Under the pieces are notes generated by a model. That model searched no databases and was not told where the DNA came from. It saw nothing but the letters and a program-made list of their open reading frames with translations. Shown here piece by piece: positions 1-64,000 of a stretch of DNA of 64,000 nucleotides. The stretch spans positions 385,762 through 449,761 of the forward strand of contig JADGBR010000001.1 in assembly GCA_015231405.1 (NCBI GenBank), given 5' to 3'. The DNA is from Candidatus Omnitrophota bacterium (lineage in GTDB: Bacteria > Omnitrophota > Gorgyraeia > Tantalellales > Tantalellaceae). How positions within the stretch are numbered: position 1 is the first letter of the stretch; the number at the start of each line of letters is the position of its first letter. A program made the position numbers and the translations under genes.

Positions 1-24
1 GGAGGATACAGGAATACACTAGAT

Positions 25-408
25 ATGGATATAATAACCGAAATGAGCGATGAAAACCTGTCTAAAGTGACGCAGATACTTAAGAAATACGGGTATAAGA
101 CAAAAAAGGCATCACACGAGGCGCATCTTCTGGATACTGATAAAAGGGAAAAACTCGTAAAGAATAAGAATGTTAAAGCCTTGAACTTCTACAAAAATAT
201 CAAGAGTTACGAACAGGTCGACATAATCCTGGATACACCTGTCGATTATCGTATGGCTTCAAAGAACCATAAGAAGTATAAGATCGGAGATATTTCGATC
301 CCGGTTATTTCGATAAACGACCTTATCAAAATGAAAATTTCGGCGGCGAGGGACAAGGACATAATGGATATAGAGGTACTGGACCATTTAAGGAGGCGGG
401 TAAAATGA
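25..408 (+). CDS. Small protein, possibly nucleotidyltransferase-fold-like (C-terminal motif DLIKMKISAARDKDIMDIEVL resembles the substrate-binding tail of small NTase-family proteins)
   Basis: 127-aa ORF; its stop overlaps the next ORF start (ATGA at 405-408); GGAGG at 1-5. Family assignment by motif only. Confidence 0.4.
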   Translation: MDIITEMSDENLSKVTQILKKYGYKTKKASHEAHLLDTDKREKLVKNKNVKALNFYKNIKSYEQVDIILDTPVDYRMASKNHKKYKIGDISIPVISINDLIKMKISAARDKDIMDIEVLDHLRRRVK

Positions 409-605
409 ACGGATCAGATTGGCCTTCCAAAAAACAGCTCATTTCCCAGGGGGAGAAGATATCTCTCCGCAAAAAACTCGAGGGTTTACGTCTCATGAAC
501 GAGGTAAGCGATAAAGCATTGACGTTGCAGCAGAAGGTGATGAGGCGTCAGATCCGAGAGAATCAAGGCGACATCAGTAAGTTCCTGAACGGGCAATATC
601 TGTGA
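405..605 (+). CDS. Hypothetical small helical protein, translationally coupled to the upstream ORF
   Basis: 66-aa ORF whose start overlaps the upstream stop by 4 nt (ATGA); charged helical composition; no recognisable motif. Confidence 0.3.
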   Translation: MNGSDWPSKKQLISQGEKISLRKKLEGLRLMNEVSDKALTLQQKVMRRQIRENQGDISKFLNGQYL

Positions 606-775
606 TCCCATGAGTCAGTATCAACGAACTTTTAAGCGATGATACTGAAGAACGGGTGCAGAACATGCTTATATTAATTTCTATCAGTTTTAACCCCCTA
701 TTATTGTATTAAGCCGGTTGTAATCATTAAAAATAAACAAGATTTATATTGTGCTAACAATATATTTGTGTTAAA
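606..775 (+). promoter_or_regulatory. AT-rich putative promoter/leader region of giant gene 1
   Basis: 170-nt AT-rich non-coding stretch immediately upstream of the 15.4-kb ORF; no convincing -35/-10 pair could be fixed by eye. Confidence 0.3.
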
Positions 776-3700
776 ATGTTACTTTCATTAGGCATAACCA
801 CAGCGATCAGTATGCATAAAACATTAGTGAAAAATTTACTAAACTATTTGCTAATATTATGTTTCATTTTAGAGGATATTTCCTGGGCCTTTGAAATTGA
901 ACCTTCCATCCGAATATCAAGCAACAATCTACAGGTGCAAACTCCTTTTAAGCCTATATCCGATGAAGACATTGGAATGACACTAAGATTGAAAGCACTT
1001 ATAAAAGCGGCACTTTCGTACATAAATCAGGAAGTAAAGATCGATGATGAGTTGATCGCTGACTTTGACTCATGCCTTTCCCCGGCTGACGGGATGAAAC
1101 ATTTATGGGAACCGGTTACTTTAGACGGCAATGATATATCCTGGGCCAGGTTCAATTATCTATTGGATTTTACAGATCATGGCACAAGCATATCGGGAAA
1201 AAGGAAGGAAGGAATAAACTGGGTAATAGACTGCTCCATAGGAAAAGGGGATGAGTTCTGGGAATACGAAGCGGTAATAACACCGGATAAATCAGTATAT
1301 TTAAGGATACCCGGTACGGACGACTATATCGGTGAGAGACCCGGACAAACCCAGGGTGATAGCAAGCGGAAGGGTGAAGACCCCTATTTTGGAGAAGGTC
1401 AAGGATTATTAGGGACTATGACGTCGGATGTGGCGTATAGCGTGTCAAAACGCGATTATTTGTGGGAATACCCAAGGGCTGAGAACATATTGCCGGAACT
1501 TAATAGGCTTTTTCCTTTAGACAAAATTAAAGCGGTTCTGGGCGCGGATATAGAGAGAATTAAGGTCGTCTTTCAGATATTCAGAAAAGACGATACGGCG
1601 GCGGAGTTCCCGGGAAAAGAAATATTCGCAGAGATGATCTATCCGTATAGCGGGTCGAATCAATTCGCGATAATATTCACGGAAAAAGCATATCACCTTT
1701 TCATGGAAGCGTTCAAGGATGACCTTGAACCTTTACTTAAGGCGATGATGTTTCACCTTTATAGCGAGTTTTATTGCAGAAAGCCCAGGCATATCGCTTA
1801 CCTCATGGCGATACAAAAATATCCCGCTGAGATGGCGCGGCTCGCTAAAGTATTCCCCGAACTCCGGTTCGAAATAAAAGAAGACATACGAACGGATATC
1901 CTTGAAGCTACGGGGTTCAAGGGCGATCATAAAGCAGAAAAAACGTTTGACCTTATGATGTCAAAAGGGCTTGCGAATAATAAAAACTCTCTTGAAATAA
2001 AGGCTCTTTTTGGTACTGTTCGGTTCATAAAAACCGAAAGGCGATGTTCCACTGATAAGGCCTTCGACTGTTTGGGAAAGTTGATCAACGCGGGAAGCGT
2101 AACAAAAGACAATATCGATAAGGTCAATGAGTTCTTCCTAAAAGTCACTGAAAGGATGGACTATTCCGGGGATTGGATGCTTGATGAAGTTATGAGGTTC
2201 ATAAATAAGATAGAAAGGAAGAAACTTGACAGGTCGGCTATCGGCATGGAGTTTCTCAGTTTTATAAGCGAGCATGATGAACACACCGCGACAAGCTCAT
2301 TCAGGGTAGCCGGTATCATGGCAGAATCCGGAATAGTGAACAAGAGTAACATGCACAAGGTAAAAGAGTTGATAAACTGTCTATCCGGGAGTTTCGGGTT
2401 CGGATCGCTTGATCATAAAGCGCTTTTTAAGGCTCTTGGCAGGGCAAAGCTGCTTTCTCCGGATAGATTCGGGGAAATACACGCCCTATTGATCCAGTTG
2501 TTTTCATACAAGACAGGCACCAGAGACTGGCCTGACGGGTATAGGAGCGAAAAAACGAGAGCCATCATACGGTTGGCTAAAAAGATCGGTGACGGGAAGC
2601 TGAATGTTCAGGCAAGTGACTTAAAATGGCTGATACGGACGATCTCGGGTATGAGACATTCGGTAAGCGTTTATAATGTTGTAGATATAATGGCAGTATT
2701 CTGGGAAACCGGTATCGCTGGAAAAAAGGATCACGGTAAACTGTCGAAACTGTTCAGGAGAATGGATTCACTTCCGATACTCGATGAGGATCGCGATAGG
2801 GGCGACGGTAACCCTTATAAATCGCTGATAAAACTGGCTGAAGACACACTCGCCGGCAGGATCCATAAGGAACAGGTGGACCTGGATATGCTTATACATC
2901 TCTGTCGTGATGACTGGTCCGTAGATTCTAAACAGGAAATGTATCGGAAAATGCTTGTTTTAGGACTTACCGAAGGTCTTGGCAAAAGAGAAATAAAAGT
3001 GGTATTGGATAAATTCTCGGATGATTATTGGGGTATATCGCCGAACCTTGACGAAATGCTGGTTAATAAGGAGAAGTATAGGCTCGATCTCCCTGAGCCG
3101 CGACTGTTTGTAAGGCTTGTTAAGACAATCCCTGGAAATATTTCAAAAGCGATGAATTATATCAGTATCCTTACTGGCATACCGGGCTATAACTTCTCAA
3201 ATTGCGGTGATCTCGCGGAACTCTTGGAATTAACCAAAACTGCGGTTGACAGGTTTCAGGGGCAGAACGCTTTCGAGGACGCCATTTATTACGCGAAAAA
3301 GGTGCGGGATGAACATCTTCCCGCGGACGCTATAGACCATTCGATCGTAATGAAGTTATACCGGCGTACGCATAAAAATGGAGATGAAGATACAAGGCTT
3401 CGAAATCAATTCTCCATTCTTGGATCCGCGGCCGCTATCGGGCTGGATATACGCGCCGGGTATGACGAATTGGCGGAGTTCCATGATATGTTCGGAAGCC
3501 GCTTCGAGGAGCAGTCTGAGCATGCACTTAGTGTTTATGTGAGATCGGTCATCGATGAGAAACTTGATAGGAGTCTCGTTGATATTAAATTCTTAAAGGT
3601 CCTCTTTGGCAATGTTTCACATTCATACATAGATTCGGCAATTTCAGAGATCTTGAAAACCGCCAGAAGAATAAAGATCGGTGAGCTTCCCGGCGGGCCT

Positions 3701-6700
3701 CTTAAAAATGGTATGCTCCTAGGGCTCGGCGAGCTATCTTCCAATTATCATGTGAATGTATTCACGACGTTTGAGCCGCTCCTCGAAGCTCTGAAAAAAG
3801 GGGATATACGTCCGGGGCTGCTTTCCCCCGATTTGTTCCTGTCGATAGAGGCGGATACAGGCGCGAATAAAACCTACGCGGCTTTATTATTTAAGACTCT
3901 CGCTGAAACAGGGGCTTTAAAAAATGTCAGTAAAGCACGGATCAAGAAGTATTTCCGAGAAGCCGGGAAGTCGATAAACTCCTGGGATGATTGGAACTCA
4001 CTTGACCATATAGCTTCCATGGCCAGCTCTCTCTATCATGACGATAAGAAAGGCGTATTCGAATTGCTTGGTAAACTCGCAAAAAATTACTCCGGATCTA
4101 TGAGCGTTCTAAAAGAACCTTTTTCGACTCTCCGAAACCAGTTAATGAGGATAGAACCCGAGAAACGGAAAGATATCAAAGACCTTGTTATGAGGATTTT
4201 GCAGCACCCTGACAGTAACCCGGGGAAAGCGCTTGTCACTATAGGCGCGTTCATTAATTTTTCGATAATTTCAACAGGCGATGCGTCAAATATCCAATGT
4301 TTTCTGGATAATATCATGAAGATGGAAACAGATAGAGGTGAAGCCTGGGAAATATTGACAGAACTCGCTGAGATGGGTGTGTTACACGATGAGAACATCG
4401 GCGATCACATAGCGCTATACGAAAAACTCGCTCTGGTAGAAGGGCCGGCCGCCAAAGGATTACTCCATTATGTAAGAGCGCTTAAAAACCTGGATATAGG
4501 GTCCTTAATGATGGACCTTGAACTGCTTACACTTATCGCCGGCGCGGGAGTGCGTAACGTATCAACGCTTTACGATAATCTCGGACCGGTAATAGTAGCA
4601 TATTCAGAAACCAGCGGGAACGTGGGATGCGATGAATTCTTGAGAACGCTTAAGGAAGGGATAAGTGACATAATTAACAAGGGTGCCGGAGAGGACGCGA
4701 TCCTTGAGTTCCTTATCGCGCTAAGGAAAGATTCAAGTCACATACTGGCCAGCGCTGTAGATGCTGTGTCACGGTCCGGATCGGCAATAACAACCTATGA
4801 GGGTTACAAATATCTTCTTCCTGACGAATTGAGGCATATAGCTCTAGACCCATCCATCGAAGAAAGAATAGCGCTAATTAATGACACGAATTTTATGAAC
4901 GGAGATAATCCCGTGTATTTATATCTACTCATGCGGAAGGAAAGCCCCGCGGCGGACGAGCTTTCCTGGGAAGTGTTCAGCGGCATCTTACGCGACGGGA
5001 AAACATTCAATTCTTACTATACGGCAAGCGTGCTCAAATTCATTCAAAAGGCGGTTTTCCACGCCGAGGCCGAACTTGAACCCGAACAGCAGGAGGAGAT
5101 CATAAAACTCTCTATAGCCCTGCATAAAAGCTTTCTGGAAATAGCCGGAAAAAGCGCTGATCAGGGCGCGCCGGTAGTGACTTTCAGGGAGCTGGTTAGG
5201 TTCAATGTCGATTTCTCGAAGTTCTATCTTAAGGAAGAAGGGCTGAAGAACGTATTCGAGATATTGATCCTAACTTCATACAACATATACGGCAGGGTAG
5301 TAACTGACGCCGGTAAAAAGAATGAATTTATAGAAAAGCTTTCCGAAACACTTAGGTCGAAAAAGTATAAAAAACTCCTCATCGAAGGCCAGCGGGATTC
5401 CATTACTATACGCGGTAATCTTTCCCAGCTTATAGAAAGGATCATAGACTATGGGCATTATTCGAAGCTGGATAACGAGCCCGGCCAAAACGATATCCCG
5501 ATAGAAACGTCGTTAAGGGCTTTTATTAAAAGGACTGAGGAAGTGCACCGCCCGGAACTGATGATATTAGACGATGAAAATACTATATTCTTCCAGAATA
5601 TGATCGAAAAGTTATCATCCGAACCAGACAGGGTCATTATCCCCGTTTATATGAACGCTTTCACCAAAAGGCAGGACCTTTTCGGCAAATATGTCCCGAA
5701 AGAGCCCATGAAGCTTGAAGACGCCGCGCGGATAATTGAACTTACCGGAAACTACGATCTCGTAACAGCGATATCCAATGTACTTGGTATCGACCGTGTA
5801 CGCGCGAATGAGTATCTTCTTAAAATGAACGATCCGGATACCCGCATAGAGGAAAACGTTATAACCGCGATCGCCGCATCCATAAAGTCAGGTCCTTTGT
5901 GGAGAGAGAACCTGGTATGGGAGGACGGGATCCTTATCCGTATCGTAAAAGCCGCGGCTAAAAACAGGAAAAAGAAGTTTACGCTCCTTTTCCAGAACAT
6001 TGATGCCTGCCCGGACGAGGTCCGGGTCGAGCTTAATCCGGTACTATGGGAGAATATGATAGAGATACCCGGCGGAAGCGGCAAAATGGATATTACGCCG
6101 AACCTGAATTTCCTGTTCACAATGCACGAGGGATCGCATATACAGGACCCCGCATTCATGGATAGGCCGCTAGTACATAAAATAATGAACGTAAGTGACA
6201 AAGACATAGTAACTTATATAAAGAATGAAGCAAGGCTCGGCGGGGCCGTGCTAGAGCGGCTTATGATGTTCTATAGAGCTGTCAAAGATCCGGCTAATGG
6301 AATTGATATCGAAGCCGGGCTTAACGACTTAATAGAAATAGCTAAAAGGATAAGCGGGCGGGCCGTCGAATACGGTGAAAAGGATTCCGATATAATGGAT
6401 GAAGAGATATATAGGTACCTTTCCCTTAAAACTCCGGATAAAGGCTCAAAAGAAAAACTATGGCGGATGATATCTCCCCGGCGTAGGATCTTCAAATGGA
6501 AACCCCCTGTATCCGATATGGAGGTAAAGAACGGGTCGATCATTTTCAACGGCGTCGGTGTAAAGTTATCCGAAGGAACAATGCTAAAGTGGGGACTTTC
6601 TCCAAATGGGAACGTTAACAAAAAATCGGTAATGAAGATGCTCCTCGACCACTCAGGTTATACCGTTACGGACACTGAGATAGACATTTTCGCGCAGTTA

Positions 6701-9700
6701 GCTCGCGCTATGAAATACGGGGCGAAGGCGATACAGCTCGTCGGACCTTCCGGAGAAGGGAAAACCGAGATAGCGAAGGTGTTCTCAAATATCATAGGGT
6801 ACGGCCTTAATGAAAGAACCGTTAACCAGGATACGGACCTTGCGGATATTCGTGGTGAAGTGAGGCAGGACGAGAACGGAAAGTATTATCTGCATGAACC
6901 GGAGTATATCAAGTCCATCGATAAAGAGGGGCATGTCTTCCTTGTCAATGAGGTAAATACCGGGAATAACGGAGGACTCTACAACTGGTATTTCCCGGAG
7001 ATATCAGGCGCGACCTTTAAACCTCTTAATGAATTTCCGCCGATGGACGGTTCACTTGACAGGTCCAGAACCATAAACCGCGATAATTTATGGATCTTTA
7101 CGGCAAATCCCGATACTACATCGGGAAGAGAAAAAACTCCCGGGAGAGTCTCGGCCCATCTCACAAATTTCTATATGGCCACGGATCCGAAGGATATAGG
7201 GCCGATATGCCGGGACCTGTTCAAGAAAGACAGCTTAAACAAATACGTTAAAAAAGGCAGGATACTGGCTAGGGTTCACAGAAAATTCTATGACTTGAAA
7301 TTGAGCGGCGCGTACCGGGGAGACCAGGATGTTACCAGGCGCGAGCTTATATCAGTAAGGGATAAATTCGAGGCGTATATCAATGATAAGATCGAACCCG
7401 ATACAGCGTTCAGGCAGGCTTTGTATGAGGTATACGTGTATGGATGGAGAAGCCTTATAGACGGAAAACTCGCAAGAACGACTCTTGGTCCCATGGTGAG
7501 GACCGGAGAACTGTTGTCTATGGATGTGTCGTTAAAAGCTTGTTTAAAGGATCCCAAGAAGCCGGTAATATTTTTTAACGACAGCGCGACAACGGGATTC
7601 GATCCCGGTAAGGCCATAGCAGGTATGTTTCCAGATGCTAATGTAAAGAACGTTGTTTTAAGCTATTTTCACCGTAAAAGGCAGCTTTTGGGTGGTTTTG
7701 TCCCCTATGATTCTCCGGATAAGGACGATAAGGAGATGCCGGATGAACTTAAGCACAGATTTATGAGAGGGCTGGGTATTCTGCCTAAAATGATCGAGGA
7801 GGCGAGGTTTGACCGAAACAGAAAAAAATTCATGGTTTTAAGAAATTATACCAGGCTTAATTCGAGGGTGGCGCCGATAATGAACGAGTTCCTCCAGACA
7901 AGGCATATCGCCGAAATGGAGGATATAGTCGATGAAAGGACTGCATATCAGTTAAGATCGAAATTGATCGATAGAAATATGTTCGATGAAGTTTACGGCG
8001 AATTTCTGGAAAAGAATAACGGAATAGAAAGAGACAAAGAAATAACGCGCGAAACCGCAATGCGCCTCGCCAGATGGTTCTACTCGAACGCCCCGGATAA
8101 CCTCTATATCGTAGCCGAAGGGACGTCGAGCGGAGAATCCGATCTTGGCCCTCCCGAGATCAACCGGTTCAACGCGTGGAACACTTCCATTGAAATTGAT
8201 GACAAATGGATCGACGGATACCTTGACGGGAAGATCTCCGGCTATCTTGAACCTTTTAAGGATGTCATAAAAGACGCTGTAAAACGGATATTCTATCTCT
8301 ATGACTTTGAGGCGACATGCGGCGATAATGAATATAACCGTATGAGCGTGAGAGATATAGATAATTTCATTGAAGTATTGAGGGCTCAGGCCACATTAGA
8401 CGATAAAACTATCAAGGAAACCGCTTATTACGCGATGGCTTCCGGGCTCCGGACGAAATATCTCGAGGGTCTAAAGGACATGGTTCCGGAAATTAAAGAC
8501 CCTGCTGATCATATTAAAAAGATAAGGGCAAGAAGAGGCGGATATCTGTCAACTGACCCCGAATATGAACATCTCGCAGACACGGAAAAACTCGCGCGGC
8601 TTTACATGTCCTTCAATATGGCTTTCTCGGCTTCGAGGACAGTCATTTTAGAGGGCCCTACGGGGGGAGGCAAATCATCCGCGGCAAGGGATATAGCGAA
8701 AAGGATGGGCCTTCCTTTCTATGAGATACTCATGTATGACGACATTGACCCCGGCGATTTTCTCGGGAGGATGACAAAGTCAGGGAAAGAATTCATCCTG
8801 ACATGTGATACGGAAAAGCGAAGGCTCCTCATCCCATTTCTCAAAGCTTATACGAAAGGCGGCGTATTCCTTCTCGATGAAGGGGCAATGGGTTTGCAAT
8901 CCAAAGAGGTCATTACATTCTTAACAACGCTCGCTGAGCTTGGAGAGATCGATCTTAATGATCATCATCCCTATGCCGTCGGGAAACTGGATATCCTTAC
9001 GCGTCACCCGGACTTTCACCTTGTTATTGCCCAGAACCCCGGAGGAGAGACTATGGGGCGGACAGAACTCTCTTATGAGGCGATGTCGTCAGCTTTTAAG
9101 ATATGGGTGGATAATTTCATAACTCGGGCGGATTCCCTGAGGATGATCGACCATTATCTCGGAGATCTTTCGTCGAATGTGGAAAAAAAAGATAAAGCCG
9201 TAATATCGGGGATATATGAAAGCTTTTACAAGAAACACCCGGAGGACGGGTCGATAAGCCCGAGGCAGTTGATAACGTCAGTTAAAGTCATAAAAAAACT
9301 ATTGGAAGAAGGGATCAATTTTAAAAAGGCCATTATCCAGGGAATGATAATCTCGTATATGCCTAATATGTCCGAAGATGAGTATGTTTCCTTGAAGAAC
9401 GAGATAGTTTCGATGATCGATAAATTGATCGGGGATGACGATAGGCCAGGCTATAATGACGCGATAAGATCTACGTTCGAACAATGGGAAATGACCGCGG
9501 ATGTTAAGAACTCCGATGGCATTCTCAGCTTGAACGGTTTAGTCCTCCCGTATTCACCCGGCGGATCGAATGTCGACCCGAAAACTATAAAAATAACAGA
9601 AGACCTCGCTTCATTCAACAAGGTGATAAAACATATGGCCTGGGGGATCGCGCTGGATAAGCCGGTTGCCCTCCTTGAAGAGGATGGCGCTGACTCTTTG

Positions 9701-12700
9701 GATATAGTGAAGAAATTCTCACTCATTACGGGATATGACATGCATGTTCTATGGTCTCATGACGAAATGAGAAAGATGCATCTTGTTTCGGGCATATTGC
9801 CTAAATTCGGTAAGGTCCTGGACAAATACGGCGTAAAAAGCAAGGACATCTCCGAAGACTTCAAGCAGGGTCTGGGCTTTTTACTTGAGCACATTGAGAC
9901 GGAAGAGGATTATTTAAAGATGAAAGGCGGCGTCAAGAAGAAGCACAAGATACTCTTTTTTAACTTTATGGACGCTATCCCGGAACGTCAGCGCGTGCTT
10001 TTGAACGAGATACTGACAACTAAAAAACTGAGCGTAGAGGATGAAAACGGCGAGATAATTAATTATCGCCTTCCCGAATGGGTGCATATAGTTGTTTCAT
10101 GCCCGTTAGAACACAGGTTCTCATCCGCGTTCGTGAATAGGTTCATACCGGTAAGGTTGTCTCCGGTAACGGATATGGAGGAACTGAGGCAGATAATACC
10201 TAAGAGGTTCCCGCTTGTAAGGGATGAAGAGCTTGAATGGATAAGGGAAGTGGCTTTATCGGCTTATAAATTCAATAAAGCGGGAGGTTTTAACCGCAAT
10301 TACGGGTTCGCCCCGAACGACATAGAGAAACTAGCCTTGAGGATCCAGATCGAAAAACAAAAAGATATAGAGATCAACAGTTTTAACAGGAATCCACTGC
10401 ACTATATGACTAAAGCGGTTTATTTAAATTACATTCGCGGCATCGAAGATACAAATGACAGGGAAAGGTTCGAGAATGAGATATTCGTGCATCCGTTCCT
10501 TGAGACGTCGGTGTTCATCGAAAGAAAATTCGGCGCGAAGATCGACACGAGCGGCAACGTTAATTTAAGCGCCGATGAGATAAGCCGTTACCTAAATATC
10601 GGGATAGATATTAACAAACTCAAAGTACCGGCGGACGAACTTGCCGAGCATAAAAGGAACATCGATATTCTCGCGAAAAGGTTCGGTAAAGGATCGCAAC
10701 TTCTCCGGGAAACAATGAATCAGACGGACTCTAGAGGATTAAGGGCAGCATCCGTATATAGGAAACTTAGCGTTGAGTTTATCAATAATGCCGCTTTAGC
10801 TGACATTTATCGCCTGGAGATCACCCCGCGGGAAGGCTCGGAAACAGTAAAAATCATTGTGGCCATAAGCCGTCGGCCTAAGGCGGCTGTCCCGGAGTAT
10901 GACGCTAATAAAGAATTCAATAATCTGAGAGAATTATATCACGCGCTCCCTAAAAACACCGCTAAGCCGCTTTCTTACGCGGAAGAAGAAAAGAACGGCG
11001 ATGTTTATACTATCGTTTGTACAGAATCGCTGGAAAACCACGGGAGTCCTCATATCGTTTTCTCGGGAGGAGATCATAGAGTCCTTAGTATCGCGGAAAT
11101 CGGCAATGATAACGGAAAGGGCGACCATTTCATGAATGAGGATTATCTCGCGTTCCTTCAGGATCTAATCGGTCTTCAGATGGATGCGTTCGAAAAAGCC
11201 AGTAAAATACTCGATCCGAGAACGATCTCCGGGGATATCATGTATCCGTTCCTTATAGAAAACCAGCCAAAGGGCAGTGATTATCATTTAAATGCTGACC
11301 TGGCCTTTAGGACAGTCGCTTATGAGGGCGCTAAACCTTTGAAAATTACCAGCGCGGATAGACTACGGGATGGCAATAAGAAGGACCTCATTACGAGTAT
11401 CTTCAAGACGCATCAAGTGATCAATTGTGAAGGGGGTTGCAGAAAAAATGAAGAGGATATGCCGATCCCGGTATATGACAACTTATACGCTTTTTACATG
11501 TTCCTTGAGAAGAAACATCCCGGTAACGGTATGATAGAACTTCTGGATCTTCTGAAATACTATAATGAAGATATGACCTGCTACGGAAAGGACCCGGAAC
11601 TGGCCAGGATCTTTGAAACTGTCATGACAGATCCGGACAGGATCCTTAAAGCAGGTGAAAAGCGTTCGCCTCTTTATAGCGTTAATTTCATGAATTTATC
11701 CTTACTTAAACCAGATGTGGACATGATATACAGAGATATGAAAAAAGTGATAGAGGATGAACTTTCGCAGGTGAAAAGGGACACGTTTGATATCGTAAAG
11801 GTCGATATCGGGTCGATACCTTACAATAAAGCGATCTCACCGAAACCCGGTATTGAAATACTGAGAAATGACGATAACTATATCATTAGAACCCCAGCGA
11901 AAAGATATCTTGTGCCATTGTCGGAGTTCGGTGAAAGACGTGAACTTTCGCCCTATCTGAATATCTGGAAGAAAGACAATGATATGATGCTAGAGTTCAG
12001 ACTTATCAGCTCTATCGGAGGGGTCGAGCTTAAACGGGATGAGATCAATAAGTCAAACAGCCTGCCGGAAACGGAAGTGGCTACGTCTGAGTATATTTAC
12101 AATACAGATGAGATCAATATGATGACATCGGCACTACTTCGTTCCTGGGAGCCGGTCATCGACGGGGCTGGAAGACTTATCCTGCCGCGTGTCGTGCTGC
12201 TGGACGGGGAGACTGCTACGGCAAAAACGACGAGGATAAGGAATCTAGCGAGGATATGGGGATCGGATCTATATATACTCAACTCTTTCCATGATATAAG
12301 CGTCGCGGATACGACCGTAAAGCTGAGCGTCGAAAAAAGCAAGGTAAAGCTCAGCGTAAGGGAATTTCTCGCCCGGTTAGGCACGGTGAACGGCCAGAGG
12401 GTGGAGATCAAAGGTAAAAAAACGTCATCGCGTTCGATACTTCTCATAGATGAGGCTAACGCTTGCCCGGAGCTCTTTACCGCCCTTATGCCGATATTTC
12501 TGGGTGAAAAAAAGTTCTCGTTCAATTACGCCGGCGAAACTTTCAACGTCGAGATCGACGATGAGGTCATGGTCGTTCTGACCTTCAATCCGCCCGACAC
12601 ATATTCCGGGAGGGGATTCTTCCTGGAAAAACTCCTTTTCCTGTCGGATAAATTATGGGCACCGGACCCTATGACCCTGCCTGACCATATAATCGCAGGG

Positions 12701-15700
12701 ATACTCGGCGAATATCACAGGCGCGGAGTCACGAAAAAAGACGCCGTGTTAACAGCCGAGGATCAAGGTTCCCCCGAAGAGAGGATCGAGTCAAGTTATA
12801 GAAAGGTCGAGCCGGTCAATATCGGGGTCAAAGACCTCTCCCATCCGGATATTATGACGCTTGAGGAAATGGTAGACGATTCCAAAAAGAAGAGGACAAG
12901 GAAACGCGATACAAATGTGGAGTTCAATTTCGACTTGTCTAGATTAGCGGCCGACCTTTTCGCCATAGAAGCGTCGGATGATGATGCCAGACGTAACGCG
13001 AGGTTCACCGAACAAGTGCTGATACCCTTACTTTTAGGTTTGGGCCTTGGAGGGGTAGACGCCGAAATTATCCCAAAGGTATTGGATGGATCCAGGAAAG
13101 TCGATGAGAAATTACCCGAGATCATATCTTCGATCGTCGGCATATACGGACAGCCTTTGATCGAGGTAACTGAGCTGAAAGAGGCTCTCCGAAAACTCAA
13201 ACTCTTGTACGTCGAAAAATTTAACGTTTATCTCAATGTTAACATAACGTTAAAGGATGGTTCACCTCTAATAATAATCTATCCCAAGCCTATACTTGAA
13301 AAAGTGAGTTTTCCGCAAAAAAAGTTCGAGTCGCTGGGAATGCGACAGGTCTCCTATATGACGTATTCCATGAAAAAAGAATTTCTTCTGGTGGAGGGGG
13401 GGAAAGAGGATCACGATATCTCAAAATGCGGCGGATGCGGTGGGAATGATATAACCCAACCGTCCGAATCCGATATGATCGTCGATGACGGGGATAATTA
13501 TGTTATCTACGGTACCAAAATATTGTCTCTCGAAGGGATAGCTCCTCCGGTCGAGGTGATGAAATGGTTCGCGTATACGACGATGGGATTAAAAGCAGCC
13601 GAAAATCATAGCGAATCCCTAAAAAGAGACCTTGATGACCGCTGGCATCGCGGATGGGAAGAAAGAGAAAAACGTCAGAAGGAATACCAGGAATGGAGTG
13701 CAGTATGGATCCATTCGAGGCTTTTCCCGGCCATATTATCGGACTATTCAGTCGAATATCTGCTGAATTTCTTGGGATATTATCTTCTGGAGGTAAAAGA
13801 CCCGGAAGACCAAAGTTGTGTTGTGGCTATGCAAATATATAACGCTTTTCTCTCCTATTTTAAATCTCATAACCGTCTCCCCGAAGACATGCCTAAAATA
13901 TCGGATAAATTTGACGGGAAGACGATAGCGGCTGTCTCGGATATGATCAGAAAGGAGACATCTTCCGGTATAAATAAGATAGCTGCCGGTTTTTATGAAA
14001 AATTCGGCGAGTATTTTACGGACTTAAAGGTCCCCAAAAGAAAGATGGTAGTATATAAGTCAAGACACGTCCGAGAGAATGCGCCAATTTTAGATATACT
14101 TGACGTATTCAGAGGAGCCGGCGATATAGCCCCTCCGATGGATGATGTGGAAGTTGAGTACAGGTACACGGATGATGGCATTGGCGCACCGGAAGATAAG
14201 AAAGGAACTCAGGAAAAAGAAAAAATCAGAAAGCCCTCTCGGCTTATAGATACAAAAAATAAAGATCAAAGAACCACAAAAAGCGTCATAGGACAAAAAG
14301 GCGGCGGTGTCGCTTCGCCGAAGTCAGTAATGATCAGGGATGAGATTCAGACCCTCCTGAGGATATCACCCAGGTTGACATCAAGATTCCTTTCGATATT
14401 CGCGGGACTCCCGGATATAAGAAAAATATTCTCCGATTCCGGCGACGAACTCGACATAGAGAAGATAATTACCGGAGACCTGGAGCCATTTTTTCGCAAA
14501 CGGGTCGAAAGCAAGATTGCGAAACTCGATTGCGGCATCACGATCGACATAAGCGGATCGGTCGGAGGGGAACTCGCTGAAAATTATATGAATATGGTCA
14601 GGTTATATTCATCGCTGTTCTATTACGCATCGGTCAGGAATAAGGATGTTTCATTCTCCGTGAGCAGTTTGGGTTCAACATTCAAAAAATTCATCGAGTT
14701 CGGCGACTCGAGAAAAAAAGCGGTGATAGAGCAAAAACTGGGAAAGGTCAAGCAGCTATTGTCCTCCGAAGGGACCGATATCCCCGCAGCTATCAGAGGA
14801 ATAACCGAAAAATACGCTAAAAGGACGTCGAAGAACAAGATGGAGATCGTGCTGACCGATGGCGATGACTGTTCCGGTACGCCTATCGAAAAACAAATAG
14901 AAATGATCAAAGAAGCCGAAAAGAAAGGGATCGATATAATCTTTGTAGGTATAAATACGAAAAGCGTCGCCAATTATCCTAAATATCTACTCCTCGACCA
15001 TAAACCTTCTACGGAAGAGCTTATGGACCTAATTATGAAGCTGGCTATGTTAAAGAACCGCAAAGGGATGCTTCCCGAAGGAGATATCGGGGCATGGTTC
15101 GGTAAGAGCGTTCCGATAAAAAAGGAAAAGAAAAGAACGAATGAGCCGCAATATGTAACGGCGCCATCTATTTCTCCGTTAATTATGCTGTTGGGGTGGT
15201 GGGCCTTAATTATTCCTATGATGTTCATCGCGCATGACATTGTGGTTTATCTGCTTAACAATAGCCATCAATTTACCAAATGGTTGAAAGGGCATGAAAT
15301 TATCGGCAACACGTTGAGATCACTTTGTAGTGATTATATCCTCTTGGGAAAGCGATATTATCCCAACGAGCCGGTAATGGCCGCTCCTCATTCTGCCGGA
15401 GTGAATGATCGGATCATTGCGGGAACATCGGATAATGATCGATACGCACCCGCTCGATATTTGCCTCCTGCCGGGGCGGAAGTTGTTCATAACCGGGTAA
15501 CGCCCCTGAAAAAGGACACAGCTAAGATGCATGCGAAAGCGTTAGTCGCCGCCGGGGACATATCCAGTCCTGAAATGACGGCTAAACTTATTGTAGATAA
15601 GCTCCTATCGCGCGCTATGACCGGAAAAATAGCGCTGGCCTTTGATAAGGATCTCGGGGGCCAGAATTCAACCATTATACTTTCCGTATTTGAAGAACTG

Positions 15701-16144
15701 GCGAGACTTAAAAAGACCAGGAAATTCAGGAGGATCCTTGAGAACGTTGAGGTCGTGATAGGTGAACCCGCGGAACTGGCGAAAAATATCGACGATCTTA
15801 TGACAAGAGATTTCGAGGTCTTTATGTTCGCGAGGGAAACGGAGAGGGAGCGATTCCTGAAAAAAGAAGAAGGAATGCGCGCGGTATATGTAAACGAGAG
15901 CGCTCATCCGGACATGGCATATTATCCGCTCGCGGAAATAGTGGCGATATCCCTCGCCCAGGCGTTCGACCCGAAGACGATCGAAAGGATAGGGAAAGCT
16001 TTCGAGAAACTCAATATAAGCCCGGAAAATATCAACAGGGTAACCGCTCTCGTGTTTACGCTTATCCCTGAGGCCGTTGAACTAGATAAACAGGAATATA
16101 TCCGTAGATACGCGGTTCTAAAACGGTATTTGAAAGCCGCGTAA
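776..16144 (+). CDS. Giant 5122-aa protein with three MoxR/midasin-type AAA+ ATPase modules, a vWA/MIDAS domain, a C-terminal TM helix and a conserved C-terminal module
   Basis: Uninterrupted 15,369-nt ORF. Walker A motifs: GPSGEGKT (6743-6766), GPTGGGKS (8654-8677), GETATAKT (12206-12229). Walker B: FLVNE (module 1, Asp replaced by Asn, 6947-6952), LLDEG (8876-8881), LIDEAN (12449-12454). MoxR-like sensor-1 motifs FTANP, IAQNPG, LTFNPPD. vWA MIDAS DISGS (14546-14560) with downstream LTDGDD. Hydrophobic helix APSISPLIMLLGWWALIIPMMFIAHDIVVYLL (~15161-15256). No N-terminal signal peptide. The start could instead be the ATG at 812 (MHKTLV...). Confidence 0.9.
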   Translation: MLLSLGITTAISMHKTLVKNLLNYLLILCFILEDISWAFEIEPSIRISSNNLQVQTPFKPISDEDIGMTLRLKALIKAALSYINQEVKIDDELIADFDSCLSPADGMKHLWEPVTLDGNDISWARFNYLLDFTDHGTSISGKRKEGINWVIDCSIGKGDEFWEYEAVITPDKSVYLRIPGTDDYIGERPGQTQGDSKRKGEDPYFGEGQGLLGTMTSDVAYSVSKRDYLWEYPRAENILPELNRLFPLDKIKAVLGADIERIKVVFQIFRKDDTAAEFPGKEIFAEMIYPYSGSNQFAIIFTEKAYHLFMEAFKDDLEPLLKAMMFHLYSEFYCRKPRHIAYLMAIQKYPAEMARLAKVFPELRFEIKEDIRTDILEATGFKGDHKAEKTFDLMMSKGLANNKNSLEIKALFGTVRFIKTERRCSTDKAFDCLGKLINAGSVTKDNIDKVNEFFLKVTERMDYSGDWMLDEVMRFINKIERKKLDRSAIGMEFLSFISEHDEHTATSSFRVAGIMAESGIVNKSNMHKVKELINCLSGSFGFGSLDHKALFKALGRAKLLSPDRFGEIHALLIQLFSYKTGTRDWPDGYRSEKTRAIIRLAKKIGDGKLNVQASDLKWLIRTISGMRHSVSVYNVVDIMAVFWETGIAGKKDHGKLSKLFRRMDSLPILDEDRDRGDGNPYKSLIKLAEDTLAGRIHKEQVDLDMLIHLCRDDWSVDSKQEMYRKMLVLGLTEGLGKREIKVVLDKFSDDYWGISPNLDEMLVNKEKYRLDLPEPRLFVRLVKTIPGNISKAMNYISILTGIPGYNFSNCGDLAELLELTKTAVDRFQGQNAFEDAIYYAKKVRDEHLPADAIDHSIVMKLYRRTHKNGDEDTRLRNQFSILGSAAAIGLDIRAGYDELAEFHDMFGSRFEEQSEHALSVYVRSVIDEKLDRSLVDIKFLKVLFGNVSHSYIDSAISEILKTARRIKIGELPGGPLKNGMLLGLGELSSNYHVNVFTTFEPLLEALKKGDIRPGLLSPDLFLSIEADTGANKTYAALLFKTLAETGALKNVSKARIKKYFREAGKSINSWDDWNSLDHIASMASSLYHDDKKGVFELLGKLAKNYSGSMSVLKEPFSTLRNQLMRIEPEKRKDIKDLVMRILQHPDSNPGKALVTIGAFINFSIISTGDASNIQCFLDNIMKMETDRGEAWEILTELAEMGVLHDENIGDHIALYEKLALVEGPAAKGLLHYVRALKNLDIGSLMMDLELLTLIAGAGVRNVSTLYDNLGPVIVAYSETSGNVGCDEFLRTLKEGISDIINKGAGEDAILEFLIALRKDSSHILASAVDAVSRSGSAITTYEGYKYLLPDELRHIALDPSIEERIALINDTNFMNGDNPVYLYLLMRKESPAADELSWEVFSGILRDGKTFNSYYTASVLKFIQKAVFHAEAELEPEQQEEIIKLSIALHKSFLEIAGKSADQGAPVVTFRELVRFNVDFSKFYLKEEGLKNVFEILILTSYNIYGRVVTDAGKKNEFIEKLSETLRSKKYKKLLIEGQRDSITIRGNLSQLIERIIDYGHYSKLDNEPGQNDIPIETSLRAFIKRTEEVHRPELMILDDENTIFFQNMIEKLSSEPDRVIIPVYMNAFTKRQDLFGKYVPKEPMKLEDAARIIELTGNYDLVTAISNVLGIDRVRANEYLLKMNDPDTRIEENVITAIAASIKSGPLWRENLVWEDGILIRIVKAAAKNRKKKFTLLFQNIDACPDEVRVELNPVLWENMIEIPGGSGKMDITPNLNFLFTMHEGSHIQDPAFMDRPLVHKIMNVSDKDIVTYIKNEARLGGAVLERLMMFYRAVKDPANGIDIEAGLNDLIEIAKRISGRAVEYGEKDSDIMDEEIYRYLSLKTPDKGSKEKLWRMISPRRRIFKWKPPVSDMEVKNGSIIFNGVGVKLSEGTMLKWGLSPNGNVNKKSVMKMLLDHSGYTVTDTEIDIFAQLARAMKYGAKAIQLVGPSGEGKTEIAKVFSNIIGYGLNERTVNQDTDLADIRGEVRQDENGKYYLHEPEYIKSIDKEGHVFLVNEVNTGNNGGLYNWYFPEISGATFKPLNEFPPMDGSLDRSRTINRDNLWIFTANPDTTSGREKTPGRVSAHLTNFYMATDPKDIGPICRDLFKKDSLNKYVKKGRILARVHRKFYDLKLSGAYRGDQDVTRRELISVRDKFEAYINDKIEPDTAFRQALYEVYVYGWRSLIDGKLARTTLGPMVRTGELLSMDVSLKACLKDPKKPVIFFNDSATTGFDPGKAIAGMFPDANVKNVVLSYFHRKRQLLGGFVPYDSPDKDDKEMPDELKHRFMRGLGILPKMIEEARFDRNRKKFMVLRNYTRLNSRVAPIMNEFLQTRHIAEMEDIVDERTAYQLRSKLIDRNMFDEVYGEFLEKNNGIERDKEITRETAMRLARWFYSNAPDNLYIVAEGTSSGESDLGPPEINRFNAWNTSIEIDDKWIDGYLDGKISGYLEPFKDVIKDAVKRIFYLYDFEATCGDNEYNRMSVRDIDNFIEVLRAQATLDDKTIKETAYYAMASGLRTKYLEGLKDMVPEIKDPADHIKKIRARRGGYLSTDPEYEHLADTEKLARLYMSFNMAFSASRTVILEGPTGGGKSSAARDIAKRMGLPFYEILMYDDIDPGDFLGRMTKSGKEFILTCDTEKRRLLIPFLKAYTKGGVFLLDEGAMGLQSKEVITFLTTLAELGEIDLNDHHPYAVGKLDILTRHPDFHLVIAQNPGGETMGRTELSYEAMSSAFKIWVDNFITRADSLRMIDHYLGDLSSNVEKKDKAVISGIYESFYKKHPEDGSISPRQLITSVKVIKKLLEEGINFKKAIIQGMIISYMPNMSEDEYVSLKNEIVSMIDKLIGDDDRPGYNDAIRSTFEQWEMTADVKNSDGILSLNGLVLPYSPGGSNVDPKTIKITEDLASFNKVIKHMAWGIALDKPVALLEEDGADSLDIVKKFSLITGYDMHVLWSHDEMRKMHLVSGILPKFGKVLDKYGVKSKDISEDFKQGLGFLLEHIETEEDYLKMKGGVKKKHKILFFNFMDAIPERQRVLLNEILTTKKLSVEDENGEIINYRLPEWVHIVVSCPLEHRFSSAFVNRFIPVRLSPVTDMEELRQIIPKRFPLVRDEELEWIREVALSAYKFNKAGGFNRNYGFAPNDIEKLALRIQIEKQKDIEINSFNRNPLHYMTKAVYLNYIRGIEDTNDRERFENEIFVHPFLETSVFIERKFGAKIDTSGNVNLSADEISRYLNIGIDINKLKVPADELAEHKRNIDILAKRFGKGSQLLRETMNQTDSRGLRAASVYRKLSVEFINNAALADIYRLEITPREGSETVKIIVAISRRPKAAVPEYDANKEFNNLRELYHALPKNTAKPLSYAEEEKNGDVYTIVCTESLENHGSPHIVFSGGDHRVLSIAEIGNDNGKGDHFMNEDYLAFLQDLIGLQMDAFEKASKILDPRTISGDIMYPFLIENQPKGSDYHLNADLAFRTVAYEGAKPLKITSADRLRDGNKKDLITSIFKTHQVINCEGGCRKNEEDMPIPVYDNLYAFYMFLEKKHPGNGMIELLDLLKYYNEDMTCYGKDPELARIFETVMTDPDRILKAGEKRSPLYSVNFMNLSLLKPDVDMIYRDMKKVIEDELSQVKRDTFDIVKVDIGSIPYNKAISPKPGIEILRNDDNYIIRTPAKRYLVPLSEFGERRELSPYLNIWKKDNDMMLEFRLISSIGGVELKRDEINKSNSLPETEVATSEYIYNTDEINMMTSALLRSWEPVIDGAGRLILPRVVLLDGETATAKTTRIRNLARIWGSDLYILNSFHDISVADTTVKLSVEKSKVKLSVREFLARLGTVNGQRVEIKGKKTSSRSILLIDEANACPELFTALMPIFLGEKKFSFNYAGETFNVEIDDEVMVVLTFNPPDTYSGRGFFLEKLLFLSDKLWAPDPMTLPDHIIAGILGEYHRRGVTKKDAVLTAEDQGSPEERIESSYRKVEPVNIGVKDLSHPDIMTLEEMVDDSKKKRTRKRDTNVEFNFDLSRLAADLFAIEASDDDARRNARFTEQVLIPLLLGLGLGGVDAEIIPKVLDGSRKVDEKLPEIISSIVGIYGQPLIEVTELKEALRKLKLLYVEKFNVYLNVNITLKDGSPLIIIYPKPILEKVSFPQKKFESLGMRQVSYMTYSMKKEFLLVEGGKEDHDISKCGGCGGNDITQPSESDMIVDDGDNYVIYGTKILSLEGIAPPVEVMKWFAYTTMGLKAAENHSESLKRDLDDRWHRGWEEREKRQKEYQEWSAVWIHSRLFPAILSDYSVEYLLNFLGYYLLEVKDPEDQSCVVAMQIYNAFLSYFKSHNRLPEDMPKISDKFDGKTIAAVSDMIRKETSSGINKIAAGFYEKFGEYFTDLKVPKRKMVVYKSRHVRENAPILDILDVFRGAGDIAPPMDDVEVEYRYTDDGIGAPEDKKGTQEKEKIRKPSRLIDTKNKDQRTTKSVIGQKGGGVASPKSVMIRDEIQTLLRISPRLTSRFLSIFAGLPDIRKIFSDSGDELDIEKIITGDLEPFFRKRVESKIAKLDCGITIDISGSVGGELAENYMNMVRLYSSLFYYASVRNKDVSFSVSSLGSTFKKFIEFGDSRKKAVIEQKLGKVKQLLSSEGTDIPAAIRGITEKYAKRTSKNKMEIVLTDGDDCSGTPIEKQIEMIKEAEKKGIDIIFVGINTKSVANYPKYLLLDHKPSTEELMDLIMKLAMLKNRKGMLPEGDIGAWFGKSVPIKKEKKRTNEPQYVTAPSISPLIMLLGWWALIIPMMFIAHDIVVYLLNNSHQFTKWLKGHEIIGNTLRSLCSDYILLGKRYYPNEPVMAAPHSAGVNDRIIAGTSDNDRYAPARYLPPAGAEVVHNRVTPLKKDTAKMHAKALVAAGDISSPEMTAKLIVDKLLSRAMTGKIALAFDKDLGGQNSTIILSVFEELARLKKTRKFRRILENVEVVIGEPAELAKNIDDLMTRDFEVFMFARETERERFLKKEEGMRAVYVNESAHPDMAYYPLAEIVAISLAQAFDPKTIERIGKAFEKLNISPENINRVTALVFTLIPEAVELDKQEYIRRYAVLKRYLKAA
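14520..15000 (+). other. vWA/MIDAS domain of giant protein 1
   Basis: DxSxS motif DISGSVGG followed by the hhhhTDG motif (IVLTDGDD) and the IDIIFVGI beta-strand, typical of the vWA Rossmann-like fold. Confidence 0.7.
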
Positions 16145-16189
16145 TGTAAAAGATCAAGGAGCGATTATGTAAGTTGGAGCCGAAAGCTC

Positions 16190-16939
16190 ATGAAAAAGAA
16201 AAACGCGATAAAGATAGCCGTTAAACTTATCTCGGCGTTCCTTGTGACCGTACAACTCGGCGAGGAAGTACCCTCGGCCGAGCCCGTGACTTACATGAAC
16301 CGTCCTTCCGGAGAGACCCTTGCCGTCGAGTCCATTTTTACAGGAGGCGATGAGGCGAAGCAGATTGAGATAAAGCTGGCTTTACTTATCAGGCTTATAA
16401 AAGAGGATAACATGAGGTTCAAGGATTTTAAATATAAAATACCCCCTTGCGGGAACGGTATAAGCTACGTTATAGATCTTGAGAATAAAACCGGCGGCAC
16501 GGGGAAAAGGTCGTGGGATGTTCCGTGTATGATCACTGACGATAGAGGCGGGTTGCAATTAAATGTTAAGGCCCTTGTTAAGGGTGACGGCGAGGTAAGC
16601 ATAGTTTATCCATGGGAAGCGGAAAAAGGTACCCCTTCGGTCGTAACGGACATAAGTCCGGACAAACTGTCAAAACCTTCAAACGGCGCCTCTTCGGCGG
16701 TTGTTTTAGAAGGAACATCGACAGGACAAAGCTGGGTTAAAAATTTCATCTATAAAGCGTTAACTCCTTCCAATATGCGTATAATTGTCGTGATAATCGC
16801 GACGACAGTATTCGGGATCCTGGCCAATACGTCATTCCCATGGGTTCTCAAAGCGCCGTATTTTGTCAATACCGCTATATATTTCTTCCTAAGCGAACTT
16901 ATATCCCAAACATACGAACGCATTAAAATAATGCAGTAA
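16190..16939 (+). CDS. Bitopic membrane protein of unknown function (N-terminal signal/anchor helix plus C-terminal TM segment)
   Basis: 249-aa ORF. GGAG lies 12 nt upstream. N-terminal hydrophobic helix KIAVKLISAFLVTVQL. C-terminal hydrophobic stretch IIVVIIATTVFGILANTSFPWVL...AIYFFLSELI. Confidence 0.6.
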   Translation: MKKKNAIKIAVKLISAFLVTVQLGEEVPSAEPVTYMNRPSGETLAVESIFTGGDEAKQIEIKLALLIRLIKEDNMRFKDFKYKIPPCGNGISYVIDLENKTGGTGKRSWDVPCMITDDRGGLQLNVKALVKGDGEVSIVYPWEAEKGTPSVVTDISPDKLSKPSNGASSAVVLEGTSTGQSWVKNFIYKALTPSNMRIIVVIIATTVFGILANTSFPWVLKAPYFVNTAIYFFLSELISQTYERIKIMQ

Positions 16940-16972
16940 AAAGGCGTATGGAAACCCTATGAATGGGATAGA

Positions 16973-18415
16973 ATGGCGATTGTCGCGATCTTATGCGGAG
17001 CATTTTTCGGGGTAGTATGGGACCTGCTATATAAGGGATATCTGGGATTTATCCCTAACGATACACTCGCCGGGAAAATGATAAGGCCATACATGGATAT
17101 GTCCAGCGCTACGATCCTTTCCGTTCTATGGCCGTTTTTTCTTCTCGGTTTTTGTGAAAAGTATAAAGCCAAAAGGCCAGAGGGTGTAACGTTAAGGAAA
17201 TACGCCGTCGATACGGTCAAGGCTATCTGGAACGAGAAAAAAGATAATTTCGTCAAAACGATAGTAGCCTGCTGGCTGATATGGTATCCGCTGCAATTGT
17301 GGAATATTAACAGGATAGCCGGCTCCGGTGATATGGTCTCGGCCATCGCGGTATTTGAGCTCCCCTGGGCTATTTTCTGGATACTCCTCGCGGGTTTTAA
17401 GGGTGCCGATAAAAGTTATGGGTCCCTGCCGGGTCGAATCGCGTCTTTCGGGGTAGGTTCATTTATCGGTTTCTTTATGCTTAGGATAGGTGTTTTGTAC
17501 GGTATATTAGGTTTCGTCGACCCTTTTTTGAATATCCTGGCACCGGTTTCAGGGCTGATCGCGATATGGATATCAGAAAACTATCCCTGGCAAAAAAAGT
17601 CCGATGCCGAACCTGAAAATAAGATCTCTCCGGGAGTTCTAGCGGAGAGCTCATCGCTTAGCCCTATTCCCGATAGCCCCGATGATAGACCCGCCGAGGA
17701 ACTAATGACGGATCCGGATAATGCCGGTAAAAAGCGGATATTATTCGATTACCTTGAAAAGTCCTCCGGCCCGGATGCCAGGAATATCTCCGATCCGGAA
17801 GAGGTGGCAAAAGGGCTTATCGAAACCGTAATTTCGAAGTTATTGGAAAAAGACCGTAAAATTGTCATAGCTGTGCATCACGACATAAACGCCGCACAAA
17901 CCGAAGATATCGCCGGGCTATTGAGAACGTTCACAAGACTAAAGGGTTCGAGGGGTTTCAGGGAATTAATGAGCGATCTAGTGATAATACCTTCTTTTAC
18001 CTCCGGCGCGGACCTTGAGGAACAGCTAAAAAGGAATAATGTCGACTCGTTAAAGAAAGACGACGTGATCTTTACTTTCAATCCATCAATTAAGAATAAC
18101 GTCATATCTGTCTCCCAGGGTTCTATTATTCCGGTATTCATCGATGATAATGCTGTAAAAGGGGGAGGGTGGTACTATCCCCTCGCGGAAATAATACTAA
18201 TTACACTGATGAAATACCACTTGAATAGAACGGCGGAACAGCTAAAAGACATTTTCGGTCCAACGGCCCTGTCCGGGGACAATATCGGAGATATCATGGA
18301 CTCCGGCACAGAGGCTTATCTCATATTCACCATCTTGCCTAAAACCGAAAAGTATCCGCCGGGAGAAAGGGTAGACAGGTGCGCGAGGATAAAACAATTC
18401 CTCATGGCCGCTTAA
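16973..18415 (+). CDS. Polytopic membrane protein (~6-7 TM helices) with a C-terminal soluble module paralogous to the C-terminal ~200 aa of giant protein 1
   Basis: 480-aa ORF. The N-terminal 205 aa are strongly hydrophobic. The C-terminal region aligns by eye with the ORF1 C-terminus: KIVIAVHHDINAAQTEDIAGLLRTFTRLKGSRGFRELMSDLVIIPSF vs KIALAFDKDLGGQNSTIILSVFEELARLKKTRKFRRILENVEVVIGEP. Both share YYPLAEI. The C-termini are KQFLMAA vs KRYLKAA. Confidence 0.8.
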   Translation: MAIVAILCGAFFGVVWDLLYKGYLGFIPNDTLAGKMIRPYMDMSSATILSVLWPFFLLGFCEKYKAKRPEGVTLRKYAVDTVKAIWNEKKDNFVKTIVACWLIWYPLQLWNINRIAGSGDMVSAIAVFELPWAIFWILLAGFKGADKSYGSLPGRIASFGVGSFIGFFMLRIGVLYGILGFVDPFLNILAPVSGLIAIWISENYPWQKKSDAEPENKISPGVLAESSSLSPIPDSPDDRPAEELMTDPDNAGKKRILFDYLEKSSGPDARNISDPEEVAKGLIETVISKLLEKDRKIVIAVHHDINAAQTEDIAGLLRTFTRLKGSRGFRELMSDLVIIPSFTSGADLEEQLKRNNVDSLKKDDVIFTFNPSIKNNVISVSQGSIIPVFIDDNAVKGGGWYYPLAEIILITLMKYHLNRTAEQLKDIFGPTALSGDNIGDIMDSGTEAYLIFTILPKTEKYPPGERVDRCARIKQFLMAA

Positions 18416-18742
18416 CGTTGAAATATCGATAGTGAAAATAAATGAAACACGGCTATTATGAAGTGTTAATGCGTTTATTGACGATGGCGTAAATGAGATG
18501 GGAACCTTCTACCGGCACGAAAGCGAACTTCTAGTTCAGCTTGTGGCCTGCATTGCTATATTTGCAAGGTCCACGCACAAGGCTACTTCGGGAGGTGGGA
18601 CAGGCAAAGTGCCGTACGAAGAACCCCATCTCCTTTACGCCCTCACCTCTGGCGCGAATATATCCAAGGGTATGTAAAATGATGACAACACACACAATGT
18701 ATAATATACTCAGAGATGTTTGAATAATGATCTTGGAGGAAT

Positions 18743-21700
18743 ATGGTCATAAAATATGAAAGGGTTAACTTTACATTAATAAACTTATTGATATCAATTT
18801 TATTGATTTATCCAAACGAGGCACATTCGCAGGACCAGGATAACTCTTCGATTGGTTTGAATAAGACCGAGATCGTTTTAGAAAGTTTCCAGGGGGAAGC
18901 GGCTAAAACAGCTTCGTTCACGATCACCAATCAGACAGGCGAAGAAAGGTCATATATGGCGATCAAGGATTCGCCATGGGTGTCGGTTAAGCCGGTAAAA
19001 TGCGCGTTAAAGGCCGGTGAAGGCAAAGAAATTGAAGTGTCGTTCGATACCTCAAAAATGGATCCGGGAGAACACAAAGCGGCTATAAGCGTTGAGGAAC
19101 CTCTTACCGACGCGAATGCAGAGACGATAAAGATCAGTGTGACGATCAAGCCCAGGGTAATGATACTTGTTAACCCGGCCGCAATATCCTCAAAGCTCAC
19201 AGCCGGGAAGTCGGATAAAGGGGCTTTCAAAGTCAGTAGCGCTGGGGCCGATAAAGTGTTTTATAAGATCTCTTCCGATGTCACATGGGTCTCTTTCGAT
19301 ACAAGGGGCGGGGTTATATTTAAAGGCGATATAGCCGATGTTATGTTCGATATCTCGACGGAAGGTCTTCCTCCGGGTGAACATAAAGCCGCTATAAAAG
19401 TTGAAAGTTCAGAAGCCGCGAATAGCCCCCAGACGATAGATCTCGCGTTGACAGTAACGGATGACGGGCCAAAGCCGAAGATAGAAATAAGCGCGGACGC
19501 GCTTGAATATGAAGTTAAAGGCAAAGACCCTTCACTGCCTCAGGCTTTTCTGATCTCGAATGAGGGAGGTGGCAAGCTCAACGCGAAAATATCGGCGAAT
19601 GTTCCATGGTTAAAGATCTCGCCGGATTCGGGTAAGGCTGGGAAGAATGAGGATATAATAATTTCTGTTTTTTGCGTGAACGAAGGGTTATCGGCAGGCG
19701 ATAATAAGGGCGTAATAACCGTTTCCGGCGATAACGCCTCAAATAGCCCGATCGAGATAGCGGTCAGCGCGAATTATGAGGAAAAACCCGAAAAGAACAC
19801 GGAGGATAAAGAGCCCGAAATACGTATCGATCCGGCCGAACTTACCGCGCGCGCGGCGCGGGGCAAGGACCCTATGAAGGGCGCTCTTTACATTGAAAAT
19901 TCCGGTAAAGTCGACCTTGTTTACGAGATCGTAACAGAAGATAAATGGCTGTCAGTTAAACCGTCGAAAAAAGAGCTAAAGCCCGGCGAAAGGTCCGAAT
20001 TAGAGGTCATCTACAAGACATCTGACCTTGGCGTTGACGCGTATTCCTCGGAGATGGATGTTAAGGTAAAAGACTCGGATACGGTCTATGCGATACCGGT
20101 AGCGCTTACGGTCGATCCGCAAAAAAGCGGAGTTAAAAAGAAAGAGACATTGAGCTCCGAGGAGGCGAACGAATGGTGGCAGAAAAGCCCGTGGAATAAA
20201 ATGCCTGAAAAGGGTGAGACCATATACACAAGAGGGACGCTTCCGCCTCGCCCGCTTATCCCGTTCATCATGACATTTGGGAATAAAGCGGATAAAGACA
20301 TATCATATATGGATTTCAGGGACAATAAGGAGATCACTCTGAGTTATGGCGATTGGAATAAACACATGGGCAGCATTTCCTTTACTGACGAAAATGGCAA
20401 GTTCCTTTATGGGGTAGGCGATCCTATCCTATGGGAAGTCACTGTCAACTATGCCCTTTACAGCCCCTGGGCGGAACGCTGGGGATACGCCCTGGAAAAA
20501 TATTATTACGCCGGATCATATTATGAAGGTTGGACAAGCGAGCCTTTATCCGGGACAGACGCGGATGAGGCGGTCATCATTAAAAAGCCGGAGTTTAACG
20601 ATAAAGGGAAAAAGGTTCGAGAACAATGTCATCTTATCGCGGTTAAGGGAGGAGCCGTTGTCGATATATACGGGACGATTAATATCGAAGTATGCGTAAA
20701 AGTAATGGGTAAAGAGATCGATCTTAAAGAATTACTGGAGCAGGCTTTAAAACAGACTTCCGATAAGAAATGGACGAGTTTATATAAGCCCGATAAAGGC
20801 GATCCACGATACGATAATTTACTACCGCGGCTAAAGCCGTTTGTCAGGAATATGGGCACGCTTGACCCGCATTTCATTGATTACCGTCCTTTGGCCGGAG
20901 GTAATGACGTTAATAAGCAGATCAGCCTGGGATATACTACTTTCACGCTTCCTAATAAAGCAAAAGAATGGAGATGCGAGGTCAATAACCTTTCTTTCTT
21001 CTATCCTGACAATAACGGGAAGGAACAGTCGGAAAATATGGTTAAATACAGCTTAGAAGGCTATAAACAGGGATATTACGCTAACTTGCATGAAACTCAT
21101 CCCATATCAAAAGGTGACGAAGGCTATCTAGTGATCTTGTACAACACCGATAACAATGGCGAAAAATACCTGTCAGGATACCAGTATATAATCCGTGTCG
21201 GTACATCCGTGATTAAATTTGCTTTTTCTGAAGGTAAGGGAGAACCTCCGGCTGAGATCGTCGATGACCTTATCGCTCTCGCAGGTAAAATGGATTATGA
21301 CGAATTGTTTAACGAAGCTTACGCCCAGATCACATCAGGTGAGATAAGCGTCCAGGAAGATATCCCTAATGAACCTGACTTTTCCTTAGATGCCGAACCT
21401 TTCGAGATAACCGGGCCCGAAGATGTCTCCGAAGAAGACACGCCGCAAGCTATAAACCCTCAGGTCGGTCAAAATAACCAGGCCTTGAACGCGGCGAATA
21501 CCCCAAAAACCGGAGACAAAAGCGCTAACGGCCTTGTATATTCCGAAACTTTCAATGATTGGGTTAAACCGTCGGTTTATGATAACGAGATCAAACAGAA
21601 AGAGGCCGGGCGCATATGGATGGGCGACAAACGCGGATGGGAAACGGCCGATGAAACAAAGGATAAAGACGCGCTGAATGAACGTTATGAGACTGGCCGA

Positions 21701-23263
21701 AAAGAGTCTGACGCGGCTATGAGTGCTGCGCTTAAGACTATTACGGACGATATCAGCGCGACAAAGAATAAGATCAACGAAATGGAATCCAGACGTGAAA
21801 AGACCCAAGCGCTGCGCGATAAGTTGAACCAGCTTGAAGACGAAAGAAAACAGGCTGAAATTGACTCAAGATGGAACGGCAGCGCTGTCCTAAGCGATAC
21901 CGCTTATAAGGTTGGCCGCGAAGCCTTTACGGGGTCAAACGAGGACGGGGAGACATCATATAAAGCCATGGCCCTTAGAATGCTCATGGGAGCCGCTACC
22001 GGAGGAACATCGGAAGCCGTTTACCAGACCGCCGACGCCGGTTATCGCATACATGATAATGTACTTAACGGCGACAGCGTTACAAAGGCCATAATAAGGA
22101 CGGCCGGAACTATGGCGGTCGAGGAAGTCATAGGCCGGGCACAGGGCGCGGTTATATCCTGGGGATTGAATAAAGGTTCTTCTGTAGCTAAAAAAGTGCT
22201 GGGAGGCGCCGCCAACTCATCATCTGAGAACATTGACATAACTCCTCAAATAGCCAAAAAAGAACAAGCCATGAAAAAAGCGTTAACATTAAAGAACGAG
22301 ACGCAAAAAGTCGAAGCCGTCAAAAAGTTGTACCAGGAAGGCGGCATGAAGGACCTGTCAGCGCTTGAAAGGTCAGGGCGCATCAATGCCGTCGAAGCTA
22401 AAGAGATCAATAAAATTATAACGAAAGAGGTTAATGAAGCCGTCGATAAAGGCGTAAAAAGTACCATCCAGCGCTTCAAAAAAGCTACAGGCGTCGATAT
22501 CAGCGAAGTAATGGTTGGAGACTCAGGCTCAAGCGCCGGTAAGCTATTCCGCTCGGTCAATACCGACGCCGACAGGACGACCCTGGTTACGTTCAAGAAA
22601 GAAAGTCTCCAAAAATACGCCGATACGAATTGCGGCGGAGATGTTTCAAAAGCTTATGACGAGCTATCAAAGTCATTTGCCAAGGACCAGGACAAGCAGG
22701 TGAACAAATTTCTAATGAAAAAAGGCCTCACGGCCGGAGATGTCGACTATAAGACCTATGACAGGATAGGTTCCTCCTCAGGCCATGCCGATTCATATTC
22801 GGATGGTTTTGTGAGGACACAGCAGGCGGCAAAAGGAACAACTACGGTTTATACAGGTCTCGGCGGGAACGGCCAGGTAAAAGCCTATAAGACCTCTGGC
22901 CAGGCTATGACCGACCGCGAGGCCCTCAACAGGCTCGATATCTCCGGTGATAGGGCTTTACTGACGAGCGGTCCCAAAATAACCGCATCAGAATCGAATT
23001 CCATCATCGGACAACAGATGAAAGCCCTTTCAAAGCCGGATATAAGCGCGGAAAAAGCGTCGAAAGCGTTGCTCCGAACGGATAAAGCCGAAGCTTTAAT
23101 GAATAATAAGAATATTGACCCTGATCTCATCGAAAAAGCCCGTCTGATCCGCGAAAGACCCCAGGACGTTTCAAAGATCCTTGGAGACACCAGTGAAAAG
23201 GAATTTGTGGAAAATATAAGGAAAGCCGTCAATAGTTCAGGCGTACGGAACGGTGAAAAGTAA
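18743..23263 (+). CDS. Secreted/surface protein (1506 aa) with about four Ig/BACON-like beta-sandwich repeats and a long Lys/Ala-rich coiled-coil C-terminal region; adhesin-like
   Basis: GGAGG lies 5 nt upstream of the ATG. Signal peptide MVIKYERVNFTLINLLISILLIYPNEAHS. Repeated ~100-aa modules with the pattern W(V/L)S(V/F)xPxxGxLxxGExxxAxIxVE...TIxI. Example: SPWVSVKPVKCALKAGEGKEIEVSFDTSKMDPGEHKAAISVEEP. The repeats span 18860-20120. Heptad-like segment NKINEMESRREKTQALRDKLNQLEDERKQAEID. Confidence 0.85.
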   Translation: MVIKYERVNFTLINLLISILLIYPNEAHSQDQDNSSIGLNKTEIVLESFQGEAAKTASFTITNQTGEERSYMAIKDSPWVSVKPVKCALKAGEGKEIEVSFDTSKMDPGEHKAAISVEEPLTDANAETIKISVTIKPRVMILVNPAAISSKLTAGKSDKGAFKVSSAGADKVFYKISSDVTWVSFDTRGGVIFKGDIADVMFDISTEGLPPGEHKAAIKVESSEAANSPQTIDLALTVTDDGPKPKIEISADALEYEVKGKDPSLPQAFLISNEGGGKLNAKISANVPWLKISPDSGKAGKNEDIIISVFCVNEGLSAGDNKGVITVSGDNASNSPIEIAVSANYEEKPEKNTEDKEPEIRIDPAELTARAARGKDPMKGALYIENSGKVDLVYEIVTEDKWLSVKPSKKELKPGERSELEVIYKTSDLGVDAYSSEMDVKVKDSDTVYAIPVALTVDPQKSGVKKKETLSSEEANEWWQKSPWNKMPEKGETIYTRGTLPPRPLIPFIMTFGNKADKDISYMDFRDNKEITLSYGDWNKHMGSISFTDENGKFLYGVGDPILWEVTVNYALYSPWAERWGYALEKYYYAGSYYEGWTSEPLSGTDADEAVIIKKPEFNDKGKKVREQCHLIAVKGGAVVDIYGTINIEVCVKVMGKEIDLKELLEQALKQTSDKKWTSLYKPDKGDPRYDNLLPRLKPFVRNMGTLDPHFIDYRPLAGGNDVNKQISLGYTTFTLPNKAKEWRCEVNNLSFFYPDNNGKEQSENMVKYSLEGYKQGYYANLHETHPISKGDEGYLVILYNTDNNGEKYLSGYQYIIRVGTSVIKFAFSEGKGEPPAEIVDDLIALAGKMDYDELFNEAYAQITSGEISVQEDIPNEPDFSLDAEPFEITGPEDVSEEDTPQAINPQVGQNNQALNAANTPKTGDKSANGLVYSETFNDWVKPSVYDNEIKQKEAGRIWMGDKRGWETADETKDKDALNERYETGRKESDAAMSAALKTITDDISATKNKINEMESRREKTQALRDKLNQLEDERKQAEIDSRWNGSAVLSDTAYKVGREAFTGSNEDGETSYKAMALRMLMGAATGGTSEAVYQTADAGYRIHDNVLNGDSVTKAIIRTAGTMAVEEVIGRAQGAVISWGLNKGSSVAKKVLGGAANSSSENIDITPQIAKKEQAMKKALTLKNETQKVEAVKKLYQEGGMKDLSALERSGRINAVEAKEINKIITKEVNEAVDKGVKSTIQRFKKATGVDISEVMVGDSGSSAGKLFRSVNTDADRTTLVTFKKESLQKYADTNCGGDVSKAYDELSKSFAKDQDKQVNKFLMKKGLTAGDVDYKTYDRIGSSSGHADSYSDGFVRTQQAAKGTTTVYTGLGGNGQVKAYKTSGQAMTDREALNRLDISGDRALLTSGPKITASESNSIIGQQMKALSKPDISAEKASKALLRTDKAEALMNNKNIDPDLIEKARLIRERPQDVSKILGDTSEKEFVENIRKAVNSSGVRNGEK

Positions 23264-23299
23264 TACCATGAGTTACAAAATATGTGATAGGATATGTAA

Positions 23300-24856
23300 A
23301 TGAACCTTAAAGATAATAACAATAAGCCGCATCATTCCGAAGAGGAGATCCAAAAGTGTATAGATATCCTGACAACGCTTGTCGGTGATAATAAATACCT
23401 GGCGCAGTTATCGGAAGAGAAGCGCAAGACTCTTTTGAACGTGTCCGGCCAGCTCTCCAGGCCTGACCGTGATGAAATTAGAAGACGCAGGATGGCGAGC
23501 CGGGCCGAGAAAAAGAAGAAGATCGTAACATATGAGCGAGAACTTCGCGCGGCGACCGGTATCCGAAGCGCCCGAGAGGCGTCTGTATTTACCGCGCCTA
23601 AACAGATCGCGCCTGAGGATGGAGCAATAAAAGACAAACAGCCGGAACTAGTCAATTCCCGTGACTGTTATATCTGTAAAAGCGCTTTTACCAAGGTCCA
23701 TTTCTTTTACGACGCTTTATGCCCGAGCTGCGCTGATTTCAATTACAATAAACGTTTTCAGACGGCTCCTTTAACGGGCCAGGTGGCATTGATAACGGGA
23801 TCCAGGTTGAAGATAGGGTATCAGGCGACGCTCATGATGCTCCGGGCCGGCGCCAGGGTCATCGCCACTACGCGCTTTCCGGTAGATTCAGCGCTCCGCT
23901 ATTCACGCGAAAAAGATTTTGACGAGTGGAAGGACCGCTTACATGTGTATGGCCTTGATCTAAGGCATACACCGAGCGTTGAGATATTCTGTAACTATAT
24001 CGAGCAGAAATATGACCGCCTGGATCTATTGATAAATAACGCGGCTCAAACCGTGCGCCGTCCGCCGGGATTTTACGCTCATTTGATCGATAATGAGAAA
24101 AAACAAGCTGATGATCTTCCGGAAAGCGTCAGAATGCTTCTGAGGCCTTTTGATGAGTGTAAAAAGCAACTTAGGGCTATGGACCATAACAACGAGACTA
24201 CTGACCTGTCTCTTCCTGCATCCTGGAACGGGAAAGCCCCGGGTATAGGGATATTCGCCTCGGCCAGGCTCTCTCAAGTGCCGTACGCGTACGATCACTC
24301 TCTGCCCGTCGAACAAGTCTTCCCAAAAGGCGAATTGGACGCCGATCTTCAGCAGGTCGATCTCAGGGCGACCAACAGCTGGCGCCTTCGCCTGGGCCAG
24401 ATACCGACCGCCGAGATGTTCGAATTACAGCTCGTGAACGCTATCGCGCCGTTCGTCCTCTGTAACAGGCTGTCGGTGATGATGAAACGCCAGAATACCG
24501 GCCAGAAACATATAGTCAATGTCTCCGCAATGGAAGGAAAGTTCAGCCGCTACATCAAAACCGCCTGTCATCCTCATACAAACATGGCTAAAGCCGGTTT
24601 GAATATGCTAACCCATACCTCAGCTCGAGACCTTGTCGAAAGCGGTATCTTCATGAATTCCGTCGATACCGGCTGGGTCACCGACGAGGACCCCGCCGCG
24701 CTTTCCAAACGCAAGCAGGAAATCCTGGATTTCCAGCCGCCCCTGGATATAGTCGACGGCGCCGCCAGAGTTTGCGACCCGTTTTTTGACGGAATACTTA
24801 CTGGTAAACACTGGTGCGGCAGGTTCCTCAAGGACTATTTCCCTGTAGAATGGTGA
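23300..24856 (+). CDS. Short-chain dehydrogenase/reductase (SDR) family oxidoreductase with an N-terminal extension containing a CxxC...CxxC zinc-ribbon-like motif
   Basis: 518-aa ORF. Rossmann motif [35 protein letters not shown] motif LLINNAAQT. Possible active-site Y..K region in [15 protein letters not shown]-terminal segment [27 protein letters not shown]. Confidence 0.65.
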
Positions 24857-25197
24857 TATCGTAGATACATACAAACATTCTAGTATTTCAGTTTTCTTCA
24901 GCAAGTCGGTCATCGCTTCATATGGCATCACCATGCATTAGTATATTATAAATCTATATATTTTTTTTGCAAAATACTGTAATTAAACTAGTTTAATCAA
25001 TATACCATGATAACTTACGAAAATGTACACATGTTATTAGAATCATGATTTTCGACTAGTTAGCTCTAAAAAATGGTCATCATTATTCATTAGTTAGTAT
25101 TCTAAAAATTAAGTTATATTTTTTGCCTCTGACATACCCACAGTGTAATATTATTATATAAGTTTATAATAAGCTAACGCCAAGGGGATTTCATTGC
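24857..25197 (+). promoter_or_regulatory. Strongly AT-rich 340-bp upstream region of giant gene 2 with direct repeats TAGTTAG(N3-4)TCTAAAAATT
   Basis: Roughly 75% A+T against about 48% G+C elsewhere. Direct repeat copies at 25057-25074 and 25091-25110. RBS-like AAGGGGA lies 9 nt before the ATG at 25198. Confidence 0.4.
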
Positions 25198-28100
25198 ATG
25201 AAATTTAAAAACTTTGTAAAAATTACAGCTATCCTGGTAACTGTTTCGTTCCTCCAACAGAGTACGTTCGGATACGCTCAATTCGAGTATGGGGATAGCA
25301 CTATCACTAAGACCGATCTAGGCGGGAATGTAGAGGAGAAAAGCGTATCATTTGTGCCGTCTTCTTTAGCCACAATAAAAAGATCCTATACCGGCGATGA
25401 TAAGAACGCGCCCGGAATCATACATATCCAGGATGCCCATTGCGTTTATCCGTGCCAGGAGAGGATAAATACCATATTGGAACATTTGGAAAAAGACCGC
25501 GGGATAAAAAGGATTTTTCTCGAGGGCGGTTCGGGCCGGTATGACCTTACGGTCTTCAGGCAAATAGCTGACAGGGAATTGAGAAGAGAGGTGTCGGAAG
25601 TTTTTATGAAAGAGGGCGTAATTAACGCCGCCGAGTATTTCGCGGCGAATAGCGACAGGGAGATCGAGCTTATAGGGGTCGAGGATCCGGCTCTATACAT
25701 GAGGAATCTAGGCGTTTTCAGGGAGACGAATAAGTCCATCGCGGATGAGACGGGGCTACTCGAGAAGTTCAAAGTTCTTATGAAAAAGATAGCTTCCGGA
25801 GTTTTTTCTGAGGATCTGGCCGTATTTTACAGTTTTTACGAGGGGCATAAGACGGATAAGATCGGACTTGCCGAATATATCATGTACCTTTCCAAGGTGA
25901 CTGGGGCCGCCCCGGGTATGAGATCACCGGACGCCGGGAACATAGCGAAGATAATGAAAATATCCGCGATGGAAAAAGCCGTCGATTTCAGGAAAGCCGA
26001 AAAGGAAAGAACGGATATGCTGGATCACCTTTTCAGGACCCTACCAAATTCGATAAAAGAGAGGCTCTTGACCGAGATGGTCGCGTACAAGAAAGGGGAA
26101 CGTTTAGACCTTGAGTTCAACGAGTATCTTGCTGGCGTATTCGGGAATACGGGTGAAAGCGCCGGGGTACGTCATGAGGAGCTGGATAAATATATCGAGT
26201 ATTTGAGGGAATGGTCTGGAGTGGACAGCTTTAAACTGATGGAAGAGATACCGCTCATGGAGAACGAGATTAAAAAGCGCTTCGCCGCGAACGCGGGAGA
26301 GCGAACTCTCGTAGATATCTGGGACAGGGTCGAGCAAACTGAAAAAATCCTAGGGTTCAAGCTTGTGAGCGACGAATATGTCCGGATCAAAACCGATACG
26401 TTTAAATACACTTTCGGGGGGATACTTGAGGATATGAGGAAAGCGTTCGCAGTGGATTTTTCAGAAGATATTGAAGACCTGGTAGCCGAGTTGGGAAAAG
26501 CGGATCGGGATAACCGGTTAATTAAAAATGTCCTGGGATTTTACGAATACTCGTTCGAGCGGGACGGGGTTTTTATCGAGGAGATAAACAACGCCGGGCG
26601 GCAGGGAAACGGTGCCGGCGACGGGGTTAGTGTTTTTATGACGGGAGGGTTCCACACCGGCAATATCTGCTCGCTTTTAGAGAAGAACGGCATGTCTTAT
26701 GTTTCGGTCATACCGAAATTCGACAACGAGGAAGGTTCGTCCGAGAGGTATTTCGGGATACTCGCCGGTAAGAGGGAGGGCCTCGTGGGCGGTATAACCG
26801 CGGCGATGTCGAACCTTCAGGTCCCGACGCTCCTCGACCAGGCGCTCGGCGCGGAAGTGTGGGGGAAGGGCGGAATAGGGCGGATGGAAGCGGCGGTATA
26901 TGTTCAGACGCTGGTCTCAAAAGGATATAGGGTAGAGATATACGACGATGTGACGGGAGAAACTCTTTTCTCTTACGGTAAGGGCGGAAAACTCATCCGC
27001 TGCGCCCGGACGAATTTCCCGCGAGAGGTGCATGAGAGATTTATAGCCGAGACGGAGGGCGATGCCGGCAAGGCAGGCATCGCGGGTGAGGAAGTGGCGG
27101 ACGACGCGAATGTGAACGCGGAGAATGTCGGGAAGGTACTTAAGGAAAGGGTGTACCTGCGGGATGAAGAGCTTGAAGCGCTAGTTAGCGGTGTCATAGA
27201 CTACCATAGCAAATTTAACGAGCTACTTGAAGGGGTAAGGAAGGCGGCGTCCGACCCCGCAAGGTTCAAGATATCCATACGCGAAATAAAAAGGTTCTCG
27301 GATGATTTTAAACGCATTTTTCTCGCGCTTGTAGCATCAGGCTATGAGAGGACGGATTCACTGACCACGGCTATAGGGTACGCTTCAAGGAATATCTACA
27401 TGGATATGCTCGACGAGAAAAGTCCTGAGTATCAGGCCATGGCTCGATTAATGGCGGATACCGATATTTTAAGTATCCCCGGGATCGTAAAAGGGAACGG
27501 CGATAACCTGTTTGACAGGACATACGCTAAAGTTGCCAGGGCTATTGATAGCGGGATACCCGCGCTATTCATAAAAGACAAGGATGCGCTCGGGGCTCTC
27601 GAGCGGGCGATAAAGAAATACTCGCAAAAACCCGGAGTCAAGGTCGTGAATATGGAATGCACGCCGGCGAGCGACTCGGCTCAGCTTATCGGCGGGTTCA
27701 TGCCGAAGGGGAGGGTCGATGTCGCGGAGGCTTACAAACGGGTGGGTATGGCTATAAGCGGCAAAGCCGCTTTATCGATAATCGAAATACTCGCTGAACT
27801 TCTCGATAAAAAGAAAGAAGAGGTCACCGAAAAGGAAAGAAAGGACTTCACGGAGATATATGACGAGGGGAAGGGCGACGAAGGGCTAATTATAGCCGCG
27901 GCTATGGTCCTAGAGGACCCGAAGTCGTGGCGTAACAAGCTAGTTTACGAAAAAGGGCTGCTCGCGCGTATCATCGATAAATGCAAAGAGGATAAGGACA
28001 CGACTTATATTTTCAACATTGAGAACATAGAAGCCCTCCCCGGAAGGATCCGCGCCCAGCTTAACGCTTTCCTCCTGACAGGCGAACTCCGCGTCCCCGG

Positions 28101-31100
28101 CGCTCCCGGAAAAAAGGACAGAAAACTTATCGCCCCGAAGAACCTCCGGATAATAGCGTCGATGAGCGATGAGGCGGTACTGGAGGACGGAGCTTTCTAC
28201 GACAGGTTCCTCCGGAAAAAAGTCGCAGGAGCGAATGAAGATGACTTTAGAGCCTTGGCAAAAAAGGATCTTCCCGAAATAAAGGAAGATACCGTAAAGT
28301 TCCTGTTAAAATTCAGGGAAGAGCTGAATTCCGGGGTATCCGAATGTTCCCTTGCCGATCTGATGGGCATCGTTAAATATGCCGCGGAAGCGGCATCCGT
28401 AAATGGCGACAGTGTGGATCAGTTAGTTATCGCGGCCTATGAAACAGGGAAATATTTTGACGCTAAGGGCGTTTCAAAGGAGAAGAGGGCGGATCATGAT
28501 TCCGTCGTTATGACATCGTTCGCCGCGATGAATGATGACAGTTCATTGGCTCCGGGTGATGTGAGCGGAGTATTAGATCTTTTCTGGGATCCGGCGAGGC
28601 CCGGCTCGGGCCCTCCGACCTTCGCGTGGGGCGGTCCGGGAGGGCTGGACAGGGCGACGCTTATAAAGATCTTGCGTCATATAGCCGTCGTCGCGGGCGG
28701 CAAAAGCGAGATGACGATGGGGGAAATGTCCGGCGTATTTCAGGATGAGTTCGGCGCTCTTTTAAATACTGAAGTGGTGGATCGGTATAAAGGGAAATTC
28801 GGGGATAAACCGGTCGATGAGTTCGTGTCTCTCCTCGTATTTGCCGTTGATGGGAATGACAGAAGTGGCGTAATAGTAAATCTTCTCGAGCCGTTCGGTC
28901 CGGCCGCGGGTGGGGCGGGAACGGATATCGCCGAACTTATGAAAGTAAAGAACTCGGGCATGAGATATGACCGGGGCGAGAAAAAAATAATTTTTGATAT
29001 TTACGCTCCCGGACTTAAGATCAATAAAGATATTTCGGATAAGCTCGAGCGGTATATCTCGGACAGGGTTAAGCAAAAGGGTAAGGGGGGATTCTCCCCG
29101 GATGACGAAGATGGGGCTATCCGAGACTTTTTCATGGACGAGCTCGACTATTTCATCGGCACCGACGAAAAACGCATGCTTTCAGCGGTAGCGCGGTCGA
29201 TGGAATACGGTAACGGGGTCATAAGGATAGAAGGCGCGACCGGCGCCGGTAAAACTTATACGGCTGAGCTGCTCTCCCGCATCATGGATTTCGGCGATGA
29301 AGTGAGGTCGCGTTTCTATTCGGAGCCGGTCAATAAGGAGACCAAACTCGCGAGGTTCCTCGGCTATTTTCGCGCCGACAAGTTCGGCTATTACTCCATA
29401 GACCAGACGACCCCTTTCCTGGATATCTTAAAATATGGCGGCGTTGCCGCCGTATCCGAGATGAATACGTCCGTTAAGGACGAATACGCCAAACTCGCCT
29501 GGTGGTTCATCCAGTTCGCCCGCGGAGACAGGGAGATATTCCTGAACGAATATCCCAGGAAGGGCGAGAACGGCGCCATAAGCCCGTCGATAAAGAGACA
29601 CCCGAAGGCGCTCATCATAATCGACGTTAACCCCGAAGATTACGAGGGGAGGGGCAAATTCCCGCGCGAGCTTATCGAGAACACCCCGAGCGTTTATGTC
29701 GACGAGAAAATGAACGATCTGGAGCATATTAAAAAAGTGACGAGAGCGTTCCTGAAACATATAGACGACGGCGAAAAGAAAGACGCGCTCGTCGACTTCA
29801 TAGCAGGCGCGCATGTGAAGATCTTCGACAAGGTGAAAGAAGCGAACGAGAACGGGGACAGGTATCCGCCTTTGAGTTACAGGGAGCTCGCGAGGGTCAC
29901 GAAGAGCATACCCGCGGGGCTTGCCATGAATGAGTCCCTGGTCATGGCCGAAAAAGCGGTGAACAAATATTACATCAAGGCGTTCGTTTCGGAACAGATA
30001 AAAAGCGATCTGAAATTAGGTCTTCTATTGTGGTCGGCTACCGAGGAGAGGGACGAGATAATAAAAGATGTTCTGTTCGGCAACCCAGAGGGAAGGAGCC
30101 CGCCTGTCCTGGTCACATCTTCGTCTGATGAAAACCCGTTCGAGGATATCGATTCGGCGGTCAATATGTTCAAAGAAGAGAACCCCGATAAAGAACTTTA
30201 CCGTGAACGCGTGAGGGTAACCTGGTTCGATGACGAGTTCAAGCTTTTCGGCGGGTTCCTGCCGATATCCATCAGGGAAAAAGCCTCTGCAGCCGCGGAG
30301 AGGTTAAAGGTCCTCCTTGCCGACGCCGGGACGAGAGATAAGGCGAACGGTATATACAGGGAGCTTCAGGCGAAGAGCGCTCAGCCTGTCAACGACCTCC
30401 CCGAAGATATTTCCGGCCTCGGCGATAACTTCATCCTTTCTTTAAGCGAAGCTCTTGACGCGCTCCGGAGCGGGCGTGAATGGACCCAGGCGCTCAGGTA
30501 TGAGAACGGGATAATACCGAGGCTTATCGATGAGGCGGAGAGAGAGCGGAAAGCTAAAGGCAAAGACGCGAAAATATTCATTATCGAACTCGAGAATATC
30601 CACAGGATAAAACCTGGTCTCGCCGTCGCGTTCAACTCGATCCTGCAGGAAGGCTACTATTATGATCCCGCGAGCCATACGAGAAAACAGGTCCCCGCCA
30701 ACCTGAAGTTCGTCGCGACAAGCGTAAGCGAATCGCCCCTTCCGTTCTCCGTGGCTGAAGAATCGAGGTGGGTGAGGCTTAAACAGACCGAGAGGGTTTT
30801 TGACCCCCTGGACACGGGTTCCGCTTTTCAGGGGATCATACCGGCCATGATACGGGATGAGCGGAAAAAGAGAGTGGAGGCCGGCATGCCGGACGGCGGG
30901 GAAGATCCGTCTACGGACGACTTAAATAAAGTCACGCAGTCTGTGCTGGCATATCTTAGGCCATATTTCATAAATCACCTGACATCGAGCAAAGAAGCTA
31001 AGATATTTGTAGCGGATTTCATCAAGGAGCTTACCAGCATTCCCGATATGGTAAAACTCATACGTGATGACGACGAGGGCTTTTTAAGGCTGATCTCGCG

Positions 31101-34100
31101 TTCTTTCGCTTTATCGGCGGCGATGTCTTTCAGGGGACAGGGAGCGGGTGACTCCGTCAAAAAAACGTGCCGGGGCTATTTCGATACGACGCTCGCCGGA
31201 AAAGAGGCGCTCGAAAAAGACGACCTTCTCGAGGATATAGACGAACTGGTCCGGGTGGAAGCCGCTACGTTCCACGCTTTTAACTCGGACAGGATAGTCC
31301 TTTACGAAGGTCCGCCGGGCGGCGGTAAGACCGACATGGCCATAGACGTAGCGAGGCGTCTCGGCCTCAAGGATTACCTCTTCTCCTGTCACAATAGGGT
31401 ACACACTTCGGAGCTTCTCGGCACTTTCTCCCAGCGTTCTAACGGCGATTTTTATTATACAGGAGTACCCGACTCCGACGGCCATTATCCCGAAGCCGAT
31501 TTTCTCGAGGCGATGACCCATGGCGGCGTTTATATCTTTGACGAAGGCGCGATAGGGAAAAGGGCCCAGGAACTTTTAAGCGTCCTTTCGGTGCTGGCCC
31601 GCGGCGAAAAACTCTTCATGCTGAACGAGATACCTGGATATCCCCCGAAAGAGATCAATGTCCATAAGGATTTCCACATTATCATAACCATGAACCCTCC
31701 GGAGGAGACTGTAGGCCGCGAACCGCTCCCGTTAGAGGTTTACGACCAGGCCCGCAAGATCTGGATAAATAACGGCCTTACGCAAGACTCATACAGGCGG
31801 ATCATAAGGAAGTTCCTCGACCTCTCAGCCAGGGAATTCGGCATCACTCTCTCGTCCCTTTTCGGTTCGGATGAGCCAGGCGCTTCCGACGCTTTCGCGG
31901 ACGCGCTTACGGGGATACATAAGACGATAAATTCGCTTGTGGGTAAAAAGATAAGCCTGTCGGAGAACGTCAACCTCCACCTGGTCACCCTCCGGGACAT
32001 GAAGGCGATGGTGAAGGATATGGTGAGATACTCCGCAAAAGGGGCGAACAGAACTGAGGCTTTCAGGATAGCCGTGAGGAACGCGTATATCGACCAGTTC
32101 AACAGGCTCCGCGATAGGCCCGGCATAGCCGACGAGTTGGGCAAACTTTTTAGAGTGGATGCCATGACGGGTACCAGGGACGTCCTCGCGGCAAACGGGA
32201 TAAATATCGACGTTTTCCTGGCCGGTCTCATAGAACGCGAACTTGATAAACGATATCTTGATATAAATGAGTTGGGCGGCGATGAGAGTCCGGGGGCTAT
32301 CCTTAATGAGGCACCGCTTGTTGGCCCTATACCCGCTTTGGACCATCCTTTCGGCATAGACGGTAGTGATATCGCCGAGACTTATGAGGAGCCGGAACAA
32401 CTCCGTGCTCCCCAATGTTTCAGTTCCAATGAGTTCATGAAAACCCGTGTGGACTATACCGTCAAGGAAATGATAGTCTCGCCATTATCAGGTCCCGCAG
32501 GAAAAACGATACTTGGACTTGTGTGCGGATTATGGAACTATACGCTGGGCAGGTTGTTCGGAAGAATAATCCCTCTGGGGAGATCAAAATTCTCTTCCGG
32601 AAATTTTAGAGTCTCTACGGTTAAAAAGGTCAGGGGTGGCGCGGATGTTCAATACAATAGGCCAGAAAGCGGTGAATGGCAGCCATTAATGGCTAAAACT
32701 GACAGATCGTTAGATCAGTATTTGGGTAGGATCAGGGCGAGCGCCAATCCTTTCGTCCGTTACGAACTTCCCGGGAATAACCGTGGGGAGAGATGCGTCA
32801 CTTCTTTGAAAATAGGCGGCAGGGAGCATCTGGCCTTTATAGACGAGAATGAGCATAAGACCGTCAATATCGCGGACATGTCCCGGCCGGGGTTGACGAG
32901 TTCTATAGTATCTCTTTCGGCGGGTAGAAGCGACATCAGTTACATAAAAGCGATATATATAGGGAAGAAACAGTACCTCGCCGTGTGCCATGTCGGCGGG
33001 GAAATGGCACTTTGGGACCTATCCCGGAAAGGGAAGGAAAAGGTCATTTACTTAAATTTCGGGTGGGATGTGCAGGATATTGCCGGGATCGATCTTCATG
33101 GGCAAAACTGTATAGCCATTCTTCACGCGTATAAGCTTACGGGAAGGGTTCTCTCCGACGGATGTATAAGGGTCATAGATCTCGGGACGGGAGAGATCCG
33201 TTCAGTGGACCTTCCGAAAGGGTATTTCAGGGAAGGGAAGATCTTTTCCGAGAATGACTCCGGCAAAAACAAGCTTTTTGTCAACGGACGGACTAACGAG
33301 GTCTACATGTATGACCTTGATACAAAAAAACTCTCTATGGGGTTGACCGATAGAAAAACAATCGCGCCGGGCGACGTCTCAGTATTTGGTATGGGAAAGA
33401 CCTTTTCAGTTATGCCCGCCGAAATACCGGATACGAATGGGCGGGAGGGCGTGGCATTATTGGATTGGGATAGTTCGGTGCAATGGGTATATCCGCTGGA
33501 GCTTCCGCATAATAAGGTAAAGGTAATGGCAGAGGTACGTTCCGGAGAAAAGACATATCTTGTCATAGCAGCCGGTAAGGGGATAGTGTTATGGGACGTG
33601 ATGGGGAAAAGCTATAAGAGCGTTGAATATCCTTTTGACGGGCATATACAGCGCATAACAGCGCTCGGTGATACCGGATTATTCGCGGTCACGGATAATC
33701 ATGGAACGGTCCGTATCTGGGATATAGACATAGAACGGCATATAGCCGAAACGCGGGTAAAAGCGGAAGCCCTCGAGCGCGGTGAGATACCCGCCGGAAA
33801 TGACCTCCCGTACGGTTTAAAGAAAAGGGACCTTTACGGCCCGGAAAAATTTCTTGGCATTAAAGAGGAGGTAGAGACCGGGATCGCCCCTCGCGCTGAA
33901 AGCGGCGCGTCGTGTGTGTATAGTGGGATCCAGCTTAAAGCCGGGAAGAGCGAGAAGGTCAGATCTGGCGGCGACATAACCAAGTTCCGGGAAGCGTTAG
34001 TGTCGGATAGAGAAGCGCGTCTTTTTACGAGAGAACTCTCGAAAGAGGAAATTGTCGCGATACCATCCGCAAATATCGTTGATATTGATAAAGATGCGAG

Positions 34101-37100
34101 TTGGGGACCCGGAGTTCTCGATATGGATAATATTTTTGTAGAGTTAGGGGCGACCCGCGGGGAGTCGCTGTTTTTCCGTGTCGAAAAACTGTCGGATCAG
34201 CTCGAACGTAATGACATACATGAAATACGCGAACTTAGGATGGCATTGGACGATAAACAGGAAAAAGTTGCCAGCGGTGTCATAGACGTGGCCGGTTTGA
34301 GCTGCCTCCTGACAACCGATATAAAGGGCGTGATATCGCTCTGGGACTTAAAGAACGACAATGTGGTCAGGTTAAAAGTGTGTGACAACCTGGTCGATAA
34401 ACTCGTGGTGATGAAGAACCGAGAGGGCGACGTGGAACTTGTAGTGCCAGGCGACAATAATCAGCTGCTGTTCCTCAGATTCGCCGGGGGCTCCGGTGGG
34501 ATCATACCAGCCGGAATGAGGCGAGTTAATACTACCGCCGATATAAGCGGCCTCGACGTTATACGTGACGATAAAGAGAGGGACTGTCTCGTTTTTGCCG
34601 GTACTGAGAAACTGATTGCGGAGCCGGGACAGATCAGCTACGGTCTGGACAGATACCCGACGCTCAAGGTTCTCAGCTTTACAGGCGAGACGAGCGGATA
34701 TATTACGGAAATAAAAGCTCATCCTGAAGCGCCTGGGGTACTGAACGTCGTCAAGGACGATATGGGGCTGGGCCGGCTGGTCTCGGGCGAGAAATTCAAC
34801 ATGAAATTATGGGGTTTTGCCTGGAAAGACGGGCGCATTGAGGGGGGAAGTGTCTCTAAATTCCAGGTAGAGGGCCTTGCAATGGAAAACGGAACGTTGA
34901 TAAAAGACGATATTGGAAGATCCCACCTGGTTTTGCCGGTCAAATACGAGAACGGTAGAAGGCTCATCATGCTGGACTTCGATTTTAAGAACGGCGTCCT
35001 GAAAGGAGGGATATCGAGGACCGTTGACCTGAAGCTTAAGGATATCAGCGGCGTCACGGCCATAAGCGATCTTGACGGAGACGATCGAGTAGTCGTATCA
35101 TGCGATAATTCCGTTATAAAAATGATCGGTTTCGACTGGGATAACGGTGAGATCAAGGGGGCGAATAGTATCACTTTCGAGAACCCTGATTCCGGCGGCG
35201 ACATATACGGCGTTCACACTTTTAGAGCGGAAGATGGCACCGAATACCTGGTCGCGAGGCGTTCCGGAGGCCGCCTGGACTTATGGGACCCCTTCATCGC
35301 CGACAAACTCGCCGAAGCCCGCGATCTTTACGATTCAGGGGAACGGTCACAAGCCGCTGACACCACGCCCCCCCTGTCCGCCGAAGCCTTGGCGAAGGCG
35401 AATGCCCCAAGCCCCATGCCTGCGATCCCCCACGGCTTTACCCGCGAGCAGCTCTTACAGGAACAGGACTGGCACGGCGAGAAAGTCGTGCTTTTGAAAG
35501 GCGATATAGTTAAAGGTATTCCCATGGAAGATATCAGAAAAGGCGATAAATACGGATGGTACGGTGAGAGTTACGAGAAGGACCCGACAGTGACCGGCGA
35601 GGTGATTCACCTGACGAATGGGCCGGCGGACGGATTATCTATAATGACGAAAACAGGCAAGATGGTAAAGGGAAAAGAGAGAAAATTCAAAAAGCTTGGA
35701 ACGCCTGAAAAAGGGAACACACTGGGCTGGTCCATGACCCGGAAAATACATGAAGGGGAACTTGGGACCGGTAAATTCGAAAGGAAGGACGAGGAGTTCT
35801 TCAGGCTGATGAACCGTGATGATCAAGGGGATGAAACCCGCCGGCACATTGATGCCGGCAACGCCTATATTATGACCGGGGAAATAATGGATGAGATCGA
35901 CCATGGGGACCCGCGGAAGGTATCCGATATGGCGGAAAAGATAAAACATGACAGCGAGGTGAACGAGATCAAGGTCTTTAAATGCAGAGGCCGTGAGATC
36001 ATCGTGACGACCTGTTTGACTAATTTTATACGGATATGGGATATTGAAAAGAATAAGGTTACCACGATACTCGGGCATAACAACGTGATATTTGGTCTTG
36101 AGCTATTGGAACGGAGTGACAAAGTATATCTCGTTACAGGTTCCTCGGATAACATGATAAAGTTCTGGGCTCTTAACGCGGTTGGCGAAGTCGATCGGGA
36201 TCATGTTACCACACTTCACGGTCATAGTGATTCAATAAACGATATTCGCGTGATCGAACGGGAAGACGGGGTATATCTGGTGAGCGCGAGCGAGGATAAG
36301 ACCGTGAAATTCTGGAAGTTAAAAGGTGCCGGCGGCATCGAATTTTCTGAAGTCACGGCGCTCAAAGGGCATAGCGGTCAAGTGACAAAACTTGAATTCT
36401 TTGCCCGCGACAAGAAGCTGTATATGGCAAGCGGGGACAGAGTCGGCGCGGTCAAGATCTGGGCTTTCAGGGGGAAGAGCGGCGCGGATATGGAGAGCGT
36501 GACGACGCTGCCTGAAATGAAAATGGACGTGAGCGATCTCAGGATATTGGAATGCGCGGGTAAAATGTATCTGGCTGCCGGAGAAGGTAATGGAAATATA
36601 AAATTATGGGGTTTTGCCGGGGATGCGGGCGTCAATATCAGCGGCGTTACTACAGTAAGGGTATGCAACAATGGTTTTGGCGTCATGAGCTCCGGCGGCA
36701 GGACCTGGCTTGTCACCGGCGGCTCCGACGCCGTAGTGAAACTCTTGGAGATCAGCGGAAAGGAAGGCGAGGATGTGGTCAAGGGCATGACCGTGCTTAA
36801 GGGACATGGCAGTTACGTGACAGGCGTATATGTATTCGAACGCGAAGGTAAACAGTATCTGGCGACCGGCAGCGAGGATAAAACCTTCATTGTCTGGGAC
36901 CCCTTCCGCGAAGAAAAATTCCACGAAGCCCGGGCCGTTGTCGAAGCGTGGGAACGCTCGCATGCCTCGGACCCCATGCTCCAAGCTCCAAGCTCCATTC
37001 CCGAAGCCCCAAGCCCCATGCCCGACATCCCCCACGGCTTCACCCGGGAACAGCTTCTTTTGGAACAGGAATGGCATAGCGAGGAGGCCGTTCTTGTGAA

Positions 37101-40100
37101 TGGAGATGTGTCTTTCGACGAGGTGAAGGACGGAAAACACGGCTGGTTTAGGGAAGGGCGCGAGAACTTTCCGTCCGAATGGCAAGAGGTCGAACCTATT
37201 ATGCCGGACAGGGAAAGAGGAGAGAGCCTGGATGAAGCCGAGAATAGATTTTATGATGTACAGGCTCCAAGGGGGAACACGCTCGGCTGGTCCTTTAAAA
37301 GGGGGATAAAGGGGGGTGAGAGCGTTACAGGAACCGTTCAAATGAAAGCTAAAGGATACTTTGATTCAACGAACTGGGCCAGCCCCGCTCTCGACGTTGG
37401 CGAGTACTTGGCAAGTGGCAACGCTTACGCGATGAGGGAAGGGATGGAACCGTATTTTGACAGATACGATTCGCATAAAATGTCCGATATGGTGGAAAAG
37501 ATAACGTTAGGTCTGGCAAATACGGATCTGGTTCATATTTCGTTCGATTGGAATGGACGGCAATATATCGTTTCCGGCGGGGATGCGGGCATAAAGATAT
37601 GGGACATCTCGAGGGGAAAGGTAATGACGCTCAAAGGGCATGCGGGCAAAGTCACGAGTTTGCAGCTCATCGAGCGAAAAGGTAAAAAATACATCGCGAG
37701 CGGCGGCGATGACAATGATCGGACCATCAAACTCTGGGGGTTGGAGGATGGAGAAGAGTTGGGCATAGGTTTTGTGACAACGATCAGAGGGCATTCGGCC
37801 GGGATAATTAGTTTACGGGTGATAGGCGATAAATATCTTGTAAGTGGAAGTAATGATCTAACGGTAAAGCTCTGGGAGTTCGAGGGTGATGATGAGTTGG
37901 GCATAAACACTGTGACAACGCTGAAAGGTCATAGTGATTGGGTTAGAAGCCTGGAAGTGATCGGGACCCCCAAGGGGATATTATTCGCGAGCGGGGACAT
38001 GAACGGTAAGATAAAACTTTGGTCATTGACCGAGAGCGGGGAAGTGATCGCAGGGAACGTATTAACTATCAAAGCCCATGGCGGTTGTGTCCAGGCATTG
38101 AAGCTCATGAGATATGGTGAAAAGACGTATCTGGTCAGCGGAAGTTGGGACAAAAGCGTGAAGATCTGGGAACTGGGAGAGAAAGACAATGTGGATATAG
38201 CGGGAGTTACTGTCCTTAAAGGATTTAAGAATAATGTGCTGAGCCTCGAAGCCATTAGGCGCGGTGATAGGACATATCTGGCGACCGGAGGGGAGGAGGA
38301 CGGAATGGTAAAACTCTGGTCTCTATCAGGCGAAGCGGAGCTCAGTGTGGATGGAGTGACTATTCTTAAGGCGCATACCAAATGGGTCTCGAGTATACAG
38401 GTCATAGTACGTGACGGTAAGGAGTATCTTACCACCGGAAGCGGGGACGATACGCTTATTACCTGGGATCCTTTCCGCAAACAAAAATTCCACGAAGCCC
38501 TGGCCTACCTCGATGCTTGGGAAAGAAAGGTCGAAGGTCCCTCCTTCGTTAAGGCTTCGGAGGGCGGGCGAGGGTCGTCGGTCGAAGGGCCAATGCCCAA
38601 TGCTCCAAGCCCCCTGCCTGACCGGCAGGTAGGCATGCCCGAAGCCGGCCTTGGCGGCGGCGCCGACGACTCCAACGGCCCAGCTTTCAATGCCGTCGAC
38701 CCCGGGATGGACCTTCCCGAGGACAGGGACATAACAGAGGCCAGGTATAAGCTCAGGTCGCGGGGAAGAGCCATGCTCATATGCGAACCTGGTACGCGTG
38801 AACGCGTTATAGTCGACGAAGTGGCGCGGCTCGAAAAATTCAAATATGTTTATAAGCTAGAAGGGCGGCCGTCGCTCGCGCCGGAAGACCTTATAGGCTC
38901 GAAATACCCGGTCCTTGAGGAGGAGAAACGGGAAACGAACGAAGAATTCGTTTTCAAAAAGGGCTTCCTTACCCGGCATATGTTAACGGAGGAAGAACAC
39001 GCTAAATACCTGGAAGAAAAGTCCGCAGGGAAGGATTTCCCGAAAAAACTGCTAGTTATTTACAATATAGACGCTATCGGCGAGAAAGCCAGGGCGTCCC
39101 TCAACAATCTCTTATTGAACGGTTATCTGAACATTCCTTCGGTGGGCAAGCTCTGGTTGCCCGACAATGTCGAGATAATAGCGACGATGAGGGTCGGTTC
39201 ACAGCAGGAATTCTCGAGCGCCTTTCCGAACAGGATGACCAAAGGGAATATGTCCCCGATGGAAGCCAAGGGCTGGGGGGCTTCGGATTTCGCGAAATAT
39301 TGCCGGAATGTGTATGGGTTCGATAAATACGTTCTCGGGAAGGATGATAAAGGCAGACCTTACGATATAGCCGACGAAATTGAGCTTCTTTATGACAATA
39401 TCAGGAGCCAGGAGGTTACGGATCGCGTCTGGCCGTCGAGGATGACTTACGGTTTCACCGTCAAGGACGCTTTAACCCACGCCGAGTTCACTGCGCTCGC
39501 GATAGCGGAAAGAAAAAAGATGGGGCTTGGTGAGCCGGGGAAGGACGAGTTAATGAATATCCTGGTCGACGAGGCTATGAGGGTTTACGGGTTCAAGGTG
39601 CGGCAGTTCCCATCGGATTACGATTCGTTCGTCGATTCCATACTTAAGATGCAGTTTAGCCATAAATACGTGGAAAGGGCCGTTATCCGGGACGACGTGA
39701 AGATATCCGCCGGTAAGCTCAGGGAACTCTCTGGGATACCCATCTCGCCGGGTCACGGCGCTCTAGGAATGACGCTCATTGAGCGTAATTACCGGCTGAC
39801 GCTCGTCGGCAGCATGGTGGGAACTATGTCGGCGATGATAAGGGGACTTGCCGCCGGTAAAGTGGTATCGTTCACCGGGGATACCGGGGCCGCGAAGACG
39901 ACCATGGCGGTCGCGCTCGCGCGTATGACGGGCGTAAAGGATTATGTCTTCAGTATGCATAAGGACGTGAAGGAATACGATCTCACCGGAGCCGTCAGGA
40001 TGACCGATAAGGGCCGTTTTACTTTCGAGATAATGGAGTTCGCTAAACAGCTCGAAGAGGGTAACACCATGCTCATAGTCGATGAGGCCAATATCAAACC

Positions 40101-43100
40101 CGAGATACTCTGGCTCCTTTCCGGCATAGCCCGCGGCGAAAAACAGTTCACTATAGAAAGGCCCGGGGATAAGCCCCATACCTTTAATATAGGAGAGAAC
40201 GTGTACGTAGTATTCACCATGAACCCCGAAGCCTACGGAGGCGGGCGCGGGGCGATACCGATACCGCTCAAGGAGGATATATTTAATATTTGGGTGCCGG
40301 ACTATTACGAGTATCCGGAGATGGCGCGTATAGTCACGGAATTTTTCGGCGGCATGCCGGAGCTCGCCAATATTACTGAGATGACCCCGGCCGAAACCTC
40401 CAAGGCCTCGACCCTTGAATTGGACAACAGGTTTTTCGAGATAAAACGCCTCTTTAGCCATCTTTACGCCAGGATGGAAGTCGAGGACGTAGTCAACGCC
40501 ATATATGATAAAGGGTATGAATTTACAATAGGCACGTTATACGGCCTGACTAAGGATAATGACCCGGCAAAGGCCAGGGAGAAATACTATGAGCTGAAAC
40601 GGGTAGAGGAAGAAATAATGTACGATCCGAAGGTGCGGGGAAAGATGTTACGTATTAGGACAAAGGTCGCGCTAATGGAGAAATATCTCAGGGACAAAGG
40701 CATGACCGTCAGCGTGAATTTCAGTCTATTTACGTGGTGGAGTCAGGGTGTGCGTGAAAAGAACGGCAAAAAAGAAATAATAGTGAATGTCCCGCTATAT
40801 GAGCTTGTCGACAAGAAAGACCATCCAAATATCAGGAAAGAAGGCAAGTCCGACAAGGTCATCGCCGGGCTTATCATACACGAACTAAGGCACTATTTGT
40901 ACAGCCCTAAAGACAATCTCGAATGGCGCGATATCGGTGTTGATATCGGGATAAACAGTTTTGCCCCGGAGATAAGAGAGGTGTTTGACACGTTCACGGC
41001 AGATCCGAAGGATAGGACGGTTAAGCGCCGGAGGGATGTCTTTCAGCTTTGGAACGCTCTGGAGGATGTTCGTATAGATCTTATGGAAAGGGATTCGGAG
41101 CATTTCCGGAGGCTTAAGGGCGCGCAGGAGAACGTCGACGAGATGATAAAGGATATGTTCAAGGATGAGACGAATGACCCGGGAGAGTTCGAGAAGAGAA
41201 AGAAAAAGGCCGTACGCGCCGCCTGGCTCCATCCTCATGCAATGCTGAGGGACGTATTATTCCGCTACGGTTATACGGGGGAATTCGGACCATATTTCGG
41301 GTTTTTTGACGAAGAACTGAAAAAGGCCGTACAGGAATTGACCGGTGCTATGATAGAGGCGACTCAGTCGTCCAAAGCGCGAATGAACATGAGCGATGTC
41401 AGCTCAGCTGGGGATTTTCTTAAAGAAAGGCGGCGCGCGTCAGGGGAAAGCGTTAAAGTGATACTCGAAAAGATATTGCCGAAATATCTTGAGCTCGCCG
41501 AAGAGTCGAAGAAAAGGGTTGATGAGGAAAAAAAGAAAAAACAGGGAGGCCCGAAAGGAACGGAAGTTGAAGAAGGAGACGGGAGTGAAGGCGGAGGGGA
41601 TCCCGGCGAGGGAGGAGAATCCGGGGAAGGAGGAGCGGAAGGTCTAGGTTCGGGTGGAAAACAGGAATTCTTGTTCATGCCGCCTGAACTCATGGAAGAG
41701 ATGTACGGAAGCGGCGATGAAAATAGCGGGGACGAGGGCCAATCCGGAGGGAAAGGAAATACCGGGCCCATGATAATAAGCCCGGGAGCGAAGAACGGTG
41801 TGAGAAAACCAGGTGACGGCCTCCCTGAGGATATGACCCCCCACGGAGGATCCGCCGGTACCCCGGGGGACGATGGCGGCAAACAAAACGCCGGAGGAAA
41901 AGACGACTCTCCGGACGACACGGAGGGCGATGACAATGACGGCCCCGATACCGAGGGCATGTCAAAAGCTAACCGCAGCCGAGCGATCAAGGAAGCTTCT
42001 TCCAAGATCAACAAAGAGCGGCTCAAGGGTGAGCCTATCAATCAAAGGCTCTCCGAGGTCGGAGGCCAGGCTAAACAGCTCGCGGAAGGTCTGATCAATA
42101 TATTCAATGTGCCGGAAGAAACCGAGGTGGAAGAGTCCGCTTACGGCAGGATCATTAACATGATAAGGATCATCATGAAGAGCATGACCCCTTTCGACGA
42201 GGAAGTCGATACGGGTAACCGCCCGGATCTCGCGCTTGGAATGACGGCCGATCTTTCCGGAAGCATGAAGGATTTCTTCCCGGCGATAAAGAAACTGAGC
42301 GCCATTTTTATCAGCTCGTTCCAGCGGATAGGTAAAAAAGCCGATTTCTCGGTGACTTTGGACGGGCCCGACGAGAACGGCGTCGACCATCCCCACAATG
42401 TCATAGATTTCGGAGAGAAACACGCACAGGACGAGCTCAACGGCGTACAGAACAGGGTGGAAAAGACCATGGCGAGGGAAGGCGGCGGAGGGATACACGC
42501 TTACAGCTGTCTTGAAGCGATAGTAGAAAAACACAAACGGTCAAAACAGAAAAATAAACTTGAGGTCATATTCACGGACGCTATGGACACCGAAGGAATG
42601 GAGTCCGAGAGGGAAGAAAAATTCCGGGAAGCCGAAAAACTGGGTGTTTCCATTTTGGTCGTGGGTTTCAGGAACCAGCAGAACAAAATGCAGGAAGTGT
42701 TCGGCAAGCACGCTTCGTATATCCTGGTCGACAGGGATAAACCCGAAGCGATAATAGGGGTCGTCCTTAACGCCGCCAAGATAAAGGCCAGGACCGGCAA
42801 GATACCTAAGGGGAATATCGGCCCGATGTTCGACCAGAAAGAGGGCGGAATGCTTGTTCGTAATGCTATGGACCTTATAACGAACGACGACCTCAGCGTA
42901 AGGATGAAAACGGAGAGCGAGATAAACGCCATGCGGTCGCTCGCCGATGTTCGGAGAACGGCGCTATACGAGGCGCGGATGACCGTCAGACAATTCAGCG
43001 TCCGCGACAGGCTTGAAAAGCTTATTGCCCGGTCCCGTGACGCTATAAGCGACCTCTGGAGGAATAACGGCAAGGATATAGTCGTTATGCCCGACCTTCT

Positions 43101-43686
43101 CTCGGACCCGTCCGTCGGCCGTATAGCCAGGGGCGCGAAAGACTTCGATAAAAAATTCGAGCAGACCACCGTCCCTCTTTTGTACAAATACGCCGACGGC
43201 GGCGCGAAAACCGAAGATATGAAGAAGCCACTTACCAGGGTTTTCCTGGAAGCGATAGGGGAGTTCGGTAAAGGCGGAGGAAGGAACGGCATACTCGTTT
43301 ATTTCCCCGGGGCCCTCAAGGATACCGGCCTCCTGGCAGAAGTAATGTCGGATGACCGAATAGCTCCTTTCAAGGACCACATAACCGTCATATACGGCGA
43401 TTATACACCTGGCGACCGCATGGACATAGTTTCGCATATCATCCTAGCCAAAGCCCTTCTTAACTACAATAGATACAAAAAAGGGATATACGGCAAAGAA
43501 ATGGACCCCGACGCGATAATGCGCCTTCTCGAATACCTCAAACTCTTAGTCGACGACAAAAAAGAGATAACAGAATCATTCATTACCGCTCTCCGTAACG
43601 GCGCCATCCTAAAGATCCGCAAACTGGACGTCAACGACATAGCCGCCCAGGAATCCCTCCAAACCGCCTTCTGGAAATCCGTCTAA
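25198..43686 (+). CDS. Giant 6162-aa secreted midasin-like protein: signal peptide, shared N-terminal twin-GX2H domain, three MoxR-type AAA+ modules, tandem WD40 propellers, HExxH motif, acidic G/E/D-rich tract, C-terminal vWA/MIDAS
   Basis: Uninterrupted 18,489-nt ORF. Signal peptide MKFKNFVKITAILVTVSFLQQSTFGYAQ. GIIHIQDAHC (25414-25443) and TGGFH (26641-26655). Walker A: GATGAGKT (29233-29256), GPPGGGKT (31309-31332), GDTGAAKT (39877-39900). Walker B: VSEMN (module 1, Asp replaced by Ser), IFDEG (31540-31545), IVDEAN (40081-40086). HELRH (40879-40893). Acidic low-complexity tract EEGDGSEGGGDPGEGGESGEGG...DDTEGDDNDGPDTEG (41560-41960). MIDAS DLSGS (42250-42264) with downstream IFTDAMD. Confidence 0.92.
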   Translation: MKFKNFVKITAILVTVSFLQQSTFGYAQFEYGDSTITKTDLGGNVEEKSVSFVPSSLATIKRSYTGDDKNAPGIIHIQDAHCVYPCQERINTILEHLEKDRGIKRIFLEGGSGRYDLTVFRQIADRELRREVSEVFMKEGVINAAEYFAANSDREIELIGVEDPALYMRNLGVFRETNKSIADETGLLEKFKVLMKKIASGVFSEDLAVFYSFYEGHKTDKIGLAEYIMYLSKVTGAAPGMRSPDAGNIAKIMKISAMEKAVDFRKAEKERTDMLDHLFRTLPNSIKERLLTEMVAYKKGERLDLEFNEYLAGVFGNTGESAGVRHEELDKYIEYLREWSGVDSFKLMEEIPLMENEIKKRFAANAGERTLVDIWDRVEQTEKILGFKLVSDEYVRIKTDTFKYTFGGILEDMRKAFAVDFSEDIEDLVAELGKADRDNRLIKNVLGFYEYSFERDGVFIEEINNAGRQGNGAGDGVSVFMTGGFHTGNICSLLEKNGMSYVSVIPKFDNEEGSSERYFGILAGKREGLVGGITAAMSNLQVPTLLDQALGAEVWGKGGIGRMEAAVYVQTLVSKGYRVEIYDDVTGETLFSYGKGGKLIRCARTNFPREVHERFIAETEGDAGKAGIAGEEVADDANVNAENVGKVLKERVYLRDEELEALVSGVIDYHSKFNELLEGVRKAASDPARFKISIREIKRFSDDFKRIFLALVASGYERTDSLTTAIGYASRNIYMDMLDEKSPEYQAMARLMADTDILSIPGIVKGNGDNLFDRTYAKVARAIDSGIPALFIKDKDALGALERAIKKYSQKPGVKVVNMECTPASDSAQLIGGFMPKGRVDVAEAYKRVGMAISGKAALSIIEILAELLDKKKEEVTEKERKDFTEIYDEGKGDEGLIIAAAMVLEDPKSWRNKLVYEKGLLARIIDKCKEDKDTTYIFNIENIEALPGRIRAQLNAFLLTGELRVPGAPGKKDRKLIAPKNLRIIASMSDEAVLEDGAFYDRFLRKKVAGANEDDFRALAKKDLPEIKEDTVKFLLKFREELNSGVSECSLADLMGIVKYAAEAASVNGDSVDQLVIAAYETGKYFDAKGVSKEKRADHDSVVMTSFAAMNDDSSLAPGDVSGVLDLFWDPARPGSGPPTFAWGGPGGLDRATLIKILRHIAVVAGGKSEMTMGEMSGVFQDEFGALLNTEVVDRYKGKFGDKPVDEFVSLLVFAVDGNDRSGVIVNLLEPFGPAAGGAGTDIAELMKVKNSGMRYDRGEKKIIFDIYAPGLKINKDISDKLERYISDRVKQKGKGGFSPDDEDGAIRDFFMDELDYFIGTDEKRMLSAVARSMEYGNGVIRIEGATGAGKTYTAELLSRIMDFGDEVRSRFYSEPVNKETKLARFLGYFRADKFGYYSIDQTTPFLDILKYGGVAAVSEMNTSVKDEYAKLAWWFIQFARGDREIFLNEYPRKGENGAISPSIKRHPKALIIIDVNPEDYEGRGKFPRELIENTPSVYVDEKMNDLEHIKKVTRAFLKHIDDGEKKDALVDFIAGAHVKIFDKVKEANENGDRYPPLSYRELARVTKSIPAGLAMNESLVMAEKAVNKYYIKAFVSEQIKSDLKLGLLLWSATEERDEIIKDVLFGNPEGRSPPVLVTSSSDENPFEDIDSAVNMFKEENPDKELYRERVRVTWFDDEFKLFGGFLPISIREKASAAAERLKVLLADAGTRDKANGIYRELQAKSAQPVNDLPEDISGLGDNFILSLSEALDALRSGREWTQALRYENGIIPRLIDEAERERKAKGKDAKIFIIELENIHRIKPGLAVAFNSILQEGYYYDPASHTRKQVPANLKFVATSVSESPLPFSVAEESRWVRLKQTERVFDPLDTGSAFQGIIPAMIRDERKKRVEAGMPDGGEDPSTDDLNKVTQSVLAYLRPYFINHLTSSKEAKIFVADFIKELTSIPDMVKLIRDDDEGFLRLISRSFALSAAMSFRGQGAGDSVKKTCRGYFDTTLAGKEALEKDDLLEDIDELVRVEAATFHAFNSDRIVLYEGPPGGGKTDMAIDVARRLGLKDYLFSCHNRVHTSELLGTFSQRSNGDFYYTGVPDSDGHYPEADFLEAMTHGGVYIFDEGAIGKRAQELLSVLSVLARGEKLFMLNEIPGYPPKEINVHKDFHIIITMNPPEETVGREPLPLEVYDQARKIWINNGLTQDSYRRIIRKFLDLSAREFGITLSSLFGSDEPGASDAFADALTGIHKTINSLVGKKISLSENVNLHLVTLRDMKAMVKDMVRYSAKGANRTEAFRIAVRNAYIDQFNRLRDRPGIADELGKLFRVDAMTGTRDVLAANGINIDVFLAGLIERELDKRYLDINELGGDESPGAILNEAPLVGPIPALDHPFGIDGSDIAETYEEPEQLRAPQCFSSNEFMKTRVDYTVKEMIVSPLSGPAGKTILGLVCGLWNYTLGRLFGRIIPLGRSKFSSGNFRVSTVKKVRGGADVQYNRPESGEWQPLMAKTDRSLDQYLGRIRASANPFVRYELPGNNRGERCVTSLKIGGREHLAFIDENEHKTVNIADMSRPGLTSSIVSLSAGRSDISYIKAIYIGKKQYLAVCHVGGEMALWDLSRKGKEKVIYLNFGWDVQDIAGIDLHGQNCIAILHAYKLTGRVLSDGCIRVIDLGTGEIRSVDLPKGYFREGKIFSENDSGKNKLFVNGRTNEVYMYDLDTKKLSMGLTDRKTIAPGDVSVFGMGKTFSVMPAEIPDTNGREGVALLDWDSSVQWVYPLELPHNKVKVMAEVRSGEKTYLVIAAGKGIVLWDVMGKSYKSVEYPFDGHIQRITALGDTGLFAVTDNHGTVRIWDIDIERHIAETRVKAEALERGEIPAGNDLPYGLKKRDLYGPEKFLGIKEEVETGIAPRAESGASCVYSGIQLKAGKSEKVRSGGDITKFREALVSDREARLFTRELSKEEIVAIPSANIVDIDKDASWGPGVLDMDNIFVELGATRGESLFFRVEKLSDQLERNDIHEIRELRMALDDKQEKVASGVIDVAGLSCLLTTDIKGVISLWDLKNDNVVRLKVCDNLVDKLVVMKNREGDVELVVPGDNNQLLFLRFAGGSGGIIPAGMRRVNTTADISGLDVIRDDKERDCLVFAGTEKLIAEPGQISYGLDRYPTLKVLSFTGETSGYITEIKAHPEAPGVLNVVKDDMGLGRLVSGEKFNMKLWGFAWKDGRIEGGSVSKFQVEGLAMENGTLIKDDIGRSHLVLPVKYENGRRLIMLDFDFKNGVLKGGISRTVDLKLKDISGVTAISDLDGDDRVVVSCDNSVIKMIGFDWDNGEIKGANSITFENPDSGGDIYGVHTFRAEDGTEYLVARRSGGRLDLWDPFIADKLAEARDLYDSGERSQAADTTPPLSAEALAKANAPSPMPAIPHGFTREQLLQEQDWHGEKVVLLKGDIVKGIPMEDIRKGDKYGWYGESYEKDPTVTGEVIHLTNGPADGLSIMTKTGKMVKGKERKFKKLGTPEKGNTLGWSMTRKIHEGELGTGKFERKDEEFFRLMNRDDQGDETRRHIDAGNAYIMTGEIMDEIDHGDPRKVSDMAEKIKHDSEVNEIKVFKCRGREIIVTTCLTNFIRIWDIEKNKVTTILGHNNVIFGLELLERSDKVYLVTGSSDNMIKFWALNAVGEVDRDHVTTLHGHSDSINDIRVIEREDGVYLVSASEDKTVKFWKLKGAGGIEFSEVTALKGHSGQVTKLEFFARDKKLYMASGDRVGAVKIWAFRGKSGADMESVTTLPEMKMDVSDLRILECAGKMYLAAGEGNGNIKLWGFAGDAGVNISGVTTVRVCNNGFGVMSSGGRTWLVTGGSDAVVKLLEISGKEGEDVVKGMTVLKGHGSYVTGVYVFEREGKQYLATGSEDKTFIVWDPFREEKFHEARAVVEAWERSHASDPMLQAPSSIPEAPSPMPDIPHGFTREQLLLEQEWHSEEAVLVNGDVSFDEVKDGKHGWFREGRENFPSEWQEVEPIMPDRERGESLDEAENRFYDVQAPRGNTLGWSFKRGIKGGESVTGTVQMKAKGYFDSTNWASPALDVGEYLASGNAYAMREGMEPYFDRYDSHKMSDMVEKITLGLANTDLVHISFDWNGRQYIVSGGDAGIKIWDISRGKVMTLKGHAGKVTSLQLIERKGKKYIASGGDDNDRTIKLWGLEDGEELGIGFVTTIRGHSAGIISLRVIGDKYLVSGSNDLTVKLWEFEGDDELGINTVTTLKGHSDWVRSLEVIGTPKGILFASGDMNGKIKLWSLTESGEVIAGNVLTIKAHGGCVQALKLMRYGEKTYLVSGSWDKSVKIWELGEKDNVDIAGVTVLKGFKNNVLSLEAIRRGDRTYLATGGEEDGMVKLWSLSGEAELSVDGVTILKAHTKWVSSIQVIVRDGKEYLTTGSGDDTLITWDPFRKQKFHEALAYLDAWERKVEGPSFVKASEGGRGSSVEGPMPNAPSPLPDRQVGMPEAGLGGGADDSNGPAFNAVDPGMDLPEDRDITEARYKLRSRGRAMLICEPGTRERVIVDEVARLEKFKYVYKLEGRPSLAPEDLIGSKYPVLEEEKRETNEEFVFKKGFLTRHMLTEEEHAKYLEEKSAGKDFPKKLLVIYNIDAIGEKARASLNNLLLNGYLNIPSVGKLWLPDNVEIIATMRVGSQQEFSSAFPNRMTKGNMSPMEAKGWGASDFAKYCRNVYGFDKYVLGKDDKGRPYDIADEIELLYDNIRSQEVTDRVWPSRMTYGFTVKDALTHAEFTALAIAERKKMGLGEPGKDELMNILVDEAMRVYGFKVRQFPSDYDSFVDSILKMQFSHKYVERAVIRDDVKISAGKLRELSGIPISPGHGALGMTLIERNYRLTLVGSMVGTMSAMIRGLAAGKVVSFTGDTGAAKTTMAVALARMTGVKDYVFSMHKDVKEYDLTGAVRMTDKGRFTFEIMEFAKQLEEGNTMLIVDEANIKPEILWLLSGIARGEKQFTIERPGDKPHTFNIGENVYVVFTMNPEAYGGGRGAIPIPLKEDIFNIWVPDYYEYPEMARIVTEFFGGMPELANITEMTPAETSKASTLELDNRFFEIKRLFSHLYARMEVEDVVNAIYDKGYEFTIGTLYGLTKDNDPAKAREKYYELKRVEEEIMYDPKVRGKMLRIRTKVALMEKYLRDKGMTVSVNFSLFTWWSQGVREKNGKKEIIVNVPLYELVDKKDHPNIRKEGKSDKVIAGLIIHELRHYLYSPKDNLEWRDIGVDIGINSFAPEIREVFDTFTADPKDRTVKRRRDVFQLWNALEDVRIDLMERDSEHFRRLKGAQENVDEMIKDMFKDETNDPGEFEKRKKKAVRAAWLHPHAMLRDVLFRYGYTGEFGPYFGFFDEELKKAVQELTGAMIEATQSSKARMNMSDVSSAGDFLKERRRASGESVKVILEKILPKYLELAEESKKRVDEEKKKKQGGPKGTEVEEGDGSEGGGDPGEGGESGEGGAEGLGSGGKQEFLFMPPELMEEMYGSGDENSGDEGQSGGKGNTGPMIISPGAKNGVRKPGDGLPEDMTPHGGSAGTPGDDGGKQNAGGKDDSPDDTEGDDNDGPDTEGMSKANRSRAIKEASSKINKERLKGEPINQRLSEVGGQAKQLAEGLINIFNVPEETEVEESAYGRIINMIRIIMKSMTPFDEEVDTGNRPDLALGMTADLSGSMKDFFPAIKKLSAIFISSFQRIGKKADFSVTLDGPDENGVDHPHNVIDFGEKHAQDELNGVQNRVEKTMAREGGGGIHAYSCLEAIVEKHKRSKQKNKLEVIFTDAMDTEGMESEREEKFREAEKLGVSILVVGFRNQQNKMQEVFGKHASYILVDRDKPEAIIGVVLNAAKIKARTGKIPKGNIGPMFDQKEGGMLVRNAMDLITNDDLSVRMKTESEINAMRSLADVRRTALYEARMTVRQFSVRDRLEKLIARSRDAISDLWRNNGKDIVVMPDLLSDPSVGRIARGAKDFDKKFEQTTVPLLYKYADGGAKTEDMKKPLTRVFLEAIGEFGKGGGRNGILVYFPGALKDTGLLAEVMSDDRIAPFKDHITVIYGDYTPGDRMDIVSHIILAKALLNYNRYKKGIYGKEMDPDAIMRLLEYLKLLVDDKKEITESFITALRNGAILKIRKLDVNDIAAQESLQTAFWKSV
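25400..26740 (+). other. Shared N-terminal domain (copy 1 of 3 in window) with twin GX2H motifs; hypothesised Tiki/TraB/GumN/EreA-like
   Basis: The motifs GIIHIQDAHC...EGGSGRYDLTVF and VFMTGGFHTGN...YVSVIPKF are conserved in the N-termini of the 6162-, 2263- and 1992-aa proteins. Confidence 0.55.
32750..33750 (+). other. Degenerate WD40-like beta-propeller region (module A) in giant protein 2
   Basis: Weak WD-like blades: LAVCHVGGEMALWDLS, IVLWDVMGKS, TVRIWDIDIERH. Much less regular than modules B and C. Confidence 0.4.
35950..36910 (+). other. 7-bladed WD40 beta-propeller (module B) in giant protein 2
   Basis: Blades end in IRIWDIEKNKV, IKFWALNAVGE, VKFWKLKGAGG, VKIWAFRGKSG, IKLWGFAGDAG, VKLLEISGKEG and FIVWDPFREE. 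LKGH/LHGH motifs precede each blade. Confidence 0.8.
37530..38480 (+). other. 7-bladed WD40 beta-propeller (module C) in giant protein 2
   Basis: Blades end in IKIWDISRGKV, IKLWGLEDGEE, VKLWEFEGDDE, IKLWSLTESGE, VKIWELGEKDN, VKLWSLSGEAE and LITWDPFRKQ. Classic GH...WD spacing. Confidence 0.85.
42230..42720 (+). other. C-terminal vWA/MIDAS domain of giant protein 2, immediately preceded by an acidic G/E/D-rich tract (41560-41960)
   Basis: LALGMTADLSGSMKD (DxSxS), then LEVIFTDAMDTEG and VSILVVGF beta-strands. An acidic tract followed by a MIDAS domain mirrors eukaryotic midasin/Rea1. Confidence 0.7.
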
Positions 43687-43829
43687 AGGAAATATATCCT
43701 GCAATATATCGCGAATAAATGTCCCCTCGAGCCTGATCAAATTCCTGAATAACAGGACGAAATCCTGAAAATGAAAAAGCGTTTTTTTGTTATTTCAAGA
43801 TATCATCTGGCGCAAATTCAGCTTAGAAA

Positions 43830-44095
43830 GATCTGGATTTGCCAGTACCAATGATCCAGCGCAAATCGAGGACATCAGCCCGAGATTTGCCAATCCAGCG
43901 CAAACCGAGAGCCAACAGCCCGAGATTTGCCAATCCAGCGCAAACCGAGGGCCAACGCCCGAGATTTGCCAATCCAGCGCAAACCGAGGGCCAACGCCCG
44001 AGATTTGCCAATCCAGCGCAAACCGAGGGCCAACAGCCCGAGATTTGCCAATCCACCTCAAACCGACCCGAGATTTGCCAATTCACGTTCCACAC
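43830..44095. repeat. Tandem repeat array, about 6 copies of a 39-40-bp unit (CCCGAGATTTGCCAATCCAGCGCAAACCGAGGGCCAACG[C]), with degenerate first and truncated last copies
   Basis: Unit starts (CGAGATTTGC) at 43881, 43921, 43960, 43999, 44039 and 44069. Copies are directly abutting with no spacers. The array lies in the convergent intergenic region after the ORF2 stop (43686). Confidence 0.85.
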
Positions 44096-44105
44096 TCATA
44101 GCTAA

Positions 44106-44236
44106 CCGAGATTATCGGACATTATGCCCAAAGCTATTACGAACCAAGCATAATGTCGGATAATCTCGGTCATATTATCGGATGTTGTGGTTCCCAAAGC
44201 AACTCCCCGAGCCAGAACCACAACGTCCGATAATAT
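44106..44236. other. Two adjacent long hairpins (22-bp stems, 20-21-nt loops) sharing a TTATCGGA/TCCGATAA core
   Basis: Hairpin 1 arms are 44106-44127 and 44148-44169 (CCGAGATTATCGGACATTATGC / GCATAATGTCGGATAATCTCGG, 1 mismatch). Hairpin 2 arms are 44172-44193 and 44215-44236 (ATATTATCGGATGTTGTGGTTC / GAACCACAACGTCCGATAATAT, 1 G:U-compatible mismatch). Both loops begin CCAAAGC. No flanking T-runs. Confidence 0.7.
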
Positions 44237-44283
44237 ATGTTATGTTAACTTGGCGTATGTGTAGCTGGTAAATAAGTATTGAA

Positions 44284-44739
44284 TTATTTTAAAGCGGTTT
44301 TAATATACCCAATGAACCTTTCAAAATCCGGAAGACGGTTTTGTACCATATCATATAGCTTATTTATATCTATCTCGAGATACTCATGGACGAGTATATT
44401 GCGGAAACCTGCCATCCCTCGTATCTCTTTAGCGAACTCCGCCGGAATGACATTTTTTTCGCCAAGTTTGACGATAACATCGGTATAGTCCTCGATCCCG
44501 TTCTCGCCGATCTCGGCAAGGACATGGTTCCCTATATCTAACAGACACTGAATGGCGATCTGAAGGCCGCGTTCAATTGCCCACTTATCGAAACAGGATG
44601 TTCTTATCTTTTCAAGCGGTACAGACCGGAGTCTTTTAAGATCATGAACAGTTCTTGTCAACTCGTCGATCTTTTTAATGATGATTTGAATATCTACCAT
44701 TTCCTCACCTGTATGCCTCAAATAGGGGTTTAACGTCAA
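44284..44739 (-). CDS. hepT: HepT-like (DUF86) RNase toxin of a HepT/MntA toxin-antitoxin pair
   Basis: 151-aa ORF with the Rx4HxY motif (FRNILVHEY, ~44380-44403). It overlaps the upstream MNT gene by 35 nt; an alternative start at the internal Met near 44700 would give a 4-nt gap. Confidence 0.75.
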   Translation of the reverse strand: MTLNPYLRHTGEEMVDIQIIIKKIDELTRTVHDLKRLRSVPLEKIRTSCFDKWAIERGLQIAIQCLLDIGNHVLAEIGENGIEDYTDVIVKLGEKNVIPAEFAKEIRGMAGFRNILVHEYLEIDINKLYDMVQNRLPDFERFIGYIKTALK

Positions 44740-45094
44740 GATAACGCCTGAGCGCGTCCACCTGCAGATGGATCCGTCTTTTTTCGTTCCGTGAATAAAT
44801 AAGCCGGCCGCGCGCGATGATCCTGTGCTTCAGGAGGATCGAAGCCTCGTCGATGATAACGAGATCGATATTATTAGTTTTTAAGAGTCCCATCAGGTCG
44901 GCTATTATGTGAGCTTTGTAACTGTATGGATATTCAGCCTCATTTATGATATCCCTATTGATGTCTATCGCGATATCGATGTCGCTAAGAGCGTTATTTT
45001 TACCGGAAACGGTCGATCCGAAGATATATGCTATCTCTATTTCTTTCATCTCGGCGAAATAATCCTTTAGTATAGGCGTATAAATCTTAAGCAT
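44705..45094 (-). CDS. mntA: MntA-like minimal nucleotidyltransferase antitoxin
   Basis: 129-aa ORF with the NTase motif GSTVSGKNNALSDIDIAIDI (GS...DxD). Located immediately upstream of hepT on the same strand and overlapping it. Confidence 0.75.
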   Translation of the reverse strand: MLKIYTPILKDYFAEMKEIEIAYIFGSTVSGKNNALSDIDIAIDINRDIINEAEYPYSYKAHIIADLMGLLKTNNIDLVIIDEASILLKHRIIARGRLIYSRNEKRRIHLQVDALRRYLDVKPLFEAYR

Positions 45095-45256
45095 AATTAA
45101 TTATAACATGGTGTCACGGGCTCAACAATAGACGAATTTAAACCATTCAAGTTAGAACGCGCGTAATACCGAAGGAATAGTACAGGCGCATTCGCCGGCA
45201 ATGGATCCGCTGACAAATACGCTCATTTGGGAGAATATCCAATTAATCGCTAGATA

Positions 45257-48200
45257 TTATAGCGATCTTAATACTTCTGTTTCGGCCTTATAGAATTCTC
45301 TTATTTCATTTACGTTAATAGGCCTTATCACCACAAGGATCTCTCCTGAAGCAACCAGCCTCCTCACTTGCTCAGAGTCCTTTGGAGCGATCATGTCCAG
45401 AAAATCCATATAATTTACCGTACCTGACATTAACGCCAGTCTTTTAGCGAAAAGCTCCGTCGCCTCGTTGATATCTTCCAGGTAAAGGCTTACATCGGTA
45501 GGCGCTCTCTCTAACCTGCTAGCCCAATGAGCGCTGTCCAGGTAGGCTATGCCCGCCAAGATCGACCCCTCAACCGGCTGTGTTTTTTTTCCTTCCGGGT
45601 TTTCGGTGCCTAAGTAGACCATATAGGCGTTTTTTTCAACTTCTTCATTCCTCATGTCTCCTTCGTTCCTTGATGTGAACACAATGGCTTTATTAACGCC
45701 GTATTGTTCTGTCATGGCAGCTATATCATGTACTTCATCGGGATTTGTCTCGTCAAAGAAACGTATCGTTATATTTCCTAATTTCAATTCCTTTATTTTG
45801 TCGCTTGCCGCGCCTCTGACTTCCTGTATATACCCCTGAAGTACAGAGTCAATTTCACCGGCCGCCTCGGCATTACGGCCTATTCCTATAAACGTCTCTT
45901 CGCCTTCAAAAATATTTTTCGAACACTTAGCAAATATACCCATGTCAAGATCTTTGGCCTTCGCCATGAGGTCCATGAAAATGTCGCTGTCAACGCTTAT
46001 CGGTTCAAGCCCATTGACCTTGATGACGATTGACGGCTTTTCGATATTTTTCAACGCGCTCGTTTCTCTTTCTACGCTTGGCTTTTGGCTGTTGATCTCA
46101 TGCGCAGATACTCCGCCGTTTTTGCCTGGCATTTTAGCGCTGGTCACTTCCTCATCAGGAACATCTCCCGCTGGCACACCGGCGAAAGTCGGAACTTGGC
46201 GGTTACCTGGCTTACTCATCGCGTTTATCACTATGGATTTCTCCATCTCGTCACGGTTTGACATGCGGTCTAGCTCATACTGGCTTGCTTCATACGCTTT
46301 TATAATATCATCCTTTACATCGGATTCCAGGGCGAGCGAGTTTATGTTGTCATGCAGAACCTTAAGAATAGCTTTAAATACCGCAAAGTCTTTCATTATC
46401 TCATCTGTACCTATTCCGCCTCTTTCTTTCGTGTCAAAGGCTTTGTTTAAAAGTATATCCGTAAAGCCTCCCCAAGGGTTCTTTAAGCGCCATTCAGCGT
46501 TAATATTCCTGAGCATGTCAATAATCGCGTTCCTTTGAAGCGCATGGATCTTATTCGCCGAAAGTCCCCTTCCGTCCCCGGAAGGTTTCATGCCAAGGAT
46601 CTTCACCAGGTCTCTCTTCGTCTGAAAGGTATTTATGATCGTACCCACGCTGTCTGCCTGCAGATTGAACAGGAATTTTCTTCTTGCTTCATCAGCTATC
46701 TCCGCAAGGTCATCCCATTCGCCGGATACCATCTTTATGACCAGGTCGTCATCACCGAATCTGGATCTGTCTTTGCCGACCACATCACGCCAGAAAATGT
46801 CCTCATTCGATACGGCAGTATCTCCCTTAAAACGAAGGTCAGATTTTTTTATCTTGAATTTGGCTTTTGTTCCGTTAAAGGTCTCGGCGTCTTTTACGCC
46901 GATTATCTCTAATTCACCGTTTTTCAATAAGCCCAGTAGAAAATCGTGTATCTGTTTGTTGTATCCCACATACTGATACCCTCTTGCCTTTTCGCCTTCA
47001 AGCCAGGCCTGATGAGTCTGTTTGGCAAGTAAAGCCAAAGCGTCATTCCCGGCCGAATCATATATGGAGCGTGTTTCATTAACAAATTTATCACGCATAT
47101 CTCCGCTTATTTTCTGCAGACTTTTCAAGGCATCATAGTTGGTCAAGCCGTTTTTCATCCGGGCAATGATCTCCCATTGCCGCACATTCCATTCTTCAGC
47201 CATGGCGTAAAACACATCATAGCTGAATGAACCTTGAATTACCGCTTTATCGGCAAACATATCCGTAAGATCTTTTACGGTCTTAGGCACCAGGTTGAGC
47301 TTAACATGTTTCAGGCTATTGATGTTTTTACCGGCCCTTACCCTGAAATCATTGTCCCCTTTTTGATAGACCTCTGTAAGGTTTCTAATAGATCCCGAAT
47401 AGAGGCTTATGACCTCATCCTCAACGCCTAGAGCTTGTAATCTTTCCGTTATTGCCTGGGCAACCTTCCTTTTTGCGGCGTTTTCGGTCAAAAAACTCTC
47501 CGCCGCCAATGCGCCTGATATATCCTCACCTATACCGCTAAGGCTTTCGACCTCCGGCCTTTCCCGGGTATTTTTTAATATTTCCGCTTCCAGTGCCGCT
47601 TCAGAATCGAGCTCTAAAAGTATGTCATTTATCTTTTCGGCGTCTTTCTGAAGAATACCCACCACCCCGGGGTTTAAGGCATATTTTCCAATATCCTTTC
47701 CGAGAACCGCGAATATTGCCTTCATTACGTCAAAATCTTTTTTAATTTCTTTCACGCCTATGCCGTTTTCACTTACGTCAAATGGCCTGTTCAGTAATTT
47801 ATCGTTATATCCTCCCCAGGGATTTTTCAACCTCCAAACGGCGTTTATATTTCTAAGCATTTCGATCACCGCCTGTTTCGCCTCATCGACGTTATCTGAT
47901 ACCATTCTGCTCATTAGTTCCGCGTCCTGCATAGCGTTAATGATCGCTCCTACGCTGTCTGCCTGCAGCTGGTAAAGGTAAGCCTTTCTTCCGGCAGGAT
48001 CTATGCCTTCAACATTATCGGCTATCTCAACTAGATCATCCCAGCTGCCGGCTATATTCTTTATTACAATATCTCCATCATCAAATGTATCGGCTTTTTT
48101 CCCTATAAGCTTCCAGAAGTCTGCCGCGGAATTGCCGGGCCTGAATTTAAGATCATTTTTCTTTATTTTAAACTTGGTCTTAGCGCCGTTAAAAGCGTTA

Positions 48201-51200
48201 ACATCGGCTATCCCTTCTATAGTAAGATCTCCCGCTGCCATCATCTTTACGATACCCCTATGAATAGCGATGTTATACCCAACGTATTTATCTCCTCTGG
48301 CCTTTTCGCTTACCAGCCAGGCTTCATGGGTTTCTTTCGCGAGTAGCAGTAATGCCTGGTTATCACTATCGTTGAGTTCTAATGTGCCGGATTCGAACGC
48401 CTTTCTCAATCTGTCGTTCTCAGCCTTTACCTTCATTAACCCCTCATATACGGGTAACGCCCCTGCCAAACGGGCCTCTACCTCTATTACGTCGGTATCC
48501 CAAGCCTTTGACAAAGCAAGGATGATGTCTGAGTTCACTTTATCTTTTACCTGCTGGGCGCTTCCAAACACGCCTTCCAGACTCCGGCCGTTCCCTAAAA
48601 CATTGACAAGGTCTTCTAATGTGACAAATTTTGCTTCTTCGATCCTCTTTTTGCAATAATCATACACCTCTTTTTCGAAATCACCCCATTCTTTTTCCTC
48701 TGTATCGCTGATCCACTCTATTTTCGTTGCCCTTCTGCCTTTTTCTTCTTTATGATATTCTTCTATAAGATTCAGAACATCCGCCGGCATCATATTGTCG
48801 ATCATGAATTTCATAAGATTCATCATGCCGTCTCTATTTTTACCGAACTTGACTTGCGCCCAGGCCCAGCGATGCGAACCGGCAACCTCAACGCTGCCTC
48901 TATTCCTGCGGTCCTTAACTTCATGTTCTTTTAAAGCCTCCAGCATAGCCGGATCCGATTTAAGCATTTCCATGGTCTCTCTGGTAACACAAATATCAAT
49001 TTCATCAACATTCCTGCGCTTTTTTCTTATTGCGAAATTGATCTTCCGGTCCGCGTTAAAGAATACCGGCTCAGTATGCATATTCGGTTGTAATACCCTG
49101 AAATGAACCTTATAACCGTCATAAGGAGAACCCTTTTCGCTGTATACCAGATCCTGATAACCTTCTTCCGGAAGCGAATTATTGAACACATCCTGAGCTG
49201 TCTGCCTTGGGTCGCCTGCCGTATCCCTAACCTGGTCGCCTATCTTTACGGCGGCTGAATTTTCGCTGCCGGTTATATGAGCGCTTGTTATCTCACTTAT
49301 ATTCAAAATAATATTTTTAAGATCGCCGTTCACTATCATGGCGTCCTGTTCATTTTCCGGCTTTGAGCCTTTGTATATACCCACGCTAACCGTTCTAGCT
49401 GTTTCCCCGTCACCTTTCATGTCCATCTTAAATGAAACTAAAAGATTGTCTGCCTTATCGATCTCACTTCCTGAAATAACGACATAAGACGATTCTGTCT
49501 TGCCTCCTAGCGCCGACTCATTCCATTCCTGCTGGACAATGAAATTCTCGCCTCTTCCAATTTTCGCCAAAACCGCTACCTGCCTTTCTATGCGCGCCCG
49601 GTCAGGGCTTTCTACATCGGAAAACGCCGACAGTATCGCGATATTGGCATTCGCGGGATTTAAAGCCATTACCATGTCCAAAAACTTGTCAAATTCCGAG
49701 ATATCGCCGGATAATAATCTGAAATATGGACAGCCTTCGTACACCTTGAATTTAGGCATCACGCTGATATATGAATATCCTTCCGCCGCGCAAAGTTCGC
49801 GGAGATTGCTTTTATGAAAACCTCCTGTTACGAGCACCGCGATATTGGTACCGTCGGCAATCAGCTTATCGTTTATCTTTGACATGAACGCTTCATCGCG
49901 CTCAAAGGAACAGTCATAAAATTTTTCCATCTGCTGCATAAAACCGTCCAGTCGATCGATACTTTCCGGAAGCTCAGAGGCAAAACCGTGTTTCCTGTTG
50001 AACCCATTAAACAACCTTTTAATGTTAGATACGCTGAATTCGCTTTTGTGGCTTTTGTAATAAAGGTAAGTGTCTTTTACCAGGCCCGCTCGCAGTAGAT
50101 CCCCGATTATTTCTAAATGCTTCTCAATGAGATACAGATCTTTCTGGTCATCCTCGCTCATAAGAGATAGCATAAGTTTCTCCTCGATCGCGGCGAGCTC
50201 TTTATGAAGCATTGCTTTATCAATTTTTTCAAACTGCTCAAGATACGCAGAATATTTGACCAGATTAGGCAGCTCATCGAAATCAATAAGCTCCTTCCTC
50301 GCCTTCCTAAAAAGATATTTATACAGATCATCTTCATTAATGTCCTTCGTCCCGGCCTTCAAAGACATCATCGCTAATTCTTGTTCGTCATTTCTGGACA
50401 GCTTTTTGCTCAGCTTTTCGGTCAAAAGGTTTCTTTCCTGTCTCGCCTTCCTGAAATCTATATATTGTTCCTGCTCGATAACCTTTACCAGATCATTAAA
50501 ATGCCCATATCCATCCATCGATACGCCATAAGTGCCGCAGTTTTTATTTAAAAGCAATACCAGTTCTTTAAATCCGTCTTTTTTGCCCCTCTGATCTTTA
50601 AGGCTCCCGCTGACCTGTATCATTTCTTTTGAATAAATCTTGCTTCGGTAATTTAAAACCATGCTCGTTAACGTATTGATATCTTTTTCAGCTTCATCTT
50701 TAAAAGACATGGAATCCCTGAAAGCATTGAGGTTTTTAAAATATAGCTCAGGCATTTCCACCCCGAAAAGTTCTACAGCCTCCGGATTTAATAATTTAAA
50801 GTATTCAGGTCCGCTTAGGCGTCCTTCCCTCACAAAATAATCGGCTATTTCCTCTCTGATAGCGGTATCCTGAATGTCAGTGAAAACTGAAAGATCATAT
50901 TGCCCGCTTCCACCTTCCAGAAAAACAAGGTCTACCCCGTGATTGGCCGATAAATATCCGATAATATTTGAAATGGACTTTTGCGCGAAGTAATTACAAT
51001 GCGCGTCTTGAATATGCAGAATTGTTTTTCCGTTTGTGCCTGGAAGAACATCCTGTACACTGCCCATGCTTAAAGGTATATCCAAGCCGGCAATATCTGG
51101 CGGCACTTGTGCTTGCAGGTTTTCAGCTTTGGCTGAAGTCTCAAACGAACCGAAAGAAAATAGACTAAACATAAAGAAGACCGAAGTTGCAAGTGATACG

Positions 51201-51235
51201 TAATTAGTAATGGTCTTTCGTTTATAAATATTCAT
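45257..51235 (-). CDS. Giant 1992-aa secreted protein with the shared N-terminal twin-GX2H domain, an internal ~230-aa duplicated module and the shared C-terminal EVLRSL domain
   Basis: AAGGA lies 7 nt upstream of the ATG at 51235. Signal peptide MNIYKRKTITNYVSLATSVFFMFSLFSFGSFETSAKA. ILHIQDAHC (~50999-51025) and TGGFH (49814-49828). Duplicated modules ALLLLAKETHEAWLVSEKARGDKYVGYN... (~48360-47700) and ALALLAKQTHQAWLEGEKARGYQYVGYN... (~47050-46350), each ending ...WRLKNPWGG.... C-terminus ...INVNEIREFYKAETEVLRSL. Confidence 0.9.
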   Translation of the reverse strand: MNIYKRKTITNYVSLATSVFFMFSLFSFGSFETSAKAENLQAQVPPDIAGLDIPLSMGSVQDVLPGTNGKTILHIQDAHCNYFAQKSISNIIGYLSANHGVDLVFLEGGSGQYDLSVFTDIQDTAIREEIADYFVREGRLSGPEYFKLLNPEAVELFGVEMPELYFKNLNAFRDSMSFKDEAEKDINTLTSMVLNYRSKIYSKEMIQVSGSLKDQRGKKDGFKELVLLLNKNCGTYGVSMDGYGHFNDLVKVIEQEQYIDFRKARQERNLLTEKLSKKLSRNDEQELAMMSLKAGTKDINEDDLYKYLFRKARKELIDFDELPNLVKYSAYLEQFEKIDKAMLHKELAAIEEKLMLSLMSEDDQKDLYLIEKHLEIIGDLLRAGLVKDTYLYYKSHKSEFSVSNIKRLFNGFNRKHGFASELPESIDRLDGFMQQMEKFYDCSFERDEAFMSKINDKLIADGTNIAVLVTGGFHKSNLRELCAAEGYSYISVMPKFKVYEGCPYFRLLSGDISEFDKFLDMVMALNPANANIAILSAFSDVESPDRARIERQVAVLAKIGRGENFIVQQEWNESALGGKTESSYVVISGSEIDKADNLLVSFKMDMKGDGETARTVSVGIYKGSKPENEQDAMIVNGDLKNIILNISEITSAHITGSENSAAVKIGDQVRDTAGDPRQTAQDVFNNSLPEEGYQDLVYSEKGSPYDGYKVHFRVLQPNMHTEPVFFNADRKINFAIRKKRRNVDEIDICVTRETMEMLKSDPAMLEALKEHEVKDRRNRGSVEVAGSHRWAWAQVKFGKNRDGMMNLMKFMIDNMMPADVLNLIEEYHKEEKGRRATKIEWISDTEEKEWGDFEKEVYDYCKKRIEEAKFVTLEDLVNVLGNGRSLEGVFGSAQQVKDKVNSDIILALSKAWDTDVIEVEARLAGALPVYEGLMKVKAENDRLRKAFESGTLELNDSDNQALLLLAKETHEAWLVSEKARGDKYVGYNIAIHRGIVKMMAAGDLTIEGIADVNAFNGAKTKFKIKKNDLKFRPGNSAADFWKLIGKKADTFDDGDIVIKNIAGSWDDLVEIADNVEGIDPAGRKAYLYQLQADSVGAIINAMQDAELMSRMVSDNVDEAKQAVIEMLRNINAVWRLKNPWGGYNDKLLNRPFDVSENGIGVKEIKKDFDVMKAIFAVLGKDIGKYALNPGVVGILQKDAEKINDILLELDSEAALEAEILKNTRERPEVESLSGIGEDISGALAAESFLTENAAKRKVAQAITERLQALGVEDEVISLYSGSIRNLTEVYQKGDNDFRVRAGKNINSLKHVKLNLVPKTVKDLTDMFADKAVIQGSFSYDVFYAMAEEWNVRQWEIIARMKNGLTNYDALKSLQKISGDMRDKFVNETRSIYDSAGNDALALLAKQTHQAWLEGEKARGYQYVGYNKQIHDFLLGLLKNGELEIIGVKDAETFNGTKAKFKIKKSDLRFKGDTAVSNEDIFWRDVVGKDRSRFGDDDLVIKMVSGEWDDLAEIADEARRKFLFNLQADSVGTIINTFQTKRDLVKILGMKPSGDGRGLSANKIHALQRNAIIDMLRNINAEWRLKNPWGGFTDILLNKAFDTKERGGIGTDEIMKDFAVFKAILKVLHDNINSLALESDVKDDIIKAYEASQYELDRMSNRDEMEKSIVINAMSKPGNRQVPTFAGVPAGDVPDEEVTSAKMPGKNGGVSAHEINSQKPSVERETSALKNIEKPSIVIKVNGLEPISVDSDIFMDLMAKAKDLDMGIFAKCSKNIFEGEETFIGIGRNAEAAGEIDSVLQGYIQEVRGAASDKIKELKLGNITIRFFDETNPDEVHDIAAMTEQYGVNKAIVFTSRNEGDMRNEEVEKNAYMVYLGTENPEGKKTQPVEGSILAGIAYLDSAHWASRLERAPTDVSLYLEDINEATELFAKRLALMSGTVNYMDFLDMIAPKDSEQVRRLVASGEILVVIRPINVNEIREFYKAETEVLRSL

Positions 51236-51440
51236 GGCTTAATCCTTATTATGCATTATTTGTTTAATCACACGGAAGATGCAAATTAGACAATTATTCG
51301 CCTTAATATCTAATCTACCTTGTTATTAAACTTACCCTGAATGTGTGTTTAAGTAACTTTTCGAAGTATAACTGATGGTTATTCTGTCGTTCAGACTGTG
51401 TTCGGTGAATTTCATACTGTGAAACAGTCTGAATTCTGAA

Positions 51441-54400
51441 TTACAACGACCTCAACACCTCTTTCTGGGCCTCGTCCCAGTCGGCTATTTCCTGGTAATT
51501 AATACGGGTTATCTGCATCCGGATAGTACCCTGGAACACTTTATTGAATAGGGTGTTCAATATGCCGTTGAGCTCTGTTACATCGGTGACATTATCAAGG
51601 TTGTCTATCAGGTCCGAGCTTTCCGTGTTCATTTCGAAAAACCTGCATGAGTTGAGGAATAGCATATGTTTTTTAAGGATACGTGCCTTTTCAGCTTCAT
51701 TATAGTTGACTTCTCCGGCGATTATACGACTGTCGGCGCATAGAATATCGCCGACGGCGATTATTTTAGCCTCATCCGGTTTGTATGTGCTAAGGGTAGC
51801 GGCATCGACCGGATCGTACATGATTATCACCATGTTCTGTATATCGGGAGAATATCCGCTTAAAACTTCTTTAACAGTTAGTTTATCGGAGTCGGTTATG
51901 CAGTCGACGGTTATTTTGGGATAGGACGTTTTGTCCCTGGCTATAGCTTTCATTGCCAGATCGTCGATCGCGTACTTGAGTCGGGTCGCCAGATCATTAT
52001 CAGGGTTATCGTCAAAATGAATTACCTGGTCTTTGATCTTATCGTTTTTATCAGCTTTTCTTCTGAATTCCTGGTCGATCGTCGTCTGAACTGACGCCAT
52101 TTCCGGGTTCGGGCTTCTTATGAGGTGAATGTTCACCGTGCCTTTAAGCATATCGCCCCGCATGGACATCAGTTTCAACGTAAATGCCTGATTGGCGTCC
52201 GGGTCGATATGGTCCTGTAGGCCGAAAAGCCATTCTTTTTTCGGTGAGGCGTCCAATATTTTATGTTCCTGTGAGCTGTTGTAACGAATAAGAGCCTCTT
52301 CGCTGTCTGACATCCCCAGAGGCCTGGTAAGCTTGATCTTTTCTCTTAGTTCCGCTATAAAATCGTCAATGCCGAGTTTTTTCAACCCCTCCGGGGAGAT
52401 CTCTTTTAGGAGCGTAGCATAAGCTATCCTTACGTCTTTTCCTACGCCGCGCATAAAAGTATGTCTTGTCATTTTGGCGAATTCGGCGCCTTCCGGCAAT
52501 TCTATGAAACCTTCGCCGAGTTCGTGTATAAGCGCCAGCGGGTCATCGATCAGGTCGCGGTTCAGGTAGATCACACCTGTATTTTTGTCAATTATACCCT
52601 TAAGGTCATTATTGGCATCATTTTCCTCCATATGATCGATCGGGACCGCCCTACTGACTGAGCCAAGCGAAGTGATAAGCTTTTCGACGATCTTTCTGTC
52701 TTTTTCAGTCAGAGTGCTCCGCCCTTTTTTAGATAAAAGGGCCTGTATTGTGTCGATGATCTCTTTGGTCGGCTTTTCAGGGATGTCCTTCGGAATTGAT
52801 AGTTCGATGGCTTCCATATTATCTCCGCTTGTGCTCTTCACGGTAAGGAGGGTGTCGCTAGGTCTTTCGACGGCGAAACCGCCTGTTTTTAAAACGCCGT
52901 TTACGAATACCTTGCCGATGAGGCTATGATTTTCGGAATTCGCTCCTTCCGTATAGACAGGGTCGGGTATGAATGTTCCGTTACGTGAATTGAGGTCATT
53001 AACAATCCATCCGTCGGTGCTGCCCGGAATTATTTCGCAATGTTCTCTTGACGCTTGTCTATGCGTGACCATGATCTGTTCGCTGTCCCGGCCTATGAGG
53101 ATCCTGCCTATCCCCGTAATAACATTTCGTTCTTTTCCCTTGCGTATAACGGCTTCAACATTTCCTGACGCTCGATCGCGCATGACACTTATTATCTCGA
53201 TCACCGGCGCACTGCGGCTTGCGCCGATCTTGACAAATCTGGGATTTGGTGCGATATTGCCGACGGCTATCCGTTTCCACTGGGTAGGTTTGTCGGTAAA
53301 TGTTCCGTTCCTTGATTCAAGGTCGGTAAGGATAATAGTATCTCCATATCTCCTCAGTTTAAAATGCTCCCTCGATACTGAGAGTTCGGTGACAAAGTGC
53401 GTTCTGAAAATATCTCCCTTCCTTCCGATGGTGAGCTCTTGGCCGTCTTTTAGCGCTTCCGATATCGATAACGAATCAAGGATAACCCCTGGACGGCTCA
53501 ATTTAGTTAAAACGATCCTGTTTCCATAGAAATGCAGAATAAAGTTCCCGAACTTCACTCTTTTGGGGTCTATGACGGGGTTGATCCTGTCTTTGGCGGG
53601 ATCGGTCAGATCCCGGTCGTTTTTAGCCTTGTACCAGATACCATCATCAAGATCGGATACTTCGTCCGGGTTTAATACGGATGTTATCTTAGGTACGGTC
53701 ATTCTGGTGCCGTTAAGTGATCCCCTGTCCGTTACTTTAACAAGGATCTTGCCGTCGAGCATATAGAATGTGAGCATAAGATGGTTTCGGGATATACCCG
53801 GCGAATTTCTCGGGTATCTATTAGGTTCCGCGTTGTTGAAGTTATTACCTATTGTTATGGGCGTATTGAATTCAATCGTATGATTTTCGTTCCCTATCCG
53901 GAGCATCCTGACATTTGCTGCGCCGGCCGTAATTGAGCAAATTTCATTTTCAGGAGCGTCGGCATTTTTCCCCGAAATGGTAAAATGTATTTCATCAGAA
54001 TCGTTATTAAGCGTTATTAATCGCGGGATCATGCTTGAGGTATCGCTTCTATGCATATCGAATGACAGTCCGGGTTGAGGATTTAAAGGCATCACCGGCA
54101 GTAAAGCCAGGCTTAGCGCCCGTTCCATAATAGTATTGGATACCGATCCCGGGTCATTATCCAGCCGGGCGAGGACATCGGCGACAAGTTGATGTCTCAT
54201 TGTCCAATCGTAAATATCGTTATAGACCGAAACAAAACTTGTTATGGCTCTACGTGTTGTCAGAGCCAGGTCATCCGATTTCCCCGCGATGATAGCTCTT
54301 CCGGTCCGGTGATACTTTTCATGCAAGAGGATCAAACCCTGGTGGCTTATAAGATTCCTTTCGACGGCCCAAAGGAGCTGAGCTTTAGCCAGATCGATCC

Positions 54401-57400
54401 TGAGAGCCAAAACGTTTTCCCTGTTCTTCAATACGGGTGGCTCTAGGCCGTAATAAATAGCGAGCTCTGAAAGTTGGTCGACGGTCATGTTGGGGCGGAT
54501 GTTATTCAGCCGTTCGCCCATTACCGTGCCTTCAACCAGAAGGTTTACACTGTCAGAATCCATGTCAAGCGAAACATCGCTGACGGGAGACGACCAGCCT
54601 TTATCCATATCTTCATCGGCGATCTTCCCGTCCTGTTTCATAGCGGAATTTAACGATAGATAAGCATTCGCCGAAGAATATCGGTTAAACGGGATATCGC
54701 TGTCAGCTTTGACATGCCCCATGAATTTTTGGAGAAAAATATACTGCGAGGGTATGGATATATCCCTCACTTTCCAGAATTGCTGTTTGTCCGGATCCGG
54801 TCCTTCATGAGGTTTTGAAATATCGCTCAAGTGAAATCCGCCATCAGAGAGGAGGTTAAGTATCTCGTCTATCCTGCCTGTCTTGACCCACCCTTCGACT
54901 TCGGCGACTTTCATGGGGGATATGCTGTCTTCGAGACGCAAAGCAAGTTCCTCGATCACGGTCAGTTCCCTGCCAAGCTTCTTTTCGTAGTTAATTATTT
55001 TCGTCTGAAGAAATGACTCGCGGATATAATCCGGAGAAATGTGGTATCCGGACCCCGTTTCTGTGGGAGTGACGCCTGCATAGTATTCGACAGCGCCTTG
55101 ACCGGTCCCAAGTGTTGGCCTGGCTTCGATCCCGTTCATTCTCCTGTATAGCTCAAGATAATGATCCCGTTCAGCGTCAGTTATGAACCCCGAAGTACGA
55201 TAAAAATCAAGAAGGTATTTAGTCGTTATAATTCCCCCTCTACCCCTGTCCTTGCATACAAGGAACGGCGCGCCATATGTGAGCCTCTCAATATTATGGG
55301 CAAAAAGTTCATTAAGGCTGTTCCCCCACGTTAAGGGAAATTCCGTAAGTCTCTGGCGATCATGAGCTCCGACGATATCCCGGAATTCTTCAACTTTTAC
55401 CGGAACATCAGCTACTCCAAGTACAGGCGTACTATCGGTTATCATCCCGAAATTCCCTTTTATGAACCGTTCTCTGTCAGGGATGGGGCCCAGCCAGTTC
55501 AAAAATGCGACATGACCCAATTCATGCGGGAAAACTATGGGATACTCGGATACCCCCATCCTGTTACTAATAGGGTCATATGACATATCTCCCGATACCG
55601 ATAGACCTTTATTTTTTATCTCGCCGACCAGCAGGGTTACAAGAGATTCCGGTATGACTTTTTTGACCTCACTTCCCATCCCTTTACCTTTAGAATTTAT
55701 CCCCATATAAAACTGTCCGGTAAAGGGATGTTTCCCGCCGATCATTGAAACTGCTATGTCATCACCGTCGGGAAGGATGCCATGATCGTCCAGTACTTTC
55801 ATTTTAGCCTTATTGTCAATGAATTCGCGCAAAGCTTTGCCTAATGGGGTCTGGCCTGAGGGAGTATCAATGGATATGCCAGGATGATAATACGGGGTAG
55901 TGAACTCGATTATTCTTCTATGTCCGGACCTTCTTTTCGGGTCCCCTGGGAATGAATTGCCCAGGGAGGTGTTTTCCAGGACTTCATGCAGGAGATATTC
56001 GTCCAGCAGATCCATGTCGCCTGTTTCTATCAAATGCTCGATAAAATCGATGGCAAGGGCGCTTTTGTAACCTATGATATATTTATCGCTACTTTCGACA
56101 TTGGACCTGAATAATTTAAAAACCTGCTGGATAGCTCCAGGCTGACCGCTGGTAAGAAGGGTCTGATAATCGTAAAGTTTTAAGGATACTTTCCCGTATT
56201 CGTCCGCCGTTAAAGCGGTTTTTAAAGCGGTTGTAAGTTTCATGGGTTTCCCGTTCTCGAACATGAGAGCGAACCGTTCGGTCGTGACGCGGACAACATC
56301 CTTATCTATTTGCCATTCTTTTAAAAGATTGTCACTGTCATTGAACCAGTCGGTTATCTCCTGGGGAAGGTATCCGCCGGATATAGTACCGAGTTCAGCC
56401 GGAGATATTTCGGGTGAATTATCAATGCGAGCCAGGATCTCCGGAATGGTTATTTCTAACCTTTCCCCCTGTCCGATGGAAGCGATAACGGCCTCATTGG
56501 CTACTAACGCTATTTCGTTCTTATCCAGGTTCTCAGCTCTTATCCTGGCCATTTCTTTGACGATCTTTACCGCGACCTGAAATAGGTCCATCCCTTCCCC
56601 GCCCCAGACTTCAACGCCCAGCGTCGAAAGATGGGAAGCTACCGCTATCATGGCTATTTCGCTCAGGGCCGGTTTTATCGCGAGTTGTATGTCGGTTGAA
56701 AAACCCGCCAGGAGGTCGAAGTAGGGGTTCTTGTACCCTTCATCGCTCTGAAATTTCGGGATGACGGATATATAGGAGATATTATTCTCGCGGAACAGCC
56801 TCGCCAGGTTCTCGGTGTGAAAACCTCCCGTAAAAAGTATGGCGGCTTTTTTGCCGCCGTAAATATCGTCGAATTTCAGGTTGGCGAGGAATGTCTCATC
56901 CCTGGAAAATGAGTATTCGAAGAAAGCTGTTATCTCCCCGATATAGCCGTCAAGCGCCTCTATCCCGGAAAGGTCAGGCGTCGCGACGGCGTATTTGTTA
57001 GCGGCTCTTTTAATGAAATCCGTGAAAACCGACGCGGTTATGGAGTTCTTGTTATCAACATAGAAACGATAGTCGGATCTTGTCAGCTTAAAAGCGAACA
57101 TGTTCTTGAGTAAAGAGAGGTCCATAGAAAGCCTGTCGAGCTTTTTTATGTCCTCGTCGGTAAAGAGCCTGTTCTTTAATGCCGTTTCAAGCCCGGATAT
57201 TTCATCCATAAGCCGGGACCTGTCAACGGATTCATACGCGTTTATATAGTCGACATATCTGGTGAGCGACGGATATTCGCCAAGGTCAAATCTAAGTTCA
57301 GATGCCTTTCCCAAAAGATAAGCGTAAAAAGTTTTCAGAGTTACTACCTTCTGCTTATATTCGAGCGTTTTTACGGCAAGCTCCTGGGTCTGGTTCCGGG

Positions 57401-58232
57401 GGAGAGATCTCTTAAGTTTGTCCATGAGGCTGTATTGTTCCGAATCGGCCTTTTTAAAATTCACTTTTTCTTCCATTTCAAGGGTCATGGCAAGAGTGTT
57501 CAGGTTGCTGAAACTGCTGATATCTATCTTATTTTCGGAACATTTTTTTATAAGAAGATGCAGGTAATTCTTGAGTTCCAGGTCGCCGGCCCTGTATTTG
57601 GCGTAATTAGAATCGATCTCCATAAGCTCCGGGGCATAAAGCTGTTTTTTGAACGCATCCAGCGCGGCCGTGATCATGGAAAGATATCCGTCGACTTTAT
57701 CCTTATACGAGAGAGAATCCCTGTAGACTTTAAGGTTCTTGAGATAGAGTTCCTTTTCCTCAACGCCCCAGAGTTCGGATTTTTCAGGGTTCATTATGGC
57801 GTAAAGTTCAGCGCCGTTGACCTGGCCTTTTTTAACAAAATAATCGGCAACTTCTTTTCTGAGGACAGGCTCGGGGATAGACGTGAAAACATTGAGATTA
57901 TATTCACCGGCGCCTCCTTCCATATTGATGGACTTCATGCCATATTCGCTGACAAAATAATCTATAATGTTAAAGATCTTATTTTGAGCGAAGAAATTAC
58001 AATGGGCGTCCTGTATGTGTATGATCACCTTATCGGAATCGCATTTGTTGAGGTAACGTACCTCCCCAAGATGCGGCGGGACATTGATTGTGTCAACATC
58101 AAGGAACGATGTTACCGATGTACTTTCAGCCAGAGGGGTAAGCTCGGGATTTGACATTTGTGCCGGGCTTTGGCCGGTCAGTAATGCCAAGATCGTGATA
58201 AAAGTAATGATAGAACGGAAATATTTTCTCAT
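51441..58232 (-). CDS. Giant 2263-aa secreted protein with the shared N-terminal twin-GX2H domain, an HExxH (HELGH) motif, three FHA domains and the shared C-terminal EVLRSL domain
   Basis: Signal peptide MRKYFRSIITFITILALLTGQSPAQ. IIHIQDAHC (~57999-58025) and FTGGFH (56817-56831). HELGH at ~55497-55511. FHA motifs: SRNHLML...DRGSLNGTRM (~53650-53830), SREHFKL...DLESRNGTF (~53290-53470), SREHCEI...DLNSRNGTF (~52960-53130). C-terminus ...INYQEIADWDEAQKEVLRSL. Confidence 0.9.
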   Translation of the reverse strand: MRKYFRSIITFITILALLTGQSPAQMSNPELTPLAESTSVTSFLDVDTINVPPHLGEVRYLNKCDSDKVIIHIQDAHCNFFAQNKIFNIIDYFVSEYGMKSINMEGGAGEYNLNVFTSIPEPVLRKEVADYFVKKGQVNGAELYAIMNPEKSELWGVEEKELYLKNLKVYRDSLSYKDKVDGYLSMITAALDAFKKQLYAPELMEIDSNYAKYRAGDLELKNYLHLLIKKCSENKIDISSFSNLNTLAMTLEMEEKVNFKKADSEQYSLMDKLKRSLPRNQTQELAVKTLEYKQKVVTLKTFYAYLLGKASELRFDLGEYPSLTRYVDYINAYESVDRSRLMDEISGLETALKNRLFTDEDIKKLDRLSMDLSLLKNMFAFKLTRSDYRFYVDNKNSITASVFTDFIKRAANKYAVATPDLSGIEALDGYIGEITAFFEYSFSRDETFLANLKFDDIYGGKKAAILFTGGFHTENLARLFRENNISYISVIPKFQSDEGYKNPYFDLLAGFSTDIQLAIKPALSEIAMIAVASHLSTLGVEVWGGEGMDLFQVAVKIVKEMARIRAENLDKNEIALVANEAVIASIGQGERLEITIPEILARIDNSPEISPAELGTISGGYLPQEITDWFNDSDNLLKEWQIDKDVVRVTTERFALMFENGKPMKLTTALKTALTADEYGKVSLKLYDYQTLLTSGQPGAIQQVFKLFRSNVESSDKYIIGYKSALAIDFIEHLIETGDMDLLDEYLLHEVLENTSLGNSFPGDPKRRSGHRRIIEFTTPYYHPGISIDTPSGQTPLGKALREFIDNKAKMKVLDDHGILPDGDDIAVSMIGGKHPFTGQFYMGINSKGKGMGSEVKKVIPESLVTLLVGEIKNKGLSVSGDMSYDPISNRMGVSEYPIVFPHELGHVAFLNWLGPIPDRERFIKGNFGMITDSTPVLGVADVPVKVEEFRDIVGAHDRQRLTEFPLTWGNSLNELFAHNIERLTYGAPFLVCKDRGRGGIITTKYLLDFYRTSGFITDAERDHYLELYRRMNGIEARPTLGTGQGAVEYYAGVTPTETGSGYHISPDYIRESFLQTKIINYEKKLGRELTVIEELALRLEDSISPMKVAEVEGWVKTGRIDEILNLLSDGGFHLSDISKPHEGPDPDKQQFWKVRDISIPSQYIFLQKFMGHVKADSDIPFNRYSSANAYLSLNSAMKQDGKIADEDMDKGWSSPVSDVSLDMDSDSVNLLVEGTVMGERLNNIRPNMTVDQLSELAIYYGLEPPVLKNRENVLALRIDLAKAQLLWAVERNLISHQGLILLHEKYHRTGRAIIAGKSDDLALTTRRAITSFVSVYNDIYDWTMRHQLVADVLARLDNDPGSVSNTIMERALSLALLPVMPLNPQPGLSFDMHRSDTSSMIPRLITLNNDSDEIHFTISGKNADAPENEICSITAGAANVRMLRIGNENHTIEFNTPITIGNNFNNAEPNRYPRNSPGISRNHLMLTFYMLDGKILVKVTDRGSLNGTRMTVPKITSVLNPDEVSDLDDGIWYKAKNDRDLTDPAKDRINPVIDPKRVKFGNFILHFYGNRIVLTKLSRPGVILDSLSISEALKDGQELTIGRKGDIFRTHFVTELSVSREHFKLRRYGDTIILTDLESRNGTFTDKPTQWKRIAVGNIAPNPRFVKIGASRSAPVIEIISVMRDRASGNVEAVIRKGKERNVITGIGRILIGRDSEQIMVTHRQASREHCEIIPGSTDGWIVNDLNSRNGTFIPDPVYTEGANSENHSLIGKVFVNGVLKTGGFAVERPSDTLLTVKSTSGDNMEAIELSIPKDIPEKPTKEIIDTIQALLSKKGRSTLTEKDRKIVEKLITSLGSVSRAVPIDHMEENDANNDLKGIIDKNTGVIYLNRDLIDDPLALIHELGEGFIELPEGAEFAKMTRHTFMRGVGKDVRIAYATLLKEISPEGLKKLGIDDFIAELREKIKLTRPLGMSDSEEALIRYNSSQEHKILDASPKKEWLFGLQDHIDPDANQAFTLKLMSMRGDMLKGTVNIHLIRSPNPEMASVQTTIDQEFRRKADKNDKIKDQVIHFDDNPDNDLATRLKYAIDDLAMKAIARDKTSYPKITVDCITDSDKLTVKEVLSGYSPDIQNMVIIMYDPVDAATLSTYKPDEAKIIAVGDILCADSRIIAGEVNYNEAEKARILKKHMLFLNSCRFFEMNTESSDLIDNLDNVTDVTELNGILNTLFNKVFQGTIRMQITRINYQEIADWDEAQKEVLRSL
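52960..53830 (-). other. Cluster of three FHA (forkhead-associated) domains within the 2263-aa protein
   Basis: Three copies of the G-R...S-R-x-H...(S/D)xNGT(F/R) signature. See the CDS evidence above. Confidence 0.75.
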
Positions 58233-58335
58233 ATAAAATTAGTCCATTAAATATACAGGTAGACTCATAATCAAGTTTACTGATGAAAAAGAATAAAACA
58301 AAATAAATATATAACTATTTTAAAGACTAACGATA

Positions 58336-59166
58336 TTACTTTTGTTGAAGGACAAGTGAATTGTTTTCGGGGTCGATCTTGATGTGAAAATCCCTTAAAA
58401 AAGACATTCCGAGAAGACCGTCATGGTCAGTGTTCGAGGAAGTCTTTTCGATCATAATGGCGGCTTTGACATTTTGAGAGGAAACGTTCCCTACCTTGAT
58501 CGACACTAATTGGATCGGGAGGCATTGGGCCGTGCTTTTGTCAGCGAGTTGTATCGAGATAGGCTTTTCACCTTTTGTGTCCATATGAAGCTTTTCGGCT
58601 ATATAAGGCGAAATAACGACGATGCTGGCTCCGGTGTCAAGTAAAAGTCTTGCCTCTACCCTGTTGTTAATAAGGGCGGTCACGATTATTCTCGAGCGGT
58701 CAGTGTACCTGATAGTGGTAGAGGACCTATGCGCGGCCTCAAGATCGAAGAACCGCTTAAAATATTCGTTCTCGGTCACTTTACGTAACGCGGATTTTTC
58801 CTTACTGTTATCGGTGCTGTAAAATTTCCAGTCACTGATCAAGGCTTCTTTTTGGCGCGAATCTGACGGGGTAATGATTTCAACGATATCTTCTTTTGAA
58901 ATGGATGTTTTGCCGTAACCCAGGTCCAGGATCATTCCCGTATCTTTTTCTTCTTCAATGACGCCGAATATCTTCCCTCCGCTTTTAAGTTTTACTATAA
59001 CGACGTTCAGATCTTCCATGAGGGAAATTTTCTTATCCGTAAGGCTGTCGACTTTTTTCGAATAGAAATAATCATTTAAGAACGTCAATATCGGGGCTTT
59101 GAATTCTATAAAGACCAAAAGAGACAGGATAGTAAGTAGCAAAAATAATCTTAAGAATTTAACCAT
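58336..59166 (-). CDS. Membrane-anchored retropepsin-like (clan AA) aspartic protease
   Basis: 276-aa ORF with N-terminal TM anchor MVKFLRLFLLLTILSLLVFIEF. Active-site motif LLLDTGAS (DTGA at ~58627-58638), followed by ...IVVISPYIAEKL and DGLLGMSFL, typical of pfam13650/13975-type bacterial retropepsins. Located immediately upstream of, and co-directional with, the 2263-aa gene. Confidence 0.75.
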   Translation of the reverse strand: MVKFLRLFLLLTILSLLVFIEFKAPILTFLNDYFYSKKVDSLTDKKISLMEDLNVVIVKLKSGGKIFGVIEEEKDTGMILDLGYGKTSISKEDIVEIITPSDSRQKEALISDWKFYSTDNSKEKSALRKVTENEYFKRFFDLEAAHRSSTTIRYTDRSRIIVTALINNRVEARLLLDTGASIVVISPYIAEKLHMDTKGEKPISIQLADKSTAQCLPIQLVSIKVGNVSSQNVKAAIMIEKTSSNTDHDGLLGMSFLRDFHIKIDPENNSLVLQQK

Positions 59167-59313
59167 AGTTTTATATTAGTAAGTATGCGTTATAGTTATG
59201 CCGGGGTCAAGTTGTTCCGGGATAGACGCAGGCGTATTACGAAAATATATTGAATAAATGAGCGAATGAAATACAATATGAAAAACAATAATCGGTAGTA
59301 TCCTTACAATACA

Positions 59314-61524
59314 ATGAAAATATCAATGTTTCTATTTTTGTCGCTTATCTGTTCATCAGCGTATGCCGGAGATGCGTCTCAGCCATTGATCGGCGAAGTG
59401 AAGGTTTGTCCTTCGCCGTTCCTGCTGGCTAACGGTAACAGGTTCCGTGAGGGGCTTTTCCCCCGATATGAGAAGATGGAGATAGAAGCCGAGGTCAAAG
59501 GTGAATTTAAGAACCCATATGATTACGAAGAAATAGAGGTAAAGGCTATTATCAAAAGCCCGGACAATAATATAGCCAATGTCCTGGCATTCCCCAGCGG
59601 CCAGGGGGCAAAATGGACCGTGAGATATACGCCACTTCTTACCGGTAAGTATGTATTTCACGTGGAAGTCAAAACCTTAGGCTCTTTAAAGTCGTCCGGT
59701 CCCGGTTCATTCGAAGTAAAACCGGGATACGGCAACGGTTTCCTCAGGAAGAGTCCGCATAACGACCGTTATCTTGTATTCGATTCAGATAGGACATTCT
59801 TCGGGCTTGGGCATAATATAGCCTGGGTAAAAGATAATGACCCCGGAAAATTCGAGGATTATTTCAAGAAATTCAAAGATAACGGTTGTAATATTTCGCG
59901 TGTTTGGATCAATTCTCCATGGACTATTAAGATCGAAACGGAAAAACTCTACCGTTACAACTTAGATGACAGTAATAAGATGGACGCGGTCCTTGAACTG
60001 GCCAGGAAATACGGGGTTTACCTTATAGTGTCACTCGACTCGTACGGAACTTTAATGAACGAGCCGGGTCAGTGGAAAGAAGGCAGTTGGGACAAAAGCC
60101 CATACAGTAAGAAGATGGGAGGCCCATGCGCGGTGCCGCCGGGATTTTTCCTTAACAAAGAAGCGCTGAAAGCCTACCGCAACAGGCTGGAATATATTAT
60201 TGCGAGGTGGGGATATTCCCCGAATATCCTCGCGTTCGAGATATTTAATGAGGTCAACTGCCCTCCCGAATGGCTAAGAGATACAACCCGTTACATCCGT
60301 TCCATAGACCCATTCGGCCATCTTATTACCACAAGCATGAAGAACTCATGCGAATCTACGGATGCCAGCGTGGAAATATGGAATTCCACTTCAGTGGATC
60401 TCATTGAAAGACATGTTTATGCCAACGAAATTAATGAGAATATCACCGGGGATATTATATCAGTAAACAACGAATATGCCCTTAAGTATAAAAAACCTTT
60501 TCTCGTCGGTGAATTCGGCATGAACTCGGGTATGGACGACTCAAGGAACGACCCCGACGGTAAAGCCATCGAACTGCATAATAGCATATGGGCAGCCTCA
60601 CTTTCCGGGTCATTCGCTTCGGCGCTTAACTGGTGGTGGGACGGTTATGTAATGGGAAAAGACCTTTATCCGCACTACAAGGCGCTCAGAAAATTCCTTG
60701 AAGGAACAAAATGGGATGCTAAGAACGCCGGCCCGGTGGAAATATCCCCCGTTATGATCGAAACAGGCAAGAAGAAACAAACCGGATATGATGATATAAC
60801 CATCTATCCGGTAAAGGAATGGGGCAGTATGAAGTACAAGGAGTTCACCATCCGGAACAACGGCGATATTTCGGGAGGAAGCCTGAATTATTATCTGCAG
60901 GGGGTATCCAATAGCGAAATAAAGATCAACCATATACTTAAACTGAATTTCCCCAAGGAAGGCAAACTGATCCTTAACGTGGATATGGTCTCCCGGGGCG
61001 GCAAATTGACGGCGTACCTTGACGGTGTTAAAGCGGCTAGTGTTACCTTTCCCGTTGGGCCGGGCAGCGGTCCATGGAAGAAAAGCGTATACCTCAAGGA
61101 ATATGACGTCTACCAGTGTGAATACGATAAGAACATAGAGATCATCGTGCCTAAGGGGGAACACAGGCTAAGGTTAATGAATTCCGGGGAGGACTGGATT
61201 GGGATAAAGTCAATAAAATTGACGGATTACCTCTCTGGATCATACGCAAATGCCAGGATCACCGGGATATCCGTCGGCGATGAGAGATTGTATTGGATAC
61301 AGAACCGTGATTCAAACTGGCGTGAAAAGGGGCAATTGAACGAAATAAAGAATGCGTATTTTGATATTAAGGGTGGTTTTAACGGACAATACACGGTCGA
61401 ATGGTGGGACACGTATAAGGGGATCGTAACTTCCAGCGACACAGCCTGGGCGGTCAAAAGTTCACTACGCGTCAATATCCCGTCTTTTACAAGAGATATC
61501 GCCTGCAAAATAAGGAGATCATAA
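59314..61524 (+). CDS. Secreted glycoside hydrolase, GH5-like TIM barrel with an N-terminal Ig-like domain and a C-terminal beta-sandwich region
   Basis: Signal peptide MKISMFLFLSLICSSAYAGDAS. Acid/base motif FEIFNEVN (NE at 60247-60252). Nucleophile-like motif LVGEFGMNS (E at 60512-60514). Also SRVWINSPW and YLIVSLDSYG. Family placement (GH5 vs related DUF4038/DUF5060 hydrolases) is uncertain. Confidence 0.55.
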   Translation: MKISMFLFLSLICSSAYAGDASQPLIGEVKVCPSPFLLANGNRFREGLFPRYEKMEIEAEVKGEFKNPYDYEEIEVKAIIKSPDNNIANVLAFPSGQGAKWTVRYTPLLTGKYVFHVEVKTLGSLKSSGPGSFEVKPGYGNGFLRKSPHNDRYLVFDSDRTFFGLGHNIAWVKDNDPGKFEDYFKKFKDNGCNISRVWINSPWTIKIETEKLYRYNLDDSNKMDAVLELARKYGVYLIVSLDSYGTLMNEPGQWKEGSWDKSPYSKKMGGPCAVPPGFFLNKEALKAYRNRLEYIIARWGYSPNILAFEIFNEVNCPPEWLRDTTRYIRSIDPFGHLITTSMKNSCESTDASVEIWNSTSVDLIERHVYANEINENITGDIISVNNEYALKYKKPFLVGEFGMNSGMDDSRNDPDGKAIELHNSIWAASLSGSFASALNWWWDGYVMGKDLYPHYKALRKFLEGTKWDAKNAGPVEISPVMIETGKKKQTGYDDITIYPVKEWGSMKYKEFTIRNNGDISGGSLNYYLQGVSNSEIKINHILKLNFPKEGKLILNVDMVSRGGKLTAYLDGVKAASVTFPVGPGSGPWKKSVYLKEYDVYQCEYDKNIEIIVPKGEHRLRLMNSGEDWIGIKSIKLTDYLSGSYANARITGISVGDERLYWIQNRDSNWREKGQLNEIKNAYFDIKGGFNGQYTVEWWDTYKGIVTSSDTAWAVKSSLRVNIPSFTRDIACKIRRS

Positions 61525-61531
61525 TAAAATA

Positions 61532-62131
61532 TTACGGCAAAGAAGCCATTTTTTTGTAATCTATCTTATCGGCGTATTCAAGAAGTTCATTCTGTGAGAG
61601 CATTCTTCCGCTTAAGGTTATCAAGAAACGGTTGTTGATAACGATATTGATATCCCCGTTCCCTGTTTGAGGGTCATATTTAACTATCGCCTGTTCCCCT
61701 TTTATCCTGGAAAGCTGGGCGCCGGAGGCAGTTAGGATCATCGGATTTGACAGCATCATCATTATGCTTTGCACCATCGGGGAGTCCGTGACGATCTTTA
61801 TCTGAACAAAACTGATCCCTTTCTGATAGGATCTTTCCGCGAAAACTCCTCCGCCCAAGAGCGCCGCTGACACGCTTTGTGATGATGGGAATGAGGCCGT
61901 CCAACCGTTAAGCGGCTCAGGTAAGTAAGTTTCAAGGGTCGATCCGCGTTTCTGCCGTATCAACTGCGAAGCGTAATCGAGATCTGAGGCCGCGGTCATA
62001 AAATCGCCTTTTTTATACTCATTAACAGCTTTTTCAACAGTTGTAAGGATTTCATCGGCAAAGCAGATAGATGACAAAGAAAACATGAAAATGATCACGG
62101 TGGTTATCTTAAAAACATTTGAAAATACCAT
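61532..62131 (-). CDS. Secreted hypothetical protein (199 aa)
   Basis: Signal peptide MVFSNVFKITTVIIFMFSLSSICFADEI. No recognised motifs. Confidence 0.5.
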   Translation of the reverse strand: MVFSNVFKITTVIIFMFSLSSICFADEILTTVEKAVNEYKKGDFMTAASDLDYASQLIRQKRGSTLETYLPEPLNGWTASFPSSQSVSAALLGGGVFAERSYQKGISFVQIKIVTDSPMVQSIMMMLSNPMILTASGAQLSRIKGEQAIVKYDPQTGNGDINIVINNRFLITLSGRMLSQNELLEYADKIDYKKMASLP

Positions 62132-62624
62132 TTTTTCCTCCTTGTGATATTACGTTCCACTACATACAACATGATATTAGCATTAAAAGTTCCGTTGGTA
62201 AAGTCCAGAATTTTGGTGCACGGTGTAAGACTCCGGGACACTATAAGGCTAAATGCATACCAACTTAAGGGAGGCATCAGAAGAATGGGTGAAAACGTTA
62301 GGAAACTATCTTTTGGAATAGTGCTTCGTGAGTAGATACCATTTGATCTTTTGGCAGATCCTATAAGGAACATGGTACTTAAAGCCTGTTTCCCCGCCGA
62401 GAATTTCTAAAAATCTGTAAATCGTCATAGTCATCTTATAAATTTATTCCGATAGTTCACTACAATGGATACAATATGATATAAGTATATTGTGATTGTA
62501 GCGTACATGCAAGGTTAAACTATCCATAAACACTTAGTTAGGGGAAAAAACACTTATAAAAATATGTTTAAAAAAAGGGGCAATGCCGTTACCGGCATTG
62601 CCCCCGGATCGCGCCTCCTTTGTT

Positions 62625-63962
62625 TTATTTATTTTTAGTTTGAGAGTTCATTAAAGCCGGGTCGATCAACTGGGTGCTAGCCTCTTTTTTTGACTTGACG
62701 TCCCACGCTTGTTTCATCGCGATCACGTTCTTAAATTGATTTCTTCTTATCACCTCTGTTTTGCGTGATATAGTTTTATCATCCCCTAACATTACTTTAT
62801 CAGTATTTACGTCATTGACAATTTGATCTTCAGACTTTGCCGTCGCGTTGGAATTTTCAGATAGCTTTAATCTTTCCGCCGCAGTCTCGTCAAAAGTCGT
62901 TTGCTCGGTTTGAAGGGCTTTTTCATCTCCATCCAACACCGCTTTCTGATCGTTGTAATTGATCACATCGTACCAGGGATAGTAAGCCGGCATTTCGCCT
63001 TCGGTTACTTCGTTCATATTTTCCAGCTCGCCGTCTTCGTTATAGAAATACTCCCCTTTTAACACATACTCTTTCTCTCCGCTCTCGTTGTAACCGGTAT
63101 AGTCGATATTGACCTTTTTAAGTTTGCCTGTATCCGCGTCTCTTTCTATATCAACTTTGAGGTCATATTCGTAGCTGGCATAGGTCGGCAGAGACGGGTG
63201 ATCGTCCCTTTGTTTTTCGGACGGGAAATATTTATCGAGGATCACGTAATCACCTTTTCTGGCGGCACCGTCCTCGTACTGAAGCCAGAATGGAGAGTAT
63301 GACTGCGGATCCCCGGGTTTTATGGTTGATGGGTCCTGGATCACGGGATATCCGGCAAGGGGGTCAAATTCCAAATTCTCACCGCCGTACAGGTAAAGGT
63401 CTATAGGAAGTTTTTCGATGTAGTACGGATATCCGTCATTTTCCCTTCCCCTCTTATGAGTTTCAACATGAGAGACTTTCGTTTGGGCGACGCCGTCAAC
63501 GATTATGGTTTCGTATTCCTGATGGGTGTTCATAGTCCAGTCGATACTGGCCCACATTTCTGGACGTTCCCAGGGTCTGCCGCTCCACCATGAACTTGTG
63601 GTTACCTGAATGCCGGCATATGTGGCGCTTTTCACCGTGCCGTCCTCGTTGTAAAGATATTCACAATCCTCGGTCTTTTTGACCTCTCCTCTCCTGGCGT
63701 AATATCTGTCAAGAAGAACAGCCTGATCATTGCCGGTTTCAAGCGGGAGGATCGTTCCCTTATCATAGATGTCATAGAAATTACGGAAAGAGCCCCGGGT
63801 AGTCTCTTTATGGTAATTCGTAAGGTTTTCGTTCTGGTCGTAATTGAACTGGGAGAAAGACGCGCGTGATCCGTCAGTGTTATAGCTCTGGGATGTCCAC
63901 TGCATAAGCGTCTTGTTGTCGGAATAGTAGGCCATGGTCTCTGATGTTTCCATATACGGCAT
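62625..63962 (-). CDS. Protein with YD/RHS-repeat-like motifs (445 aa), no signal peptide
   Basis: Recurring Y-x-Y-N-E-D-G motifs: CEYLYNEDGTVKSATY and GEYFYNEDGELENM. An in-frame stop at 63993-63995 bounds the ORF inside the window. The better start may be the ATG at ~63953 (second Met), which places AGGGGA 9 nt upstream. Confidence 0.45.
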   Translation of the reverse strand: MPYMETSETMAYYSDNKTLMQWTSQSYNTDGSRASFSQFNYDQNENLTNYHKETTRGSFRNFYDIYDKGTILPLETGNDQAVLLDRYYARRGEVKKTEDCEYLYNEDGTVKSATYAGIQVTTSSWWSGRPWERPEMWASIDWTMNTHQEYETIIVDGVAQTKVSHVETHKRGRENDGYPYYIEKLPIDLYLYGGENLEFDPLAGYPVIQDPSTIKPGDPQSYSPFWLQYEDGAARKGDYVILDKYFPSEKQRDDHPSLPTYASYEYDLKVDIERDADTGKLKKVNIDYTGYNESGEKEYVLKGEYFYNEDGELENMNEVTEGEMPAYYPWYDVINYNDQKAVLDGDEKALQTEQTTFDETAAERLKLSENSNATAKSEDQIVNDVNTDKVMLGDDKTISRKTEVIRRNQFKNVIAMKQAWDVKSKKEASTQLIDPALMNSQTKNK

Positions 63963-64000
63963 ATTCCCCTGAGAATGGTATCTTGAATTATTACTTACGA

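Follow-up and report, generated by a model that had tools for sequence, protein, structure and literature searches.

Intergenic minisatellites or VNTRs, e.g., the MIRU-type loci of mycobacteria, consist of head-to-tail, non-coding units of tens of bp that lie between genes. Chromosomal dif sites work with FtsK, and accessory DNA is not needed there. The cer and psi sites carry about 180 bp of accessory DNA on their XerC side (PMC9113270). The sopC site of the F plasmid comprises 12 direct repeats, each 43 bp long and containing a 16-bp inverted repeat to which SopB binds (PMC3177203). At type III toxin–antitoxin (TA) loci, a repeat array is followed by a Rho-independent terminator and then by a toxin gene of the ToxN/CptN/TenpN family, on the same strand and under one promoter (PMC5086642). 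The replichores of Omnitrophota are nearly single-stranded in gene orientation (bioRxiv 10.1101/2023.11.21.568195).

The tandem array discussed here was found in an Omnitrophota genome within a 64-kb window, i.e., the whole stretch of 64,000 nucleotides that was analysed. The original prediction had placed it in the convergent gap after a second giant gene, beside a TA module, and this setting was borne out, with the stop of a 6162-aa ORF at 43686 and HepT/MntA on the opposite strand. The 597-bp gap with the array and a dif site is the largest non-coding stretch in an almost wholly coding window, and thus their sharing of one spacer is weak evidence of a link between them. The features of the region are as follows.

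25198–43686, plus strand: giant ORF of 6162 aa, the left neighbour and the last gene of the plus-strand block
43802–43829, no strand assigned: possible relic unit, the oldest and strongly decayed, in which ATCATCTGGCGCAAAT resembles ATGATCCAGCGCAAAT (81% over 16 nt; weak evidence)
43830–43878, no strand assigned: u0, degenerate leading unit with a 10-nt insertion (GATCTGGATTTGCCAgtaccaatgATCCAGCGCAAATCGAGGACATCAG)
43879–44036, no strand assigned: u1–u4, head-to-tail and near-identical units of 40, 39, 39 and 40 bp, consensus CCCGAGATTTGCCAATCCAGCGCAAACCGAGGGCCAACG
43879–43918: u1, 40 nt
43919–43957: u2, 39 nt
43958–43996: u3, 39 nt, exactly equal to u2
43997–44036: u4, 40 nt
44037–44066, no strand assigned: u5, truncated to 30 bp (nhmmer E = 1.4e-5)
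44067–44104, no strand assigned: u6, degenerate trailing unit with only its first 16 nt conserved, CCCGAGATTTGCCAAT (nhmmer E = 0.019)
44105–44170, no strand assigned: H1, a hairpin with 23-nt arms and a 20-nt loop, 96% complementary
44172–44236, no strand assigned: H2, a hairpin with 22-nt arms and a 21-nt loop, 95% complementary
44223–44250, plus strand: predicted chromosomal dif site of 28 bp, with XerC arm ACGTCCGATAA, central region TATATG and XerD arm TTATGTTAACT
44284–44700, minus strand: HepT, the right neighbour, HEPN RNase toxin of a type VII TA pair
44705–45094, minus strand: MntA, nucleotidyltransferase antitoxin of the same type VII TA pair

The repeat is real. It was reported by Tandem Repeats Finder at 43854–44066 (period 39, 5.4 copies, 94% matches, score 363) as by far the strongest array of the 64-kb window, and four central units are near-identical, in agreement with the 39–40-bp array first proposed. 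These units lie one substitution and/or one 1-nt indel apart (38–39 of 40 positions equal), and the consensus given for them earlier is exactly that of u2 and u3. The units abut without spacers, and no Cas family was found in Pfam, PADLOC and NCBIfam scans of the neighbouring ORFs, so the view that this is not a CRISPR locus holds. The core copies are 95–100% identical and the edge copies are decayed, with 24–33 matched positions over 38–53 alignment columns. For u0, nhmmer gave a match at 43836–43871 (E = 0.001; 32–33 matched positions vs. the central units), and the deletion in u5, which also carries 2 substitutions, falls between the two CCGAG motifs of the unit. The near-perfect identity of the four central units could also reflect selection. 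A 31-nt unit core with up to three mismatches occurs 5 times in the window vs. 0 in 100 shuffles, and all 7 copies detected with an nhmmer unit profile lie in the array. No other array of the unit was seen in the 64-kb window; the unit and the two hairpins are thus single-locus within a window that holds very little other intergenic DNA, and a dispersed, REP-like family elsewhere in the genome would be compatible with this.

Since the source is a metagenome-assembled genome and u2 and u3 are identical, the copy number, or the array itself, might come from mis-assembly. However, the units are not clones: the full-length units fall into three distinct variants, and the truncated or decayed edge copies grade into unique sequence. 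The longest exact self-repeat of the array is 78 nt, so that the array should be resolved by reads or k-mers of more than ~80 nt, and standard 100–150-nt reads or large k-mers can bridge that length; the array also lies within a 491-kb contig. An assembly artefact is thus considered very improbable.

Central copies that are near-identical, edge copies that are decayed or truncated and 1-nt indels between units are what replication slippage or unequal exchange would produce, and from this anatomy we infer a slippage origin. Our preferred reading, to which we would give an even chance, is that the array is a lineage-private minisatellite of the VNTR type, made by slippage in the dif spacer and without dedicated function. 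The features of a minisatellite that were seen are non-coding sequence, head-to-tail units, a homogenised centre, decayed edges and indel variants. One ~39-bp segment may have been duplicated first, and later expansion, contraction and homogenisation would have proceeded by replication slippage or unequal sister-strand exchange, probably assisted by the direct repeats CCGAG...CCGAG within the unit and by the weak unit palindrome.

No stop codon occurs in any of the six frames of u1–u4, which accounts for the ORFs seen in every frame over the array, and the reading frame is broken across it by the alternating unit length of 39 and 40. The ORFs that overlap the array matched no protein family in scans that included NCBIfam; they are spurious, as had been suspected, and the array is non-coding. 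No promoter-like site was found in the spacer, no canonical intrinsic terminator was found for either convergent gene, and no U tract follows H1 or H2. Two roles suggested earlier find no support in these observations. A phase-variable element is not supported, because the array follows the 3′ ends of both convergent genes and its length could change the output of no promoter or ORF. An iteron array is not supported either, because no rep gene was found, the gene blocks converge, and the cumulative GC skew is at a maximum rather than at the minimum typical of an origin.

An imperfect palindrome of 30 nt (10 of 13 pairs) arises at each unit junction, and the 9-nt stretch between the palindromic parts is the same in every unit. 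However, the fold is barely above that of shuffled sequences, with z of −1.1 on the minus strand and −2.6 on the plus strand; the secondary structure of the unit is weak and not compelling. An RNA element, which we regard as distinctly unlikely, could take two forms. On the plus strand, the array would be a C-rich 3′ trailer serving as a rut-like Rho-loading tract, with H1 and H2 as a pause or stabiliser; on the minus strand, it would belong to a 3′ UTR or sRNA below mntA–hepT that presents one unpaired GCUGGAUUG per unit, as a CsrA-type sponge or as an RNA partner of HepT, loosely like a type III antitoxin. The plus strand of u1–u4 (~60% G+C) does hold more C than G (14 C vs. 10 G per unit) and is followed by two very stable hairpins within 150 nt, and the lack of a canonical intrinsic terminator at both convergent genes would suit such a trailer. 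However, the C>G bias already begins inside the coding region, ~400 nt before the stop codon of the giant ORF. For the minus strand, the GGA-containing 9-mer is unpaired in both alternative folds, and three more CAGGA(U/A) motifs occur at 43690–43770, but the GGA stands in the context CUGGAUU, where the A that usually precedes it is missing, and the spacer has no promoter-like site to start such a transcript. Rfam gave no credible match at the gathering threshold or at E ≤ 10, CsrB/Rsm families included. A sponge sRNA of the CsrB/RsmZ type was rejected on this Rfam result, the lack of a promoter and the atypical GGA context.

The order of array and then palindrome also corresponds to the first two-thirds of a type III TA locus (PMC5086642), but no ToxN, CptN, TenpN or AbiQ-like gene and no credible plus-strand ORF follows the hairpins, and dif and the stop codon of the opposing gene are just 33 nt apart. 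The neighbouring pair is instead a complete protein–protein type VII system, HepT/MntA, for which no RNA is needed. HepT matched Pfam PF01934 (7.7e-30) and the NCBIfam equivalog NF047751 with 114 bits (cut-off 60), and MntA matched Pfam PF18765 and PF01909 and the equivalog NF047752 with 84.7 bits (cut-off 60). HepT is 100% identical to MBF0215722.1, and the nearest other HepT is 55–56% identical; the one homologue locus examined in another Omnitrophota showed no repeat downstream of hepT.

The region at 44223–44250 is, by its sequence, a canonical XerC/XerD dif site. It agrees with the consensus at 27 of 28 positions and is the sole match in the 64-kb window, for which its uniqueness holds, with 0.01 matches expected even at three or fewer mismatches. 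Its PWM score is 41.5 bits, and the next best site in the window scored 12.9. Compared with E. coli dif (sequence from PMC3325230), 19 of 28 positions are the same, including 10 of 11 in the XerD arm. At least 120 species genomes, of which 24 are Omnitrophota, contain the 22-nt core of the site, once per fetched locus and with ~0.4 expected by chance; this core is common to PVC-group phyla, Deltaproteobacteria, Gemmatimonadota and some Bacilli. Within the window, the dif site lies where plus-strand genes meet minus-strand genes and where the cumulative GC skew is at its maximum. Because a chromosomal dif lies there, the window probably holds the replication terminus.

This site bears on the suggestion that the array is a recombination site marking the edge of an inserted cassette that carries the TA module. 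A recombination site is indeed present nearby, i.e., dif, but the array itself is not that site. The dif site lies between the array and HepT/MntA, so that the TA pair adjoins its XerD side, with 33 nt between the XerD arm and the hepT stop codon; however, the TA pair is not bounded by another dif-like site, and the edge of an inserted cassette is therefore unsupported. According to the minisatellite reading, the array would be neither a recombination site nor part of the HepT/MntA module.

The array lies 157 bp left of dif on the XerC side (118–157 bp away), with H1 and H2 between. H1 starts 39 nt after u6, opening with ACCGAGATT, and its arms hold the XerC-arm-like sequence ATTATCGGAC; its fold reaches −33 to −36 kcal/mol (z ~ −9 on either strand). 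The two hairpins are paralogous: both loops open with CCAAAGC, two compensatory changes from A–T to G–C separate them, and together they make up a 67-bp tandem pair. The right arm of H2 consists of the XerC arm of dif and 8 nt of flanking sequence; H2 thus duplicates the XerC side of dif in inverted orientation, an arrangement that is unique among 120 dif loci. The tandem pair and this inverted copy show that the spacer is prone to local duplication; the minisatellite reading would have the two hairpins arise from the same kind of duplication as the array. No further copy of H1 or H2 was found in the 64-kb window. Integron attC sites were also considered for H1 and H2 and rejected, as the arms lack core sites and are 95–96% complementary without bulges, and no integrase was found.

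The array is in a 39-nt register with H1, and both open with CCGAGATT; nothing else is shared between them, and the sharing of k-mers is marginal (P ~0.03). This register, and the contiguity of array, H1, H2 and dif on the XerC side, stand as a counterpoint to the minisatellite reading.

A protein-binding array that works with dif or with the terminus would make the units the target of an accessory or architectural protein, perhaps together with the XerC-arm-like half-sites of H1 and H2. Such a protein could control XerCD synapsis, as at cer/psi; alternatively, it could organise, anchor or block terminus replication, as sopC/parS or Ter sites do. Like the ~180 bp of accessory DNA at cer and psi (PMC9113270), the array is found on the XerC side of the core site, and with H1 and H2 it makes the XerC flank one contiguous structured block of ~420 bp, compared with 33 bp only on the XerD side. 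The layout is also like that of sopC, with ~40-bp direct repeats that each contain an inverted repeat (PMC3177203), and every CCGAG motif of the array is oriented alike, towards dif. However, the unit palindrome is weak, and the window ORFs that were scanned included no recognised parA, parB or other DNA-binding gene. A fork trap would be expected to have repeats on both sides of dif, and they are present on one only. No KOPS-like strand skew of unit k-mers was seen in the window; a KOPS-like reading was rejected, as no unit-derived 6–8-mer is skewed beyond the general purine bias of the coding strand.

The comparison with other dif loci weighs further on this question. A second Omnitrophota dif locus (L101) has a repeat-dense XerC flank (245 of 450 nt, vs. 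270 here and a median of 18), and its hairpins, with 22–23-nt arms and 20-nt loops, have the same geometry as H1 and H2. However, the L101 hairpin motif showed no significant similarity to H1/H2 (nhmmer) and recurs 2.3 kb from its dif, which is more suggestive of a dispersed family of the REP type than of a dif accessory. Furthermore, 118 of the 120 other dif loci, including 23 of 24 from Omnitrophota, are without any such flank, which argues that dimer resolution at this dif needs none in general. A protein-binding role is thus regarded as unlikely. The repeat-dense XerC flank of L101 could nonetheless hint at a recurring architecture.

A bolder version would take the array, H1 and H2 as one functional XerC-side module, an accessory or architectural region of a kind so far undescribed, on which additional XerC or some other protein would be loaded; we think this improbable. 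The module might control dimer resolution, or organise or arrest replication at the terminus, in some Omnitrophota, with L101 as a sequence-divergent analogue, a proposal that we hold to be quite speculative. Its setting would be genomes whose replichores are strictly strand-polarised and whose giant genes run into the terminus.

The XerC-arm copies can also be taken as traces of mobile DNA. TA modules are common cargo of Xer-dependent modules, such as the pdif modules of Acinetobacter, and the array and hairpins, possibly with the TA pair, could be an IMEX relic, i.e., the decayed debris of one or more elements integrated at dif. The structured block and the TA pair, a usual Xer-module cargo, each abut dif directly, H1 and H2 together hold three extra XerC-arm copies, and another copy, in direct orientation and reaching into the central region (ATATCCGATAATAT), occurs at 50954, 6.7 kb to the right. 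However, the three copies in the hairpins are inverted rather than direct, the site at 50954 has no XerD arm and lies within a 1992-aa ORF, and no second two-armed site was found in the window (best 12.9 bits vs. 41.5 for dif). No integrase, replication or filamentous-phage gene was found near the array, no tRNA or tmRNA that could be an integration target was found in the window, and the region and its dif variant showed no phage, plasmid or viral-contig similarity. We therefore see little likelihood of such a relic.

Searches for related arrays found none. An exact 28-mer of the unit is absent from 185,579 species genomes, and an exact 26-mer is absent from the JGI metagenomes. The whole spacer gave no blastn match among plasmids and phages, and neither the hairpin pattern nor the extended dif sequence was matched in viral contigs. 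A tolerant pattern of three GATTTGCC at unit spacing, too unspecific for large collections, gave 49 matches in viral contigs, all of them unrelated tandem repeats of mostly short period, and the 19-mer TTTGCCAATCCAGCGCAAA gave 5 single sites there, all unrelated; these viral-contig matches are unrelated coding repeats or unrelated single sites. The unit profile, run on 176 fetched loci, found no copy except the five unrelated viral sites that had entered this set through the 19-mer search. A metagenome scan that combined dif with the lineage-specific right flank gave a single locus, which was unrelated and had no repeats. No comparable array lies within 1.5 kb of dif at any of the 120 other dif loci, and tblastn of all window proteins against these loci showed no synteny. 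The C-terminal 700 aa of the giant ORF had no detectable homologue and gave no synteny anchor. As this and the 55–56% identity of the nearest HepT indicate a poorly sampled lineage, the absence of homologues is weak evidence.

From the failed family tests and the lack of relatives, we infer that the minisatellite would carry no sequence-specific function; at most it would be a C-rich 3′ trailer of the giant-gene transcript, padding the distance from the gene to dif. The array as it stands thus matters little, as an orphan minisatellite for which neither relatives nor signs of function were detected, but as a likely VNTR it could serve as a strain marker for this population. The dif site and the probable terminus of this uncultured Omnitrophota genome matter more widely, as they anchor the replichore structure for a phylum with giant genes and strand-polarised replichores. 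Repeat- and hairpin-rich XerC flanks are now seen at two Omnitrophota dif sites, here including an inverted duplication of the XerC arm, and such flanks, if functional, would represent a new type of accessory region for Xer recombination on chromosomes.

Among known systems, cer and psi are alike in that a canonical 28-bp XerC-6-XerD site lies 157 bp from the array, with array and hairpins on the XerC side. However, the accessory regions of cer and psi are not tandem repeats, they abut the core directly, and they bind PepA with ArgR or ArcA, whereas the array lies 118–157 bp from dif with H1 and H2 intervening. The sopC site likewise has spacer-less ~40-bp direct repeats with an imperfect inverted repeat, and two further stability functions of the classical kind lie beside the array as well, a dimer-resolution site and a TA pair. 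In contrast to sopC, neither parA/sopA nor parB/sopB lies next to the array or turned up in the scan of window ORFs, only a weak palindrome is formed (10 of 13 pairs, z of −1 to −2.6), and the setting resembles a chromosomal terminus rather than a partition locus.

The arrays of type III TA systems (ToxI, CptI, TenpI, antiQ) are similar in having ~5.5 repeats of a 35–45-nt unit, followed by a hairpin, near an RNase toxin gene. However, no toxin ORF lies on the same strand here, the neighbouring HepT is encoded on the opposite strand as part of a complete type VII pair, and neither a promoter nor a U-tract terminator was found at the array. As a type III antitoxin array, the locus was thus rejected: the repeat length fits (39–40 nt, 5.4 copies), and the terminator, toxin gene and promoter do not. 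REP/BIME elements resemble the locus in that hairpin units pile up in a convergent intergenic region, and L101 shows a dispersed hairpin family beside dif. BIME units, however, alternate in orientation and occur at many loci, whereas all units here are direct and no second locus was found in 64 kb.

The closest likeness remains to the intergenic minisatellites. MIRUs form multi-locus families, whereas the present unit is known from one locus only, beside dif, and a VNTR is defined by copy-number polymorphism, whereas this array is known from one assembly. However, the array shares with VNTRs and MIRUs the head-to-tail, non-coding units of tens of bp between genes, and also the homogenised centre, the decayed edges and the indel heterogeneity that point to slippage or unequal exchange.

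The array predicted originally was found at its position: TRF on the window returned 43854-44066 with a period of 39, 5.4 copies, 94% matches and a score of 363, against 73 for the second-best score in the window, and direct reading gave the following units.

43802-43829, possible further relic of the unit
43830-43878, leading degenerate unit u0, with a 10-nt insertion
Starts 43879, 43919, 43958 and 43997, full units u1-u4 of 40, 39, 39 and 40 bp
Start 44037, truncated unit u5 of 30 bp
Start 44067, trailing unit u6, with CCCGAGATTTGCCAAT as its sole surviving part

No differences separate u2 from u3, and relative to these, u1 and u4 show a single substitution and/or an indel of 1 nt. A 31-nt unit core occurs five times in the array and never in 100 shuffles. 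Since the unit is poor in T and u1-u4 are free of stop codons in all six frames, ORFs appear over the array in every frame; these are spurious, as had been supposed, and the array is non-coding, with each reading frame broken by the 39/40 alternation and no protein-family match. Exact self-repeats reach at most 78 nt, so that the copy number should be resolvable by ordinary reads; that the array is an assembly artefact is extremely improbable. As for further copies of the unit, which the original prediction left to be searched for, an nhmmer profile finds within the window the array's seven copies alone, and the unit was not found in genome, metagenome, viral, plasmid and phage collections.

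The surroundings of the array comprise the following features.

776-16144, ORF of 5122 aa
25198-43686, + strand, giant ORF of 6162 aa, left of the array
44105-44170, hairpin H1, 23-nt arms and 20-nt loop
44172-44236, hairpin H2, 22-nt arms and 21-nt loop
44223-44250, + strand, dif (XerC/XerD site), ACGTCCGATAA-TATATG-TTATGTTAACT, into which the H2 right arm runs
44284-44700, - strand, HepT, right of the array
44705-45094, - strand, MntA
45257-51235, ORF of 1992 aa, next after MntA
51441-58232, ORF of 2263 aa with FHA domains

The sequence at 44223-44250 shows one mismatch to DBBBCSBATAATRTAYATTATGTHAANT, the proteobacterial dif consensus. With up to three mismatches allowed, it is the sole match to this consensus in the window, where 0.01 would be expected. 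A 22-nt core, CSBATAATATATGTTATGTTAA, is present in at least 120 species genomes, with one copy per fetched locus, against about 0.4 chance matches calculated from the collection size; among the listed genomes with this core, 24 are labelled Omnitrophota, and the other carriers are Planctomycetota, Victivallales, Kiritimatiellia, Deltaproteobacteria, Gemmatimonadota and some Bacilli. Under a position weight matrix of the listed core sites, the site reaches 41.5 bits vs. 12.9 bits for the next best in the window. The E. coli dif, GGTGCGCATAATGTATATTATGTTAAAT (PMC3325230), is the same at 19 of 28 positions and at 10 of 11 in the XerD arm. The sequence at 44223-44250 is assigned with high confidence as the chromosomal dif site. 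It lies at the junction of a + gene block (776-43686) and a - gene block (44284-59166), exactly where the cumulative GC skew of the window peaks, so that the window probably spans the replication terminus. In curated Omnitrophota genomes, nearly all genes of each replichore are reported to lie on one strand (bioRxiv 10.1101/2023.11.21.568195), and gene convergence is thus the expected look of a terminus.

The original suggestion of a recombination site therefore holds for the neighborhood, in that dif lies close to the array (157 bp from the array end to its XerC arm, and 33 bp from its XerD arm to the hepT stop codon), but not for the array itself. That the array is IMEX debris is highly unlikely, as a second two-armed Xer site is absent across the whole window, the sole extra being an XerC-arm-like sequence inside an ORF. 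This sequence (ATATCCGATAATAT, 50954-50981, + strand), 6.7 kb right of dif within the N-terminal coding region of the 1992-aa ORF, which has no Pfam match, repeats in direct orientation the XerC arm and first three central bases of dif without the XerD arm, and could be chance or a decayed pseudo-dif.

The 64-kb window has no long inverted repeats other than H1 and H2, which both lie between the array and hepT. On each strand, their folds beat those of shuffled sequences by 7 to 10 standard deviations. The two can be aligned over their full length, with CCAAAGC opening both loops and ATTATCGGA present in all four arms (the XerC-arm sequence there being TCCGATAAT); at two positions H1 has an A-T pair and H2 a G-C pair, by alignment and direct reading. 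On this sequence likeness, the two hairpins are assigned as paralogues. The XerC arm of dif itself serves as the right arm of H2, and a hairpin of this kind is absent from the 120 other dif loci listed (best 12 nt vs. 22 nt here). At a locus from an uncultured bacterium (CAYNWJ010000486.1, about 3035-3079 in dif orientation), the dif XerD arm and 9 nt of adjoining sequence pair with their inverted copy in a perfect 21-bp hairpin around a 3-nt loop, which mirrors H2 but on the XerD side instead of the XerC side.

When the 450 bp on the XerC side are scored by the number of nucleotides within recurring 9-mers, clear outliers from a median of 18 are the window (270 nt) and one locus of the Omnitrophota MAG nHGRbin18 (JADFZK010000049.1, features at 3050-3493 and 770-844; 245 nt). 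The latter holds four direct and three inverted copies of a ~20-nt motif, AATATAATGTGTCCCGGTT, which give hairpins whose arms measure 22-23 nt and whose loops measure 20 nt, and TCCCGGTTATT, a short expansion of the motif's end, stands three times in tandem adjoining the XerC arm. A further hairpin of the motif lies 2.3 kb away, so that there it looks like a dispersed family of REP type; its similarity to H1/H2 is not significant. A repeat- and hairpin-rich XerC flank as a real dif accessory module in some Omnitrophota is very doubtful. In a Sphingomonadales MAG (JADKCA01), the same dif core and left flank (ctaaataagtCCGATAAT...) occur on two contigs, which may point to two replicons, to an element integrated at dif or to assembly redundancy.

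TRF on 1.5 kb each side of dif at the 120 other loci listed revealed nothing comparable to the array; what came closest were two copies of 33-34 bp and one real CRISPR array 1.25 kb off. This last, in another Omnitrophota MAG (L086), has a 61-bp period with GGCGGTTCATCCCCGCGCGTGCAGGGAAC (CRISPR repeat plus spacers) and lies 1255-1407 bp right of dif (dif orientation). Against the same 120 loci, the spacer gave no blastn match and the window proteins no nearby homologue, and a metagenome scan aimed at the nearest relatives of this dif gave a single locus, which has no repeats. The HepT sequence matches MBF0215722.1 ('Candidatus Omnitrophica bacterium' MAG) at 100% identity, after which the best homologues reach just 55-56% identity, and the C-terminal 700 aa of the 6162-aa protein found no homologue among 5.8 billion proteins, both of which indicate poor sampling of the lineage.

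HepT and MntA, both above the NCBIfam equivalog cut-off, make up a complete type VII toxin-antitoxin pair. On the - strand, a perfect extended -10 element (TGTTATAAT, 45100-45108) ends 5 nt before the mntA ATG (45094), a position that suggests a leaderless operon mRNA. The stretch from the giant-gene stop codon to the array holds a short direct repeat (AATTCCTGAA / AAATCCTGAA, 43740-43769), which yields CAGGA motifs on the - strand, and an A-tract/GCG/T-tract mini-hairpin (GAAAAAGCGTTTTTTTG, 43773-43789), the sole terminator-like feature, weak, which could serve either direction. A role of the array as RNA, whether as a trailer that loads Rho, as a sponge or as a partner to HepT, is quite unlikely; Rfam gave no match over the array region at the gathering threshold or E <=10, and the one Omnitrophota HepT homologue locus examined has no downstream repeat. 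The four very large ORFs (6162, 5122, 1992 and 2263 aa) are accompanied by a 276-aa protein (58336-59166, - strand) with a retropepsin-like aspartyl protease domain (PF13650, PF13975), which also matches the PADLOC candidate family PDC-M08B.

The array has about an even chance of being a lineage-private minisatellite without dedicated function, which would be maintained by slippage or unequal exchange. This reading rests on the identical centre and decayed edges, the 1-nt indels and the truncation, which falls between two short direct repeats within the unit itself. The spacer has clearly undergone other local duplications, since H2 is an inverted copy of the dif XerC side and H1/H2 form a 67-bp tandem pair. 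A protein-binding role tied to dif or the terminus, a form of which was proposed originally, is unlikely: the shared spacer is a weak sign of an array-dif link because this 597-bp gap exceeds every other non-coding stretch of an almost entirely coding window, and no unit k-mer is skewed beyond coding-strand bias as in KOPS-like polar motifs.

Among known systems, CRISPR was dismissed, as it had been originally, for want of spacers and cas genes, and attC for want of core sites and bulges. The iteron or origin reading was abandoned (wrong skew extreme, converging genes, no rep gene among the window ORFs scanned), and that of a phase-variable element fails. Type III antitoxin arrays fit in repeat length, copy number and the palindrome after the array, but the defining same-strand toxin gene is missing, as are a promoter and a U-tract terminator. 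A sopC-like centromere (PMC3177203) has a similar layout; however, the window ORFs scanned include no par genes, and the unit palindrome is barely above chance (z -1.1 and -2.6). As in cer/psi accessory DNA (PMC9113270), the array lies on the matching side of the core, but it does not adjoin the core, and an accessory flank is dispensable at 118 of the 120 equivalent dif sites among those listed.

Follow-up and report, generated by a model that had tools for sequence, protein, structure and literature searches.

Two long hairpins lie side by side in the gap between convergent genes in the stretch of Omnitrophota DNA analyzed here (64 kb, hereafter 'the window'), and the question they raise is whether they act as RNA, as a copy of some dispersed repeat, or as part of a DNA site. 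The original prediction, made from the hairpins themselves, overlooked what follows them: the 3' arm of the second hairpin runs directly on into a dif site, i.e., the site at which Xer recombinases resolve chromosome dimers. The locus is a dif with an unusual, lineage-restricted and conserved hairpin-forming module on its XerC side, and is more than a pair of terminators.

To our knowledge, a dif site has been regarded as a bare core of 28 bp under the control of FtsK, and we know of accessory DNA at plasmid sites only and of folded substrates only in the attP of phages and the attC of integrons. If the reading developed below is true, a conserved hairpin that holds the XerC arm and the cleavage point, beside another palindrome of XerC half-sites and an array of related boxes, would constitute a new layer of cis control in chromosome dimer resolution, and would offer a testable handle on Xer biology in the Omnitrophota, an uncultivated phylum.

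Results

A dif site overlaps the second hairpin

The hairpin region ends in a 28-bp Xer recombination core at 44223-44250 on the forward strand, ACGTCCGATAA|TATATG|TTATGTTAACT, with an 11-6-11 organization: an XerC arm (ACGTCCGATAA, 44223-44233), a central region (TATATG, 44234-44239) and an XerD arm (TTATGTTAACT, 44240-44250). Compared with DBBBCSBATAATRTAYATTATGTHAANT, which we take to be the proteobacterial dif consensus, this segment has one mismatch and is the sole match in the 64-kb window, where shuffled sequences give a chance expectation of 0.01 matches even when up to three mismatches are allowed. The dif of E. coli reads GGTGCGCATAA TGTATA TTATGTTAAAT. The TTATCGGA 'core' that had been noted in the hairpin arms corresponds to the complement of the XerC-binding arm of dif (..GTCCGATAA).

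The 23-nt core of the site, TCCGATAATRTAYRTTATGTTAA, was found at no fewer than 120 loci in a scan that covered one genome per species, i.e., in at least 120 species from more than 10 phyla, with one match per locus, whereas by our own estimate about 0.1 match would be expected by chance. Carriers among the matches listed include Sphingomonadaceae, Bacillota, Thermodesulfobacteriota, Elusimicrobiota, Planctomycetota, Acidobacteriota, Omnitrophota and others. For those loci with at least 1.5 kb of flanking DNA on both sides (n = 71), GC skew switches from positive to negative across the 23-mer in 42 and in the reverse direction in only 3, and the skew is higher on the left than on the right in 62; a positive-to-negative switch of this kind is the signature of a replication terminus. 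Because the 23-mer is conserved in single copy across species and coincides with this skew switch, we regard it as a genuine and widely conserved dif core. A BLAST search of plasmids with the hairpin region gave matches confined to the dif segment, which lay between genes, in unannotated parts of megaplasmids from Bacillus and Sphingomonas, and a BLAST search of phages returned nothing beyond that segment.

Judged by sequence, these matches establish 44223-44250 as the dif of this Omnitrophota chromosome, the presumptive site of dimer resolution by XerC/XerD-type recombinases. The recombinases are assumed, since no XerC or XerD gene lies in the window; nor was an integrase found among the mid-size ORFs scanned against Pfam.

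The window crosses the replication terminus

Curated genomes of Omnitrophota have replichores whose genes are nearly all on one strand (bioRxiv 10.1101/2023.11.21.568195), so that a switch in gene strand marks the terminus. Left of dif, every gene is on the forward strand, and over the ~15 kb to its right (44284-59166) every gene is on the reverse strand, beyond which there is one forward gene (59314-61524). The last gene of the forward block is a giant ORF of 6162 aa (25198-43686), whose stop lies 537 nt before dif. The first genes of the reverse block, 34 nt from the XerD arm, are hepT and mnt (44284-45094), with hepT at 44284-44700 (taking the ATG start of database protein P0001) and mnt at 44705-45094. 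The convergent arrangement originally described, with stops at 43686 and 44284, is thus borne out, and the window crosses the replication terminus with dif exactly at the switch from forward to reverse genes. In this way, the replication terminus of the contig is pinned by dif. The window's own GC-skew flip was rejected as independent evidence of the terminus because skew here tracks the coding strand: the forward gene at 59314-61524 has positive skew too.

Pfam matches (HepT-like, E 7.7e-30; Polbeta/NTP_transf_2, E 1.6e-19) confirm the neighboring genes as HepT/MNT, by homology a type VII toxin-antitoxin pair, and a 138-aa protein 100% identical to HepT is encoded on a 491-kb contig of a Candidatus Omnitrophica MAG. 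A reading of HepT-MNT as a dif-flanked cassette was rejected, there being no second dif-like site at 45095-45256 or elsewhere in the 64-kb window, including the 44 kb to the left of dif and the vicinity of mnt.

The window also contains five very long ORFs (5122, 1506, 6162, 1992 and 2263 aa). Two of these, the 6162-aa and 1992-aa ORFs that converge on dif, have an N-terminal region of ~520 aa in common (29% identity, E 2e-59), encoded at 25198-26760 on the forward strand and at 49670-51235 on the reverse strand; it contains HIQDAHC..FLEGGSG.YDL and has no Pfam match. For the final 449 aa of the 6162-aa ORF, a search of 5.8 billion proteins detected no homologue. The C-terminal ~200 aa of the 5122-aa ORF and of a 480-aa ORF (15557-16141 and 17780-18412) are homologous to genes adjacent to dif in two other loci (L089, 6039-6653; L122, 1294-1893), with identities of 32-39% for the 5122-aa ORF and 26-29% for the 480-aa ORF, and a homologue of the aspartyl-protease gene at 58336-59166 ends about 60 bp from dif in a further locus, L127.

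The hairpins are built from XerC-type half-sites

The two near-perfect inverted repeats are present where they had been reported. Hairpin 1 (H1; 44105-44170, forward strand) has arms of 23 nt (44105-44127 and 44148-44170) around a loop of 20 nt (44128-44147), and hairpin 2 (H2; 44172-44236, forward strand) has arms of 22 nt (44172-44193 and 44215-44236) around a loop of 21 nt (44194-44214). The gap between the two, given as 2 nt in the original prediction, shrinks to 1 nt when the longest arms are taken. The arms of H1 are 96% complementary, with a single G.G mismatch, and those of H2 are 95% complementary, with one mismatch that is G.U on the forward strand; together, H1 and H2 are the two longest and strongest short-range inverted repeats of the window.

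Folded on either strand, the hairpin region is far more stable than shuffled controls, with z-scores of about -10. As RNA, it reaches -70 kcal/mol on the forward strand and -71.6 on the reverse strand, as opposed to ~-27 and ~-35 for shuffles (z = -10.7 and -9.9, respectively), and as DNA, it reaches -41.7 versus -13.5 (z = -10.0).

Each arm of H1 is made up of four outer nucleotides, an XerC-arm-like half-site (GTCCGATAAT / GTCGGATAAT) and then six nucleotides (TCTCGG). In H2, the 3' arm comprises the outer flank, the real XerC arm of dif and nucleotides 1-3 of the central region, and the 5' arm is an inverted copy of the XerC arm together with its outer flank and three nucleotides of central region. 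Because the last half-site is the true XerC arm, H2 pairs the XerC arm, the XerC cleavage point and central-region nucleotides 1-3 with an inverted copy 21 nt upstream. In the orientation of the XerC arm, the four arms read AATGTCCGATAAT (complement of the H1 5' arm), AATGTCGGATAAT (H1 3' arm), AACATCCGATAAT (complement of the H2 5' arm) and AACGTCCGATAAT (H2 3' arm, i.e., the real dif arm), and their alignment shows two palindromes composed of four putative XerC-arm-type half-sites arranged <- -> <- ->. The earlier statement that all four arms contain TTATCGGA or its complement holds for three of them, in which TTATCGGA or TCCGATAA is exact, and fails for the H1 3' arm, which reads TCGGATAA and thereby produces the G.G mismatch of H1. 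Both loops in the window do open with CCAAAGC, as had been noticed, and this loop start is not conserved in related loci.

Upstream of H1 there is a tandem array of 39/40-bp units (43854-44086, forward strand; 5.4 copies at 94% match plus a partial copy), each of which contains the box CCGAGATT and can form a small TTTGC/GCAAA stem. Seven direct copies of the box (at 43880, 43920, 43959, 43998, 44038, 44068 and 44106) follow one another in steps of 39-40 bp, apart from the last two steps of 30 and 38 bp, and the seventh copy constitutes the first 8 nt of the H1 stem. The related locus L064 (see below) has, upstream of its hairpins, direct repeats of its own H1 boundary box, CAAGCG[C/A]GAA, and its contig ends within them. 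Because CCGAGATT occurs in both array and hairpin, and L064 likewise repeats its H1 box, the array and the hairpins look like one module: The array probably belongs with the hairpins to an XerC-side unit that spans about 370 bp in the window.

The module recurs in two other genomes

Among 121 sequences (the window and the genome loci listed, at least 120 in number), the XerC arm lies within a hairpin only in the window and in L064, which is an Omnitrophota MAG. There, H1 reads GCGAGAATATCGGACAT-(7-nt loop)-ATGTCCGATATTCTCGC and is followed by a short spacer, and H2 reads ACATTATCGGACGTTAT-(25-nt loop)-ATAACGTCCGATAATGT, followed by ATGTTATGTTAAC. A scan of metagenomes, for which the Omnitrophota-type dif served as anchor, added 13 loci, one of which (L121) has the twin hairpins and 12 of which have none. 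The module is therefore present in 3 of about 17 loci with an Omnitrophota-type dif (the window, L064 and L121), and it is missing from some 14 dif loci that are related and from some 115 in other phyla, counts that refer to loci with the exact dif sequence on which both the genome and the metagenome scans were anchored. In L127, the dif flank is the most similar to that of the window, yet there is no module.

The window, L064 and L121 have a common layout, in which H1 is followed by a short spacer and by an H2 that overlaps dif, and the inner XerC-type arms stand head-to-head, 10-11 bp apart, in all three genomes; loop length, loop sequence and flanking genes all differ. Both sides of the stem have changed at five positions in H1 and at three positions in H2, with few disruptions, and RNAalifold independently recovered the same two helices with eight compensated pairs, the sample for covariation being small (three sequences). 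One covarying pair falls on position 2 of the dif central region, which is A in the window and G in L064, with T and C, respectively, in the inverted copy. Within H1, the core TATCGGAC/GTC(C/G)GATA is fixed in all three genomes, and the rest of the stem varies.

Where the original prediction had allowed that the palindromes might be absent elsewhere and devoid of structural conservation, they recur in two other genomes with compensatory changes. At the level of these alignments, the comparison demonstrates a twin-palindrome and dif layout that has been inherited, with its predicted pairing kept by compensatory change, in at least three divergent genomes.

Two further comparisons were set aside: one of the MFE of dif flanks across 130 loci, because it is confounded by GC content, and one of synteny via the DUF3137 gene adjacent to dif in L121, because related contigs are not syntenic and L141-L144 are without dif. 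In L141, a Y1 (IS200/RAYT-type) transposase gene (2106-2825) directly follows the LemA-DUF3137 pair, at the place where its relative L121 has dif and hairpins.

Discussion

Proposed function of the XerC-side module

Of the possibilities named in the original prediction, a recombination site fits best, since the common core of the hairpin arms is the XerC half-site of a genuine dif, and what had the appearance of a structured RNA is better understood as one component of a recombination locus. We favor, with moderate confidence, the explanation that the hairpins form a DNA module flanking dif on its XerC side, whose inferred function is to modulate Xer recombination.

Under this model, the module would act as DNA and not as RNA, in the capacity of an accessory region. 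Such a role is suggested because H1 retains a recombinase-arm sequence for which an RNA hairpin would have no need, and DNA is preferred to RNA also because there is no Rfam family, no T-tract and no mismatch pattern that favors one strand. The stems would supply extra XerC-binding duplexes, and where the region becomes single-stranded or negatively supercoiled, as at replication termination, they could fold out. Folding is suggested because the pairing continues past the 11-bp arm in both directions, for which additional binding sites as such would have no need. The folded stems might then sequester, or else present, the XerC half of dif, and so tune when and how XerC binds and cleaves, a role comparable to that of the accessory sequences of plasmid cer and psi sites or of the accessory subsites of transposon resolution sites. 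The upstream CCGAGATT array would probably be part of the same nucleoprotein platform.

Part of this argument depends on predicted hairpin formation, and extra sites alone would need no pairing past the 11-bp arm; moreover, quasi-palindrome template switching could match the arms without selection. Binding of XerC to the extra half-sites and formation of the hairpins in vivo are predictions of the model. Because only 3 of about 17 loci carry the module, it is dispensable and may be a neutral remnant.

A more far-reaching version, which we consider improbable as a whole, holds that the locus represents an undescribed dif architecture, in which the crossover site lies within a hairpin-forming module of XerC half-sites, as a chromosomal counterpart of attC or of the attP of CTX-phi. 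With the terminus in a single-stranded or supercoiled state, the stem would take up the XerC arm together with its cleavage point, and this would gate XerC-first, replication-coupled dimer resolution or bar mobile elements that exploit Xer.

Alternative explanations

If the module had no current function, the hairpins could be the relic of one or more small, IMEX-like elements that integrated at dif via XerC strand exchange, with the present dif as the regenerated right junction and with arms that were matched by quasi-palindrome template switching. Several features would be accommodated by such a history, which we consider possible but on balance unlikely. The pairing of H2 ends inside the dif central region, where the XerC-side crossover boundary would fall; the presence of the module is patchy (3 of about 17 related dif loci); mini-cassettes that exploit Xer occur within this group of dif sites (e.g., L133); the upstream arrays of partial H1-boundary copies resemble products of repeated recombination or slippage; and a folded single-stranded attP with XerC-only exchange is known from CTX-phi (PMC5357621). 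However, neither the 44 kb to the left nor the vicinity of mnt holds a direct second dif-like site (attL), and the genes that flank the hairpins are not those of a phage or plasmid. The stems have no XerD-like arm, and hence no complete Xer substrate of the kind present in the attP of CTX-phi, and the 'central' TCTCGG of H1 has only its first base in common with the TATATG of dif, which makes it a poor partner for strand exchange. Furthermore, the two-hairpin layout and its spacing have been kept in three genomes despite diverged loops and genes, which would be unexpected for a decaying scar. In another view, the hairpins are an RNA element, i.e., the 3' end of the transcript of the XerD-side gene (hepT-mnt here) or a small RNA, which stops RNA polymerase or blocks 3' exonucleases and lies beside dif only by way of the convergent gap common to both. 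The preservation of pairing by compensatory changes is compatible with this view, as are the very stable predicted RNA folds on both strands, the transcription of the XerD-side gene toward dif and the hairpins in all three loci, and the G.U mismatch of H2 on the forward strand in the window. It nonetheless leaves unexplained both the fixed XerC-arm sequence in H1 and the use of the dif arm in H2; the H1 mismatch is G.G or C.C, and the mismatches in L121 favor neither strand. At most of the related dif loci, convergent genes are present and hairpins of this kind are not. We think it doubtful that the hairpins are an RNA element. Known structured RNAs, one of the options raised originally, found no support: An Rfam 15 scan of 43600-44400, with E up to 10, returned chance-level matches only, the best of which had E of at least 1 and about 19 bits as compared to gathering scores of 90-100. 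A scan for tRNA and tmRNA returned none, and a promoter scan gave no convincing small-RNA promoter.

Nor do the hairpins resemble intrinsic terminators, since their stems are 22-23 bp, their loops are 20-21 nt, and neither is followed by a T-tract on either strand, as the original prediction had correctly stated; a scan of 43500-45300 detected no terminator-like site. The hairpins are unlikely to be plain terminators of convergent genes, because T-tracts are missing from both strands and because, in L121, a canonical, bidirectional terminator already follows the upstream gene at a point about 350 nt ahead of the hairpins. A further possibility is that the hairpins are a dispersed palindromic repeat of the REP/MITE type, or a folded site like the attC of integrons, that happens to be situated here by chance. 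Their size of ~65 nt each and their imperfect palindromy do resemble attC sites and REP pairs, and a Y1 transposase gene is present in one distantly related locus, L141. If this explanation applied, further copies would be expected, but the hairpins have none within the 64 kb, and their homologues in scans of public genomes and metagenomes occur only at dif. Neither RYYYAAC nor GTTRRRY boxes occur on either strand of 44080-44270, and no integrase or RAYT was found among the mid-size window ORFs scanned against Pfam. A scan of viral contigs with a generic hairpin pattern likewise produced chance-level matches, two of them in coding regions, along with one unrelated operator-like palindrome (in L136). 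A REP/MITE or attC identity is, in our estimation, essentially excluded. The palindrome in L136 (7141-7186) is a perfect one, GTTATCGGACGTTC..GAACGTCCGATAAC, of the same XerC-arm-like sequence; it occupies a divergent promoter region on an IMG/VR contig of 262 kb, no dif lies close by, and an unrelated operator is its probable identity.

Comparison with known systems

Because it has one half-site per stem, no attC boxes and no second dif-like site, the hairpin-dif locus is a member of none of the systems that combine a recombinase core with additional sites or with hairpins, i.e., cer/psi, resolution sites, CTX-phi attP or attC, and XDS. Its core is that of a classical dif: As in E. coli dif and B. 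subtilis Bsdif, there are 28 bp in an 11-6-11 arrangement, an imperfect dyad of ..ATAA / TTAT.. and an XerD arm of TTATGTTAA, and the site is likewise single copy (here, within the window) and situated at the terminus between convergent genes (PMC5357621). Whereas classical dif is described as a bare 28-bp core, the XerC arm here is the 3' arm of a hairpin with a 22-bp stem, and another palindrome of XerC-type half-sites is located outside that hairpin, 1 nt away.

The accessory sequences of cer and psi are on the XerC side of the core, as are the about 370 bp of repeats and palindromes in the window. At cer (ColE1) and psi (pSC101), a few hundred base pairs of cis-acting DNA beside the core control the reaction (PMC5357621). 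That accessory DNA, however, is about 180 bp, binds PepA together with ArgR or ArcA, and has no recombinase half-sites and no hairpins; the site here is chromosomal rather than on a plasmid, and the likeness is one of functional analogy only. Multi-subsite resolution sites are represented by the res of Tn3 (subsites I-III) and the IRS of Tn4430, which has accessory TnpI motifs. These, like the present locus, combine a crossover site with extra recombinase motifs in a defined orientation and spacing (10-11 bp here, in all three genomes), but need no complementarity past their binding motifs. The stems described here are paired past the 11-bp arm, and because they stay so through compensatory changes, folding is indicated.

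In integron attC sites, the sequence bound by the recombinase is contained in a hairpin stem. Likewise, the attP(+) of CTX-phi presents a tyrosine-recombinase binding sequence in the stem of an intrastrand hairpin (PMC5357621). In both, the stem includes a complete site, with two binding boxes and a central bulge between them, whereas each stem here has one XerC-type half-site, the loop lies on the arm's outer side, and the dif in question is a resident of the chromosome. With respect to a folded attP of the CTX-phi type (IMEX), we find an XerC-type arm only and no second dif-like site in the window; with respect to attC, we find no R'' or R' box in 44080-44270 and no integrase among the window ORFs that were scanned. 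The XDS of the B. subtilis terminus are XerD-binding sites that unload SMC complexes (Karaboja et al. 2021, cited in PMC12322038), and to the extent that they are described there, they too are extra sites for an Xer protein near the terminus with a role other than crossover. In that same description, they bind XerD, are dispersed over the terminus region and involve no hairpins, whereas the sites here are XerC-type and abut dif.

Other loci with related dif sites

Directly to the right of the XerD arm, a motif of ~15 nt, TTGGCAA(T/G)(C/G)GGGGA and variants, occurs in L121 (1025-1040), L132, L131, L129 and L124, and the window has TTGGCGTATGTGTAG in its place. L133, a metagenome contig of 1.4 kb, contains two direct, near-identical dif sites (638-666 and 1029-1058), 392 bp apart, that enclose a 93-aa ORF on the reverse strand with no Pfam match, and looks like a miniature dif-flanked (i.e., Xer-mobilizable) cassette. 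Three related viral contigs from IMG/VR (L137, 1139-1163; L139, 1819-1843; L140, 6308-6332) carry the same dif 25-mer with near-identical flanks, and these copies could be a phage attP that mimics dif or, alternatively, a junction between prophage and host.

Follow-up and report, generated by a model that had tools for sequence, protein, structure and literature searches.

The window analysed here, 64,000 nucleotides of a Candidatus Omnitrophota contig, encodes three long proteins with the same two ends: A, the 1992-aa product of a minus-strand ORF; B, the 2263-aa product of another minus-strand ORF; and a 6162-aa protein encoded on the plus strand. Each has a signal-like segment, an N-terminal domain of ~520 aa (N-dom) and a C-terminal domain of ~190–230 aa (C-dom) whose match runs to the end of the protein. 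The features are located as follows:

25198..26877, plus strand: signal-like segment and N-dom of the 6162-aa protein (alignment)
43132..43683, plus strand: C-dom of the 6162-aa protein, ending ...ILKIRKLDVNDIAAQESLQTAFWKSV (profile searches)
45260..45355, minus strand: terminal strand-plus-helix unit of A (VASGEILVVIRPINVNEIREFYKAETEVLRSL) (BLASTP, AF2 model and tail logo)
45260..45895, minus strand: C-dom of A, residues ~1781–1992 (deep family HMM, 1781–1992)
45896..49606, minus strand: variable centre of A, with no Pfam domain and an internal ~290-aa duplication
49607..51235, minus strand: signal-like segment and N-dom of A (HIQDAHC ... TGGFH) (BLASTP against B, alignment)
51444..52133, minus strand: C-dom of B, residues ~2034–2263 (deep HMM, 2034–2263)
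52134..56621, minus strand: variable centre of B, with FHA domains (~1601–1756) and a HELGH motif at residue 903
56622..58232, minus strand: signal-like segment and N-dom of B, N-terminus MRKYFRSIITFITILALLTGQSPA/QM (BLASTP against A, alignment)

Positions 45257–45860 and 51441–52040, to which the first-pass annotation had assigned the ends of A and B, are indeed the stop codon and last 200 codons of the A and B ORFs. The C-dom of the 6162-aa protein, on the strand opposite to A and B, is a third copy in the window that had been missed. Other profiles bounded the C-dom of A at 1800–1992 (outside A-type profile) or 1820–1992 (leave-out profile). B (P0033) was recovered at 2057–2263 (E 3.7e-36) in the exhaustive profile search, and the leave-out profile aligned to its residues 2208–2263 with an envelope of 2034–2263. 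For the 6162-aa protein (P0031), the exhaustive search gave 5968–6162 (E 2e-38), the deep HMM 5979–6162 and the leave-out profile 6051–6150.

Both A and B end in EVLRSL, as had been observed, and this ending had been taken as the extremity of a shared domain of ~200 aa. When the two C-termini were compared by BLASTP, only the last 32 aa aligned (47% identity; E=0.06 with the full-length proteins and E=0.003 with the last 300 aa). The N-terminal parts, for which similarity was also proposed earlier, resemble each other strongly, at 33% identity across 514 aa (E 8e-91). The short reach and marginal E-value of the C-terminal match speak for an alternative in which the common ending arose by chance, or through gene conversion that acted locally and recently on the two tandem paralogues, and in which no longer domain lies behind it. 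The upstream region was compared by hhalign after removal of the last 60 aa of C-dom. A-type and B-type profiles were not significantly similar to each other (E=0.1), again as this alternative would have it, although the alignment obtained has the same register as the residue pairs reported at the outset (NITIRFFDE / QVIHFDDNPDND; ILAGIAYLDSAHW / IIAVGDILCADSR). Each type was nonetheless linked to other members: against the remaining family, the hhalign probability was 99.4% for A-type (146 columns) and 95.5% for B-type (135 columns), and B-type against the 6162-type reached 97% (142 columns). In addition, a profile built from four outside relatives matched A at 1800–1992.

On the evidence of these profiles, the homology of A and B over ~200 aa is real but transitive. 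The proposal of a shared domain thus stands at the level of the family, with 135–146 columns upstream of the tail joined through intermediates rather than a six-residue chance match, while direct alignment of A with B supports the last 32 aa only. Strong sequence conservation within C-dom is confined to the last ~30–60 aa. The hexapeptide itself tells against chance or conversion, as its back-translated pattern occurs twice in the window where 0.06 occurrences are expected, and five of its six codons differ between A and B, indicating that its identity has been kept by selection and not by gene conversion. With C-dom present in the same place in hundreds of independent members as well, this alternative is regarded as refuted.

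The first-pass annotation called for a search for the same domain at the ends of other large proteins. An exhaustive profile search found C-dom in 253 cluster representatives at E<=1e-3, of which 119 were recovered at E<=1e-10. Word-indexed homologue searches with the A C-terminus or with a 12-sequence C-dom alignment gave no matches, so that exhaustive HMM searching was required. All named members are from Candidatus Omnitrophota. The match reaches the last residue in 145 of 155 rescored proteins, and paralogues are numerous within a genome, with three in the window and four loci in each of two MAGs. C-dom is a strictly terminal domain, homologous across the family and outside any described family; no relative was found in PDB, BFVD, Pfam or NCBIfam. 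Two further proteins, of 5122 aa and 480 aa (ending ...RYLKAA and ...QFLMAA), were considered as carriers of C-dom and rejected, as no profile linked them to it. These two have a 212-aa domain in common with each other.

The consensus of the last strand and helix is ...G.h.L.I[RK]P[IV][DN]..EI..[WF]..A...[VI]L[RKQE][SA][LV]-COOH, stopping exactly at the protein end. The last two residues have the highest information content of the tail: position −1 is S or A, and position 0 is L or V, each in 144 of 145 tails. EVLRSL is the commonest ending in the family (12/145), and the 6162-aa protein ends ...FWKSV. The identity of A and B in the hexapeptide is, by this comparison of sequences, the family consensus and no special link between the two. 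A near-invariant pair of a small and then an aliphatic residue suggests that a binding pocket receives the free C-terminus.

An AF2 model of the last 205 aa of A, obtained with a 46-sequence alignment (a 12-sequence alignment gave an unusable model with pLDDT 55), is a compact alpha/beta domain with pLDDT 91.2 and pTM 0.83. C-dom is thus confidently predicted to fold as one unit. In the model the conserved tail supplies the final beta-strand (179–183) and an amphipathic helix (188–204) of the globular domain, and so is predicted to be folded into it and not to be a free peptide.

C-dom nearly always comes with N-dom. N-dom at the start and C-dom at the very end were found together in 59 fetched proteins of 887–7165 aa, and in an independent set of ORFs chosen by N-dom alone, 45 of the 52 with an intact 3' end finished in C-dom. 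The N-dom of the 6162-aa protein aligns with that of A at 28% identity, and the HIQDAHC and TGGFH motifs are invariant in this alignment. About 20 “minimal” members (887–1068 aa) consist essentially of N-dom, a Pro/Gly/Glu-rich, low-complexity linker and C-dom; P0003 (893 aa) is an example. Exceptions to the pairing exist. In P0045 and an 875-aa ORF in locus L071, C-dom occurs with a signal peptide and an N-terminus of another type; P0115 and P0131 carry C-dom and have multiple TM segments; none of the four has N-dom. C-dom can therefore work without N-dom, which fits a more tag-like role.

The minimal members invite the reading that N-dom and C-dom each supply half of a single enzyme or ligand-binding unit into which the centres are inserted as regulatory modules, for example a Tiki/ChaN/TraB-like hydrolase with a flavodoxin-like regulatory domain, or an N-dom whose cleft receives the [SA][LV]-COOH tail. 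In the Tiki/ChaN/TraB/EreA superfamily, an N-terminal strand-His motif is followed by a Glu and then, towards the C-terminus, by GxxH; we take the N-dom pattern HIQDAH...LEGG...TGGFH to be compatible with this arrangement. The invariant residues of N-dom (H, D, H, C, E and GGFH) would be typical of a catalytic or metal site, and the centres are mostly signalling domains, as regulatory insertions would be. One faint match to PF04187 (ChaN, Tiki superfamily) falls exactly at the GGFH motif of P0011, with an E-value of 0.25 and 11.8 bits against a cutoff of 27.7; it lies far below threshold and was seen in one of 25 members. PDB sequence-profile searches with C-dom, N-dom and whole minimal-protein profiles gave no matches. 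C-dom has no invariant polar residues except the D/N and S/A tail positions, and its occurrence without N-dom is awkward for half of an enzyme. We consider this reading distinctly unlikely.

Between the two ends, the proteins have little in common. The intervening region ranges from the ~130-aa linker to more than 6000 aa. The centre of A showed no similarity to that of B by BLASTP, and a Pfam scan of the A centre gave nothing above threshold. The A centre does contain a duplication (residues 962–1235 against 1397–1687, 44% identical, E 4e-72). That of B matches Pfam FHA (E 2e-20) and is FhaB-like by NCBIfam, that of the 6162-aa protein contains Pfam AAA_5 and WD40, and those of other members contain Pfam Pkinase, ABC1, cNMP_binding, M48 and DPBB_1. 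As far as Pfam assignments indicate, the content of the centres is unrelated between members. The view that conserved ends and differing centres reflect cassette-like modular evolution, first put forward for A and B, is therefore well supported and holds generally across the family.

A K/R-rich stretch followed by a hydrophobic segment, called as a signal by inspection, is found at the N-terminus of 58 of 62 members and often ends ...DAWA/A. In A it is the sole hydrophobic segment (residues 13–31), and neither B nor the 6162-aa protein has a TM segment other than the N-terminal one. The identical C-termini of A and B had been thought possibly to be a sorting, anchoring or secretion signal. For the known signals this was not supported, and no Pfam or NCBIfam model for the T9SS CTD, PEP-CTERM, LPXTG, dockerin or RTX gave a match. 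The CTD of T9SS cargo is a ~70–100-aa Ig-like beta-sandwich on proteins of Bacteroidota, whereas C-dom is a ~200-aa alpha/beta domain ending in a helix and gave no structural match to it. Pfam and NCBIfam profiles of this CTD (Por_Secre_tail / TIGR04183) did not match A or B (E<=0.1–1), 25 minimal members (E<=10) or 17 long members; we know of no T9SS in this setting, and none was seen in this analysis. In PEP-CTERM signals a short motif precedes a C-terminal TM helix and a cluster of basic residues; neither a hydrophobic segment nor a basic tail is present in the final 100 aa of A, B or the 6162-aa protein, and the NCBIfam scan of A and B gave no PEP-CTERM match. Sortase substrates end in an LPXTG-like motif, then a TM helix, then a tail of positive charge; A and B have none of the three, and the family tail logo contains no motif of this kind. 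RTX substrates of T1SS lack a Sec signal and have GGxGxD Ca-binding repeats and an unstructured C-terminal signal; here there was no HemolysinCabind or RTX Pfam match, the N-termini are signal-like, and the tail is predicted to be folded. PADLOC gave no matches on A and B.

Several systems resemble these “bookend” proteins in organization. Like dockerins, C-dom is a terminal module shared by numerous paralogues that have signal peptides and differ in their functional parts; dockerins are ~70 aa with duplicated EF-hand-like Ca-binding loops and a known partner, cohesin, and PF00404 did not match A, B, the 25 minimal or the 17 long members. MARTX toxins have conserved N- and C-terminal arms around exchangeable effector domains, and bookend proteins are analogous, not homologous, to them in their invariant ends, very large size and cassette-like centres that occur in several variants between strains or paralogues. 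The MARTX ends are glycine-rich repeats, export is by T1SS with no Sec signal, and a cysteine protease domain frees the effectors; bookend proteins showed no such features. By analogy, the succession of an N-terminal membrane or signal segment, a long or flexible spacer and a small globular C-terminal domain, which would reach a distal partner, also recalls TonB/TolA-type tethers, which differ in having no sequence or fold similarity to C-dom and no large conserved N-dom, and the bookend spacer can comprise thousands of residues of folded domains. Closer at hand are the Omnitrophota giants (“Archaeovorins” and Dockerin-type), proteins of tens of kiloresidues with many TM helices and HEAT or dockerin/TSP3 repeats (bioRxiv 10.1101/2023.11.21.568195; 10.64898/2026.06.07.730766). 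Bookend proteins likewise are long, come from the same phylum and combine signal peptides with cytoplasm-type domains (AAA_5, kinases), but no TM segment lies in the interior of A, B or the 6162-aa protein, and none of the three gave HEAT or dockerin matches. A text search of the same two papers found no mention of an N-dom with HIQDAHC or a C-dom ending ...VLRSL.

C-dom may still be a new kind of folded C-terminal targeting domain that functions like the T9SS CTD. An outer-membrane or surface translocon, or a prey-delivery machine, would recognize it once the protein had been exported by Sec, and possibly remove it, with the cell surface, the medium or a target cell as destination. As in T9SS cargo, the domain is folded and restricted to the very C-terminus, and the proteins that end in it are Sec-exported, often very large, unrelated in their other parts and present as many paralogues in a genome; its terminus is the best-conserved part of the tail, and it occurs with at least two N-terminal types. 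Kinase, AAA, FHA and cNMP cargo would need ATP and would make more sense inside another cell; Omnitrophota have been proposed to be predators or parasites, and their giant genes are located near type II/IV-like secretion loci (bioRxiv 10.1101/2023.11.21.568195). The near-obligate pairing with one particular ~520-aa N-dom and the abundance of cargo-less members set C-dom apart from the T9SS CTD and from generic sorting tags, and a role as an export tag alone is disfavoured because neither is expected of a tag. Moreover, C-dom has no similarity to any known secretion domain. Clustering of neighbour genes at 79 loci revealed no conserved partner, transporter or processing enzyme, the only conserved neighbours being housekeeping synteny (etfBA, a MiaB-like gene and rsmE) in one orthologue group, and no secretion locus was seen among the ORFs scanned in the 64-kb window. 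We judge a secretion domain possible, if unlikely.

Our preferred reading, held tentatively and with confidence just short of even, is that C-dom is a docking or assembly module of Omnitrophota-specific exported bookend proteins and acts together with N-dom. Members run from a Sec-type signal-like segment through the ~520-aa N-dom and a freely variable centre to the ~200-aa C-dom, which would be folded, probably uncleaved, and not a classical sorting peptide. N-dom and C-dom would form the invariant part and would place, hold or assemble the protein at the cell envelope, with the centre as cargo that can be exchanged. We infer that the two ends act against each other or against a common partner; direct contact between N-dom and C-dom is conjecture. 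Against this reading, the strict terminal position and conserved last residue would also be expected of a recognized secretion domain, and centres rich in ATP-dependent cytoplasm-type domains (kinases, AAA_5, FHA) fit poorly with envelope residence.

A bolder reading, improbable enough to be offered as speculation, is that N-dom and C-dom constitute an unrecognised Omnitrophota delivery or assembly chassis of exported proteins, in which ATP-dependent “cytoplasmic” effector cassettes (Ser/Thr kinases, FHA, AAA_5/VWA, WD40, cNMP-binding) would be interchangeable between the invariant ends. The [SA][LV]-COOH terminus would be recognized either by an envelope machine or by N-dom, whether that of its own molecule or of the next one, and this recognition would lead to assembly of the protein or translocation of the cargo into host or prey. 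Such a logic would resemble that of MARTX, with parts that are all new. Such a chassis would also offer the phylum a way to very long proteins, through insertion between fixed ends. The Omnitrophota, which are uncultured and possibly predatory nanobacteria, are known for very long proteins of unknown function.

The analysis defines two undescribed domains, N-dom and C-dom, neither of which has a relative in Pfam, NCBIfam or PDB, together with a rule of “same two ends, any middle” that spans hundreds of proteins of 0.9 to 7 kiloresidues. Annotators thereby gain a handle on bookend proteins, and experimenters a ~200-aa, confidently folded target with a two-residue terminal motif for studies of localisation, partner binding and secretion. 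If the ends are a delivery or assembly device, they would account both for kinases and ATPases deployed outside the cell's own cytoplasm and for the accretion of long genes.

The two minus-strand giants of the locus, the 1992-aa protein A and its neighbor B, terminate in the same six residues, EVLRSL.

45257-51235, minus strand: ORF A, 1992 aa, from ORF reading
51441-58232, minus strand: ORF B, 2263 aa, from ORF reading, adjoining A

The first-pass annotation had assigned to this pair a common C-terminus of ~200 aa, with an interval (45257-45860) that corresponds to the stop codon and the last 200 codons of ORF A. A back-translated EVLRSL pattern occurs at only two sites in the window, the ends of A and B, versus 0.06 expected, and the codons used (GAA GTA TTA AGA TCG CTA and GAG GTG TTG AGG TCG TTG) carry five synonymous differences among six, indicating that the identity was kept by protein-level selection and not by recent gene conversion. 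Both chance and gene conversion were excluded as sources of the common ending. BLASTP of the full-length proteins strongly aligned residues 32-543 of the N-termini (33% identity, E 8e-91), and its C-terminal alignment was confined to the final 32 residues (47% identity, E 0.06); the last 300 aa alone gave E 0.003. From the A/B pair alone, the 200-aa similarity is not demonstrable.

Homology was instead established through the wider family. A seed profile built from the N-termini of A, B and a 6162-aa plus-strand protein, the three family members in the window, retrieved 29 proteins; those with a named source all derive from Candidatus Omnitrophota MAGs, and most of the complete relatives carry the same kind of tail, e.g. 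...IIPIKKINYENIRAFIAAEKEILRSL and ...ILVKIRPVDGSEIRALHEAEAEVLRAL. A profile made from the final ~205 aa of 12 sequences was run exhaustively over 1.84 billion representatives and matched 253 proteins at E<=1e-3, of which 119 reach E<=1e-10; the matches mostly span profile positions ~10-40 to 202 and stop on the final residue in 145 of 155 locally rescored proteins. With the last 60 residues cut off, profiles of the upstream region were aligned by hhalign: relatives of B aligned with those of the 6162-aa protein (Prob 97%, 142 columns) and with the remaining family (95.5%, 135 columns), as did relatives of A with the remaining family (99.4%, 146 columns). The direct A-type versus B-type comparison was not significant (E 0.1), and its alignment keeps the register proposed in the first-pass annotation. 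By these profiles, A and B do share a homologous C-terminal domain of ~200 aa, although the link between them is transitive, and strong conservation is limited to the domain's last 30-60 residues.

An AlphaFold2 model of this domain from a 46-sequence alignment (pLDDT 91.2, pTM 0.83) consists of a long helix, alternating helices and strands, a long helical hairpin, a strand at 179-183 (ILVVI) and a helix at 188-204 (NEIREFYKAETEVLRSL). Since the model ends in a strand and a helix, the tail is predicted to close a globular alpha/beta domain as its final beta-alpha unit and not to be a free peptide. The conserved hydrophobic tail positions (I-22, I/V-19, I-14, W/F-11, A-8, V/I-4, L-3, L/V 0) are spaced like the buried face of a strand and a helix. 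Conservation is highest at the last two positions, S/A at -1 and L/V at 0 (144 of 145 tails each); EVLRSL itself is the commonest single ending (12 of 145). The suggestion that the shared ending is a sorting, anchoring or secretion signal found no support among known signals. A T9SS CTD was ruled out by size, fold and the absence of a profile match; PEP-CTERM and LPXTG signals by the lack of motif, TM helix and basic tail; a T1SS/RTX signal by the signal-like N-termini, the absence of RTX repeats and the folded tail. Dockerin was likewise rejected.

The proposal of conserved ends flanking cassette-like centers proved correct and general. Fifty-nine fetched proteins (887 to 7165 aa) begin with the ~520-aa N-terminal domain (HIQDAHC...TGGFH) and end with the C-terminal domain; many C-domain matches are N-terminally truncated metagenome fragments, which biases the frequency of the N-domain given the C-domain. 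A scan of GTDB species representatives for the N-domain gave 402 loci, of which 80 were kept. All 80 come from Omnitrophota MAGs, some of which were submitted as 'Planctomycetia', and several genomes contributed more than one. The C-terminus played no part in choosing this set, in which 52 N-domain ORFs are intact at the 3' end. The C-domain HMM matches 32 of the 52, reaching exactly to the stop in 30, and a further 13 have divergent tails that hhalign identifies as the same domain (Prob 98.2%, E 3e-14, 195 columns). Most of the remaining ORFs are broken by N-runs or frameshifts. One orthologue group with the divergent tail ...IKLPPISKIDIDGNMETYFATEIAASTSL lies directly downstream of etfB and a ferredoxin-fused etfA, with MiaB-like and RsmE-like genes further upstream; this conserved synteny (loci L016, L029, L031, L036, L038, L040, L057, L063 and L078, upstream of the match at ~10001) makes it look like an old, stably inherited gene and not a mobile one.

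The centers of the family members are unrelated. That of A has no Pfam domain and contains a ~290-aa duplication (44% identity, E 4e-72), both copies of which begin LLAK.TH.AWL..EKARG..YVGYN and neither of which matches Pfam.

47531-48352, minus strand: first copy, residues 962-1235 of A
46175-47047, minus strand: second copy, residues 1397-1687 of A

FHA domains lie in the center of B, which also has a HELGH (HExxH zincin-like) motif at residue 903 (55515-55529, minus strand), in a stretch without any Pfam match, and a looser HEKYH at residue 1304. In the 6162-aa protein, AAA_5 and long WD40 arrays lie between both terminal domains; its gene (25198-43686, plus strand) has a G+C of 0.50-0.53 versus 0.40-0.48 elsewhere in the window. 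Centers of 17 other long members include Pkinase (4), ABC1 (2), FHA, cNMP_binding, Peptidase_M48 and DPBB_1, and at NCBI members are named 'protein kinase', 'AAA family ATPase' or 'DUF58', among others. The shortest members (~890-1070 aa) consist of the N-domain, a low-complexity Pro/Gly/Glu-rich linker and the C-domain.

In 58 of the 62 members whose upstream sequence is long enough, the N-domain follows a K/R-rich stretch and a hydrophobic segment that often end ...DAWA|A or similar; in A, B and the 6162-aa protein this is the sole hydrophobic segment. By inspection, these are read as Sec signal peptides. The NCBI record for A (MBF0215724.1, HQL30_01890, 1936 aa) begins at Met57 of the ORF read here and leaves out 51068-51235 (minus strand), which encodes the signal-like segment and family-conserved residues; the longer start is therefore more likely correct. 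A second N-terminal type has a signal peptide followed, ~40-57 aa in, by the motif L-x-V-[EQ]-[ST]-[IP]-F-[STK]-[PG] (LQVQTPFKP, LAVESIFTG, LQVESIFSP, APPSIFSP).

776-1100, plus strand: second N-terminal type, 5122-aa giant
16190-16400, plus strand: second N-terminal type, adjoining 249-aa protein
6637-9261 of family locus L071: second N-terminal type, 875-aa ORF
P0045, a relative from the profile search: second N-terminal type

Both the 875-aa ORF and P0045 finish in the C-domain seen in A and B and lack the HIQDAHC N-domain. Such rare joinings to other signal-bearing N-termini lend support to a new folded secretion or targeting domain, as does the oddity of exported proteins that carry kinases, AAA ATPases and FHA domains, which would be sensible only inside another cell; we consider this main alternative rather unlikely. 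It is less probable still that the two ends together make up a single enzyme or ligand-binding unit: the motifs HIQDAH...EGG...TGGFH of the N-domain are similar to the Tiki/ChaN/TraB pattern, but database support consists of one sub-threshold PF04187 match.

Several other genes surround the family members.

776-16144, plus strand: 5122-aa giant
16973-18415, plus strand: 480-aa five-TM protein
15506-16141 and 17777-18412, plus strand: ~212-aa C-terminal domain of the giant and of the 480-aa protein, respectively
18743-23263, plus strand: 1506-aa protein with BACON_2 and ASH/MSP-type Ig-like domains
23300-24856, plus strand: 518-aa short-chain dehydrogenase with a long N-terminal extension
44284-44739, minus strand: HepT-like ribonuclease toxin gene (PF01934, E 7.5e-30), just downstream of A
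58336-59166, minus strand: 276-aa protein, directly upstream of B

The ~212-aa domain (25% identity, E 5e-18) reaches the last residue, with similar endings (...RYLKAA and ...QFLMAA), and none of the profiles connected it with the A and B C-domain; possibly, the locus has in it a second module that is strictly C-terminal. The 5122-aa protein has hydrophobic segments at residues 21, 4081 and 4795 and at least two AAA_5 (dynein/MoxR-type) modules with a VWA domain near the C-terminus, a midasin-like arrangement in a bacterial protein. The 1506-aa and 518-aa genes sit between the two plus-strand giants. The 276-aa protein combines an N-terminal TM segment with a retropepsin-like aspartyl protease domain (PF13650, E 7e-19), and PADLOC matches it weakly to PDC-M08B, a candidate defence protein; it is not a conserved neighbor at other family loci.

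No dedicated exporter or processing enzyme was found among the conserved neighboring genes of family loci. This, together with the near-obligate pairing with one N-domain, the abundance of cargo-less members, the strictly terminal position and the peak of conservation on the last two residues, leads us to favor, tentatively, a model whereby the C-domain is a folded docking or assembly module that would form, with the N-domain, the invariant chassis of an exported protein, and the free C-terminus would sit in a pocket, in cis or in trans. Neither terminal domain is mentioned in the searchable literature on Omnitrophota giant proteins. The C-domain is an undescribed, strictly C-terminal domain, phylum-restricted by its named members, within a two-ended modular architecture, and the family would represent terminal targeting or docking modules, parts without relatives in Pfam, NCBIfam or the PDB, flanking exchangeable cargo.

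What the first reader, a model, noticed from the sequence alone, without database searches (positions are those of the whole stretch)
52960..53830. Three consecutive FHA domains in a Sec-secreted giant protein
FHA domains are phosphothreonine-binding modules that normally act in the cytoplasm, in Ser/Thr kinase signalling and in T3SS/T6SS gating. Here three typical FHA signatures (SRNHLML...GSLNGT; SREHFKL...ESRNGTF; SREHCEI...NSRNGTF) sit in the middle of a protein with a clear signal peptide and an upstream HELGH motif. Either they recognise a non-canonical extracellular ligand, or the protein is delivered into another cell where phospho-epitopes exist.
Basis: partly seen in the sequence, partly recalled or inferred. 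Interest (0 to 1): 0.65.

Follow-up and report, generated by a model that had tools for sequence, protein, structure and literature searches.

The report
FHA domains in exported Omnitrophota protein
A 2,263-residue protein from an uncultured Omnitrophota bacterium carries three real phosphothreonine-reader (FHA) domains behind an export signal. It belongs to a large, apparently unnamed family of exported modular proteins whose other members carry protein kinases and ATPases, so it is unclear where these "cytoplasmic" modules work.

Summary
ORF 51441..58232 (-) encodes 2,263 aa with a Sec-type N-terminus, no other membrane-like segment, and three FHA domains (Pfam PF00498, 73.4 bits, cutoff 20.7).

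- **FHA quality:** FHA2 and FHA3 pass alone and keep the canonical G-R / S-x-x-H / N-G residues. FHA1 is divergent (18.9 bits, Arg replaced by Asn).
- **Source:** the exact protein is an NCBI "FHA domain-containing protein" from a Candidatus Omnitrophica MAG.
- **Family:** it belongs to an Omnitrophota-restricted, multi-copy family, with at least 546 loci in species-representative genomes. The layout is signal peptide, a ~510-aa TIKI/TraB/ChaN/erythromycin-esterase-like head, variable cargo, and a conserved ~30-aa C-terminal tail.
- **Cargo elsewhere:** Ser/Thr kinases (9 of 120), ABC1 kinases, PPDK, HATPase and AAA+ modules. FHA occurs in two further members.
- **Reading:** the FHA paradox is one case of a family-wide and phylum-wide one, already noted for Omnitrophota giant proteins in preprints.

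My best reading, at moderate-to-low confidence, is an exported effector or scaffold whose FHA2/3 bind pThr in an ATP-containing compartment outside the producer's cytoplasm, probably an attached host or prey cell. Envelope retention and topology misprediction remain live rivals. I rate it a new variant of a known kind.

The parts
51441..58232 (-). ORF A, 2,263 aa: signal peptide, TIKI-like head, orphan middle, three FHA domains, conserved C-terminal domain and tail.
   Evidence: Identical to an NCBI protein named 'FHA domain-containing protein [Candidatus Omnitrophica bacterium]'.
58158..58232 (-). Sec-type signal peptide, aa 1-25: n-region MRKYFR, 14-aa h-region, c-region QSPAQ.
   Evidence: In the family, 103 of 103 complete N-termini have a positive N-flank (mean +3.85) and a negative C-flank (mean -1.77), and 102 of 103 have a small-x-small site. 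No TAT-signal model hit on 8 family N-termini.
56535..58085 (-). Constant N-terminal 'head' domain, aa ~50-566: an alpha/beta core of the TIKI/TraB/ChaN/erythromycin-esterase type with a ~290-aa helical insert. Invariant residues are H72-x-Q-D75-A-H77, E105-G, R444-D and G-G-F-H472.
55512..55526 (-). HELGH motif (aa 903-907) in an orphan region.
   Evidence: No peptidase HMM hit. No homolog of aa 830-1420 found.
54309..54323 (-). Second HExxH motif, HEKYH (aa 1304-1308).
   Evidence: Two HExxH against 0.055 expected. No similarity between the two regions.
53472..53876 (-). FHA1 module, aa ~1453-1587: a divergent FHA (IGN instead of IGR; SRNH; DRGSLNGT) plus a ~60-aa extension.
   Evidence: Pfam 18.9 bits alone. 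hhalign 91%. AF2 pLDDT below 50. Homologous to the FHA repeats of family member L056: 26% identity, E 1.6e-4.
53178..53465 (-). FHA2, aa ~1590-1685: canonical, with IGR, SREH and SRNGT.
   Evidence: Pfam 32.9 bits. Invariant columns G183/R184/S200/H203/D217/S220/G223 in A2. pLDDT 83-93.
52968..53135 (-). FHA3, aa ~1700-1755 core: canonical IGR, SREH and SRNGT. Its C-terminal third is atypical or merges into the C-domain.
   Evidence: Pfam 41.8 bits. Columns G294/S308/H311/D326/S329/N331/G332. pLDDT 81-91 for the core and below 50 after aa 1758.
51444..52925 (-). Conserved C-terminal domain, aa ~1770-2263, shared with a subset of the family. Invariant motifs include HE (in HELGEG), H-T..RG-G and Q-D..D-P.
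   Evidence: BLAST to P0002, P0003, P0004 and P0011 at 30-33% identity, E down to 9e-72. Alignment.
51444..51539 (-). Extreme C-terminal tail, the last 32 aa (..ITRINYQEIADWDEAQKEVLRSL-COOH), conserved across the whole family.
   Evidence: 109 of 120 members end in [SA][LVAM], against 7 of 154 controls. A tail HMM also hits B, G6 and head-less secreted proteins in L002.
45257..51235 (-). Paralog B (1,992 aa), directly downstream: same signal peptide, head and tail, different cargo.
   Evidence: 33% identity over aa 30-537. Tail HMM E 3e-12.
25198..43686 (+). Paralog G6 (6,162 aa): same signal peptide and head. Cargo includes AAA_5 ATPase modules and WD40 propellers.
   Evidence: 29% identity over the head. 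Pfam. Weak tail hit.
58336..59166 (-). Retropepsin-like aspartyl protease with an N-terminal hydrophobic segment, directly upstream on the same strand. A link to ORF A is not established.
   Evidence: Pfam Asp_protease_2, 68.8 bits. TIGR02281, 52.2 bits, below its cutoff. Not seen next to family genes in L001-L003.

Best explanation
ORF A is a member of an Omnitrophota-specific, multi-copy family of large modular proteins. The shared chassis is a cleavable Sec signal peptide, a constant ~510-aa N-terminal head with a TIKI/TraB/ChaN/erythromycin-esterase fold that keeps a His/Glu/Arg/His catalytic-type constellation, a hypervariable cargo region built by module shuffling, and a conserved extreme C-terminal tail. 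In a subfamily that includes A there is also a ~490-aa C-terminal domain.

In A the cargo is an orphan region with two HExxH motifs plus three FHA domains.

Proposed mechanism:
1. The whole polypeptide is translocated by Sec. The prediction is strong, but translocation is not shown.
2. The head and tail provide the constant function, such as processing, anchoring or onward secretion. This is inferred.
3. FHA2 and FHA3, which keep the full phosphothreonine-binding residue set, dock the protein onto pThr-bearing partners.
4. Sibling proteins on the same chassis carry intact Ser/Thr kinases and ATP-driven modules with no membrane segment between signal peptide and cargo. The compartment where the cargo works must therefore contain ATP.
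5. The most economical reading is action after transfer to an attached host or prey cell, or at a cell-cell junction. There the FHAs would read pThr marks made by host kinases or by kinase-bearing siblings. This step is inferred.

FHA1 lacks the phosphate-contacting Arg and is more likely a structural or non-pThr module.
For: Shown:
- FHA identity: Pfam 73.4 bits, with FHA2 at 32.9 and FHA3 at 41.8 alone. Conserved G-R, S-x-x-H and N-G columns. The fold model is confident for FHA2 and the FHA3 core, and the 50 best PDB matches are all FHA domains at probability ~1.0.
- Export signal: in 103 of 103 complete family N-termini the N-flank is positive and the C-flank negative. 102 of 103 have a small-x-small site. 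A's hydrophobic core is only 14 aa, and A has no other TM-like segment.
- The semi-hydrophobic helix after the head is not TM-like across the family: median KD19 is 1.14, and 3 of 120 exceed 1.6.
- Family: more than 150 homologs share only the head. At least 546 loci occur in species-representative genomes. The best 78 are titled Omnitrophota, apart from some TPA assemblies labelled 'uncultured Planctomycetia', and there are several per genome. Genes lie in tandem arrays.
- Head residues: invariant D75/H77, E105, R444 and H472, with H-to-E spacing of 28 and R-to-H spacing of 28. RRSP's catalytic E3900/H3902, E3930, R4001 and H4030 have spacings of 28 and 29 (PMC6254334).
- Tail: 109 of 120 against 7 of 154 controls.
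- ATP-dependent sibling cargo: Pkinase in 9 of 120. In at least 5 of these no hydrophobic segment lies between signal peptide and kinase, and P0075 has HRDIKPSN..DFG. G6 in this window has AAA_5 modules behind the same signal peptide and head.
- FHA recurs on the chassis: L056 has two FHAs (51.3 bits) and L058 has one (27.6 bits).

Background: Omnitrophota are proposed to be mostly predators or parasites, with giant surface proteins up-regulated on attachment (PMC10066038; West-Roberts preprint).
Against: - There is no experimental localisation. No SignalP or DeepTMHMM run was possible.
- No delivery apparatus is linked to the gene, and none of the window ORFs scanned against Pfam matched a T3SS, T4SS or T6SS family.
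- The two other FHA-bearing members have hydrophobic segments between head and FHA: one in L056 and 11-13 in L058. Those FHAs could therefore be cytoplasmic, the ordinary place for FHA.
- Family members occur in Candidatus Omnitrophus magneticus. From my own knowledge this is a large magnetotactic cell, not an obvious epibiotic predator.
- The FHA region of A has no ortholog, so purifying selection cannot be tested. The best non-self hit is 79.6 bits at 29% identity.
- West-Roberts et al. themselves warn that some 'extracellular' placements of metabolic domains are probably topology errors.
Confidence: 0.4

Rival explanations
1. Envelope-resident scaffold. The protein is exported by Sec but stays in the producer's periplasm or on its surface, held by the head and/or the C-terminal tail. 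The FHA domains bind an extracytoplasmic ligand. That ligand could be a non-phosphorylated or acidic epitope, or proteins phosphorylated outside the cytoplasm by exported sibling kinases.
For: - The export evidence is the same as for the best explanation.
- Several TIKI-superfamily relatives of the head are extracytoplasmic. ChaN is listed as a putative lipoprotein. The extracytoplasmic location of TIKI and PrgY is from my own knowledge.
- Neighbouring genes encode secreted or surface-type proteins: GH5 cellulase, a BACON/Ig-like protein and an N-terminally anchored aspartyl protease.
- The literature reads Omnitrophota giant proteins as surface coats or adhesins.
- The C-terminal tail is shared with other signal-peptide proteins that lack the head, as a sorting or anchoring signal would be.
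Against: - FHA2 and FHA3 keep exactly the residues used for pThr recognition.
- Sibling cargo such as kinases, AAA+ ATPases, PPDK and HATPase needs ATP or PEP, which the bacterial periplasm is not known to supply. The periplasm point is established knowledge.
- No periplasmic pThr system is known in bacteria.
Confidence: 0.25
2. Cytoplasmic action, through a topology artefact or action before export. The N-terminal hydrophobic segment would only tether the protein, or it would be exported slowly. The FHA domains would then work on the cytoplasmic side like ordinary bacterial FHA modules, for example reading pThr on kinases or on an export machine to gate the protein's own secretion, as FHA domains do in YscD, Fha1 and EssC.
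For: - All well-studied bacterial FHA domains act in the cytoplasm (established knowledge).
- The nearest FHA relatives are ordinary proteins that either start with FHA or have FHA followed by TM segments.
- L056 and L058 place hydrophobic segments, in odd counts, between head and FHA.
- The cargo repertoire is cytoplasm-type throughout.
- West-Roberts et al. consider some extracellular placements unlikely and TM predictions unreliable.
Against: - The positive-inside rule gives N-in/C-out in 103 of 103 members, and 102 of 103 have a cleavage-type site.
- A's hydrophobic core of 14 aa is too short for a stable anchor.
- 61 of 109 members, A included, have no TM-like segment to bring the cargo back inside.
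- TM-count parity by hydropathy is too noisy to support the L056/L058 argument.
- Yop-YscD_cpl scores are below its cutoff, and none of the window ORFs scanned against Pfam matched a secretion-machine family.
Confidence: 0.2
3. Evolutionary by-product. The triple FHA is a recent, possibly neutral product of the rampant module shuffling in this family, with no specific ligand.
For: - The FHA region and the preceding 590 aa have no close homolog in very large databases.
- FHA occurs in only 3 of about 200 sampled members.
- FHA1 has lost the Arg, and FHA3's C-terminal third is atypical.
Against: - FHA2 and FHA3 keep every diagnostic residue.
- The ORF is intact over 6.8 kb.
- The FHA1-type module is shared with a distant family member, L056, implying retention.
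Confidence: 0.1

Closest known systems
Canonical bacterial FHA proteins, including tandem-FHA ones (FhaA/Rv0020c, FhaB/FipA, GarA/OdhI, EmbR, Rv1747, Bdellovibrio DgcB).
   Same: Same fold and the same Gly-Arg / Ser-x-x-His / Asn-Gly signature in FHA2 and FHA3. 68 database hits span FHA2 and FHA3 together as a tandem pair with similar spacing.
   Different: Those proteins are cytoplasmic or have the FHA on the cytoplasmic side of TM segments. Among the 154 nearest relatives none shares any other part of ORF A, and only one has an N-terminal hydrophobic segment as its sole TM-like stretch. Identity is at most about 30-40%.
Omnitrophota giant proteins: 'Archaeovorins' and dockerin-type (West-Roberts et al. 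2023 preprint), and the long-protein catalogue of the 2026 preprint 10.64898/2026.06.07.730766.
   Same: Same phylum. Both have a signal peptide or TM start with cytoplasm-type Pfam domains predicted outside. Both form multi-gene arrays. Both have N-terminal regions 'lacking identifiable domains'.
   Different: ORF A is 2.3 kaa, not 30 kaa or more, and has no TM helices. 'FHA' occurs zero times in the main text of either preprint. Term searches of both texts turned up no description of the TIKI-like head or the C-terminal tail that define this family.
TIKI/TraB/PrgY/GumN, erythromycin-esterase and ChaN superfamily, including the toxin and effector members RRSP (MARTX) and HopBA1 (T3SS).
   Different: There is no sequence-level match to any Pfam, NCBIfam or PDB member. 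The head has a ~290-aa helical insert. Asp replaces the first Glu. Here the domain is the constant N-terminal module behind a Sec signal, not a delivered cargo.
Polymorphic multi-effector proteins (MARTX, Rhs, CDI-type).
   Same: A constant chassis with swapped modules, tandem paralog arrays, and large size.
   Different: The variable part is central, not C-terminal. Both ends are conserved. No immunity-gene pattern was seen. MARTX toxins use T1SS without a Sec signal (own knowledge).
FHA components of secretion machines (YscD/EscD, T6SS Fha1, T7SS EssC).
   Same: An FHA domain associated with a secretion context. There is a weak Yop-YscD_cpl cross-hit.
   Different: That hit scores 28.9 bits against a cutoff of 33.2. 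In those systems the FHA sits on the cytoplasmic face of a machine. None of the window ORFs scanned against Pfam matched a machine family.

Membership tests
FHA domain (Pfam PF00498) | HMM score at or above the gathering threshold of 20.7 bits. | tested here: met
   Whole protein 73.4 bits, three stretches. FHA2 32.9 and FHA3 41.8 alone. FHA1 18.9 alone, just below, but hhalign gives 91% to an FHA profile.
FHA domain (Pfam PF00498) | Conserved pThr-binding residues: Gly-Arg (beta3-beta4 loop), Ser-x-x-His (beta4-beta5 loop), Asn-Gly (beta6-beta7 loop). | tested here: met
   FHA2 has IGR, SREH and SRNGT. FHA3 has IGR, SREH and SRNGT. These sit in invariant or nearly invariant columns of 33 sequences. 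FHA1 has IGN, so the Arg is lost and the feature is not met for FHA1.
FHA domain (Pfam PF00498) | Beta-sandwich FHA fold. | tested here: met
   In the AF2 model FHA2 has pLDDT 83-93 and the FHA3 core 81-91. The 50 best Foldseek PDB matches are all FHA domains. FHA1 and the C-terminal third of FHA3 are below pLDDT 50 and therefore inconclusive.
FHA domain (Pfam PF00498) | Binding of phosphothreonine peptides. | not testable with these tools
   This needs ITC or fluorescence polarisation with pThr peptide libraries.
Sec (type I) signal peptide | Basic n-region, a 7-15-aa hydrophobic h-region, a polar c-region with small residues at -3 and -1, and no downstream TM. | tested here: met
   In A: MRKYFR, then SIITFITILALLTG, then QSPAQ. 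Family figures are 103 of 103 for charge asymmetry and 102 of 103 for a small-x-small site. These are heuristics only, since no SignalP was available. Cleavage itself is not testable here.
Tat signal peptide | Twin-arginine motif, or a match to a TAT-signal HMM. | tested here: not met
   No NCBIfam hit at E up to 10 on 8 family N-termini, including P0051, which NCBI names a TAT-signal protein. There is no RR in A.
TIKI/TraB/Ere/ChaN superfamily (N-terminal head) | Parallel beta-sheet core flanked by helices, as in solved members. | tested here: met
TIKI/TraB/Ere/ChaN superfamily (N-terminal head) | Catalytic 2His/2Glu set plus a conserved basic residue (PMC6254334). | tested here: inconclusive
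   Invariant D75-x-H77, E105, R444 and H472 have RRSP-like spacing. The correspondence is inferred from order and spacing, not from a residue-level superposition, and Asp replaces the first Glu.
TIKI/TraB/Ere/ChaN superfamily (N-terminal head) | Sequence-profile match to a member family. | tested here: not met
   No Pfam or NCBIfam hit. A profile of A1 against PDB sequences finds none.
Zincin metalloprotease (HExxH) | HExxH in a recognisable peptidase domain with a third ligand. | tested here: inconclusive
   Two HExxH against 0.055 expected.
T3SS YscD-type / T6SS Fha FHA | A match above cutoff to Yop-YscD_cpl, and a neighbourhood of secretion-machine genes. | tested here: not met
   28.9 bits against a cutoff of 33.2. 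No machine Pfam families in the window ORFs scanned.
Archaeovorin-type Omnitrophota giant protein | At least ~30,000 aa, many TM helices, and GT, methyltransferase, GH, peptidase, NUDIX and HEAT content. | tested here: not met
   A has 2,263 aa, no TM-like segment, and none of those Pfams. It shows a related phenomenon but is not a member.

The most novel reading that the evidence does not exclude
Omnitrophota would export a phosphothreonine signalling toolkit on a common, previously undescribed chassis: Sec signal, TIKI-like hydrolase head, and a C-terminal ~30-aa tail acting as a new sorting or secretion signal. Writers (Ser/Thr and ABC1-type kinases) and readers (FHA) would then operate outside the producer's cytoplasm, most plausibly inside or at the junction with host or prey cells. 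ORF A would be a pThr-directed targeting or scaffolding effector.
Probability: 0.2. Interest if true: 0.85.

Novelty: new variant of a known kind. Interest (0 to 1): 0.6.

Why it matters
FHA-pThr signalling in bacteria is regarded as strictly cytoplasmic. A predicted exported protein with intact FHA binding sites, on the same chassis as exported kinases and ATPases, has two possible meanings. Either a predatory or parasitic phylum moves phospho-signalling modules into other cells, or standard topology rules fail for a whole class of Omnitrophota proteins.

Both outcomes bear on an open question: what the giant proteins of Omnitrophota do and where they work.

The chassis described here gives a compact, tractable handle on that question. 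It has a TIKI-like head, a conserved C-terminal tail and at least 546 loci. Its proteins of 1.3-4 kaa, some without TM helices, are far easier to express and localise than 30-100 kaa giants.

Tried and rejected
- **Tat export:** this could have explained folded, cofactor-bearing cargo. No TAT-signal model hit was found on 8 family N-termini, and A has no RR motif.
- **Hidden TM helix after the head:** the conserved semi-hydrophobic helix (aa 522-540) would put the cargo back in the cytoplasm if it spanned the membrane. It is not TM-like across the family: median KD19 is 1.14, 3 of 120 exceed 1.6, and charges lie inside it.
- **TM-count parity:** I counted TM-like segments between head and tail to test whether both ends lie on the same side. 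There is no even/odd bias, and hydropathy counting is too noisy.
- **Close relatives of the triple-FHA region:** the word-index search gave 6 weak hits. An exhaustive phmmer search of 1.84 billion representatives gave only ordinary FHA proteins, the best at 79.6 bits.
- **Homologs of the HELGH region (aa 830-1420):** none found. This tool also failed to return the source protein for fragment queries, so the negative result is weak.
- **Internal duplication linking the HELGH, HEKYH and HELGE regions:** not significant, z below about 2.
- **Sequence-profile link of the head to solved structures:** none.
- **Conserved partner gene:** the aspartyl protease upstream of A was considered. It is absent from the three other loci examined.
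- **Locating the source genome:** an exact-match scan of species-representative genomes found nothing, and an exact-product look-up was not on record.
- **T3SS/T6SS-type FHA:** rejected, because the score is sub-threshold and none of the window ORFs scanned against Pfam matched a machine family.
Full report
**1. What is at the coordinates**

The finding (52960..53830) lies inside one uninterrupted ORF on the minus strand, 51441..58232, encoding 2,263 aa. All quoted motifs are present where stated.

| Domain | Residues | Pfam FHA alone (cutoff 20.7) | Key residues |
|---|---|---|---|
| FHA1 | ~1453-1587 | 18.9 bits | IGN, SRNH, SLNGT |
| FHA2 | ~1590-1685 | 32.9 bits | IGR, SREH, SRNGT |
| FHA3 | ~1700-1755 (core) | 41.8 bits | IGR, SREH, SRNGT |

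- The whole protein scores 73.4 bits on Pfam FHA (E 2e-20), with three stretches.
- FHA1 is just under the cutoff on its own. hhalign of FHA1 against profiles built from FHA2-type and FHA3-type domains gives 91% and 74% probability, and places its 'IGN' on the canonical 'IGR'.
- NCBIfam sees only sub-threshold similarity to FhaB/FipA and OdhI.
- PDB sequence hits are CEP170 and Rv0020c FHA domains.

**2. Are the binding residues intact?**

I aligned the region with 32 tandem-FHA segments from the nearest database relatives.

- FHA2 has Gly-Arg, Ser (SREH), His, Asp, Ser and Asn-Gly in the invariant or nearly invariant columns. So does FHA3.
- An AlphaFold2 model of aa 1421-1800 is confident for FHA2 (pLDDT 83-93) and for the FHA3 core (81-91). 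It is not confident for FHA1 or for the stretch after aa 1758.
- The 50 best Foldseek matches in the PDB are all FHA domains, including FhaA, Rv0020c, ArnA, DgcB, EmbR and GarA, at probability about 1.0.
- FHA1 has lost the phosphate-contacting Arg.
- FHA3 matches only the first two-thirds of the Pfam model. It abuts a segment ('SLIGKVFVNG..GGF') that is conserved at the start of the C-terminal domain of FHA-less relatives.

The verdict is two canonical readers and one degenerate module.

**3. The export signal**

- The N-terminus is MRKYFR, a 14-residue uncharged hydrophobic core, then QSPAQ.
- No other 19-residue window in the protein exceeds a Kyte-Doolittle mean of 1.5.
- Across relatives with complete N-termini, the N-flank of the hydrophobic core is net positive (mean +3.85) and the C-flank net negative (mean -1.77) in 103 of 103. 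In 102 of 103 there is a small-x-small site. Many read '..DAWA|A..'.
- This is the signature of a cleavable Sec signal, or at the least an N-in/C-out orientation.
- A Tat signal is not supported.
- A conserved semi-hydrophobic helix after the head is not TM-like.
- SignalP and DeepTMHMM were not available, so the call remains a heuristic prediction.

**4. What the protein belongs to**

The exact sequence is an NCBI protein named 'FHA domain-containing protein [Candidatus Omnitrophica bacterium]', on a 491-kb MAG contig.

- More than 150 homologs of 1,250-3,900 aa share only the first ~25% of the query. Every hit that a source names by organism is Omnitrophota/Omnitrophica.
- Two more copies sit in this window: B (45257..51235, directly downstream) and the 6,162-aa G6 (25198..43686).
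- A scan of one genome per species found at least 546 loci encoding the domain. The best 78 carry Omnitrophota titles, apart from some TPA assemblies labelled 'uncultured Planctomycetia'. There are several per genome, including four in Candidatus Omnitrophus magneticus.
- The genes lie in tandem arrays.

**5. The constant head**

A 28-sequence alignment shows these invariant residues: H72-x-Q-D75-A-H77, E105-G, R444-D and G-G-F-H472.

- The AF2 model has pLDDT 83.2 and pTM 0.74.
- These all belong to the TIKI superfamily as defined in PMC6254334.
- That paper gives the catalytic set as E3900/H3902, E3930, R4001 and H4030. The head's D75/H77, E105, R444 and H472 follow the same order, with spacings of 28 and 28 against 28 and 29.
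- A ~290-aa helical insert separates the two halves.
- No sequence profile (Pfam, NCBIfam or PDB) detects the relationship. I file it as having a TIKI-like fold with a plausible active site, not as a proven member.

**6. The constant tail and C-domain**

- 109 of 120 relatives end in [SA][LVAM], against 7 of 154 unrelated proteins.
- The preceding ~30 residues follow a consensus of roughly 'LxGxhhh[RK]I[KRT][KP]I[DN]aEEI[RK][DE]W..A[QE]xAVL[RK]SL-COOH'.
- An HMM of the tail finds A, B and, weakly, G6. It also finds two signal-peptide proteins without the head in another array.
- In A and a subset of relatives the last ~490 aa form a conserved domain, with invariant HE (in HELGEG), H-T..RG-G and Q-D..D-P motifs.
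- I know of no described sorting signal of this form. That is my own knowledge, not a test.

**7. The variable middle**

Precomputed Pfams for the 120 best relatives show the following cargo:

- Ser/Thr kinases in 9
- M48 plus ABC1 kinases in 6
- PPDK/PEP-utilisers in 4
- HATPase-type modules in 5
- Metallophosphoesterases in 6
- Phosphoglucomutases in 4
- Methyltransferases, a helicase, radical SAM and patatin
- FHA only in A

G6 carries AAA_5 ATPase modules and WD40 propellers. In at least five kinase-bearing members no hydrophobic segment separates signal peptide from kinase, and P0075 has a canonical HRDIKPSN..DFG. At a KD threshold of 1.6, 61 of 109 members have no TM-like segment at all between head and tail.

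**8. Is the FHA cargo unique?**

- The triple-FHA region has no close relative. Six weak hits came from the word-indexed search.
- In an exhaustive search of 1.84 billion representatives, the best non-self hit scores 79.6 bits at 29% identity.
- Those of the nearest hits that carry an organism name are ordinary FHA proteins of Chloroflexota and Actinomycetota. None of the 154 nearest hits shares any other part of A.
- Local FHA HMMs find no FHA in the other 119 relatives.
- The 78 genome loci yield two more FHA-bearing members.
  - L056 has two FHAs (Pfam 51.3 bits). They are 'GK' rather than 'GR' and have 'DRGSTNGT'. They are homologous to A's FHA1 module at 26% identity, E 1.6e-4.
  - L058, from Omnitrophica RBG_13_46_9, has one canonical FHA (27.6 bits) alongside Metallophos and methyltransferase domains.
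- In L056 one strong hydrophobic segment precedes the FHAs. In L058, 11-13 do. Those FHAs may therefore be cytoplasmic. A has none.

**9. HELGH**

- HELGH (aa 903) and a second HExxH (HEKYH, aa 1304) exceed the chance expectation of 0.055 per shuffled protein.
- No peptidase model matches, and no homolog was found. The two regions are not related to each other or to the HELGE region.
- A protease function is possible but untested.

**10. Literature**

- Seymour et al. propose that most Omnitrophota are predators or parasites. They note giant ORFs with poorly understood roles (PMC10066038).
- West-Roberts et al. describe giant 'Archaeovorins' whose glycolytic and PPDK domains are predicted extracellular. 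They add that 'an overlooked transmembrane' may be responsible, and that N-terminal regions 'generally lack identifiable domains'.
- 'FHA' occurs zero times in the main text of either preprint.
- The general paradox is therefore known. The FHA case and the head/tail chassis appear not to be.

**11. Interpretation**

What is shown:
- Real FHA domains, two of them canonical.
- A Sec-type N-terminus, and a conserved head and tail.
- ATP-dependent sibling cargo with the same predicted topology.

What is inferred:
- The protein is exported.
- FHA2 and FHA3 bind pThr.
- The working compartment contains ATP and phosphoproteins, hence most plausibly another cell.

| Explanation | Confidence |
|---|---|
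| Exported effector or scaffold acting outside the producer's cytoplasm | 0.40 |
| Envelope-resident scaffold | 0.25 |
| Cytoplasmic action or topology artefact | 0.20 |
| Shuffling by-product | 0.10 |

**12. Verdict**

It is a new variant of a known kind: an FHA reader on an exported Omnitrophota chassis. Interest is 0.6. The finding is not a one-off curiosity but an entry point to a large, tractable family that sharpens the question of where Omnitrophota giant proteins work. Everything beyond domain identity is prediction.

Noticed in passing
window 56535..58085 (-); also B at about 49607..51145 (-) and G6 at about 25297..26907 (+): A ~510-aa N-terminal domain is conserved in at least 546 Omnitrophota loci. 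It has a TIKI/TraB/ChaN/erythromycin-esterase-like fold, invariant HxQDAH...EG...RD...GGFH motifs and a ~290-aa helical insert. No Pfam or NCBIfam model covers it.
   Followed up: yes
window 51444..51539 (-), 45260..45355 (-), and the last ~96 nt of 25198..43686 (+); L002 ORFs ending at 9625 and 25549: A conserved ~30-aa extreme C-terminal tail ends in ..[RK]SL or ..AL-COOH. It is shared by the whole family and by some signal-peptide proteins that lack the head. It may be a new sorting or secretion signal.
   Followed up: partly
window 776..16144 (+) and 25198..43686 (+): Two giant ORFs of 5,122 and 6,162 aa carry several dynein/midasin-type AAA_5 modules. G1 also ends with a VWA domain, which from memory looks midasin-like. 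G6 has WD40 propellers. The two share several 23-31% identical blocks.
   Followed up: partly
window 16973..18415 (+) and the C-terminus of 776..16144 (+): The 480-aa ORF o3 and giant G1 share a ~200-aa C-terminal region at 25% identity. They end in ..LMAA and ..LKAA, a different shared C-terminus from the RSL tail.
   Followed up: no
window 26001..44000: GC content is 0.50-0.53 across G6, against 0.40-0.47 in the rest of the window. GC skew changes sign at about 44 kb, where gene orientation flips.
   Followed up: no
window 58336..59166 (-): A retropepsin-like (clan AA) aspartyl protease with an N-terminal hydrophobic segment lies directly upstream of ORF A on the same strand. It is not seen beside family genes in three other loci.
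   Followed up: partly
window 44284..44739 (-): A HepT-like RNase toxin (103.5 bits) lies just downstream of paralog B. I did not look for a partner antitoxin.
   Followed up: no
window about 46076..48283 (-), inside paralog B: B contains two long internal repeats (..LLAKETHEAWLVSEKARGDKYVGYN..FNGAKTKFKIKKNDLKF.. and ..LLAKQTHQAWLEGEKARGYQYVGYN..FNGTKAKFKIKKSDLRF..). I saw them by eye in the translation. No Pfam family is assigned.
   Followed up: no
window 54309..54323 and 55512..55526 (-): Two HExxH motifs lie in a 590-aa stretch with no detectable homolog anywhere. The stretch is orphan sequence inside an otherwise family-typical protein.
   Followed up: partly
L001, L002, L003: Family gene arrays in three unrelated assemblies end at the same landmark: a small gene on the opposite strand (158 aa in L001 and L003, 87 aa in L002), then an aldo-keto reductase, and in L001 and L002 a GH1. 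This suggests a conserved hypervariable island. In L002 a SpoIIE/PP2C-type phosphatase gene sits upstream of the array that contains a kinase-bearing member.
   Followed up: partly
L056 3247..11556 (+); L058 9800..21640 (+): Two further family members carry FHA domains. L056 has two, of the Arg-less FHA1 type. L058 has one canonical FHA, with Metallophos and methyltransferase domains. Both have hydrophobic segments between head and FHA.
   Followed up: yes
window 18743..23263 (+): A 1,506-aa protein with an N-terminal hydrophobic segment has BACON_2 and ASH/MSP-type Ig-like domains, so it looks surface or secreted. It is followed by a 518-aa split short-chain dehydrogenase.
   Followed up: no
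tool behaviour: Fragment queries to the word-indexed protein search did not return the source protein itself, although the exhaustive search did. Negative results from fragment queries are therefore weak.
   Followed up: no
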